A DNA stretch of 56,237 nt, filler included, from Sphacelaria rigidula (Eukaryota), in assembly GCA_964200075.2 (NCBI GenBank). It is 3 parts of 3 records of this genome, joined end to end, with 100 filler letters (N's around TTAATTAATTAA, not from the genome) between each part and the next. Parts side by side here need not be neighbours in the genome. Positions count along the whole stretch, not along the records: positions 18,789 to 37,472 come from CAXNAA020000815.1; 2 more parts are not named here. One strand, 5' to 3'. The notes beneath the pieces were generated by a model. That model searched no databases and was not told the DNA's origin. It saw only the letters and a list, made by a program, of their open reading frames with translations. The position numbers were made by a program, and so were the translations under genes. This document shows, in pieces, positions 1 through 56,237 of the stretch; positions within the stretch are counted from its first letter, which is position 1, and each line of letters starts with the position of its first letter.

Positions 1-129
1 CGATCCGACAAGGTCTAATCAAACGGAATACCAAACTGTAGTCAAGTGCGAAAGTGTAGAAAGTTGAGCGTACTATCTGCAACAAATTGGATTTTCGGTT
101 GCAGTCAGTTTTGTGCCCCGTGGTGCCGC

Positions 130-793
130 AGGAGCTGTAGCACAATTCCCGAGCTCAATACTTGATCGTTTTCGATGAAATTATGATATGATGTACAGGA
201 CGTATGTGTAAACACCCCTTCGTTCCTCCCGTATGTTTTTTCTTTTACGTGAGTTATTGGCTACGGAACATTTCATAACAATTTTTTGGAACAAAATTGC
301 CAATAACTCGCTCAGGAAAACAAAAAAAACATAGGGAAGGTTCGGTATTCCCACAAACGCCGCGTACATCGTTTTAAATTTTCATTGAAAACAGCTTGAA
401 ATTGAACAGCATAAATGCGTTTGAATTATTTGTAACTGGTCTACCTCCATATACTCAAGTCACCGGTTGTCAATGTTGAAACGCATATTCTTCGCTCAAT
501 TTTGGATCGTTTTTGATACGATGTGCAGGACGTATGTGCGAATATCAAACCTTCCATCCCTTGTTTTCATTTTTTTTCCTCCGTGAGTTATTGGCGACGG
601 AACATTTCAGAACATTTTTCGGAACCAAATTGCCAAAAACTCATGAAGAAAAATAAAAAAACAGGGGATGGAAGATTTGGTATTCACACTTACGTCCTGT
701 ACATCGTGTCCAAAATTCATCGAAAACGGTCCGAAATTGAACGAAGAATATGCGTTTCAACATTCCTGGTGGCTTCTTGGGCGGCCCAGCTCG
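130..793. mobile_element. Non-autonomous TIR element (right part) built of two tandem ~300-bp self-complementary units
   Basis: ~472-570 is an inverted repeat of ~655-765 (AATGTTGAAACGCATATTCTTCG / CGAAGAATATGCGTTTCAACATT). ~150-420 is a diverged direct copy of ~490-760. It ends in GGCCCAGCTCG|TA at 783-795, the same terminus as the elements at 34508, 36032 and 50947. Left end not seen. Confidence 0.6.
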
Positions 794-1073
794 TAGCGGA
801 GCTTCCAATTGACAGAGCATATATATTCACACGTGGGCACGCCAGGGGCCGTGGGGAGTGTCATAAGCGGCCACGACATGCGACATACATACTACTTTCT
901 CGTCTCTGGCAACCAACACACGCGGATACATCCTATCGCAAGGGTACGTGGGCTGACTCTCCAGGTAGGACGTACCATAGTGACCTAATACATGTAGCCT
1001 GCCACGCTTTCACCATGCAAATGGATTACAGTGTGCGCAATACACTTGAAACGTATCTGATGCCACGCGCGCG

Positions 1074-1074
<1 letters not shown>

Positions 1075-1114
<40 letters not shown>
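1075..1114. repeat. (CA)n/(GT)n microsatellite at the start of the RRM-gene intron
   Basis: About 20 CA units read directly. On the minus strand the first GT is the splice donor (GAG|GTGTGT). Confidence 0.95.
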
Positions 1115-1116
<2 letters not shown>

Positions 1117-1453
1117 CCCATAGCGGATACTGCAGCCGTGACACGAACACCGGGCGGTTGTCAATCGTATGTCCGTTCAGCTCCATGACTTTTTGCATGT
1201 CCGCTTCGGTGTCGACCTCTACGAACGCACGCCCCTTATTCTGTCCGGCCCTGCTCGAGCTGGCTGGTCGTAGGAGCAAGTTCACCCTCGCATCGGGGGT
1301 AACGCCGGCTTCCTTTAGGCTCGCCTCGAGCGCCTCTAGAGTGAGGTCAAAAGATATCCCGCTTATCTGAGCCTGCAACACCGCGTCATCCCCTTCCTCC
1401 GACGGCGCAGGCGCCGCTTCGGCCTCATCAGCGGTTTTGGTTTCCATAGACAT
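1115..1453 (-). CDS. RRM-domain RNA-binding protein, first coding exon (gene continues beyond window start)
   Basis: MSMETKT...LQAQISGISFDLT (RNP2-like)...NKGRAFVEV (RNP1)...MELNGHTIDNRPVFV, the classic RRM beta-alpha-beta pattern. GC-rich codon usage. Donor after TGG GAG at 1115. Confidence 0.85.
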
Positions 1454-3450
1454 GAACCTGCACTGCTGTTGGAGGCTGTGAGTGGCGCCCGGTGCGGCGG
1501 CTCGCGGGAGCGCGGCGGCGGCCGCAGGGGTGGCTTTTGTGCTGTGGCGAGCAACTGTGGAGAGGGAAAGGGACCGTATGGTGCAGTTTCGTGCTGACCG
1601 GCTGCTGTGGAAGTACAGTGTGTGTTTGGCACGGGGCAGAGAACGGGCAGAGGGGGGGGAGGGGGGCGTTCACACAGGGGTCTGTAGCAATAAATTAGGG
1701 GTGACAGGCCGGAGGTCTTCCAGGTCATAAGGACTGACGATTTGATTACCCTAATGGGATGCAAAGGTTGCCAGCCAAATGTCGAGTTTTTTTTTTTAAT
1801 GACGACAATACACCTTACGGACAATAAGGGGCACAAGGGTCAAGAGCGAGATAAATAAAGGGATGATAAAAATAGCGATAGGGGGGGAGGGAGAGAGGGA
1901 TCTGTGATGATGGCGGGCAGTTCGGTCGTATTCCAATTCGAAAGCTGCAGAAGTTCATGTTTTCACAGTTTTTCTCAAGAACTGAGTTATGAAGAGTCAG
2001 CCGACGAGCAGCAGATCATGATAGATTCGTAATATTTAGTCAGGTGCTCAGGGTGAGATGCAGGAGGCCCAACATTCAGCGACGATGGAAGATGACCATG
2101 ACCTCGGCTATCCGCACACATCCAACTGAAGACTGAACTTGAACGCATTGTTTGGGTCATAGCTGTAAACGATCGAAGGGTCTTTGGGAGTTTTGACTGT
2201 TGATGTTTGTGATTTGGCCTGACCATTTGTGGCAAGTGTACTCCAGTGGTAACAGGCTGCTGGGTTTCCTCGGGTCGGCGAACTATACGAAAGACCGGAG
2301 CCGAGTGCCTGCGCACATAACCCAGTAGGGCAAAATGGGACAAGGGGTACGAGTATTTTACTCTACTGTTGTTGTACTGTCTTCGCAAACATCTGCTCGT
2401 GATGAGTTTGTTTTGCTCCGTCTTCCCTGTTGCATCATCCATGAATCGAGGCCACCAGAGGTAGATTATGTGTGAGGATCAGCTGCGACATGCCCTGCCG
2501 AAATCCGTTCTTCGGGGGCAGTCAAGCTATCCATTGAGTTACAGTTGCGTAATGTCACAGTACTGGTATGTAGAGAACAGTCAGTTCGGTAGATGACCGT
2601 ACGATAACAGTACAACAGTCAATTTCGAGGCAGTTCAGTCCCACCGTTGTAAGTACTGAAGCTATCTTACTTTCGCCAACTGTAGTAAAGAGTTACTGCA
2701 CACGTGTCATAGGATCTCGCTCACCAACGGAGCGAGCGTCACGACAACGTGCATTCTGTTGCACGCGTAGCTATCGAGGCTACCACTGACAGTCGGCACA
2801 CCTCTGGCCAAACGGGGGGCTTTCAACAGTTGGGTCGCATAAGTCGCTTTCGGTGGTCATGCATTGCCAGAGCAACTTGGTATTGAAATCTCACCTGACG
2901 CACACGCCACCACCCACCGCCCTCGGCGCGCATCTTGCGAATTTTACGAGAAACGACGACATGATTCTCGATGCTGTGATGCCGGGAGCTCGGACAAGCC
3001 AGGCAAGGGGCGGATAGGGGGGCAAAGGCAGGTGCGTGGCTGTCGTCTGAAACACTGTAGGGCACTTCTGTAGTAATTAAACTTATGCGTGTCATTTTGA
3101 AGTTCAGTCGCATGGCTCTTGTCATTATCCATGATCTTTGCTTGAGCTAGTGGGGGGACTTGGGGGGGAGGTTGAGCGCTGGATTTCATTCATACCATAC
3201 AACAAACTAGAGGCGCTAGCTACTGTTGCACCTGTCACCTATAGAGGTGCTGATTTTCCACCTGCCTGATACCCAAGCGCATACAGAACGACACACTCCA
3301 TCCGCAATACACTGGTTTTATCGTTTTCGTGGTTCATCATTATCGCTTAGCGATAGAGCAGAGAGTCATCACCGTTGGTTCGCGGAACGCAGAGACGCGG
3401 GCCTGCCGTGTTCGAAGACCGATTTTGCGGCGCTCTACTAGGAAATCATT

Positions 3451-6400
3451 ATGTCTTTCGATGATAAGGGCACGAGGCTCCACGGTCGACTGGAGTTTTT
3501 CGATCGCAACGTTACGCAGCTCACCAAGCATTTGGCGCAGATCGTCGGCCATCATCAAGGCAAGCGGTACTTTGATTTTCACGTTTTTCAGGGAAAGCAG
3601 TGCCCCGTGGACAAGCCCACATACATATGCACATGTAGCATACATATGCACATGTAGCCTGGCAAGCTACAACAATACAATATAGTACAGGCAGTAGGTT
3701 TGCTGTTGTCCTCGTGACGCGAACATCGCACATGCCAACATGTGGTTCGGCTGTAAATAAAGAGCATCGCAACGCTCCCTTTTAATGTACCGGTGCGTCG
3801 GCGTTGCTGCCTTTGTGGTACCGAGACGCCACAAGTACATACCCAGCACGCTGGTGATGAGACTGGATGCAATATGATCAACGGAGCTGAACTGCTGTGT
3901 GAAACACCTACATACTTACTCGGAGAGACCTTACTGATACCGCTGTAGATATCAATAGATGCTATTTAGGCGACACGAACAAGGCTGCACTTAATTGACA
4001 TATCTAGACCATAAACAAGCTCACAAAGCACCAGGGGGTTCAATAGACCGGAAGTTTGGATATCAACCCATCCCCCCCGGGGGGAAAGAAAAACTTCAAT
4101 TTTAGGCTCTCGAAAGTTGAAAAATGAAGAATCACACTATTATACTACTCGCTGCCTCATGATCTCAATTGATGCGTCCCTTACTCGCATGGTAACAGGA
4201 GCCCTTGGCTTCCGTTGTGTGGCAGTACAGTACTGATATCAGGAGTACATATACAAGGGTGTGGCAAAAATTATAAAAACGCCTTTAGAGTACTTTCTAT
4301 CTGGTTGTGGTGCTGCTGCAACAGCAGCATTTATTTTTAGTCGTACCCCCAGGCACCACCAGCAGGGGAGTGCTTCGTTCGCGAACGAGGCCCACGCACA
4401 GTAGCGAATACAGTGCAGGTCTATCTGGCCGATACATCGGTCTGAGGCAAAGCTCATGTCCCTGTTCAGGGTGGGTACAGAGTGGCGGGACGTGTGATAC
4501 ATATCGTTGGTGGAAAGCGGGCGAGTTTTACTGGATTGTAAGACGGGGGGCGAAAGACCCCGTTGGACGAGGAGTACAACGACCACCACCCCGACAGGGG
4601 GGTGGACAATGGCCAGGTTACAGATGGACAGTCTTGGGTTTGTAGGTAAGCGTGTCGGATATAGAGGGGGGTGGATATCATGTCACCCCCTATCTACGGC
4701 GGTATTAGCTCTACCTGGTTGTTTGCCGAAGAAAAAAAATCTTGATTCTACATGTCATGTAAATCCAACCTTTTCACCCACAAATCATCATCTATTTTCA
4801 ATTTACACTACAGTACAATACAAGTGGTTCACATGTTGACAACATTATGTGCAAATGACAAGATCTTAACTATTAAACGTCTCGGATATCGAGAGATGGT
4901 AATCACACTTGGAGTATACACCGATTTGTGGATCACTGAAGCGGACAACGGTATAATACGGCGCCTGTAAAACTTGATCGGAGGAGTCATACTTTAGTTG
5001 TAGGATAAAGACCAATTCTCTTTTGTCTCCTTTTGTACAGAGGGCGTGTCGCACGGTGTCAAGTTCAGCGCGCAGGTCAAGACGATAGCGGCACAAGAGC
5101 CATTTCCAGAACTTCAAGACAGACTCGTTGGCTTGTCAGAAATCACCGAAAGGATTGCTCTTGAGAGGAAAAACATCATGGTGAGACCTCCTAGTGAAGA
5201 GTCGTTCCTTAAGTCGTTTTCCTCCAATCTGCTGTCTAGTGCTAGATGGCCTGGCGACGAGTGCAACTCGACAAAATGGTCAAAAGGGAGTATTTTGTTG
5301 TGGCGAACCAGCGCGCACATTGCTTAGTGGAGATCGGTTGGAAAACGCAGCGCTGTTTTTGCTCTTTTGTGGCGTTGCTGAAGATACCCAACCCCAGGAT
5401 TTCCGTTAAACAAATTGATCTGACTGTCACACAAGGTCGCAGAATTGCTCAGAGCAATACCCGCGCGAGCTATGGAAGTTTCTGTATGGTCAGCAAGGCG
5501 ATCGTATGTCCAACGCTTCTCAAGTACCCTGTTGCGTGGGGACGTACATAACGTGCCCAGACAAATATCATTGCCCTTTCGCTGTGAGTACGCTCGTGCA
5601 CGAGTGGCGGTTTTTGGCGATTTTCCGGCTGTTACAGTTGATTGACAAAATCTTCGATCTCATACAATGGGAGCGACCATCTAGTACCACCGGTATCCGG
5701 AGGTCGCCAGAGAATTGAGTGGGGGAACCCAGAAATGATGCATTCATGGCAACCTTATTATCGAATGGCTCAGGGATACGACACGATGCGTGCGGAACGA
5801 TACAAAACAATCGGGTACGGTGGATACAGTATGAAGGGCTCTACTTACACCCAGCACGGGACAATTGACCGACTTCTTCATGTTATATTGCATTCGTCAT
5901 TCAATCTATGTCGTGCCGTCGATCTGCAGCACCATCGGGCAAATAGAGAAGTACTGGCAAAACTGGCCGACATAAGGAAACGCGTCATCACTCCGACTCA
6001 GGTGCGGCTATTCAGATGTGATAAGGGTATTCTCATCGAATGCACTACAGCACCCACTGCCACTTCAATAACGGCACTACCCCAGATACTCGCGTTCTGG
6101 TAAACGACGATATTTTTTAATATTATTACTCCTGGCCAGCGCACAGGTGTTCGAGCTCTAAAACTCGGTAGACCAGAGCGGTTCTACCAACGGCGTCTCA
6201 GCGATGCTACCTCAAGCACGCCAGTCGCACTCCCCCACGCTGATCACCCAATGCATAGGTATTTACACCAATATTCACCTTCGCCGATGGTGATCAACAA
6301 CACACGAATTGTGGTCTCGCTCACGCAGGCCTTGCTGCAGGACAGGGATAGCTGTGTCAAAACTTTACTGAAGGCCGAAGATAAAGCGGCAGGTGAGCAC

Positions 6401-8115
6401 ACCGTCGTCTCCGCGCCTCGGAAGGGAAACCGACAAATACGAGCACCGCGCACTCGCACCATGCGGTGCGGTAGTGACGGCGCGAAAGTTTGATTCATGT
6501 ATGTACTCTCATCGTCCACCCATCTTTTCCTTCGTACACGCTAGCCTGTCATGACCTCGTTGCAGGTTCGACAAATCCGACTTGTCGCGTGTCGCTGCCC
6601 GCAGCGATCACTTGTAATCGCTTATTTTCACCGCTGACCTAAATCTTATGGCAGCGGTTCTCAATTCGTTCATGTGTATCACGAGCTTACAGTTCGCAGC
6701 CGACCAATCTACAAGAGGTGGTATGGCGCCGCCTGTTCGTTTGACGACGGCATAGTTTTGGGCTCATCCTGGTTGATGGACAACGGACCGTTTGTGACAA
6801 CAGTGTCCCTCTTTGTTTGTTTCACCAATTGCCTTCGTGTCGTGGGCTCTGTGTAGATGATCGGGCGAACGGACTAAACGACGAGGCCGGCGTAGCGACC
6901 CTAGAACACCGCCACCGGCTGATGAACGTAGAGACCACGGTGGACAATAACTTCGAGCTCTTCGAGGCGCAGAGGGTAGAAGAAATTAAGGTGGCAGCAA
7001 TTCCAGCAAGAGATAATAAAGAGCCAACAACAAGTCAGGATACTCAGATCGCTTCCCCAACCGTTGATCAAGAAGCGGACATTTTGACGTTCAAATCATT
7101 GACCGTTCACTACAGGGCCAAACATTCCGCTTCTTGAACAAAAGATATGGTATGCGGTTCATCCCGGAATGGCAAATCAGAGATCTCCGGAGCTCTCCCT
7201 TCGCAGTCTCCCTGTTCACCATTCGAATTTTACGTCCAATCAATCAATCAAGAAGCGGGCATTTTGTCCTTTGAACCAGTGATTTTACTGGTTCAACCGT
7301 GAGCTGATATGCGTGATTTCTCGAGTTCTAACGAAGAGTATGCGACCGGTACAAAAGTGTTGTCCGACCGATTTTCCGCGTGCCCCCAGCCTACACCAAC
7401 ACTTGATCGGATGTTTCACAGGACAGCTACCCGTGAACGCTCCGACCATTAGGGTGGTGCAAACACTGCAAACATATGCACCTGCGCGGGTACTTATTTC
7501 GCGTCTTCACGACCTGTCCCCCTCCCACGTGTACGATCGGCCATAACCATCGCTGCAGGGTATATTGGAAGAGTTCCTTCGTTGCGAAATGTACTACCAC
7601 TGTCGAGCGCTGGAGATGCTAGCGCCGGCGCTGATGCACATCGGGGGAGTGGAAGCAGAATCAGCACGAGAGGTACGCTTGTTCTTCTACTTCCCTGACC
7701 CCCCAAATACTTTGAGAGTGGTTTATAAGATGGCCTCTGATACGTATCATGTGTTGAGTATATTGACTGGGGGAGCGTCTTTCAAGAAAGCGTGCCCGTG
7801 TGCGCATTCGTCACCGACAAGAATTCTGCCTCCATGGCATGTAGGTTGCGACCCCCACAGTGAGGGAGGGACCTGTGTAAGCACTACGTGTAGACATATA
7901 CCGCACATGCGACACGAGTATCCCCGGCTCAGGAAATCGTAACGTCATCATTGTCATGGCCCATCTTAAGGACGGGAACGAATCTATACGGTACAAGGCA
8001 GCTCTTTGCCTAAACGTCCCTGCCTCTGTCTCTTGCCTTCTTGCCTGCCCTTCGTACCTGGCAGCACGTACGGAAGGACATTGAGGGCATGAACAAGCAC
8101 CTGCGCTACACATGA
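3451..8115 (+). CDS. FAM92: FAM92/CIBAR-like (CBY1-interacting) BAR-domain protein, 7 exons, 227 aa
   Basis: Phase-consistent exons 3451-3559, 5041-5180, 5930-6001, 6329-6392, 6857-6990, 7559-7672, 8065-8115 (684 nt incl. TGA). The segment FEAQRVEEIKGILEEFLRCEMYYHCRALE resembles the FAM92 C-terminal BAR signature as I recall it (FE.Q....IK.I..EF...EM..H..ALE). Helical/coiled-coil composition throughout. Intron 1 is GC-AG, the others GT-AG. Confidence 0.8.
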
Positions 8116-9933
8116 CCGGACGATCGCGATTTCAACAGCTTTACGATGGAGGGAGCATTCGCCTGAATAAGCGCATCGGTGCATCAGGCGTGGAGCCTCA
8201 ATTAGAGTTGTGAATCGATCGCTTGCTTCACTCCATCAGAATCAGTTTTGCTGACCACACTGCTGCTCGACATGCCCATGGTACCGACAAGTAGAAAGCT
8301 TGTCGTTGAGCCAATTCGTGGTCAGGAAAATCGACACATCTCACTTTCCTGGTAGGCCTATGGAACAACACGATGGTACGTATGTTGGGTGTGAGCCAGG
8401 GTGACGAAAGGCGGCAATGCGCACATGAAGCCATTGGAGCTACAGTGGTCCCATGGCAGCCGTGGCAATCCTGGGTCTGCCTAGCGACCTTGGGGTGAAC
8501 ACTGGAAAACTCCTCGAAGGGCTATTTTGGGAGATACATTTCATGCTTAGATCCATGCAGTAGTCTAGTAGTTTTTTATGCTTACTGCAAATAGATTGCT
8601 CCCGCCCCTCATCACATGGCAGGATCGAGCGGGGTAGGATTCCCAGGGGTTACTGAAATGACCGGAAGAGACAGGATGCTCCAAACACGTGGTCAATGTG
8701 GTATCTTGCTGGACTTTCGAAGCGCATGTTTTTTGCCTGTATCCTGTGCGAAGATGTTCAGTTCATAGTTGCAGCGCGCACAATCGCGTGGGATTGATGC
8801 ATTTAGCTGTCGCCCATCACATAGGTGGACATGTTTTGCCGTGAGGACCTTGCGGACGACTATGTGAAAATTACTTGGACAAATATTTGATCGGTTGACA
8901 TTTGAGTGCTTTGAGATTCAGACTATTCGGGACGGATGCTAGTCCGGAATAGCTTGTGTGTTTCTACCACGCATCTATCCTTCCCCCCTCCTTCGGACGA
9001 GTCCGCCGTCTCAAGGAAACTCATCTCTACCCTGGCGTTGCCTGGTAATTTGTTTCCTAACATTGGGTCAGCACTGCCGTAGCCCATTTCTCTTTTTCGA
9101 TTTGTATGCTACTCACTTCCTCACGGCTCCCGCGCCGGAGATCAACAAAAAATAACATCAGTGCTGTCGGCATTTGAGCCCGCGCATCCATCCATACTGA
9201 CCGATGATGCACCAATTGGAGTACCAGGGCTCGGCGAGCTGTTGTGCAGCAGAACGATTGTGAACGAAGATGAAGTTATGCGTTCGGTAGTCATAGCGTA
9301 CTGTCATATCGACACGACTGTCAGTTCAATCGCGTTCCCTGTCTTGCATTGGAGGGGCACTTTCTTCGCGTCTCTTTGATATTATCAACATTCTGTCGTG
9401 TTTGTACGTTTCCTTTTCGGAGATTTCCCCTTTGGTGGTAGCTGTTCCGTTCCGTGTCCTGTATAGTTGCTCTCCGATTGTTCGTGGCAGGTATTTATCG
9501 ACAATGCAGTGTCCAGTGAGAAAGGAAAACGGATGCTTTGCCACGGCGTGCTATTTTTTTTCCGACACAGAGCTTGTGACTTCATGCTGAACCTACACGT
9601 TGCCATGTCCCTTCATAATATTTTCACCTATGTTGGTGCCAGAGAAACGAGTGTCCCAGCGAAGACAGTATGTATACTACTACGATCGAAGGGGTTTCAA
9701 TTTCTGCATATCACACGCGCCAGTGTACTTGAAGAAAGGACATCGTTACACAGAGATGAAGCAATGCCTGGGGAACACTAGCGACCAGGGCGTGTGAGAG
9801 TCCCTTACATACACACATTTGCCCGGATGTGAGCGGTTGGAGTCGGCGCCCTCCTCCTCGACACATTTACTCCCTGCAAAGACGTCACGATCCGCAATGA
9901 GTTACCCAGACACTCAGTCAATGCTGACCGAGA

Positions 9934-10091
9934 GTCCGAGTGGCTCAGTGGTTATTGCAGCGTCTTGATATCAACTACTCCGGATTCCCCCTAACTATTA
10001 CCACCGCGTCCTGGTGCTCTGAATTAAAAATATACTGGTGTACCAACAGCCCGTTGGCGCGAAAGGTTGCGGGTTCAAATCCCGATAGACA
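9934..10091 (+). pseudogene. Degenerate intron-containing tRNA-like sequence (apparent anticodon GAT)
   Basis: A box TGGCTCAGTGG (9941) and B box GGTTCAAATCC (10072). Anticodon stem GCGTC (9960-64) pairs with GGCGC (10056-60). Loop TT-GAT-A is followed by an ~84-nt insert at the canonical 37/38 position. The D stem and acceptor stem are mismatched, so it is called a pseudogene. Confidence 0.55.
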
Positions 10092-13000
10092 AGGTATCCT
10101 TGAGCAGAATACGGATTCCGTCGTTTAAAGCGCGCGGGTGTGATCAGCCAAGAAAATTCGACGGGAAGTAAACGCGGTGCACGAGTGCTGATGTGATCCA
10201 GGATACCAAAATATCAGGTAGGTGCCGCGGACAAGGATGACTAAATATCTCGGGACTACGGACTCCCCCCCGAAAAAGACGAGGTGTATAAAGCACGATG
10301 AAAAAGGTAAATATTATTTTCCTCAAATTATCTAAGGTATCGCGAAAAAAATTGGGGAGTTCAAGGTTGCCGTACCTCCATTAAATTCCGTTTCGGTGGG
10401 ACCCATGGCGCGTACAACGATGCCGACGGTATCGAAATAGAGATCGTTCAGAAACCCATAGCTCAAGCTTTCGAGAACAGAAAAACCAACATCCAACTAA
10501 AGTCCATAGGCGCTAGTGAGGCATAGTCTGGTTGGCATTGGAAAAACAGCCAAAACAACCAAATGTTCCAATTAAAAATACTTTACACAACGGTCGATTT
10601 CACGCAACCTGAAAAAATAATGGCACGTTCTCCTTGGTAGATTTCTCCTGGTCACCCCGGGGGACACCTTCTTGCATCTCCACTCTTCTAACCACAAGTG
10701 CATCCAATTTCATGCTCCTGGAAAAGGTAAAACGTCATCTTCAAGGTGCGATAGAACGTACCACATCAGACATTTCAACCCTACATGCAGTAGAAACCAG
10801 GGGATGGTTTCCTGCTGGTCACCTCGCCCCCCGCCGTGACACTACTGGGACATATTTCCACGCGTCTAGAAGAGCTGGGCGTCACTGACACGTACATGTC
10901 CAAACAGTACCTATATTCCGGCTTTCAAAACTGTACTTATATTTCCGGCAAGACTGGTAAAAAACAGGCGCAACCAGACGTGAAATGCCCAACTCTTCGG
11001 GGATTTATAATCGAATGTATGCATGAGTATGTTGATTGACAGTGTATCTCGAAGAGGATACTTAGCCTGAATGATAAGGCACTTATCGCAGAGCAAGGGC
11101 TTTTCCCCCGTGGTGTTCGACTGTAGCTGACATGAGTTGCGTGCTCTCCGAAATGCGCCTCGACGTTGTTCAGCGGTTCACCTTGTCGAACCTGATTGAG
11201 CGCATTTCACAACCCGCCATGAATGGTGTGTACCATAGCCAGATGTCCATAGGTACTGCGATAGGGTGCCTTGAGTTTCACGGCGCCTACGTTGCAGTGA
11301 GGTCGGTAACTGGCAATACCCTTACAACGTTCGGTCTACACTGATCAAACTCATCGTGACGGCTTTATTACGGTTTGGGACTACATAATAAGAAACAGAG
11401 TTGCCAGTTAACCTCCATCCAACAAAAATGTAGATGGTTGGGGAATTAGGGAGCTATGGCACTGCCATCAGCCCTTGTGCTGTTTTCTGCGGAGAATCCA
11501 CAGGGACAGCGGCTGCCAGATGCGTCTATATCCATTTTTGTCGACACCATTGACAACTTTACAATTATTACGCTCGACAATCCCGCCCGCATCGGGCCAC
11601 CTTTTCCCACCCAGGTCTAAAACTGGAGTGCAGTGCCAACAAGGTTTCTCCGCTAGTCTCCCCACTGCGTCGGTGGATACCCGAAGCATCAGTTTCTACC
11701 CAAGATACGCTTCCAACGGCAGACGGATGATGTTTGTAGCAGTGCGCCCCATCCGGTATCGCAGCTTTGCTACTAAACGATTCGTCTGGTTTCCAACTGC
11801 CCCCGGAGAAAGTGGGAGCGATACTCCAGGCTGTCCTGTGGGATTCAGTCAATCTATTCTAGTGCCTTGGCTGGTTAAATAGGAAAAGGGGTAGGGAGGG
11901 TTGACGGGAAAGGAGCAGGGTCGGCGGGAAGCGGAGCGAGGAACATGTTCAGTGTGGGGCACAACATGTTCACGGAATCTATGTAGTTTGTGACAGGGGC
12001 GTATGTTCGTAGTTTGTAACGGAAGATCATGAAATGACCTACGGAATCACCCCTCTGCGTGTACCGTCGCGCGCACAAGGCTCCGAATTCTCGAGGAAAG
12101 CAAGGAACACACGCTGGCTATGCAGCCTGGACGAATCAACAGTGAAGAAAATGCTTGAGGACCGCCGTCTACCGATCATCATTTTGTACCACAGTGAACA
12201 CGCGTGGGGTTCCCCAATAGGAGAGGTGCACCAGCTACATACGCACACCAACATACCCTGTCTCGTAACTGCATACGGCAGGTCCCGCCATTGAGTTGAT
12301 TTTCGTTAATGTGAACAGGACATAGTGCTGTTGCTAATCGCAGCCTGTGCGATGCCTATAGGTTTTCGGGAGGCGCGTGCACTGAAACTTGCTACATCGG
12401 CATACTACGGCGGGACACGCACCTCTTCAATTTGCATGGTCTAGACTAACTTAGTACAAACCTTGCGTCATCCCCGTTGAGCCACCAGCTGTCACGCCGG
12501 ACTTTTTTTTCCAACGAGCTAACGGATGTGTCCCTCGACCTGCAGCCCCGAAACTTGGCTTCGATGTTGCTCGTCCTCCTCCTTTTTATGTTTGCGGGTG
12601 TACTTGAATGAAGCTATAGCCGAGGCTGTGATGCTGCTTTATGTATACCCATGAACGGCATGCCGATACACGGGCAAAGCGGAGTTTTCCGACGTGTATC
12701 CTACATGGCACAACTTTTGACCTGTGGATAAGATTGTCGGCGGTCAGCAAGCGCAGCGTTGGGACATTTCTGGCACCTACTCTGTGATGATGTAGGGGAG
12801 CAGATTGTGGATGCGGCTTCCGGAGGGAAAGGCGTGGTTGATAGGTCGCCATTGGCGCGGAAAATCATCATACCCTTGTACTTCGTATTGACTCAACTGT
12901 CTGCAATTGAACCAGCTTTGGTAAGTGTGAACAGAGCCCCAACACAACAGCTGCAGGACGCACACCGCACCACTCCACTGCTAAGCTTTTCTGTTGTATT

Positions 13001-13388
13001 AGCCGTAGTTGGCACCCACCCACTTGAGGGGAAAATCGGCGCCGACAACTCGCCGCGCCAGCTGTTAATCCACCCGTCATATCTACACACGCATTTACAG
13101 CACTCCTCTCCACAACCGTACAGAATTCCTATAGGATAAGTAAAAGGGTCGCGACAAATGCTCACAGCATTCTGTACTGTCGTTGTGCTGTCGGTGTATG
13201 CACCGAAACATCATGTGTTTTTAGAGAGCAACATAACCATTCCGTGGCCGACCAAAACAACCTCGACAGTTCTCAACGGAGACAGCCCACGTCTCGTTTA
13301 GCCGCTGAAGACTATCAGTCCAAAATTTTCATGTGTACTCTCATGAGATATGTTTAGCTACTGTGCTCGGTATGCCGGCTATCTCAGC

Positions 13389-13688
13389 CCTGGCGAGCGA
13401 GGTTGGCGCGTGCGTAGCGGAGGAAGGGTGTGCAGAAAGGGTCGTCTTTACGCTCCACCTAGAGGTGATGAGGTCAACCCTGCAACCGGCCAGAATACCC
13501 GCAACATCTTTTCATTTGTGCAGTCCACATCTTTTCAAGTACTGCATTGATCCAGTTCAAACTTGGCATGAACAATCCATGGGATACTCAGAACAGTCGT
13601 GCTGAGTTTCTGGGTTTCCCAGACCTGACGGCCGAGGTCGGCGCGTGCGGAGCGAGGAAGGCGTACGCAAAGTGGTCGTTTCCGCGCG
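13389..13688. repeat. Diverged ~65-bp direct repeat, ~235-bp spacing
   Basis: GAGGTTGGCGCGTGCGTAGCGGAGGAAGG (13399) vs GAGGTCGGCGCGTGCGGAGCGAGGAAGG (13634). Confidence 0.6.
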
Positions 13689-14390
13689 TTTTGGCCCAAG
13701 GTGAACAGCGTCACCGTCCGTTCTAGGCTCGTACCGCATAGGTGAAAATAGTTCCACTTGCTCACGCTCCTCCATAGACACGTCATGGGTTCATATATAT
13801 CTCCTGGGGCTTGCACCTTCCTCGATGCTCAGATCTTGCCTGGTGCAGCTTGTGGTCCGCCCTACCATCGTCGGAGGCAAAGTCGAACTTGCTTGCAACA
13901 CGTTATTTTCCAGGTTGACCACCACAAAAAATAATCCAGGTACCCGCAGATACCGTCATATTTTTCATTCGGCGTTTGCTTCGGTTACATTTTGTGGGCA
14001 TAGTGAGTGAGTGACATGCATCAAGTACATTTGCCTCAACTAGTACGTGTGCGGTTTCTTATTCCATGGCTGGCTACAAAAATCAGTCTTTGAATGGCGT
14101 CTACGGTAATTACTCTTTGCATCAGTGACGTTCATACCGTAGTCATTTGGGAGTGTCTCAGGATAACCACGTGACATCCGCAAATACGCCTCCATATTCT
14201 TTCTGATTTGGATTATGACAATTCCAGCCATTGTTGCAGGACCTGGTGGGTTGTGTTGTCTACCGTACCGCGCGGTACTGTTTACCTGTACGTCTGTTAT
14301 ACAGCATTGCAGAGCGCATCGACTTTGGCCACACGGACCGCCTAGGAGATAACGGTAGTAGAACTCACTGTCTAGCTTTGCGAACAAGCA

Positions 14391-16701
14391 ATGTCCTCGC
14401 CAGCGAACTCGGACAGCCGCAGAAGTGATAGCGAGGAGGAGGAGAGCTCAGGCGATGATCAGCCGCTATTCAAATTTGCCTCACGAGGTGAGAGATCAGT
14501 CCTACGGTAGATGAGTGTATAGTGTGGCATACTTATTGTTGACGGATACAAGTATCGTACATCTGCTGTTGGTATGGTCGGTCGTGCACCTCAAGGGCTT
14601 ACTGCTATGCGTGTAGGGATCAGTAGGAAATGCGGGTCGGTTTGCTTTTTGACGATTGAGGCATGATGAGTCGACAACTTGAGGCTTGAAATTTGCGCGC
14701 TCTTTCCGAGTGTCGAATCTGTTCTGCTTTGTGTGCTCCCTCAGACTACGGTGTGTATACCGACTGGGCGTCCGAGAAGCAAATTCCACCCAAAGAGGAG
14801 TGGAGAATTGTGTACCCTCCCAATGCTTCCCCCATCTCCTCCCACACGCGAGTAGAGTAATTGCGTGTGAATTTCACTAAGGTGCAGGCAAGAAACCGCC
14901 GACTACGGTATGACCATTCCATTCTTGTTAAGCGTCCACAAGACGAGAAAGCAGAAACTGGGGCAGAGCACGCGACAGACGGGTCCCTCTGCTGCCGGAG
15001 GCAAAGGTCTACATGATTCCATCCCCCGGCCAAGTTTTGCAATCCCGATTTTATGGTCACCCTCGGTGTTCGCGCCGATGAAAGCTGTGTCGCTGGTAGT
15101 ACAATAACGTTTCATTACTTCGGTAGCGAGATCCATTAAATACTTGGCAAGACTCAGAGGAGTACGTGAACGGCTGTATAATAGGTAAATGTAAAGGACC
15201 TCCCACCATATTTGCATCGTCGACGCCAAACGATTACTCCATGTGCCTAGTACCTTGTTGTGGCCACAAGGTTGCGGCTTCGGAGTCTTGCCTTATAACC
15301 ACCACCCAAATGAATACATGTTGGAGTTCGGCAAAGTTGGGAGGAGAACGAAATGCTCCAAAATAGACCTGGAACGCGAGCACGATGCACGAACGCACGG
15401 ACTAGTCTTTCACTGGGACTGGGAATATGGAGGCCAAGTTTTTAATGGGCAAATCGCCTTGTCCATGGAGCACCCGACACCCTTTACACAAAATCACGGT
15501 TTTTACATCATTAGCATAGGGTGCATCATGGGTACTCCAGACACAACTTGCATCAAACGCGCAGCTTCTGCTGTTGAACGATGTTACGACTACCGCTGTG
15601 CGGTGTAGAAGACCATCGTCCGCTGGAGGGCCAGACAGGATTTCCCTCCGACGCGATTGTGATGGTGGGAGCGAGGCAACGTTCGTTAGGGAGATGTAAG
15701 GGTCTGTAAAGCCTTGCTCTAGTGCTCGCTTTCTTGGCATCAACTTTTACTCTCTTTCAGCGGAGCACAAGATGTTTTGGTTCGTCGTGGTGGTCGTTCC
15801 TCGCAAGGAGCTGAAAATATTGGTTGTGTTCATCTGGCAACAGCATCTTTCATATCAATGAAGCCGGGAGCTCGTGTTGCCATGTATTCGTTCATCGCAC
15901 CAACACAGCAAGACCCCAAAACGCGGGACAAATTTTATGCGTACAGTCTGTGCTGAGAAGACAGCAATCTTGTTGCTCTTGATGCTCTCGAATCACACCC
16001 GCAGACTTCAGGCCAAAAGCCGCATCCGAAGAGGATTCGGACGGAAGCGGATCTGGGAATGCCAGCTCGAACTCTGACGATTCCGATTCTGATGGCGCAT
16101 TCAATTCCTCTCCTGATAACAGGTATGTTACACACGAGGTGTTGAGACGAAATATTTTATTCCAACCGATCCTGTGAGTCACCACTCTGCGTCGGGTCCT
16201 TTGAAAAGTGCCGTGCATGGGGAGATGCGGCGACGGAATTGCAAACGGCAAGCTATAAGTGAATAACGGGGCTCTCGGAAGCAAATTCTGCAGTGATGCG
16301 AACCAAATGATGCTGCGACTTGGTTTCTGAGAGGAACACAAGACATATGATCTGGCAACCAGGAACACCACCCAAAAGCATTTTATGTCACACACATGCG
16401 CATATCACAGGTCGCGAGGCGCGTTGTTGACTACCTTAGAAGCCAGGAAGGCACGCGGTGGCGCCGTGGCCGCGGCTTCCGCCGCCAGTGGGGCCCGCGC
16501 GGGGAGCGCCAACGACTCGTTCACCCTGGACAGCTCGGATGATGACCACCAGATTGAACCTCCGCAACAACGGCGACGACTTATGGACCCCGAGGAAATG
16601 CTGGTGGAAGCGCGGCGGAGGGCGGAAGAGATGATTGCGAGTGGGGGAGGCGGGAGCGGCTCGCGCGATGCGGCGCTCGAGCGGAAACAACAGGCAAACA
16701 G
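14391..16701 (+). CDS. Unknown protein, 5' partial (acidic/Ser-rich N-terminus followed by a charged helical segment); 3' exons not found before the gap
   Basis: Phase-consistent exons: 14391-14487 (MSSPANSDSRRSDSEEEESSGDDQPLFKFASR, donor G|GTGAG); 16005-16122 (DFRPKAASEEDSDGSGSGNASSNSDDSDSDG..., AG|GTATG); 16411-~16701 (SRGALLTTLEARKARGG...FTLDSSDDD...EARRRAEEM...RKQQAN, probable GC donor AG|GCGAG). Confidence 0.7.
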
Positions 16702-16724
16702 GCGAGAGCTACTCGTGTGCGCAC

Positions 16725-17330
16725 TACTGGTGTGTGTGGGTGGAGGGAGGGGGGGCGTACTCATTTTTTGCTTGCCTCGTTTGACCATCGAACACTCATC
16801 CCTTCGAGACAGAGCACCGTTCCTACTCCTGCTAGAGACACCTCAAACGTTCAGGTGCTCATTTTGCTGCTTCCATACATTACACAAGAACCTTTCACGT
16901 ATTTTGTCCCCGTCCTGTTTCGCCGTCCGTGGCCACCATCCATTTAGTATAGCCATCGTTATCTCCCTACTGTCTAATGCATCAAACGATTTCATGCTGC
17001 CGTCGTTCACATCCCTCATTTCCCCTTCTAGCACGTCCCGTTCTTCTTTGCATGGTAAACATTCTGTCACCATGTGGGATCTGCTCTCTATTGCTTTGCC
17101 ACAGGGGCAATTTTGTGCATCTACTTCCTCCTCCTCTCGGCTACTGGTAAATATCTTCTTTGTGGCAGGTCCAGGTCCTCAACCCGAAATCACAGTTTCA
17201 TTTTTTTCGCCGCGTGCATTGGGCCATGCAGATGTGTTTCCATCCCTATCCCCTCTTTCATGCCCCCGTACATCTTCTAGTGCTCTTCCTCATTTACTTT
17301 GCGTCGGAGCGCTCCTTTTCCCCTTATTTA
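16725..17330 (-). mobile_element. Non-LTR retrotransposon (LINE) 3' fragment, degenerate
   Basis: The minus strand reads ...MKEGIGMETHLHGPMHAAKKMKL*FRVEDLDLP / ...EEEVDAQNCPCGKAIESRSHMVTECLPCKEER, a C-terminal CCHC knuckle (C-x-C...E...H...C) typical of LINE ORF2. The 3' tail GGGATG...ATGAGTACGCCCCCC is shared with other copies in the window. Confidence 0.7.
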
Positions 17331-17332
17331 TA

Positions 17333-17590
17333 CGAGCTGCGCCAGCCAATAGGTGGATTTGTAGTTTGCAGGCCCATTAGCCGGCCAATATTTAGAGTTG
17401 GACCATGAAATTTGGTATGGGTAATGCAAGAAAGAAAATTACTAGTGTACCATGTTTTTTCATGAGTTCAGGACAATTTACTGATACCTGAAAGCTGATT
17501 ATTGCCCTTAGCCCATGAAAAAAAACTTTCAGTAAACTCGTAATTTTTTTTTATGCCCTTTGCATTGTCTATACCAAATTTCACGCTCCG
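17333..17590. mobile_element. Truncated end of the CGAGCTGGGCC-TIR element family
   Basis: TA|CGAGCTGCGCCAGCC at 17331, followed by GCCGGCCAATATTTAGAGTTGGACCATGAAATTTGGTATGG, which matches 50947ff and 37918ff. Confidence 0.7.
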
Positions 17591-17594
17591 CCGC

Positions 17595-17888
17595 GCCCCG
17601 GTGGTGTAATGGTCCGACTGTCGTCATTAGGGTGGAGAGAACGGGGGTTCGATTCCCGATGCGTTGGGTTTTTTCCTCGTGATGTATGATTTCCACCGTG
17701 GAAAGCGTGACAACGTGAGTAAAAAAAGTAGTCAACTGGGTCTGTGTGACGTGAGTTGACGCATTGCGGGAGTGCTGACCCAATCCGCGAGATCAACATG
17801 AAAGGCACGTATCGGGGAGAGACGAGGTGATCCCTTGACGGACTCATCCCGAGGAAGGGGAGGGATTCAAAGTGTGTGTGTGAGTAGT
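17595..17888 (+). mobile_element. tRNA-derived SINE
   Basis: Head GCCCCGGTGGTGTAATGG (A box) ... GGTTCGATTCC (B box), no intact cloverleaf, ~200-nt body, (GT)n tail. The 3' end CTCATCCCGAGGAAGGGGAGGG.TTCAAAGTGTG recurs in reverse at ~37424-37460. Confidence 0.7.
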
Positions 17889-18029
17889 AACGGACAGCGA
17901 CACGCTCCACATGAGTCACAAAACAGCAGCGACTCTTCGAGATATATACAAGCCCAGAATATCTTCAATGTTTGTGCTATTCAGGGGGTTCTTCACCCCC
18001 TCCCTCAACTCCTTGAGTGTATGGTGAGA

Positions 18030-18335
18030 CACCCATGAGGCAGTGTATAATCTGTGGCTGTCTCTGGAAGTAGCGCTACTAGGAAATGAACCAACACATT
18101 GGAAGCTATCATCCAGATGCAAGATAATCAGTACGCTTCGAGATGAACAGTCTTAGCAGGATGCACCTCACCCTTCATGCGACTCGCCGAAAACACAACA
18201 GCGCTTCGCGCTTAGTGATTGAATGCGAGCCTGGTCCGGCTAAAACCCGGCGTGCTCTGTCCCGGCTTTGCAGGGATGCGAGGTCAACGGTCTCATGACT
18301 ACGGCATGCAAGATCATCAGTACACCCACCTCCCT
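18030..18335 (+). mobile_element. Retroelement 3'-end copy (GGGATGCGAGGTCAA...CATGAGTAC-C-rich tail family)
   Basis: Collinear with 35598-35830 (CATGAGGCAGTGTATAA...GGCTGTCTCTGGAAGT...AAAACCCGGCGTGCTC). Tail-only copies at ~31900-31970, 32775-32840 and 35525-35595. Confidence 0.65.
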
Positions 18336-18688
18336 GATGAACTATAGGAAGGCGCCGTAATTATCAGTTACAACCTAGAATCCGCCTTCTGGTTAATCTT
18401 CAAGCATAGAGTGGAGGTCCAACCACAGTGCAATCCTCGGCAGTACGATCTCCCATCACAACCCGTTCGAAATCACTCGTCACAAGCCCGATTAGGCGTA
18501 CTAATACCAAAGTCGTTGAACCACGAATTATGGTGCGGGGTCCCATTAACCCTTTTGGGACCGGACCCCCACCAACACAGGGTCAACCCTGTGTTAGTGG
18601 AATAATAAAAAATAAGTCTTCGAGCGACCTACCCAATCACAGGGAGGCGAAATTCATTGACCAGACCCGAACGACCAGCGCGGGGATT

Positions 18689-18788
18689 NNNNNNNNNNNN
18701 NNNNNNNNNNNNNNNNNNNNNNNNNNNNNNNNTTAATTAATTAANNNNNNNNNNNNNNNNNNNNNNNNNNNNNNNNNNNNNNNNNNNN
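18689..18788. other. Assembly gap with artificial TTAATTAATTAA linker
   Basis: 100 nt: N44-TTAATTAATTAA (18733-18744)-N44. The linker has stops in all six frames, and an identical linker lies at 37473-37572. Confidence 0.95.
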
Positions 18789-18913
18789 ATCTAGTCGGGT
18801 CCCGTTGATGTCTCGTGGAAGCGCGTCCCGCCCGTGCGTAGGCGTGACAAAGTTGTAGGGACGGTGGGAAACACGATCTGATTCGGTCCACGCTCCTTTC
18901 CAACACCGTGCAG

Positions 18914-18982
18914 GCATCCCATCGTCCCTCGGGCAGCTCGGGAACCTGCAGTATCTTAACCTCGGCTCCAACCGGCTGAGCG
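18914..18982 (+). CDS. LRR exon A of the ROCO gene (GIPSSLGQLGNLQYLNLGSNRLS)
   Basis: gtgcag|GC...AGC G|gtgagt; phase 1-1, 69 nt; LxxLxLxxNxL consensus. Confidence 0.92.
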
Positions 18983-21900
18983 GTGAGTGTGTGGAACAAA
19001 TCAGCGTGTGTGGGAGCAGGGGCAACGTCGGAACTGTGGAGGATGCGATCTAGTCGGGTCCCGTTGATGTCTCGTGGAAGCGCGTCCCGCCCGTGCGTAG
19101 GCGTGACAAAGTTGTAGGGACGGTGGGAAACACGATCTGATTTGGTCCACGCTCCTTTCCAACACCGTGCAGGCATCCCATCGTCCCTCGGGCAGCTCGG
19201 GAACCTGGAGTATCTTGACCTCCGCTACAACCAGCTGAGCGGTGAGTGTGTGGAACAGATCAGCTTGTGTGGGAGCAGGGGCAATGTTGGAACTCTGGAG
19301 ATGAGGTCAATCTGCGTCCCGTCAACAATGGCACGTGGGACTGCAAAAGGCGATCATCGTCATCTTTTCGTCGGTCAACCTCGGAAACCTCTAGTCGTGG
19401 AGAACAAATAAAGATATGCTGTTGGACCAGCCTACAACCGGCTTGTTATCGAGGTAATGGACAAAGGTAAACATATTGGGTATGAACATGAGATTTCGAA
19501 AACAGCTGATGGGACTATTTCGGAGGTGGATGAGGGCACGCGTCAATGCTGGAGATTATATTTTCGTCTCGTCTTCGGGAGCTTCACAACGTTCGCTTGC
19601 GATACTTTCATCCTCCGTTCGTCAAAACGCGTTTTCCTTTGGAGGTGTCCCGGCCATACGTCGGTGAGTAGGCCATCGCTGGAATATGGTGCCGTCTCCG
19701 ACCGCTTCGTACGTGAAGGGCGAGAACAACGTCTTGATGGTTGCTCGGAAACGTGACCTCTCCACCTCCGCTATGGTTCTGCTGTAGCTTGGAGTGGTCT
19801 TCGAACATTTTCGAAGGTGCTGCTCGTGATCGTGTGCAAAATGGACACCAGCATCGTAGGCAAGATGCGTCGCTGCTCTTGGTCTACACGTTGAATGGTT
19901 GCAGGTTGTCTTGGTGATGCCGGAATACCCCCTGCAGGTCATGCGGGGAATGTGCATCGTTCAAGCTCCCCGGCAGAAGCAGATGTTTACTTTGTTCACT
20001 GCTGTCGAAGTTCTCTGTATTCTTCACCACCTACCGATCACGCCGCGTGTCAATGCAGGACTTTGGAACACGCTTGGGCTGACGGATCAGGCTGGGTCAA
20101 ACGTGGCCGGGCCAGGTGGGTCGGATGAGTTGCCCGGCTATAAAAACATGCGGATATCTGATTTCGTTTCGTGGGGGTACATTGCTTATCGTTCTCTTGT
20201 GTTGTAGGAGCGTCTCACACTTGCGAAGTCGGAGGCTTGGATTGGGAAAACGGACTCTGCTCGAAGGTTCACTTTTATGTATGATGAACACACGGGTATG
20301 TCTGCTGAGCGTTCCAAGAATATTGATGCGGATCAAAGAATGTAATACCGTGTATTTTGCTCGACATGCTGCTCACTCGTGGCGTAGCCCTATCTTCGCT
20401 CACCATCTGTTGCATAACGGGAGGCTACTGTGAAGCGCAGTCTGATCGTCTCGTGCGTGCTTGTGTAGGCGGTGGAAACACTGATAACTCGCAAGGAGGA
20501 TATACCGGCCGGTCCATTCAGGGGCCGGTCGCCCCGGTTGCTCAGTAGGGAACGGAGCGATCTGGAATCTTTTCTCATACCATGCCCAACAGTGGAGAGC
20601 GTCTATGTCGTGGGTACACAAAGTTCGGCTCAACGGTCGACGAGGGAAGGAGATTGCTGAACCCCTGTCGCGATAAAAATGAAGAAGAAAAGCTCGTGTC
20701 TTGACCTTCCTCCTGTGTGACCCCGGCTGATGCACCCACATACACCGAAAGGTGTAGACACTGGTGCCCAGAATAAATGGGACGACAACACATATACCCC
20801 CGAATTGATGTTGGATTTCTCAGTAGGCACCAGGTTCAAAACAACCTGTCTGTGAGACTCGACAGCTCCGCCTCACCCGAAGAATGCAATGTCGGGAAAG
20901 CGGCCTGGTCGGTGTTGAGGCATGAGATGTGTGGGATGCACTCGATTGTACAACACGATGGTTCCATGTTTCCGCCCAACCACATGCTGTACGTCTCATT
21001 TTGGCTATTTCAAGGTACTCTCCCGGGAGCATTGGCCTCTCTCCTTGACATGTTCGACAGGACACGAATTTTGTACCTTGAGCAAAACCCGTGGGAGCAC
21101 CCTCCCGAGTCAATCGTGGCGGGCGGTATGTCGGCGGTGAGAAGTTACTTCGAAGCCATATTCAGCGACGGAACATCCACTGTGACCCGACCACTCAAGG
21201 TTGTCATCATTGGCAAGGAGACGGTTGGCAAGACAAGGTACGAGTTGCATTCCTCGTCTTGTGCATGGTCGACTTTGACCCCACCACTCAAGGTTGCCAT
21301 CGTTGGAAAGGAGACTGTAGGCGAGACGAGGCACGGCGATGAATCCTTGTGATTGTCGCAAACTACACCTAATGCTGCTGACAAGCCACAGAACGACCGT
21401 GCTAAACGGGTTTTTGTAACGTGGGAGAAATCTGTGTTGAAAGGATCGTGCACTCTCTGCACTGCCACAGTTTGCGGCGCAGCATCACGACCGGGAAGCC
21501 ATGCATGACCAGAAAAGGTGGTCAGGAAAGCACTGTCCACGTGGATGTCGAAGATCACACGGTCAATGGTCATCGAATTCGAATGTTTGATTGTGCCGGC
21601 CAGGTGAGACATTCTGATCCTATGGGTACGCTCACGTGATGTGTCGATGCACTTTTCCACTTGGAGTTGTGTGGTGGTCACAGACAGCTTTCATAGTTCT
21701 CTAGCTTGTCGCATGACATCTTCGCCTGGAATTGACACGGTGTCACTGATGTTCTTAGGCTCATACCGCGATCAGCTATAGTCAAATTACCGTCGATGCC
21801 TCGGTCTTGATGGTGAGAAGCAGGAGCCCACGGGCGAATTCGTAGTCTCGAAGTTCGGTATCATGTCGAGAACGCATCACTCCTGCTGCGAAGTTATTGC

Positions 21901-35173: not shown

Positions 35174-35524
35174 TAGTTGTTTGCAGCTGAAATACAGGAT
35201 TACTGTATTTTTTTCGTAGTCAACGATCTGCAACAATTTTTCGGGTGCCACCGCTCATCCAAATAAACTTTTGATGCCGAAGGTTGCTGATCGGGAGATA
35301 CTAAGTATCCGCGTCACACTCCGAACAACAATCTTCTCTGCGCTCGAAATTGAACAACTTATGTGCTGAAGTGACAGGGGGTGTTATTGATCGTTCTTGG
35401 TCCAAAATGCGTTTCTTTTTGGCTCTAGTGCGATGAATACGCAAAACTAACACAAATATCTGCGAAATCATTCACGAGAGCGATCGGGATTGGTTCACCC
35501 CCTCCCCCCCCCCCCCTCACCATG

Positions 35525-35890
35525 TCTCGAAAGGGATGCGTGGTCAATGGTCAAACGACTAAGGCAAGCAACAAATGAGTACGCCCCCCCCCCCTCACCA
35601 TGAGGCAGTGTATAAGCCGTGGCTGTCTCTGGAAGTTGCGATACCAGATAATGAAGAAACTCATCGGAGGCTGCCATTCAAATGCAAGATAACCAGTAGG
35701 CTTGGGGCTGAACAAGCTTAGCAGGATGCAGCTACGCGCTTGGTGATTGAGTGCGAGCGTGGTCCGGCGAAAACCCGGCGTGCTCCGTCCCGTCTTATGA
35801 CTATGGCATGCATGATCATGAGTACACCCCTCATCCCCCCCTCCGACCCCCGACACCCGACCCCCGACCCCCGAACCCCCCCCCCGATCC
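35525..35890 (+). mobile_element. Two adjacent retroelement 3' ends with C-rich tails
   Basis: 35525-35595 matches the reverse complement of 16740-16810. 35598-35830 matches 18030-18335. CCCCGA-like tail to ~35890. Confidence 0.65.
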
Positions 35891-36031
35891 TCCTTCAAGG
35901 ACCCGAGCCGGCGATATAACGTGCATTTCGGTTATGCGGTGGGTCATGATTGGACATTTTGACAGGAGTTTTGTATCATCAGTACGCAAAAATGCGCAGA
36001 AGCTGCAAAGAACAAAACAACAAAACCATCA

Positions 36032-38219
36032 CGAGCTGGGCCAGCCTATAAACGGATTTAAGCTCTCAAAGGTATATCTCAACGACACAGACGAGTTGGC
36101 CCGTGATCCGCACATCGTATTAATCGTCTAATCAAGGGGAAGGTGCTCATCTGCTCGAAAATCTGGGGGCACTTTTTTTCTCGTCCATTGAACCCCATGT
36201 CTAGTAATTTCTGTACCTAGCGGATATAGCGTCCACACTAAAATCTATGTGGAACCCCGAACGATCGATTAAGCGGATGATGACGATTTTTGTTGTGGGC
36301 CTTCCCTGGAGCACGGGATAATGATAGATACCCTCAGCTCACCAAATTCGTAATCCATCCCGACATATGGCGCATATAGATTTCAATATTAAAATCAGTA
36401 TATTACAAGCAGAGGCACTAGATGACCTAAATCTGGATATCGCGTCTCAGTTTTTGAGAGTTGTGCTATGGAATTTGGTATTGAGAACTGCTAGTGCACG
36501 ATGAAATAAAGAACACAGCTTTTTCCTTCTTTTTTTTTTCGTTTTTTTTCAATTTGTTTCGTGTTTTCAGGGGAGTTTTGAGCAGAAAGGAACATTGCTC
36601 TTGGGCCTNNNNNNNNNCAATTTTTTTTTTTTTGTTTTGAAACTTGGCATGGAGAACGACAGAGGTATCCTGAGTGAAAAAAAAAATGGGCCTCCGTTTT
36701 ATTTTATTTCATGAGAGGTTCGGGCGTTCTCGTCAAAAAATGGTCGTTAACATACTAAAACGCCCACAATCAGTGAAAAAAGAAATAGAAACCGACCTCA
36801 CATATGTTCTTGGTTCATCATGACCTGGCGAGGTCCCGCACAAAATTTCAACCCACAAATACCAAACGTGGGCCCATAAACGGTGTGCAAAACACTGTTC
36901 CGAATTCCCCGGCCCGGTTTTTCAAACGTAAATTCGCAATTTTTTTCTTGGAGTTGGACAGTGAAACTTGGTATGGACAATCAATAGGACATGAAGAAAA
37001 GCTGTCTATGAGGTCCCGATTTTTTTTTTTCAATGAGTTAAGGGCAATAATCAGTTTCGAGGTTTTAGTAACATATCCTTCACTCACGAAAAAAAAAAAC
37101 TTCGGGACCTCACAGATAGCTTTTCTTCATGCCTTATTATAGGTATCTCAAACTCGGCTTCCGGTATCCTGGTTTATTCGTTGGCTCTGAGTTGTGTATT
37201 ATTTTTTCAAGTGAAAGTGATCGCGATTCACGGGAGAACCTGACCCGGCGGTCAAAGGGTCTCATCATTTGATGAATCGGCATCACTATCACTTGAAAAA
37301 GTAGAACGAAACAAGCCAGGATGCCGCAAGCCGAGTTCGAGATATCTCTATCGATTGTCCATACCAAATTTCACTTTCCAACTCGAGGAAAAAAATTGCC
37401 AAGTCTCCTTCTTCTTTTTTCCCTCACACTTTGAACCCCTCCCCTTCCTCGGGATGAGGCCGTGGTCTCAAGNNNNNNNNNNNNNNNNNNNNNNNNNNNN
37501 NNNNNNNNNNNNNNNNTTAATTAATTAANNNNNNNNNNNNNNNNNNNNNNNNNNNNNNNNNNNNNNNNNNNNAACTAACGTCAAGTTTCTGAGTTCTACT
37601 TTTACATCTGTGATTTCAAACTTGGCATGGAGGACCAGGAAGGTACTCGGAAAAAAAAAAAAAAAAGTGGGCCTTCACTTTTTTCTTGTCATGGTGGTTA
37701 GGGCTTTATAGTGAAAAAATGGTCTTTACCATGCTAACACGCCCTCAACCGGTGAAAAAATGAAAACAAAAAAATCTGGTCCACTGAGTTTTGTTGATTA
37801 TGCCCTGGCGAGGGCCGACACAAGTTTTCAATACACGAAAACCAAACGTGGGCCGGTGAGCGGCCGGCGAAATACTGTTCCGAATTCCTACCGATCCGGT
37901 TTTTAGAAGGCGAATGCGCCGGCCAATATTTGGAGTTAGACCATGAAATTTGGTATGGATAATGCATGGGGCATAATAAAAAATCGTAAAGAAGCACATT
38001 GAAGTTTTTTTTCCGTGAGATGAGGGCAATGATCAGTTTTCAGGTTTCAGCAAAACGCCCTTATCTCACGAAAAAAAACAAAAAACCTTAATGTGCTTTT
38101 TCATGATTTTTTATTATGACCCATGCATTATCCATACCAAATTTCATGGTCTAACTCCAAATATTGGCCGGCGCATCCGCCTGCAAGCTTTCATGCAGCC
38201 TCTAGGCTGGCCCAGCTCG
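36032..38219. mobile_element. CGAGCTGGGCC-family TIR element(s) spanning an assembly gap
   Basis: Left end 36032; right end TAGGCTGGCCCAGCTCG|TA at 38219. An ~85-bp inverted repeat with few mismatches lies at 37914-38000 / 38090-38176. The two halves may be different copies joined at the gap. Confidence 0.7.
37473..37572. other. Assembly gap with artificial TTAATTAATTAA linker
   Basis: N44-TTAATTAATTAA-N44. A further 9-N gap lies at 36609-36617. Confidence 0.95.
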
Positions 38220-40418
38220 TAGCGATTTGGGGTGCTTGCAGTTTGACTTTGGCCAAAAAGTAAGTCACGCAAACCTTCCAGATTCACGAAGTAGTGCTGT
38301 CGAAGGGTCAAATGGTTTTTCGTTTCTTTAGGGCGTGCGAATTTGGGGGTGGGGATTTTCCGCAAACCTGAGGCACAAAATCAAAACACCACCCAGCCAC
38401 GCCGTATGTGCCGCCTCTACAGGCTGATTCGCATTTACGAACCAAAATTCACTGATCAGAAAATGTCTTCCACGATACCCGCCAAATTGTCGAATGCATG
38501 ATTTCACACTGACCACCGTGGGTTACTGAAGAGCGTGACAGCCGGATTTTTGTTCAAGACGCTAGTAGTGGCGACGCTAAGGGCGAAAAAAGACCAAGAA
38601 CGTACTTCAATCAATGAGCGACCATAAAAAACGTTCTGAAAATGATGAACATGATTCAGTATCCCGACACAAATTCTGCCCAATTGTCACATTTTCCACA
38701 CTGTAACAACCGCCATCAGCGCGGGAATCTAACAGGAAAACAACTTTGAAAACGGTTTCCATGGGATCGAATTCCACCCAAAACCGTGGTATTTCGCTGA
38801 TGTGGGGTTTTCACGCCGTGGGACTCCACCTTTGATATGCACTCAAGACTCAGAAAACTTCCCGGCGGCTTTCCTTTTATCGTTGTAGAACGCTCCGACC
38901 GCCCTCAAACGTGGCCGTTCGGTATTGTTGCTCCAAAGGAAAAAAACGAATTGGTGAAAATATTTTGAAGTTCTCTCCGTCCTTGATCGGCTTCCGGGAG
39001 TTTCCGCATGAAAACCCCCGGAACCCCGTACAGACTGCCCCGTAGAAAAAAATATATACAATGCGTCCTGGGATAGTCTAAGGAACATTCGTACGAAATG
39101 TCGTTACCTAACCAAAGAAATTGATGCGATTGGGTCATTATAACGTAAAATGTACCCGAAAAAGTGGTTTCATACTAAAATGAAGTAGTTACGAGTCAGC
39201 ATCTTTCAAGCTCACTTTATCGCACAAAAGCTCAAACGTTCACCGGTTCTTAGTATTGGACTGAAAAATTCCACACATACACCATGGGGCATTCGAGACT
39301 TTTAGGGGGCGTTTTTTTCGCTGGTTCTATGGGATCCAAAAATGGTATGTTTCTCACAGGACTCTGGGGGCCCCGGAAACTGGCGAAAAATAACTGAAAA
39401 CACGTGGCGTGAAATCTTTGTGATGCCTTATAGTAGATATGTGCTGAACTGAAGTCTAACTCCAAGAATCGACCTAAATATTTGGGAATGAGTGCATTTT
39501 GAATTTTGGGTCGAAAGCGTAAACCAGCCTGCAGCCTCTAGCACGTACACCCCACCAAATAAAGCAGGATGTTCGGCAACGACTGTTTGCGTTGACCCAC
39601 ACACGCACGTACTACTTACTTTTGGCGTGAAAATCCTACTCCTGTTCTCAGTCGACAAAGCTCTGCTGACCGTGCCTAATGCACGAATAACAATGACGCG
39701 CGGCACAAAGATGGCAACGGCCCCTTTCATGACTGTGCCATCTCTACACCAAAAATAACTATTCTGGACCGTACCAGCATGAGTCTTGTTAGCGCCCACT
39801 AGGGAACGGGGCGTTCAAGGGGTTGAGGTACACATGAATACATCGGCATGTACTTTGAACACCGCATGGCCTTCACAGGCTACGACTACGGCTACAGCGC
39901 ATGGTGTTGAGCGGCGCATTGAGTGCGCCGAGCACGTGGAAGACATGGATTTAGAGCAACACCTCGGTAACTGGAAAGCCCGCAATACATCAACAGGTGA
40001 CAACAAAAATTGGGCGGCTGTGTCCGATCCCGCCTGACGTCCGATTCACTCAATGCTCGGTCTACCACGCTGGTCAACAGATAACTCTAAAGATTACTAT
40101 GAACAAGTTGCTTCAGCGAACAATAGTGCACAGGGTGTATCATCAACGCACTGCTACGGGTAGTACACCAAGCAATCAATGGCGCCGTTTTAGAATATCA
40201 CAACTCGTCTCCCAAAGCCCGTCCCTGAGCATACCTTCTATCTACAAATGGATAGTACTTTGACAACCAGCCGGTAACGCGGCAAATTTGTTGAGCACGC
40301 TGCGGCGTATAACTGATCAACAACAATACCACACACTGGAAGTCAGGACAGAAATGTAGACAAAGCAACACCATTTGGCGGTCAGAGCATATCAACACAT
40401 GGCCCGGGCGTCCCTTGT

Positions 40419-43400
40419 TCACTTCGCGGTGCGTCGTTGGTCGGTGATGTCATCTGTTTTCCGTCCGCACATACCACAAATTCCTGTCAGCATGTCGTGG
40501 GCGGAGTCAGTGGGTGATGGGATTTCTTGTAGAGTGAGAAACGAAAACATGCTTGCCGTGGGACACTGTTAGAAGGTAACATTTTCCCCACGCACTTGGT
40601 GCTCGTTTGGACATGTACCATGCCAGACTGCACGAATCGTGAGTCAGCAGAAAAGACATTTCCACGACTAAGGCGGGGGGTTCAGATGTCAATTCAAGTG
40701 GGTTGATTACTCCTACAGACATTATAGTTTGCCTGCAATGTGCGCGGGGGTCGGTAGTTGTACCGCGTACCCTACAATACCATGACTTTCGTCGTACGAG
40801 ACCAGTTGCGCTTAAAATGAGGGTACATCATTAAGGCTGTACATCATTAAGGCTGCACATTCGAGGACCCGTGCGGCATCTTGACAGCGATGTCGAAGAG
40901 CCAACTGCGAACAGGGCCAACCCCACGAAACAGGGAGCCACGTACCTTTCGAGAAAGCACATTCTTGGCAATAGTGGTGATCCTGGTTCACCTTGGACTT
41001 GCAGATACGGCACACACGCGTGATTGGAGTATACCTGAGCAGATCGGGTCGCGAAGACATTTTTTGGGTAGTACGACACGAATATTTGAAAAAACGCAGC
41101 CAAATGCTTGTGAGGCTAACGCAACATAGCAAACCACCCTCCACGTTCACCAATGCCCCACTCGAACACTGACAGTCTCGGAAGCCTCCTTAAGTTCCAC
41201 CATCGACACGCATTTGTACCTTTAACCTCACCTGTTATTGCGACGCTTCGCCGCCCCGTGCTTGAGCAACATGTTCTCGTGACCTACCCGGCGACCTCCG
41301 CTATCCCCCCCAGTGGTGTTACGAGCTCCATCTTTCCACTGACGTAATTTTCGTAGGGGAGATACAAATCAAGTACGGAATAAATATAGAGAATATGAGT
41401 AGCAAAATAGATGCATTCAATAATAAATGGATGGACAGCTTTCGCTTAACAGTAGGTGTGTATTCAGGTTACCCCTGCGTGTGATTACCATCTTTATATT
41501 TGACACACCTACTCGAAAGCCCAACCACTGTCGTTGTCCATCCCTGTCTGGGTAACGTTCATCAGTCCTTGCTGGGTAGATGGGGTCTCACGCTCGCTCT
41601 TGTCCGTCTACATCACATCCCGGTCTCGCCTACAGCAGTTCCTACGGCCGAGACGTATCACACATCCCGTGGCCCCCTACTGAGTAAGAAGCTTTTTCCC
41701 GAGCATCTACACTCCTGGGTGAGGTGGAATGTACCCACCATCTGCGGCTTCCTCAAACTGTGCGGTATAGCTCGGCGGGTGGTAATTCATCTTTGACCTT
41801 GACTCAGTGTCTACTCGTACATAAAAGATACGTGAAACACTACTGAGAGCGGGGTGGGTGAGGTGTGCGATCAACATATCTTGAATTTATTTCAGGTCTC
41901 GCGGCTGTGAGGGAAGGGCTAATGTGACGAGAGAATGAAGAAGGAGCCCCTTTTTGTTCGAGGACACGCAGCAGTACTTGCAATACTTGCCGCTGTTACC
42001 CTCTGACCATGCAGGTGTGTCCATCTCGTGGATCGGCATTTTTTTCATCAAAGAAGAAATTTCAGTATCAGGTATCACGTCTTCATCTACCGGCGTTCAA
42101 AGTGTTGATAACCACGAAGACAAATATTTCCGAGAATGCACGCTTTCACCACGAATACACTATGGGCTTGGTTAGTGGGCGCATGAGTTGTCTTTTGTAC
42201 AATACAGTATTTGCAGTTTCCCCCTGAAAGGTGGAGAGATTACGCATGGCGTGTGAGCCACCTTTATTCCTCATAATAGCTGCCGCTCACTTCTTGCACT
42301 CACCTGCCTACGACCCTGCATCCGCATAGCCTACACAAAAATATCCATGCCTCCGCGGCTCCACACGTGATAATCAGAACAACACCTGATTTGTCTGTTG
42401 TTGCATTTGCACTTCTTGCACCTCGAAGACAGTACAACGTTACAGTTATGGGCGCGCCTGACCCCCCAAAATGGGCAAAAAATGTGTCACCGACCAATAT
42501 CACGAACAGACACGAACAGACCGAGTTCTGGGGCTTATCCAGGCTCGTGGAGTAAAATGCGCCTTACGTCATCGGAAGAGAACGGCATGGAAAAAAAATT
42601 CATATCGAAAAAAAGTGGACTGCCGTCTAAAACCAGAACCCTACCGTTATTTCCGCTGTTCCTCATATATTACATGCCACGGCGTCACCTTTCGTCCACG
42701 CTTGCGATACCCTGGCATGCAAGGAGGCTGATTGGGTTGAACCGACCCAACGCACACCGAGAACACTCGGGCAAGGGTGGTACACACATTCCCTGAAGAA
42801 AGTGAGGCCTTGGTAGACCCCAAATCAGCTTCTGTGGCGTTGATTTCAACGAAAACGCGTTGTGCGCACCCGAGGAGTACACGGGACCGTCAGCCGTACA
42901 AAAATTCCGATTCTCGTTGTACGCACTCAAATCAAGTAATATCAACCATGAACATTTGTAGCCCAACGCCGGTAAGTGAAACCAGAAAGCTGAACCATTT
43001 TTGCGCGGATCAAAGTTGGGTCAACATGATGTGCTCAACATGCGACAAAGCCAGATGTACTGATGAACTTCAGCGAAGTCGGTCCTAACACAGACGAGCG
43101 GAGTGCAAATAGTCACCAGGTGTGTGTTGTGGACTGGGCGGGTGTTGGTCCACCACCTCGTCATGGTTTGAGGAGCTTGATTCATAGGCTGCCATGATTC
43201 CACAACTTTGGTCGGACGAATGACTCGCGTTTCAGAGTGTATTTGTTGTTCCATGGCCATGGCTTTTCATTCGATGAATATGATATTAGGCCGTGTCTTA
43301 TCATTTTTTTTCCGACCCGAAAACATGCGGTCGAATCGAACTGGTCGTTGCGAGACCGAATCTGATACGTCCACGGCATTTATGTTCCTAGATGGCTTCA

Positions 43401-46400
43401 AGTCCGTTTTATAATTAGTTGCGCGCGACGGGCAGGGTCAAAAACAGAAAAGCTTAGTTTTTTCGAGCGAAACGAGCGGCGGAATGAACGAAGCGGCACG
43501 TAACTTCCATTTTGCAGACAACCGTGCCAGATACTACCCTTTCACATAGGTACGCAAAACCCAAATGGTTCATTCGCAGCTACCTACTCAACCTTGCGGC
43601 ACAAATCACGAACTGAACGGAGGCATACATACACTGCAGTGAGGGATAGAAACGGACATCACCACTGTTTTGCCATGGTGTGTTCCTTTTTGTTGGTGAA
43701 AACTTGGGCATCTAATTTTGTAGCATGGTCCACCCACGGAATTGCGTGTTGGGGTGGGCGATTGAATTGCCAACGCGCTCATGGACATTCGAGGAGGCAA
43801 AACTGCACATGGTTTAAATCTGCTTCGCATCCTCTTGTATGCAGAGAGTCAGAAAGCTGTGCTATCTGTCAAATCAGCTGTATGTCGCACTGCCCGCTTC
43901 TTTTCCACATTGCGGCTGCATGCTGAGCGAAACACACGCACTATCTACACAACACAGTAATACAGGCTGCCACTGTTGTACAGTCTGTACTTGATTGATT
44001 GATATATAGATAAAGAAGTACCTATGTTGAGACAACCCTGCCAGATACCACCCTTTCACAGAATTACGCAAAACCCAAATGGTTCATTCGCAGCTACGTG
44101 CCCTACCCTGCGGCATAGATCACGAACTCAGCGCAGGGATATATGCTGCAGCAGTGAAAGGAAACCGACACCACCACACTTTTAGCATGATGTGTTTCTT
44201 CTTGTTGGCAAAAACTTGGGCATCTAATTTTGTGGCAGGGTCCACCGACGGAGTGGCGTGTCGGGGCGGGCGATCAAATTGCGAAGGTGGTGATGGCCAG
44301 TACAGGCGATGAAAAAACGCACGTGGTTCAAATCCGCTTCGCATCCTCCTGAACGCAGCGAGTCAGAAAGCTGTGCTGTCTGTCAAATCTGCTGTGTGTC
44401 GCGTTGCCCTCTTCTTTTCCACATCGCGCCCGCATGCTGTGCGAAACACACACCACGTGGACAACAGTACAGTACAGGCCGCCACTGCTGTACAGTCTGT
44501 ACTGTCTGCTCTGTACTGCATATTGATTATAAGTAAAGAAGTACCGCTTCACGAATTTCGCTTCGCCTTTTCGATTCAAAGCGTGCGAATTCGCTTGGAC
44601 CCAAACATGGGAAAGCGAAGTGAATCAATTCCACCGCACGAACTCGTTCGAGTCGGAAAAAAATTGAAAAGACCCCGCCTTAAAGCTCCTTGACCGCGAC
44701 GGTTTGGTCACATGCTGAATCGGCATCATTTTCCACTTGAAAAAAGTGTGCACGATCCAGATGGACTACCCTCGCAGTCTAGGGGTTCATCGGACCTCAA
44801 AGATGTTTTGCAAGAGGGAATGAAAACAAACGGTCGTCCGTCACCCACCATTGCCGATGCAACAGATGCCTGTCTTGGGATGGGTGGGTCGACTGAAAGA
44901 CATGATTGGGGCTTCGGTGCCATGTGGTTTCAGCGAAAGTGGGCCAACGACTTTGTGTCGTCTTGGCGCAGTATACTTTCCCATTAGGGAGCGTGAGTCG
45001 GTCAATCTTGATCTTACTGTGAAAACCGAAATCCGGATCTTTCATGCGGGCTGTGCTCCTAGCATTCTACTAGCGTCCCTGAACGCGTTCTTGTCTAATT
45101 CGGCGCCTGGGGCGCCGATTCGAGGTCTGGCAACGCACCCTTCGCCTACGAAACACGTTGCACCCGCCTTGCCCGATGGTTCTCGGTATGCCTTCGTTAG
45201 GGCCAGTGTTATAATTTGTTCTCTCCGCTGCTGCGAGGTCGCGAACATGATTCTTGCTTCCGGGGGCTCGGTCGAAGGTTCAGATTCTGCAACATTCCAC
45301 ATATCCGATGTATCAACCATCTGCACTATCACGAGTCATTCATGGGTGTCATCTATTCCGAGGCCGTTACACAGGGGTGAGGGTTTCGCGTTTTGTCGAG
45401 ACCGGCGAGGGTTGGAGGTGCGTGTTTGCGATCACAGCCCAATCTGTTCCAGAGAATACTCATCGCCACGGCCATCGATTGGGATGCGACTTTTTGCATC
45501 ATCTGCGCCAAGACGACGGCTACAATTCCACCGGTTGATTTTTTTTTTTCAAATCAGGATGCGAGTTTTATGACGAATTAAGTGAAAAAAACAGGTTTTT
45601 TGCGATTTTTTTTCTCGATCACCGTAATGTCTTAGGTAAAACCAACCGGTAAAATTGTAGCTAGGATAAATACACGCCGGTGAGTAGCCGAGCCACGCCG
45701 TGGTTTGTCCTCCGGAACAAGAAAACTTCAAAAGCGTGCGATGGAAACCCTACTCGAATCACAAGTACTTTGAGGGATTTTGCGGCGTGCATAGTCAGAG
45801 GATGCACGTCATCTCCGGTCTGTTCGTGCTTTTGGTCGGTGACACTTTTTGGGCTCATTTTGGGGGGTCAGGCACGCCCATAACAGTACAGCGCGGTGCA
45901 GCATCGTGTAGCAGAGTAAGTTGTACATGTCTCGGCAAGCGCAAGGGAAAGATAAAAGTCGCACACGATGGCTTCGCCACTGCTGCACCCCCAATCGCCC
46001 TTCTTCCCTCCTAAGAGCAGCCAAGTAAACAGTACTGGTGTCTTGTGTAACAATGCACGTTTAAAAAGGTTCGACGACCATTGCTCGAGTGTCGGTGGCA
46101 CCCTGCTCTCCCTGGTATACTTGTGAGGGTGTTTGACCATCATTATTTTATATTTCAAACGAATGGAGCGACGTCGATGAGCCAGGTGCAATCTCTCGCT
46201 CTTTCAGTGAAATGAAGTGCGTGTGTACGTTCTTGTGTTTTTGCGGCGGCTCGTCAGGGGTGTCTTGATTTTAGTCTTGGGGTCCCATGTCCGGGGGCGC
46301 CGGCGACAGTCGAACAGAGGTTGCAGAAGTATCGCTGAACGTGTGTGCATGAGCAGGCCGCCTGGGCGGTGCTGCAGAATATCAGGACAGTGCAGCGCTC

Positions 46401-49400
46401 TCTGGGCAATATTACAGTACAACAGTGGAGAGCGACTATGTCGGGGGTGCACAAAGTTCGACCTAACGGTCGACGAGGAAAAGGGCCTACTGAACCCCTC
46501 TCGCAATAAAAAATAAAGGCAAGCACCGCAGAAGGAAGATGGAGTACTGAAAACAAACAATAAATAAATAACTCCTGTGTTGACCTTCCCTCTGTGTGAC
46601 CCCGGCTGGTGCGCCCACATATACCGAAAGGTGTAGACCGGCGTCCAGAATAAATGAGACGACAACACACACAGTCACGCCAATCTACTTGTACGATCAA
46701 TACAGGACGGCACGAGTACTCGTGCTAACCCTTTCTCCCCAGTTAACCTTTTATTTTGACCGCCAGGTTAGGTCATATTGGTATCCCTCTCATTTTTGAA
46801 GCGAAAAGGACGCCGATTCCACAGAACAACGCCGGCAGTTGAGTGGCTGGGTCTTTCGGGTCTTCCACTTATTTTTTAGTGAAAATGATGCCAATTCAAC
46901 GGCTTACCCATCGTGGCAATGAAAAGGATTGCCTAGAGGAGAACGTTTTTTTCGTATCCGGGGTTTCAAATTATGGTACAACATAGAAGTTCAGCGAAGA
47001 ATGTGTCCATATCCACATATGAGTGCCCTCATCAAGTGTGGATTTCGATGTCGACCTCCTGCGTGGTCCTAGTATACCACACGACAGAACACGTTGATAG
47101 CCAGAAAGGTACATCGACGGGCATACTGCAACTTTCAATTATTTGCTTCGTTTGTCAGAGTGTATATAAGATATCTACTTATTCCTTGTACATACTTTTT
47201 TTCAACAATCTTGCGACAACGTTCCGGTAGGTTGCATCCGCGATGATGAGCCCACAAAGAGAGGGTAGAGAGTTGCAATATGCGCCTCAAGGTACTCCTC
47301 CGGCCACAAGTGCAGCGCTGCTGGATTGTAGTGCAGTACAGCCAAGACAACAAACTTGTAGCGTCCGTGCAAGACGGTAGCACTCCCCTCTTGCCTAGTT
47401 TCCACCTGAAGCAACACAGTAACAAACCGAGTGAGGAGGCCAAGAGCGCCCCCCTGACATAAATACAGGATTACGTCCTTCAACGTCGGCCTCTTTCCTA
47501 GTTCTCCAGCCGCGATGCCAAAATGTATGGCGTGTACCCGTGGGTAGATGAGTCTATCTCCTCTCGGACTCTGCTTATGTTGGACTCGTCCCAAGAAAGG
47601 TGAGGGGTTAAAATACGAAAGACTCGAGTATACCTTTTACTTTCTCCGCCACAAAAAAGGTATGCGGAAATCTGGCTAGCTTGTGCTACCCATACATCAT
47701 ATGCGCGAATTTGGCGGAAATTCGTCCGGGCGTACCTGGAGCTGCCGTTTGCCCAAACTAAAATCAACCATACAGGCTGATAAAAAAGACAGTAGACCAT
47801 GCATACCCCATACCAGGAGTAGAGCACAGCGTAGCACAGCACCGCACCGTACCGAGCAGTTGAGTGACATGCCCACTTGTATCTGATCCCGTCACCGACA
47901 GACACGACTCCCAACTCGATTTTAGGGCAGCGACCGATGGTGTTCGTGAGTCAAGCCAACGACGAGCACAAAGCTCGGCACAGCGCAGGACAGGCGGTAT
48001 AATTGATCGATATATCGCAGCCGAATCTATGTTCTTGGTGGATTTTGCCCCCGATAACACCTCTGCAAGTCGTGACTGGATAGAGCACGCATGAGACACA
48101 GACTCTTCTGTTGCTGGGTATTACAGTCGTCGCATTCTGACGGTTCCGTTGCTGTCCAAGCTGCTTGGCGTGTGTATATTGCACACACTGGCGTTGATTT
48201 GTGTCTTCAGAGGAGGGTGTGCAAGCGCCGGCTCTTTCATGAATTTCCCCTACTCTAAAAAATACTGAATTATCACGTAGTGATGATATGTCCGAACTCT
48301 AATCAAGTACTCTACTCCGAAGTAAAACATGCCCCGGTAGGAGGCAAGTCGTCTAAAAAGCGTTGCATCGTTGTCATGTTCGCCTCGGTATAACCACTTG
48401 ATACGGGGCAGGTGTTGCTATGCCATCGCATCGCCTCGGTACGCTTTTCCTCTATTAATAATGAAAAATGCCCATTTCTGGCCGCTTGTCGCTTGATCGC
48501 TCTACCCTCCAGTGACGTGGTCGATTTTGCACCACCCGAAAATAAAAAAAGACTCCGTCAGCACTACATTAATGTAGCTAACACGCCCTAGGGCTCAAAA
48601 GGGTGAACAGGGGCTGAAGTAAGGCGAGTACCCTCATTCCATATGGTTGTGAAAAGGTTATGGGCAAAAGGTGGATATCGAAGACGCTCTGATATAACAA
48701 TCCAATCCCTTGGAATCCGCCACATTCAGGTACAATAGGGCTTTCAGGTACAAGTATTTTGTACTGTATAGGTTTCCGAGAAAAGACGGTACTCAGGGGC
48801 TGTCTTGAAAGAAAAGGCTAGCGAGAAAATGTCACCCAACTGATTCTTGTCGTCGTCAATCGTCATGAGTCCAGGCGAATTTCACGAAGTCCTTAAAAAA
48901 CGGAGATGATGTTACGAACCACTGCGAATATCACTCCTCACCTTGAAGCTCAATAGCCCACAGCGTAGCTCTCCATCAGCTGGTTGATTTTGGGTTTGGT
49001 TTGGTTTCAATCGGCCGTGAAACCGAAAGGACAACCTTGGCGCATACTCCTGTTGCTCGCCCAATATCACACCAACGCCGCTGAAGAGCATAGCACCATA
49101 CTGCGGTGGACTATGGCTACCTCTGAAGGGCTCAGGTGTCTGGCGTAAGTGTCTATAGATGGCGCGGCATGCCTTGAAACGTTGGGCGCACATGTTAAAA
49201 GGTTGCACATTACAACCACGTGAGGGAAAACGGACCTTCTTCCTATTTGCATAAGGCTGTTTGCGCCCCATCTTCTAGCTGGGGAGGGTAAGACTTTCGA
49301 TTTTTAGTCTTCTGCTCAGGCGTGAAGAATCATGACCTGGTCCGAGAGACAGCCCGGAAATTTTCCCGACAGTCATTTATCACGCCATTTCAAGAGATAG

Positions 49401-52400
49401 GACACCAAAGTTCACAAACTTGTTCCTGAAGGTGAGTCCCAGGTCGTCAGCGTGCCCCTGTTGAATTTCGACCCATTTCATCGATTTCTTGAAGTCCCCA
49501 GTCATTTCCCACCGGAGCGGACACCAAGAAAACGGTGAAATGAACCAGAAATCAATTGGCAAACACACTGACGACCTCGAGCTTACTCAAAAACACGTGT
49601 GTGAAATTTGGTGTCCTAACCCTTGAAAACTGCGTGAGAAATAGAGCAAACTTGAAACAGTTCCGATAATATGGGGTGCGAGGGGGCTCCCGGCGGCTGA
49701 TGACCCGAAGAAATCGGTTTGTCCGCGCACAACTCCGAACGATCTAACACCGCTAACGTCGGTCTTGAAGCTGAGAACACGTGTATGAAATTTGGTCTCC
49801 CACGTCTTGAAAACGGCATGAGATGTTGAGTCGAAGTGAGCTTGTTTCGAGAATATGGGAGACGCGGGCGCTCCCGGTCGCTCCGGGCCGCTCATGAGCT
49901 AAAGAAATCTCGAGTCAGCCCCAAACCTCGAGCGACCGAACAATGCCTACCCCGGCCTTGCCTTTCGGAACACGTGTGTCAAGTATTGTTGTCTAATTCC
50001 TAAAACGGCCCGAAAAATTGAGTAAACGTGAAAATTGGTCCAATAACCTGGAGCATGTCATGGCCGGAAACCTCAGTACGGCGATGAAGCGGAGTGAAGG
50101 AAGACGGATCCAGGCACTGGTGGCCTCATCAATAGTACGGTCGGGGACCCCAAGAAACCAGGGCAACCGAGCGAAACGTAACGGGCACCAACGCTGATGA
50201 CCTCGGACTTCATTCAGTACAATTTGTGTGAAGAAATATTTCCTAATTCTCACAAACGACCCGAGATACGAAGCGAAGGACAAAATATTACGACAATTTA
50301 AGGCATATGAAGGGGTTGTGGTAGTAAAGTAGCACTCTTTCGATTACAAGCGATACTCTTAGACATGCTAATCGGGGCAAAAAAATGATTGGGCTGTTTG
50401 AGGGAATCGTAACGACCACACACAAAAATTCCCCTTTCCCTTTTTGTCCTGGGATGCTCCGCCTAAATACACGTGCTTTTACGATCCAATATCTTGACGG
50501 GTTGATCGCGCGCGCAGGCAACACCCTTCCTGCTCACACCCTACCTACATCCTGTTGCTGACCATCCATAAGCACTCCATAGCCGCGGCCTTATCCTCCT
50601 GCTTTGAAGGCGTACACTCTAAACCTGAAATATATGTAATTTCCGGCTCACTGACCTGACCGCGGGACGTGCCCTGAAATGGGCGCTGCAGTGTGATGCA
50701 CTGGGGTTGTGAGCACCCAACGCAACAAGCGGCGCTCGAATCGCGCACGTCAACGTGGAGAACCGCGCGGATAAAACCTATCCCTTGATGGAGTGTCCTG
50801 AGCAACTACCATCCCCAATAAATGCAAGTGAAAAATACGATGAATAATGACAGCCAGAAGGGGCTCTGGGGGAAACGTCGGGGGGCAGGTCTGAATCGGT
50901 CGCGGAATAACTGCAGTTCGGTGCGTGCGCATGTGCAAATATGATACGAGCTGGGCCGGCCCAGAAGCGAATTTATGGTTTGCAGACCCATTCGTCGGCC
51001 AATATTTAAAGTTGGACTCTAAAAGTTGGTATGGGCAATGAATAGGGCACAATAGAAAAGTTACGAGTGCATCACAAGATTTCTTTTCCATGAGTTAGCC
51101 CTTTTCAATTCGCGAAGACCAGTACAAACTCCCATATGCGAGCTTTCGTCCCCGGGAGAACGAAACTTCGAGTTCGGTGCACGAATTTGTCACATTGTTA
51201 TAGTTGAACTTAGAGTGGTGCACCCTTTCGGTTGGCTGCATCATAGACAGTTGAAGAAAAACAACCATATCTTACCCAAGAAAACGTCATTTGTAAATCG
51301 TCATTTTTCCATCGAGAGTTCCAAAAGGGTTAAGGGCATTTGACTGATACGTGAAAACTCATGAAAAAAAAATAGTACACGCGTAATTTTTTCTATGCCC
51401 TATGCATTGTTCATACCAAATTTTACGCTCCAACTCTAAATATTGGCCGGCAAATGGGCAGTCTTAAAACCGGGTCGGTAGAAATTCGGAACAGTATTTC
51501 GCAGGCCACTCACCGACCCACGTTTGGTTTTTGTGTAATGAATTTTTGTGTGGGCCGTCGCTTTTTGTGTGGGCCGTCGCTAGGGCATAATTAACAAAAC
51601 AAAGTGGGTCAGGTCAAGGTCAGGTTGAATTTTTTCTTGACTGGTTCAGGGCTTTCTAGTATAGTAAAGACCATTTCTTTACGAGAACGCCCTAACCTCT
51701 CTCCCTCCAAAATAAATGAATCCCCATTTGGTTCTCCATGCTAAGTTTCGAATTACAATTCTAAAAATTGAGCTAAAAAGTTGAGATAGGGCCGAAGAGC
51801 AGTGTTCATTTCTCCTTGAAACTGCCTTAAAAACACGGAAAAAAAACGAAAGAAATGAAAAGGCTGTTTTTTTTTTTAATATTTATTATGCACAAGCGGT
51901 TCCCCATACGAAATTTCATAGCATAAATATAAAAAAATTAGACGCGATATTCAGATTTAGTTGATAAAGTGCTTCTGCTCGTAATATATGATTTTAGTAT
52001 AAAAACTTACGTGCGCCATATCTCGAGATAGACAACGAATAATGTGAAGATGAGGGAATATTCTTTGTTTTTTGTATTTTTTTATTATTCTGTTATATTT
52101 TTGCTGCTCCTGACCACGGGCTGGATTGTCGCGATCTAAGCTAATGTGAGATAATCAATCAAATCACTCAATCAATGTCGTCTCCCCGTGCTCCAGGGAA
52201 TGCCCACACCAAAAATCGTTGTCATCCGCTGAGTGCATCGATCGGGGTTTCATATAGGTTTTAGTATAGAAGTTATCTCCGTTAGGTATAGGAATTACTA
52301 GACATGAGGTTTAATCAACGAGAAAATATTGGCCCAGACTTTTGAGCAGATTGGCACTTTCCCATTGATTGGACGATTAATGTAATATGCGGATCATGGC

Positions 52401-55156
52401 CCAACTCGTCTGTGTCGATGAGATATTGCTTTGAGAGCCTAAATCCGTGTCTACGCTGGCCCAGCTCGTACACTCAGACATTTTCTGTTGAGGAAAGCGT
52501 CGCCGTCTGTGTACACAGCTGCGCAAGGAACCCACGGTAGAGAACATGGAGTGTACTGGAACAGAAAACATTATGGTGACCAACCTATGCTCTCCTCTTC
52601 ATCTGTGGTGTTGCTTGTACTGGTACCGCCATGTTCGCCCTACCGCCTCTACACCCTCCGTCTGCTGCGACTTGAGCTTGTACGTCGGAATACACGGACA
52701 AGTGCCACTCACCCTTCACCCACCCCACGGTCGGTCATATGTTTTATCGGCATAATTTCCACTTGAAAAATGAATGCAAGACCCGGATGACCCGATTATT
52801 GTAGTAAGAGGCGACCGTCTCGAGGGATTTAGACTTGAAAAATGGACACAGGACACCGCCCTGGCGATCGAGCGTCACTTCTAGAGCACGCGGGAAGAGG
52901 TGACGCTCTCCAAAGGAGTGATCCGATACTCGACGATACCCACAGAAATGAGGAGGGATGCAGCGGCGGGCACAGAAGATAACATTGCACTGTACTGCGC
53001 TGTACTGTAGTGATTATACCGTGCTGTACGGTGCACTTCGGCTTTGTCTAGTTACACAGACGGCAGCCACCTCGTGATGGTTCATCTGTGTTTGTGAAGG
53101 TGCACTATTTACTTCAAAAATGAATGCCCACCGTAGCCCATGGATTTTTTTTTGCAACTGGAGGCGGGAAGGGATGTCGAAGGGGTTCGTGTAATCTGAT
53201 CCTTGGTGATACCCATAAAAAAACGGAACGAACGCAACGGATGGGAGAGAGAAGACAACACCGTACCATAATATAAAGCATTGAACTGCTGTTCTGTACT
53301 ATGCGTTTTCGATCGGCTTTGTCTCGACCTATACAGATGAGCACCCCCAGCGTGGGTCATCTGTGTGGCATCGTCACAGTTTTGACGTGAAAATGAATGA
53401 TGAACAGACCGTACGGGCGATGCAATGCAACAACAAGGTGTGCATATCATGGGTGCAGATGGCCTCCTGCGCTTCTTTTCCCAACCGACCCGGCGACCCA
53501 TTCGCTTCTTTGTCGATCGGCTGGGCGGATCATTCCCATCTCATTGACTTGTGCGATTTTCCAACAGGAAGATCCTACATACTTTTTGAAAAACATTCCT
53601 ATATATTTTGGCCTCGATTAGCACGTCCAACTATGTGACTCTATTCTCACCCTGTCTGAGGATGTCTTCTCAACTGTCGTGTGGGCTACGAAATACGCTT
53701 GGCCCTTACCGCGGCTTTGCGCTGGATGCACACGAAACTTGTTCGCAGTGTAGGCCACGTGCAACATGCGGTTCAACTACGACAGCACGACCCCAAAACA
53801 GCGGCGTAATCTTTTTTCGGAGATTTCACCTATACTAAATCCTATACACTTCAGACCCTCTGTTTCGCACGCCCCTAGCGCCCCATCACGACCCGGCGCT
53901 GTGAAAGAAGCCACGTCGCTTCATTCCCGACGGTAGCTTCCCGCTCATGAGGAACGAGGATGTGAGAAGATTAAGTTGAGATTCCAAAAAATAATAATGT
54001 ATTCAGCCTCAGCGACGACCGGTATACTGCACTCGATCCGACACTGTTAGCTATAATCAACCTTTGCATCAGAAGAAAAACCCGGTATGAGCATATTCAG
54101 TTTCTTGAACGAGTGGGCCTGTACTTACTGTACACTTCTGTTATGAAAAGCAAACAAAAAAATCCTGTAAAACTGCCTTTTTGGTCCTCCCTCGTCGTTT
54201 CACGACCTCAAGGAGTGCTATGGCCCATCATTATCGACACTGTTTTTTCGCAATCTCCGAGATTGTCGGTACTGGCATATACCAAGTGACTCGAATGCTT
54301 GCGATTGCCACGGCGTTTTGACTGGACAGCTCTCCGAAGTGCAGCGTTGTAGTCCGAATTTTTCGGACATCTCCCGAATGAAGCTCCGAAGAAAGGATCA
54401 AGCCACTTCGTGCTCGGAGAAGACTGAAGACGGAGTCCGAGCACTCTGAAAAATTCTGATATCTCGGAAAAAACAGGGTCGACAATTAGGGTCTTAACCC
54501 TTAGACCGCGAGGTTAGTCTTCTGTTGAATCGGCATCAATTTCAAGTGAAAACAAGTATGCATGGTCACTAAGACTAATCTCGAGGTCTAAGAGTTAAGG
54601 AGGTTTTGACACCTCGGAATGACTTGCTCTACTTGTTGAGACGGTTCCAGGACACCTTGCATTTTCCGATGGCCACAGTTTTTGTTCTTAGCCAAGCTTG
54701 AAATGCTCGGTTGACCGCGGGTCTGGATATTCGCTGCATTTTTTGTCAAATTGCTGTTTGTGAGAAGGATGTACAAGCAAGGAAAATCGTCTCGACGCAA
54801 ATGTACCCAATCGCCAGGATAACGGCCTTTCTAGTGCAGCAACATCATGAACGTGAGGGCCCTATTCCGACCCGTATTGATGGTCAACTACAGAGGATGT
54901 AGCATAGTACAGTACACTACAAAAGCAGTGCTTAGCACACACTCCGCAACTGCAACTCGTATCGACTCTGCGGCTGCGCTGCTGTACTGTACTGCACTGC
55001 ACTGAGTGTATAACGATAGGAGGTCGTGTTGTTGTGTTGACATGCACTACTGAGTAGGACGCAGGATCTCTCCCCATCGTTTTTGAATGAGCTGTACTTT
55101 ACCTTATCAGGGACGATAACCTTGCTCAGCTTCTCTTCACATTTTCCGCACACCAT
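40419..55156 (-). CDS. CRIPT: Cysteine-rich PDZ-binding protein CRIPT homolog, 4 exons, 104 aa
   Basis: Exons 55156-55103 (MVCGKCEEKLSKVIVPDK), 41338-41232 (WKDGARNTTGGDSGGRRVGHENMLLK...), 41034-40946 (YTPITRVCRICKSKVNQDHHYCQECAFSK) and 40483-40419 (GICGMCGRKTDDITDQRRTAK*). All introns GT-AG, phases consistent, 315 nt. Matches the CRIPT pattern MVC.KCE.KL...PD.WKDGARN...CRICK...YCQ.CA..KGIC.MCG. Confidence 0.95.
42443..45886 (-). mobile_element. Tc1/mariner-type DNA transposon, degenerate, 3.4 kb, in CRIPT intron 1
   Basis: ~68-bp imperfect TIRs (C(A/T)GTTATGGGCG(C/T)GCCTGACCCCCCAAAATG...GTGTCACCGACCAA...CACGAACAGAC) flanked by TA on both sides. Minus-strand relics at ~42980-43300 resemble DDE motifs: NIIFI(D)EKPW across a 1-nt frameshift, TNTRPVH, and PNFDP..KWFSFL. 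Confidence 0.75.
43517..44545. repeat. Tandem duplication, ~514-bp unit, inside the Tc1-like element
   Basis: GACAACC(G/C)TGCCAGATAC...ACGCAAAACCCAAATGGTTCATTCGCAGCTAC at 43517 and 44031. Both units end in AAAGAAGTACC. Confidence 0.9.
46420..46672 (+). mobile_element. Dispersed retroelement 3'-end/SINE copy 3
   Basis: Collinear with 20553-20793 and 32351-32638. Ends AATAAATGAGACGACAACACACAC. Confidence 0.75.
47230..47860 (+). mobile_element. Possible LINE 3' remnant
   Basis: PKCMAC...(frameshift)...VDESI at ~47515-47560 resembles a LINE C-terminal zinc knuckle. Simple-repeat tail ~47820-47855. Heavily decayed. Confidence 0.35.
49588..50030. repeat. Diverged tandem repeat, ~185-190-bp period
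   Basis: AACACGTGT(G/A)TGAAATTTGGT...CTTGAAAAC at ~49591 and ~49776, with a weaker third copy at ~49969. Confidence 0.6.
50947..52468. mobile_element. Complete 1.5-kb non-autonomous Tc1/mariner-type element with TA target duplication
   Basis: TA|CGAGCTGGGCCGGC ... GCTGGCCCAGCTCG|TA. Reverse orientation relative to the 27253 and 36032 copies. No coding capacity. Carries two nested insertions. Confidence 0.85.
51099..51329. mobile_element. piggyBac-type MITE nested in the 1.5-kb element
   Basis: TTAG|CCCTTTT ... AAAAGGG|TTAA. The empty-site version ATGAGTTAAGGGCAAT is present in the sister copy at ~37033. Confidence 0.65.
54498..54594. mobile_element. 97-bp piggyBac-type MITE
   Basis: TTAA|CCCTTAGACCGCGAGGTTAGTCTT ... 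AAGACTAATCTCGAGGTCTAAGAG|TTAA (24-bp TIR, 3 mismatches). The core GAATCGGCATCA also occurs at ~37275 and ~44717, with variants at ~52746 and (reverse) ~46880. Confidence 0.8.
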
Positions 55157-55582
55157 CTGGCTAATTCTTCACGTGTACCTTGGACATGCCCTGTGCTGCT
55201 GAAGCTGGTAAACGTGCCCTCAAAAAACAAAAACGCTCCGCCATTTTCTGCGGTATATTTCGGCTTTTTCACCAACACATCAACCTACAGTAGGTAGTCT
55301 TTGCGACCCGTGATCAATAACGCTCTGGATGGTTCATACCGCACGCGCCGGCTGCAAATTAGTACTCGGAGTAGCAAGGTGTTATCGATGTGATCCAGTC
55401 TCCTGACACGTACCACACACAAAACGTTGTTATACCGCCGGCCACGGACATGGCACCTCGAGTAACCGCTAAAGCAAAAGGGAGTAAACGCCTGTCCAAT
55501 CTGCGACACTCGGAAGTCAGCTTGGTCTTCGAGATATGCTTCGATGACAGATTATTCTCGGGAAAAAAAAGAAGAGAGGGAC

Positions 55583-55956
55583 TGAACATTATAATGAGGT
55601 TCAACTCCAAAACGTTTGTTCTGACTTGAAATTTATAGGTCAGGGGAACAGACGCGGCCATCTGGCTACCTCCAAAATTCCTCCCGGTGGGTACACTTTT
55701 CGAGCCTCAACAGGTCTTAAACGCCTATGAAGTCTTATTATTGCCTCTGGAGGGCCGCGCATACCCCCAAATTCCTCCGGAGGGGTGCGCGTTCCTTCGG
55801 GTCGGCAGAGTTTGGTTCCCTCCAGAGGAATTGAAGGTCTCCTGAGGCTTGTTTTCCCCCTGGAGGGTCGTGCATCCCTCCGGAGGCATTTTGGGGTGTA
55901 GCCAAATGGCCGCGTGTGAAGCACTGTTTCGGAGTTGAACCTCATTTGAATGTTCA
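55583..55956. repeat. Inverted-repeat-bounded element upstream of CRIPT (probable MITE)
   Basis: GAACATTATAATGAGGTTCAACTCCAAAAC (~55584) vs the reverse complement of GTTTCGGAGTTGAACCTCATTTGAATGTTC (~55926). Interior rich in CCTCC(A/G)GAGG palindromes. Confidence 0.55.
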
Positions 55957-56237
55957 ACCAAGGTTCAACCACAACATATATATGGTATATTTTTTTCGAA
56001 ATAATCTGCTCGATGTTTTTGTTCCCACCGTTCGTTACAACAACTCGGCTCGGTGTTCACGCTGTATGTGTTGACATCCCATCTATTATTCTGGACGCCA
56101 TACATACACACGCGGGGGAAACAAATAACCTTTTTTTCGATGCTCAGAAACACGGTAGGAACAGTGTTTTCGTGAGATTGAGAATAGATGATACGATTGA
56201 GAGGGAAAAGCGGTCAATCAGCGAATGAATCGTTTCA

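Follow-up and report, generated by a model that had tools for sequence, protein, structure and literature searches.

Do the two near-identical LRR cassettes at the start of a contig of Sphacelaria rigidula represent a receptor-diversifying system, in which variation is confined to the codons facing the ligand? A preliminary description of the locus proposed this. Brown-algal ROCO genes are the leading pathogen-receptor candidates in a lineage that has neither plant- nor animal-type receptors, and whether their LRR cassettes undergo somatic rearrangement has been a standing question since 2012. The cassettes were analysed within the window, i.e. the whole stretch of 56,237 nucleotides.

Tandem Repeats Finder reports a repeat at 18789-19300 with a period of 259, 2.0 copies, 95% matches and a score of 947, while a repeat search finds 253 nt at 96% identity with a spacing of 259. 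Unit 1 (18789-19047, + strand) consists of 125 nt of intron, an LRR exon of 69 nt at 18914-18982 (GIPSSLGQLGNLQYLNLGSNRLS) and 65 nt of intron. Unit 2 (19048-19306, + strand) carries the second 69-nt LRR exon at 19173-19241 (GIPSSLGQLGNLEYLDLRYNQLS) and is homologous to unit 1 up to 19300, the homology stopping at 19042/19301. Both exons are bounded by AG/GT, with ...ccgtgcag before and gtgagtg after, and both are phase 1/1, the first two bases finishing a codon and the last base opening one. In the usual convention, this codon split is called phase 1. The repeat finder and the splice sites thus agree with the two 259-bp units, each with a 69-nt phase-1/1 LRR exon, that had been described before. 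With a repeat HMM made from homologues, LRR exon 1 reaches 29.0 bits (E 9.8e-8) and LRR exon 2 reaches 28.8 bits, E being ~1e-7 for both; Pfam LRR_1 gives 17.2 bits on exon 1, under its cut-off of 20.6. GIPSSLGQLGNLQYLNLGSNRLS fits the consensus GxxPxxLxxxxxLxxLxLxxNxLx minus one residue after the G. At 69 nt or 23 residues, both exons are one codon under the canonical 72 nt of the family, and among the LRR spacings in 47 homologues 88 are of 24 residues and none of 23. As a variant that is one codon shorter, such an exon is still compatible with membership of the ROCO family. Searching the 56-kb window in six frames with the repeat HMM for further LRR exons, including non-coding and reverse-strand ones, returned only these two, and local alignment on both strands found no diverged extra unit in 19295-20100 (best scores 19 and 17).

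The ROC and COR exons that follow downstream on the same strand place the cassettes in a ROCO gene, as had been suggested. On the + strand, it extends over 18789, where the contig starts, to ~25851. It is almost certainly a canonical brown-algal ROCO GTPase gene of LRR-ROC-COR order, in which the two 259-bp units are the final two LRR cassettes. The linker exon with GLWNTLG... (20059-20115, +, 57 nt, phase 1/1, AG/GT) is found in spliced contigs and matches residues 224-257 of homologue P0002 by tblastn; its GLWNTLG is the counterpart of the GLWHTLG/GLWDVLG that stands after the last LRR in homologues. A cap exon (GTLPGALASLLD...NPWEHPP), which also encodes the first part of ROC including the P-loop GKETVGKT, lies at 21015-21237 (+; tblastn, 66-68% identity to P0002 and P0009). 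It is followed by a ROC exon at 21471-21603 (+), which ends in DCAGQ (switch II) and is identified by tblastn (81% identity), AG/GT and a spliced contig, and by a ROC exon with NKWD at 22042-22590 (+; tblastn, 57-60% identity over 185 aa). The exon between ROC and COR, at 22845-22961 (+), was located by tblastn with an approximate 5' limit; its acceptor may be near 22790. The COR exon (23284-24012, +) scores 27.8 bits against Pfam COR-B (PF25497; cut-off 27) and has 33 brown-algal ROCO homologues, the best at 69% identity. Every one of the 33 COR-exon matches that has a source name comes from a brown alga or a EukProt record, and many of the homologues have Roc, Ras and LRR Pfam domains (PF08477, PF00071). 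By tblastn, a C-terminal exon and the last C-terminal exon lie within the approximate limits 24264-24479 and 25546-25851 (both +), the latter matching the C-termini of P0002, P0009 and P0013. With these three proteins as queries, linker, cap, ROC, COR and C-terminus are colinear over 20013 to 25851.

The translated ROC exons contain GKETVGKT (P-loop), DCAGQ (DxxGQ) and NKWD (NKxD), and the six exons at 18914-22588, when joined, give a reading frame without a stop codon. Searched singly against Pfam, the split ROC exons gave no match. A protein search with the cap exon retrieved 28 homologues, and the same search for the organism's own transcripts returned only relatives, at no more than 80% identity. 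ARAGORN and Rfam had no match over 18789-26000. Against metagenome contigs, the exact 35-nt framework pattern had 0 matches, and the COR alignment pattern matched 31 stretches, of which 0 were confirmed by tblastn.

As described before, the array adjoins a gap. A spacer (N44 + TTAATTAATTAA + N44, no strand) occupies 18689-18788, the gene-carrying contig starts at 18789, and an identical spacer occurs again at 37473-37572. We take the spacer at 18689-18788 to be an artificial join of separate contigs. The contig starts within the LRR array, and the 5' part of the gene is cut off at 18789. Upstream of the linker exon, homologues have ~225-290 residues, compared to 46 residues here before the contig end; the N-terminal cap and additional LRR exons of the gene would sit past this end. 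The expectation for the ROCO family is an LRRNT-like N-terminal cap and an LRR block of up to ~18 or more.

Sequencing contigs point in the same direction as this comparison of lengths. X1 and X3, both from the organism of the window, are DNA-like runs, and X5 and X6 are RNA-like by guess, no RNA run being on record among those listed. Summed over Logan contigs with at least 95% likeness, and hence to be read neither as copy numbers nor as assignable to this locus, the depth spans 3290-8893 (X1) and 5560-15282 (X3) over 18789-19300. Single-copy flanking contigs with 0 differences have depths of 24.9-47.4 and 48.2-65.8, respectively. In contig depth of the two DNA-like runs, the unit including its intron is thus ~100-300 times above the single-copy flanks, indicating that there are many further units. 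In X1 and X3, the bins made up of intron alone (18789-18916 and 19045-19172) match the exon bins in depth. Both the depth, which contradicts a cassette family of only two units, and the length of the homologues bear out the earlier expectation of a longer array.

The same depth bears on whether the pair is genuine. It is improbable that the two units are an assembly artefact, i.e. a collapsed or stitched contig-end repeat whose units come from different places or haplotypes and are not true neighbours. The array does begin exactly at the contig end, adjoining the artificial spacer, and the cassette is highly multi-copy, which is where assemblers come to break off or mis-join. Moreover, none of the contigs listed bridges both units, so that their tandem order is that of the assembly alone. 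However, both units lead colinearly into the remainder of an intact ROCO gene, X1/X3 show no alternative letter reaching 10% within 18789-19300 among the rows listed, and in the ROCO family LRR exons normally stand in tandem with short introns between them, as far as the accessible literature describes it.

GT..AG joints at 20115/21015, 21237/21471 and 19241/19719 are present only in X5 and X6, the first in both runs and the second in X5; the junction from 19241 to 19719 is rare. In addition, back-joints from 19239-19242 to 18913-18918 in X5 and X6 connect an LRR exon end to an LRR exon start. These spliced contigs are up to 5% different from the window sequence and may therefore derive from paralogues, not necessarily from this gene.

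The two copies differ at 11 of 253 aligned nt. Five differences are in the exons (18949, 18958, 18964, 18968 and 18974). Each is non-synonymous (Q/E, N/D, G/R, S/Y, R/Q) and occupies an x position of LxxLxLxxNxL. The first 33 nt of the LRR exons are identical. The upstream intron has one difference in 125 nt (18884) and the downstream intron five in 59 nt (18999, 19006, 19026, 19029 and 19036). These exon changes, the identical framework half and the intron counts correspond to what was first described. The further claim that variation is confined to ligand-facing codons is overstated, since six of the 11 differences are intronic. Likewise, the statement that introns are homogenised while binding residues diversify fails for this pair, with 5/69 differences in the exon vs 5/59 in the downstream intron (Fisher p=1.0) and vs 6/184 in all intron (p=0.18). 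Along the unit, the differences amount to 1/125, 0/33, 5/36 and 5/59, in that order. If one change point is allowed, the best falls at position 160, within the exon, with 1/160 differences before it and 10/93 after it (permutation p=0.0025). With n=2 units, it may be a sampling effect of few substitutions.

Such a break inside the exon fits a mosaic, an origin of the unit differences to which we give even odds. Intron repeats would have recombined unequally to give the pair, whose copies now form a mosaic. Its first 160 nt (upstream intron and framework half of the exon) would be recently shared or converted, and its last 93 nt (beta-strand half of the exon and downstream intron) older or of different origin, brought in by exchange with another family member or left by weaker homogenisation at the array edge. 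Purifying selection would preserve the L/N framework, so that surviving exon differences would fall on x positions. At the protein level, this would alter concave-face residues in the last repeat.

Alternatively, the introns might be kept alike by frequent recombination or conversion while positive selection acts at the concave-face codons, resulting in a modular receptor repertoire. This reading, which we consider rather unlikely, draws on the location and the non-synonymous nature of all five exon changes, the near-identity of the upstream intron and the equal depth of intron and exon bins in the DNA-like runs. In a post-hoc contrast, non-synonymous differences at x-codon sites (5/17.2) exceed those in the downstream intron (5/59; p=0.039), so that diversifying selection may act on this pair. 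According to the accessible text of PMC3341825, sites 15, 17, 19 and (20) of the Ectocarpus ROCO LRR are positively selected, and that of PMC11378527 gives 14, 16, 18 and 19 for four brown algae. The exon differences here, from two units only, map to 14, 17, 19, 20 and 22 in 24-residue numbering. In 91 close within-protein repeat pairs from nine homologues, the majority from the single protein P0016, differences peak at 15, 14, 20, 17, 9 and 19, so the variable positions agree with those varying in the family. On the other side, exon divergence is no higher than that of the downstream intron, and chance would readily leave no synonymous difference (the intron rate predicts 0.75; P(0)=0.47). 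Five of five changes being non-synonymous has a chance probability of ~0.20, and a single 5'/3' change point accounts for the data without selection. With only two units, the concentration at concave sites looks the same as a mosaic plus purifying selection would, and a pair of copies is not enough to establish the binding face as the sole place of change.

The process at work would be germline exon shuffling as in Ectocarpus ROCO genes, and a somatic mechanism is unneeded here. Taken jointly, the identity as ROCO LRR cassettes and germline exon shuffling are very probable. A bolder version is conceivable, in which templated conversion, still under way, keeps a ~245-259-bp cassette including its intron at ~100 or more near-identical copies. 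In-exon breakpoints would then swap the beta-strand (concave-face) half-LRR as a block between family members, at a rate amounting to programmed diversification, germline or even somatic; this is distinctly improbable. No inverted repeats of at least 25 nt were found in 18789-26000, so that terminal inverted repeats around the cassette are not indicated. A somatic system resembling that of variable lymphocyte receptors (VLRs), or a copy-choice system, with donor cassettes copied into ROCO genes in individual cells, is extremely improbable. It exists solely as a published hypothesis in the accessible text of PMC3341825, to which the large, near-identical cassette family and a mosaic breakpoint within the exon would be congenial. 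The accessible text of PMC11378527, however, states that somatic recombinant ROCO loci are unreported and favours alternative splicing, and among the joints listed for X1/X3 none lies within 18789-19300, in contigs too short to show them.

As a receptor-diversifying system, the locus was presented with too much novelty: in the accessible text of PMC3341825 and PMC11378527, one-LRR-per-exon cassettes, exon shuffling, concave-site positive selection and the receptor-diversification hypothesis, including somatic recombination and alternative splicing, are already in print. The locus brings no new principle. What is added here is that the cassette including its intron is a high-copy, near-identical module in Sphacelaria rigidula, with a 69-nt exon variant. 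These properties make it a handy marker when cassette number, order and conversion are to be tested with long reads.

In jawless fish, the variable lymphocyte receptor genes arise by somatic assembly, for which flanking cassettes without introns or splice sites are used. As in the present locus, LRR modules are their units of variation and the variation is on the concave face, whereas the cassettes here are ordinary spliced exons of a germline gene. PMC3341825 cites these receptors as well.

A closer likeness is that to the Ectocarpus type I LRR exon arrays of Zambounis et al. (2012; PMC3341825). As far as the accessible text goes, in both every LRR has an exon of its own, a codon is split in the same way at either end of it, the consensus reads G(x)xPxxLxxxxxLxxLxLxxNxLx, linker, ROC and COR come after the array, the variable sites are concave and the family is prone to assembly breaks. 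In contrast, the exon here has 69 nt and 23 residues with G-IP instead of GxIP, against 72 nt in theirs. In the main text of PMC3341825, '69 nucleotide' and '23-amino' have 0 occurrences; its supplements might give lengths other than 72 nt. The extra non-coding or reverse-strand LRR exons of the Ectocarpus arrays, which lie in introns as traces of shuffling, are also absent from this window, as judged by the repeat HMM. Intron conservation between cassettes is not discussed in that main text, in which 'gene conversion' has 0 occurrences. The ROCO genes of four brown algae described by Teng et al. (2024; PMC11378527) share with this gene, in their accessible text, the LRR-ROC-COR order and repeated LRR exons of equal length; their positively selected concave sites have a possible counterpart in the exon differences here. 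That text has solely 72-bp exons ('69 bp' has 0 occurrences; the supplements might list other lengths) and names the codon split 'phase 2'. The spliced LRR-LRR joints in the RNA-like contigs are a further likeness to these genes. The locus is another member of this published kind of candidate immune-receptor gene and no new system.

The preliminary description had read the repeat at 18789-19300 as a candidate receptor-diversifying array of LRR exons, and its figures for the units, the exons, the five changes and the intron differences all proved correct on recheck. Tandem Repeats Finder reports one array there (period 259, 2.0 copies, 95% matches, score 947), and a repeat search finds 253 nt alike at 96% identity between the two units, with homology ending at 19042/19301. 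Each unit carries a 69-nt LRR exon on the + strand (18914-18982 and 19173-19241), with a pyrimidine-rich tract and cag directly 5' and gtgagtg directly 3'. Both exons are phase 1/1, the first two bases completing a codon and the last base opening the next. Their translations are GIPSSLGQLGNLQYLNLGSNRLS and GIPSSLGQLGNLEYLDLRYNQLS. The exons differ at five places (Q/E, N/D, G/R, S/Y and R/Q), each of them non-synonymous and at an x position of LxxLxLxxNxL.

As previously described, the array adjoins a gap, its contig beginning at 18789 beside a spacer. This gap (18689-18788) consists of N44 + TTAATTAATTAA + N44, and an identical spacer is present at 37473-37572. We take these spacers to be artificial joins between contigs assembled separately, so that 18789 is the first base of the array contig and whatever lies to its left is unrelated. 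At least three contigs, assembled separately, appear to have been strung together in the window, with no linkage implied across the spacers. On the leftmost contig, an open frame on the - strand (1010-1669) holds a stretch, ...GRAFVEVDTEADMQKVMELNGHTIDNRPVFVSR..., which to us resembles an RRM, and continues into a (CA)n microsatellite (1074-1114).

Downstream of the array, the + strand carries a 57-nt linker exon of phase 1/1 (GLWNTLG..., 20059-20115), a cap exon with the P-loop (...NPWEHPP...GKETVGKT, 21015-21237), ROC exons with DCAGQ (21471-21603) and NKWD (22042-22590), a COR exon (23284-24012) and C-terminal exons to ~25851, all colinear with three homologues by tblastn. The COR exon scores above the Pfam COR-B cut-off and matches 33 proteins in a protein search, with a top identity of 69%; the named matches belong to brown algae (Ectocarpus species, Scytosiphon, Pylaiella, Laminaria, Sphacelaria and Hapterophycus), among them an 'LRR-GTPase of the ROCO family'. 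The first six exons present here join into a reading frame without a stop codon. The array and the downstream exons are a brown-algal ROCO gene with LRR exon cassettes, a kind already known. Since 46 residues precede the linker exon here versus ~225-290 in homologues, where this part comprises an N-terminal cap and 7-14 LRRs, the contig boundary cuts the 5' end of the gene. An HMM built from homologue repeats scored the two LRR exons at E ~1e-7 each and found no further LRR exons in six frames of the 56-kb window. The last part of the P-loop exon (21176-21242) recurs 93 nt further downstream, inside the next intron, as a 67-nt copy at 84% identity (21269-21335); this copy has GC in place of the donor GT and is thus a small tandem pseudo-exon.

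Along the 253 aligned nt of the n=2 units, differences amount to 1/125 in the upstream intron, 0/33 in the first half of the LRR exon, 5/36 in its second half and 5/59 in the downstream intron. The claimed restriction of variation to ligand-facing codons does not hold here: divergence of the exon (5/69) is not above that of the downstream intron (5/59; Fisher p=1.0), and its excess over all intron sequence is not significant (p=0.18). A single change point fits best within the exon, at unit position 160 (1/160 vs 10/93), a value reached by 0.25% of 20,000 shuffles. Based on these tests, the pair is best described as a 5'/3' mosaic, in which the recently shared part would be the framework half of the exon with the intron upstream of it, and the older or foreign part the beta-strand half with the intron downstream. 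Such a pattern would result from sequence exchange with a further cassette, and also if homogenisation were weaker at the array's 3' edge. Diversifying selection gains from one post-hoc, nominally significant contrast: in the seven x codons, 5/17.2 non-synonymous sites differ, against 5/59 in the downstream intron (p=0.039). The probability of five random single-base exon changes all being non-synonymous is ~0.20, and the downstream-intron rate predicts only 0.75 synonymous differences in the second exon half (P(0)=0.47); such selection may have acted but is not demonstrated by these two units. Within the mosaic, the location of the exon differences at x positions would then follow from purifying selection on L and N.

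The 111 repeats of the homologues give the consensus GxIPxELGxLxxLxxLxLxxNxLx, with entropy peaking at positions 15, 17 and 20. Close repeats paired within the same protein (91 pairs from 9 homologues, most of them from one, P0016) differ at position 15 in 82% of pairs, followed by positions 14 (63%), 20 (59%), 17 (55%), 9 (44%), 19 (43%) and 5 (38%). With a one-residue offset, the five differences in the window fall on positions 14, 17, 19, 20 and 22, in agreement with this family pattern. Spacings between repeats in the homologues measure 24 residues in 88 instances and never 23, so the 69-nt exon is a variant shorter by one codon. It is without the x of GxIP, a residue that presumably belongs to the repeat's convex side.

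Evidence from public runs of the same organism comes from Logan contigs only, whose summed depths, as the tool warns, are not copy numbers. In the DNA-like runs X1 and X3, introns are evenly covered, and perfectly matching flanking contigs set the single-copy level at 24.9-47.4 (X1) and 48.2-65.8 (X3). The array (18789-19300) has summed depths of 3290-8893 and 5560-15282, respectively, or ~100-300 times that level as sums rather than copy numbers, and the two intron-only bins inside the array share this depth. Read as no more than this, the cassette with its intron is a high-copy, near-identical sequence in Sphacelaria rigidula, which contradicts a restriction to these two units. Contigs of X1, X3 and X6 with 8-10 shared differences cover 19711-20057 and 20879-21112 at 2-4 times the depth of perfect matches, which suggests closely related paralogous ROCO loci, ~3-4% diverged. 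Part of the linker-cap intron (20453-20836) reaches summed depths of 5e4-4.4e5 (X1) and 7e4-7e5 (X3), compared with about 30 and 58 for single copy, and is an extremely high-copy dispersed repeat. Its contigs have numerous internal joints and loose ends, one of which, before 20553, bears a tRNA B-box-like GGTTCGATTCC; neither ARAGORN nor Rfam gave a match in this segment, which may be a SINE or MITE.

GT..AG joints 20115/21015, 21237/21471 and 19241/19719 are present in X5 and X6 but absent from X1 and X3, which marks X5 and X6 as containing spliced RNA; in these two runs, depth in exon bins exceeds that in intron bins 6-16-fold. Contigs of both runs also join 19239-19242 back to 18913-18918, decoding as LRR exon-LRR exon junctions exactly at the predicted boundaries. 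Some of these enter exons opening like those of the window (G-IPS), others exons one codon longer (GHVPS, GDVPS, GDGPS, GDAPS), and in the loose ends at 18915 and 19174 the identical end of the intron leads into the start of a 72-nt-type exon. Judged by sequence, these spliced contigs, up to 5% different from the window, may derive from paralogues rather than from this gene. The joint from the end of LRR exon 2 to 19719, seen in a single X6 contig (depth 43; shorter side, 22 letters), reads in frame into a TGA at 19754-19756 and represents a rare splice form, alternative or aberrant.

The system is not novel as a receptor-diversifying one, since cassettes, shuffling, positive selection and the somatic hypothesis are already in the published accounts (PMC3341825, PMC11378527). 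In the main text of Zambounis et al., each LRR of Ectocarpus ROCO genes is one 72-nt 'type I' exon, exon shuffling is intense, concave-face sites 15, 17, 19 and (20) are under positive selection, the assembly is interrupted within ROCO genes, and somatic recombination is hypothesised in explicit comparison with lamprey VLRs (PMC3341825). The main text of Teng et al. widens the description to four brown algae, with alternatively spliced LRR exons, a maximum of 49 LRRs in a single gene and, according to these authors, no report of somatic recombinant ROCO loci (PMC11378527). A search of the literature from 2013 on for ROCO, Ectocarpus and 'somatic recombination' returned PMC11378527 alone. A somatic or programmed diversification, a hypothesis in the published accounts, is very improbable at this locus. 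Neither 69-nt exons nor gene conversion is mentioned in the main texts of PMC3341825 and PMC11378527. The particularities of the locus are two and small: a 69-nt LRR exon, as opposed to the 72-nt type I exon of Ectocarpus (PMC3341825), and a highly multi-copy cassette with its intron.

What the first reader, a model, noticed from the sequence alone, without database searches (positions are those of the whole stretch)
18878..19268. Each LRR exon is bracketed by an inverted-repeat pair that covers the likely branch point
Seen: 6 nt into each intron lies GTGTGGAACA(A/G)ATCAG (18989-19004; 19248-19263). Ending 20 nt before each exon lies CTGATT(C/T)GGTCCACGC (18878-18893; 19137-19152). For the complete intron the arms are reverse-complementary at 14/16 nt, and the stem extends via CGTGT/ACACG with a 2-nt bulge. 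The 3' arm contains CTGAT, a branch-point-like motif about 32 nt from the 3' splice site. The only upstream-intron substitution between units lies inside this arm. Inference: in an array any 5' arm can pair with any 3' arm, either closing one intron or looping out one or several in-frame exons. This would be a competing-stem route to combinatorial LRR skipping, analogous to Dscam docking/selector pairing. At DNA level the arms could instead be cassette or recombination sites, or relics of a TIR-bearing intron-generating element. I am not aware of this having been described for these genes.
Basis: partly seen in the sequence, partly recalled or inferred. Interest (0 to 1): 0.8.

Follow-up and report, generated by a model that had tools for sequence, protein, structure and literature searches.

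The report
Inverted repeat flanking duplicated LRR exons
Two freshly duplicated exon-plus-intron units of a brown-alga immune-receptor-like gene carry a short inverted repeat near the intron ends, which is real but so far looks more like a passenger of the duplication than a proven splicing switch.

Summary
The sequences sit at the stated coordinates. The region is two copies, 95.7% identical, of a 259-bp tandem unit: a 69-nt phase-2 LRR exon plus a 190-nt intron. It lies at the truncated start of a contig, upstream of Roc and COR exons, so the gene is a brown-alga LRR-ROCO GTPase. That family's one-LRR-per-exon build, exon shuffling, alternative LRR splicing and a Dscam comparison are already in print.

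The inverted repeat has a 13/14 Watson-Crick core and about 20 bp in all, -25.8 kcal/mol. As DNA complementarity it is uncommon: 5 of 2000 shuffles match it, and 0.5% of real 190-nt windows have one placed terminally. As RNA energy it is ordinary: intron z = +0.14, terminal duplex matched by 114 of 1000 shuffles.

The two units count as one independent observation. The arms hold 3 of the 6 intronic substitutions, none compensatory. No other intron of the gene has the arms, and neither does the one other exon-per-LRR array I could fetch.

Most likely this is one intronic hairpin copied with its unit. That automatically creates competing pairings of unknown effect. Exon skipping and DNA rearrangement could not be tested.

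The parts
18789..19047 (+). Tandem unit 1 (259 bp); starts exactly at the first base of the second contig in the window, so the array is cut off upstream
   Evidence: TRF period 259, 2.0 copies, 95%; N/linker map; blastn 95.65% over 253 nt
19048..19300 (+). Tandem unit 2; similarity to unit 1 ends at 19300/19301
18871..18893 (+). 3' arm, copy 1 (core 18878-18893 plus ACACG extension); contains CTGAT
18914..18982 (+). LRR exon 1, 69 nt, phase 2, GIPSSLGQLGNLQYLNLGSNRLS(G)
   Evidence: an RNA-like contig joins at about 18983 to a related LRR exon
18989..19009 (+). 5' arm, copy 1 (core 18989-19004 plus CGTGT extension)
18983..19172 (+). Complete LRR intron (190 nt, GTGAGT...CAG) closed by the arm pair 18989-19009 / 19130-19152
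19130..19152 (+). 3' arm, copy 2 (CTGAT A at 19140, 32 nt before the 3' splice site)
19173..19241 (+). LRR exon 2, 69 nt; 5 differences from exon 1, all amino-acid changing (Q>E, N>D, G>R, S>Y, R>Q)
19248..19268 (+). 5' arm, copy 2; its own intron (19242-20058) has no matching 3' arm
20059..20115 (+). 57-nt phase-2 linker exon (LWNTLGLTDQAGSNVAGP). The 3' end is shown by a GT..AG joint; the 5' end is inferred from AG, phase and fit to the homologue consensus
   Evidence: joint 20113>21013 (cut +2) in X5/X6 only; consensus; sequence
21016..21237 (+). Last LRR/cap plus Roc P-loop exon (…LKVVIIGKETVGKT)
   Evidence: joints 20113>21013 and 21235>21469 in RNA-like runs; sequence; consensus
23283..24012 (+). 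COR-domain exon of the same gene
   Evidence: Pfam COR-B, E = 2.5e-06; 33 brown-alga ROCO homologues, best 69% identity

Best explanation
The locus is the 3' end of an LRR-exon array in a brown-alga LRR-Roc-COR (ROCO) GTPase gene. One 190-nt intron carries an imperfect inverted repeat close to its two ends. The 259-bp exon-plus-intron unit was tandemly duplicated very recently. The same two arms therefore now lie on both sides of each exon.

The bracketing is thus a by-product of duplicating a stem-bearing intron, the route Ivanov and Pervouchine proposed for the origin of competing RNA structures. In the pre-mRNA the arms can form either an intron-closing or an exon-enclosing helix. There is no sign yet that selection maintains them. 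I take the pair to be a passenger whose effect on splicing is neutral, or at most mildly inhibitory because it must be melted to free the branch-point region.

Shown: the gene identity, the duplication, the arms, their pairing potential, and use of a 5' splice site like that of exon 1 in a related unit. Inferred: the passenger status.
For: - Two units are 95.7% identical and the contig starts in the array.
- ROCO identity: COR-B Pfam hit, P-loop exon, and 33 brown-alga ROCO homologues.
- The arms are not conserved above background. They carry 3 substitutions in 44 arm nt against 3 in 138 other intron nt (Fisher p = 0.15). None is compensatory, one is A-U>G-U, and two break pairs.
- RNA-level energy is ordinary. 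Intron z = +0.14, with 108 of 200 shuffles folding as well. The terminal duplex is matched by 114 of 1000 shuffles. 151-nt segments around the exons give z = -0.85 and -0.54.
- Inverted repeats of this quality are common in this genome: 42 in 56 kb.
- There is no second copy of the unit or arms in the window, and none of 4 other intron 3' ends or 3 intron 5' ends of the gene is similar.
- The six introns of the independent exon-per-LRR array L002 have no inverted repeat above shuffles (44 to 267 of 500 shuffles as good).
- The end of unit similarity (19300) lies 32 nt beyond the arm, so the arms are not the duplication junctions.
- The published model of duplication-made competing stems: PMC6071210, abstract and discussion read.
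Against: - As DNA complementarity the repeat is unusual. 5 of 2000 shuffles match it anywhere and 0 of 2000 terminally. Only 0.53% of real 190-nt windows have one so placed.
- The arm-to-arm segment around exon 1 folds with z = -2.80, 1 of 200 shuffles. Those ends were chosen to fit the arms, and exon 2 gives only -1.07.
- The helix continues into a second pairing between the 3' splice-site region and the exon end plus 5' splice site.
- The two-unit fold gives the exon-2 hairpin probability 0.88.
- Alternative LRR-exon combinations are reported for Ectocarpus ROCO genes (PMC11378527, passages).
- With one independent sequence, absence of covariation is weak evidence.
Confidence: 0.55

Rival explanations
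1. The arms are a functional RNA switch. Competing helices between equivalent arms either close an intron or enclose an exon, hiding its branch-point region and its 5' splice-site flank. This would yield variable in-frame LRR-exon skipping, since all exons are phase 2-2.
For: - All four arm combinations pair, at -19.8 to -25.8 kcal/mol.
- The exon-enclosing hairpins appear in the MFE and centroid folds, with z = -2.80 for exon 1.
- The exon-2 hairpin has P = 0.88 in the two-unit ensemble.
- Terminal placement is rare by chance.
- The stem is too close to the splice sites to be compatible with the yeast A-complex limits, so if formed it should block that site (PMC12350175, methods passage).
- LRR-exon alternative splicing is reported in Ectocarpus.
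Against: - No covariation or extra conservation between the units.
- The arms are absent from the last LRR intron's 3' end and from all other introns of the gene.
- The arms are absent from the L002 array.
- Folding energies are not better than shuffles for the intron or for the wider exon segments.
- No exon-skipping joint was among the 15 of 221 joints shown, which neither supports nor excludes it.
Confidence: 0.22
2. The arms act at the DNA level as short inverted repeats that flank an exon cassette. Recombination or template switching between them would flip the exon with its splice sites. That would give the reverse-strand LRR exons with intact splice sites, and the exon shuffling, reported for Ectocarpus ROCO genes.
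For: - The signal is stronger for strict Watson-Crick complementarity (5 of 2000) than when G-U pairs are allowed (200 of 2000) or for RNA energy. This is what a DNA-level repeat would give.
- Zambounis et al. report intact LRR exons on the non-coding strand of 19 ROCO loci and leave the mechanism open (PMC3341825, sections 15 and 27 read).
- The arms enclose exactly the exon plus both splice sites.
Against: - There is no reverse-strand LRR exon or unit fragment anywhere in the window.
- The arms are only 13 to 14 of 16 identical and short.
- The edge of the duplicated unit is not at an arm.
- DNA contigs gave no listed inversion joint at the arms among the rows shown, which is not informative.
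- The L002 array has no such repeat.
Confidence: 0.1
3. The arms are the terminal inverted repeats of a small DNA transposon (MITE or introner-like element) that created or colonised this intron before the unit was duplicated.
For: - A 164-bp segment (18989-19152) is bounded by arms of about 21 bp, within an intron.
- The window holds several MITE-like elements with long inverted repeats.
- Introners with terminal inverted repeats and target-site duplications are known from algae and other eukaryotes (search listing only).
Against: - There is no target-site duplication. The flanks read GTGAGT and TCCTTT.
- There is no other copy of the segment in 56 kb.
- The arms are inset 6 and 20 nt from the splice sites rather than supplying them.
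Confidence: 0.06

Closest known systems
Brown-alga LRR-ROCO genes with one LRR per exon (Zambounis et al. 2012, PMC3341825; Teng et al. 2024, PMC11378527)
   Same: - LRR exons followed by Roc and COR domains, with phase-2 exons that each encode one plant-type LRR.
- Near-identical repeated exon-intron units, with amino-acid changes at the variable LRR positions.
- Best protein matches are Ectocarpus, Scytosiphon, Laminaria and Pylaiella ROCOs.
- Both papers already discuss exon shuffling. Teng et al. also report alternative LRR splicing and draw the Dscam comparison.
   Different: - The two exons here are 69 nt (G-x-P start), not the 72 nt described.
- Neither paper's main text contains 'inverted repeat', 'hairpin' or 'secondary structure'. 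Their supplements were not seen.
Competing RNA structures made by tandem exon-plus-intron duplication (Ivanov and Pervouchine 2018, PMC6071210)
   Same: - A tandem duplication that includes intron sequence with a stem multiplies the complementary sites.
- This creates alternative pairings that can loop an exon out.
   Different: - In that model one arm is duplicated against a fixed docker, which gives mutually exclusive exons.
- Here both arms are inside the unit, so every unit has both. The predicted outcome would be skipping, and no splicing outcome is shown.
Dscam1 docking-site / selector-sequence system
   Same: - An array of similar in-frame exons with intronic complementary elements that could compete (listing and abstracts).
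   Different: - No unique docking site, no evidence of mutual exclusivity, and no conservation or covariation of the pairings.
Yeast intron zipper stems (Rangan et al. 2025, PMC12350175)
   Same: - A stem between the 5' part and the branch-point part of one intron that shortens the effective distance.
   Different: [quoted passage not shown]
- Here the stem starts at +7 and overlaps CTGAT.
Introner / MITE-derived introns
   Same: - Inverted repeats near the two ends of a short intron.
   Different: - No target-site duplication, no dispersed copies in the window, and arms inset from the splice sites.

Membership tests
Brown-alga LRR-ROCO GTPase | LRR region followed by Roc GTPase and COR domains in one gene | tested here: met
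   LRR exons 18914-19241; P-loop exon 21016-21237; COR-B Pfam hit, E = 2.5e-06; homologues carry PF08477 and LRR families
Brown-alga LRR-ROCO GTPase | Each LRR on its own phase-2 exon of 72 nt | tested here: inconclusive
   One LRR per exon and phase 2 are met, but both exons are 69 nt. RNA-like contigs joining here carry 72-nt-type neighbours (table 5c).
Brown-alga LRR-ROCO GTPase | Closest relatives are brown-alga ROCO proteins | tested here: met
   33 hits, best 69% identity, in Ectocarpus spp., Scytosiphon, Laminaria, Pylaiella and Sphacelaria
Dscam-type docking/selector control | One docking site complementary to a selector next to each variable exon | tested here: not met
   Both arm types recur in every unit; there is no single docker
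Dscam-type docking/selector control | Pairings conserved or covarying | tested here: not met
   3 substitutions in the arms and 0 compensatory; only one independent sequence, so power is low
Dscam-type docking/selector control | Mutually exclusive inclusion of array exons | not testable with these tools
   Only 15 of 221 joints from the laid runs were shown
Duplication-generated competing RNA structures | Tandem duplication covering the exon and flanking intron with a stem arm | tested here: met
   259-bp unit, 95.7% identical, with both arms inside it
Duplication-generated competing RNA structures | Alternative splicing outcome linked to the pairings | not testable with these tools
   No isoform-level data were obtainable
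Zipper stem | [quoted passage not shown] | tested here: not met
   The stem starts 6 nt into the intron and covers CTGAT. The alternative CCAAC lies about 10 nt after the stem (limits). The branch point itself is unmapped.
Introner / MITE intron | Target-site duplication flanking the inverted repeats, and dispersed copies | tested here: not met
   Flanks are GTGAGT and TCCTTT; no other copy in the window; the genome-wide test was not possible
Exon circularisation by flanking complementary sequences | Back-splice junction reads | tested here: inconclusive
   One backward joint, 19242>18917, in X5 (table 5c). Its inserted letters fit a neighbouring 72-nt LRR exon of a longer or paralogous array, so linear splicing explains it.

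The most novel reading that the evidence does not exclude
Short inverted repeats that enclose each LRR exon with its splice sites are the missing cis-element of brown-alga LRR diversification. They could act as RNA, looping exons out to give combinatorial receptors. Or they could act as DNA, flipping or excising exon cassettes, which would explain the reverse-strand intact LRR exons whose origin Zambounis et al. left open.
Probability: 0.12. Interest if true: 0.75.

Novelty: new member of a known kind. Interest (0 to 1): 0.3.

Why it matters
[quoted passage not shown] How their repeat exons are shuffled and alternatively combined is unexplained (PMC3341825, section 27). A cis-element that brackets each exon would make that question directly testable. 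On present evidence the element is seen in one recently duplicated intron family only. For now its value is a concrete, cheap hypothesis to check across the many brown-alga genomes now available, not a finding about mechanism.

Tried and rejected
- **Whole genome:** none is held for this window.
- **Sequencing runs:** no RNA holder is listed. X5-X8 are only guessed to be RNA.
- **Laid reads:**
  - Only 15 of 221 joints and 40 of 652 letter differences were shown, and none of the latter falls in 18789-19294. Arm variation among other units and exon skipping could therefore not be read.
  - Word depth over the LRR unit is far above neighbouring bins in the DNA-like runs. The tool states this is no copy number, so I did not use it.
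- **Metagenome scan with a COR-exon alignment:** 69 pattern matches, none confirmed.
- **LRR-exon DNA pattern:** I built it from the window's 69-nt exons, so it fits only G-x-P exons and misses the usual 72-nt type. That was my error, and it used the last metagenome scan.
  - It gave 4 loci: 3 are intronless LRR genes and 1 (L002) is a true exon-per-LRR array.
  - The same pattern gave 19 bacterial loci in genome contigs and 0 in viral contigs.
- **Antisense-ORF protein search:** a search with the open antisense frame across the units, meant to recover intron sequence of other units, had 0 hits.
- **Apparent similarity to another intron:** by eye the LRR-intron 3' end resembled the intron before 21016. 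This was rejected, because 79 of 500 shuffles score as well.
- **L002 internal hairpin (ACTCG/CGAGT) and its GTGAGTG/CACTCAC pairing:** not above shuffles, and variants are not compensated.
- **Rfam:** no family in the window.
- **ARAGORN:** no tRNA in 18789-24700.
Full report
**What is there**

The window is three contigs joined by N44-TTAATTAATTAA-N44 linkers: 1-18688, 18789-37472 and 37573-56237. The finding lies at the very start of the second contig. Tandem Repeats Finder reports a 259-bp period with 2.0 copies at 95% over 18789-19300. blastn gives 95.65% identity over 253 nt and no further copy on either strand of the window.

Each unit is a 69-nt exon plus a 190-nt GTGAGT...CAG intron. 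The exons are 18914-18982 and 19173-19241, and the complete intron is 18983-19172. The exons are phase 2 at both ends. They encode GIPSSLGQLGNLQYLNLGSNRLS and GIPSSLGQLGNLEYLDLRYNQLS. Because the contig begins inside the repeat, the array is truncated and only two exons can be seen.

**Which gene**

Downstream on the same strand lie four further exons:
- a 57-nt phase-2 linker exon (20059-20115);
- an exon with the last LRR and a P-loop, ...LKVVIIGKETVGKT (21016-21237);
- further Roc exons;
- a COR exon (23283-24012).

The COR exon hits Pfam COR-B at E = 2.5e-06. It also finds 33 proteins, all from brown algae or unnamed eukaryote sets. The best is 69% identical, in Ectocarpus, and one is named 'LRR-GTPase of the ROCO family'. 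The consensus of 16 aligned sequences matches the linker and cap exons.

Contigs of two runs that behave like RNA carry GT..AG joints at 20113>21013 and 21235>21469, which the two DNA-like runs lack. One such contig joins at about 18983 to a related LRR exon, so a 5' splice site like that of exon 1 is used in a related unit. The gene is therefore a brown-alga LRR-ROCO GTPase.

**The observation**

For the complete intron the 16-nt arms are 14/16 complementary. With the CGTGT/ACACG extension and a 2-nt bulge, RNAduplex forms 20 pairs at -25.8 kcal/mol. The other three arm combinations give -23.8, -21.6 and -19.8. CTGAT lies in the 3' arm, with its A 32 nt before the 3' splice site.

**Is it more than chance?**

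| Measure | Result |
|---|---|
| Ungapped Watson-Crick inverted repeat (13 of 14), anywhere in intron | matched by 5 of 2000 dinucleotide shuffles |
| Same, in terminal position | 0 of 2000 |
| With G-U allowed, anywhere / terminal | 200 / 37 of 2000 |
| RNAduplex between first 45 and last 65 nt | -34.0 observed against -28.2 ± 4.7; 114 of 1000 as good |
| Whole-intron MFE | -66.0, z = +0.14 |
| Real sequence: repeats at least this good within 200 nt | 42 in the window |
| Real 190-nt windows containing one / terminally placed | 4.5% / 0.53% |
| Arm-to-arm fold around exon 1 / exon 2 | z = -2.80 / -1.07 |
| 151-nt segments not trimmed to the arms | z = -0.85 / -0.54 |
| Two-unit ensemble: exon-2 hairpin / intron-closing helix | mean pair probability 0.88 / about 0 |

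In the arm-to-arm folds the helix continues into a pairing between the 3' splice-site region and the exon end plus 5' splice site. Overall the repeat is real and somewhat unusual as DNA complementarity. As an RNA fold it is unremarkable.

**Conservation**

The two units differ at 11 aligned positions:
- Five are in the exon. All change the amino acid at variable LRR positions, as expected for this family.
- Six are in the intron, and three of those lie in the 44 nt of the arms. One turns A-U into G-U and two break pairs; none is compensatory.

This gives 3 of 44 in the arms against 3 of 138 elsewhere (Fisher p = 0.15). Nothing indicates constraint, and power is low.

The 5' arm of the last unit has no partner at the 3' end of its own 817-nt intron. 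None of four other intron 3' ends or three intron 5' ends of the gene resembles the LRR intron.

The only other exon-per-LRR array I could obtain is the metagenome contig L002. It has seven exons and six conserved introns of 85 to 97 nt, from an unidentified eukaryote. It has no inverted repeat above shuffles, with 44 to 267 of 500 shuffles as good. My search pattern fitted only 69-nt exons, which limited this sample.

**Literature**

- Zambounis et al. 2012 (PMC3341825; passages and sections 15 and 27 read) describe the one-LRR-per-exon structure, exon shuffling, and intact reverse-strand LRR exons in introns. They state that the mechanism is unknown.
- Teng et al. 2024 (PMC11378527; passages read) add alternative splicing with different LRR combinations and make the Dscam comparison.
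- Neither main text contains 'inverted repeat', 'hairpin' or 'secondary structure'. Two further searches found no paper linking brown-alga LRR introns with such repeats. Supplements were not available.
- Ivanov and Pervouchine 2018 (PMC6071210; abstract and discussion read) propose that tandem duplication of an exon with a stem-bearing intron creates competing structures.
- Rangan et al. 2025 (PMC12350175; passages read) give steric limits for yeast zipper stems. [quoted passage not shown]

**How it most likely works**

One intron acquired a terminal inverted repeat, by chance or by a small DNA-level event. Duplication of the 259-bp unit then copied both arms, so each exon became bracketed. 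That step is shown by the sequence.

In the transcript the arms can pair in several registers (computed). Because the helix sits within 6 nt of the 5' splice site and over CTGAT, a formed helix should hinder rather than help use of those sites (inferred from the yeast limits). It could favour skipping of the enclosed exon (inferred, untested).

I put 0.55 on the passenger reading. I put 0.22 on a selected splicing switch, 0.10 on a DNA-level cassette role and 0.06 on a transposon relic.

**Verdict**

The gene architecture and the idea of combinatorial LRR usage are already published, while the arm pair itself is not, as far as my searches reach. It rests on one young intron family and deserves a cheap genome-wide check before any claim of function.

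Noticed in passing
window 18689-18788 and 37473-37572: The window is three unrelated contigs of nearly equal length (18688, 18684 and 18665 bp), joined by N44-TTAATTAATTAA-N44 linkers. Features must not be read across these joins.
   Followed up: yes
window 18914-18982, 19173-19241: Both LRR exons are 69 nt (G-I-P start, 23 residues plus a split codon), not the 72 nt described for brown-alga ROCO genes. RNA-like contigs joining here carry 72-nt-type neighbours (G-x-V-P).
   Followed up: partly
window 20571-20768 (and 22947-23144): Intronic stretches where very many contigs of all four laid runs pile up, with loose ends ending in GGTTCGATTC-like letters. This is probably a high-copy dispersed repeat. 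ARAGORN finds no tRNA there.
   Followed up: partly
window about 21270-21340: Inside the intron after the P-loop exon lies a diverged partial copy of that exon's end (…PLKVAIVGKETVGET against …PLKVVIIGKETVGKT). It is a local exon-fragment duplication or pseudo-exon.
   Followed up: no
window 518-707, 36983-37138, 37945-38145, 17406-17583: Long near-perfect inverted repeats with 24 to 66-nt arms and 150 to 200-nt spans, typical of MITE-like elements. The arms at 17406 and 37945 begin with the same GAAATTTGGTATGG motif.
   Followed up: no
L002 2134-3165: A metagenome contig carries seven LRR exons (one of 69 nt, six of 72 nt) separated by 85 to 97-nt introns. The introns share a strongly conserved core (…CGCTTGATTGCAATTGGTAAACGAG…) and a run of ACTCAC motifs before the 3' splice site. 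The organism was not identified.
   Followed up: partly
window 1010-1669 (-): An open frame with an RRM_1 domain (E = 7.9e-07) lies on the first contig. It is unrelated to the finding.
   Followed up: no
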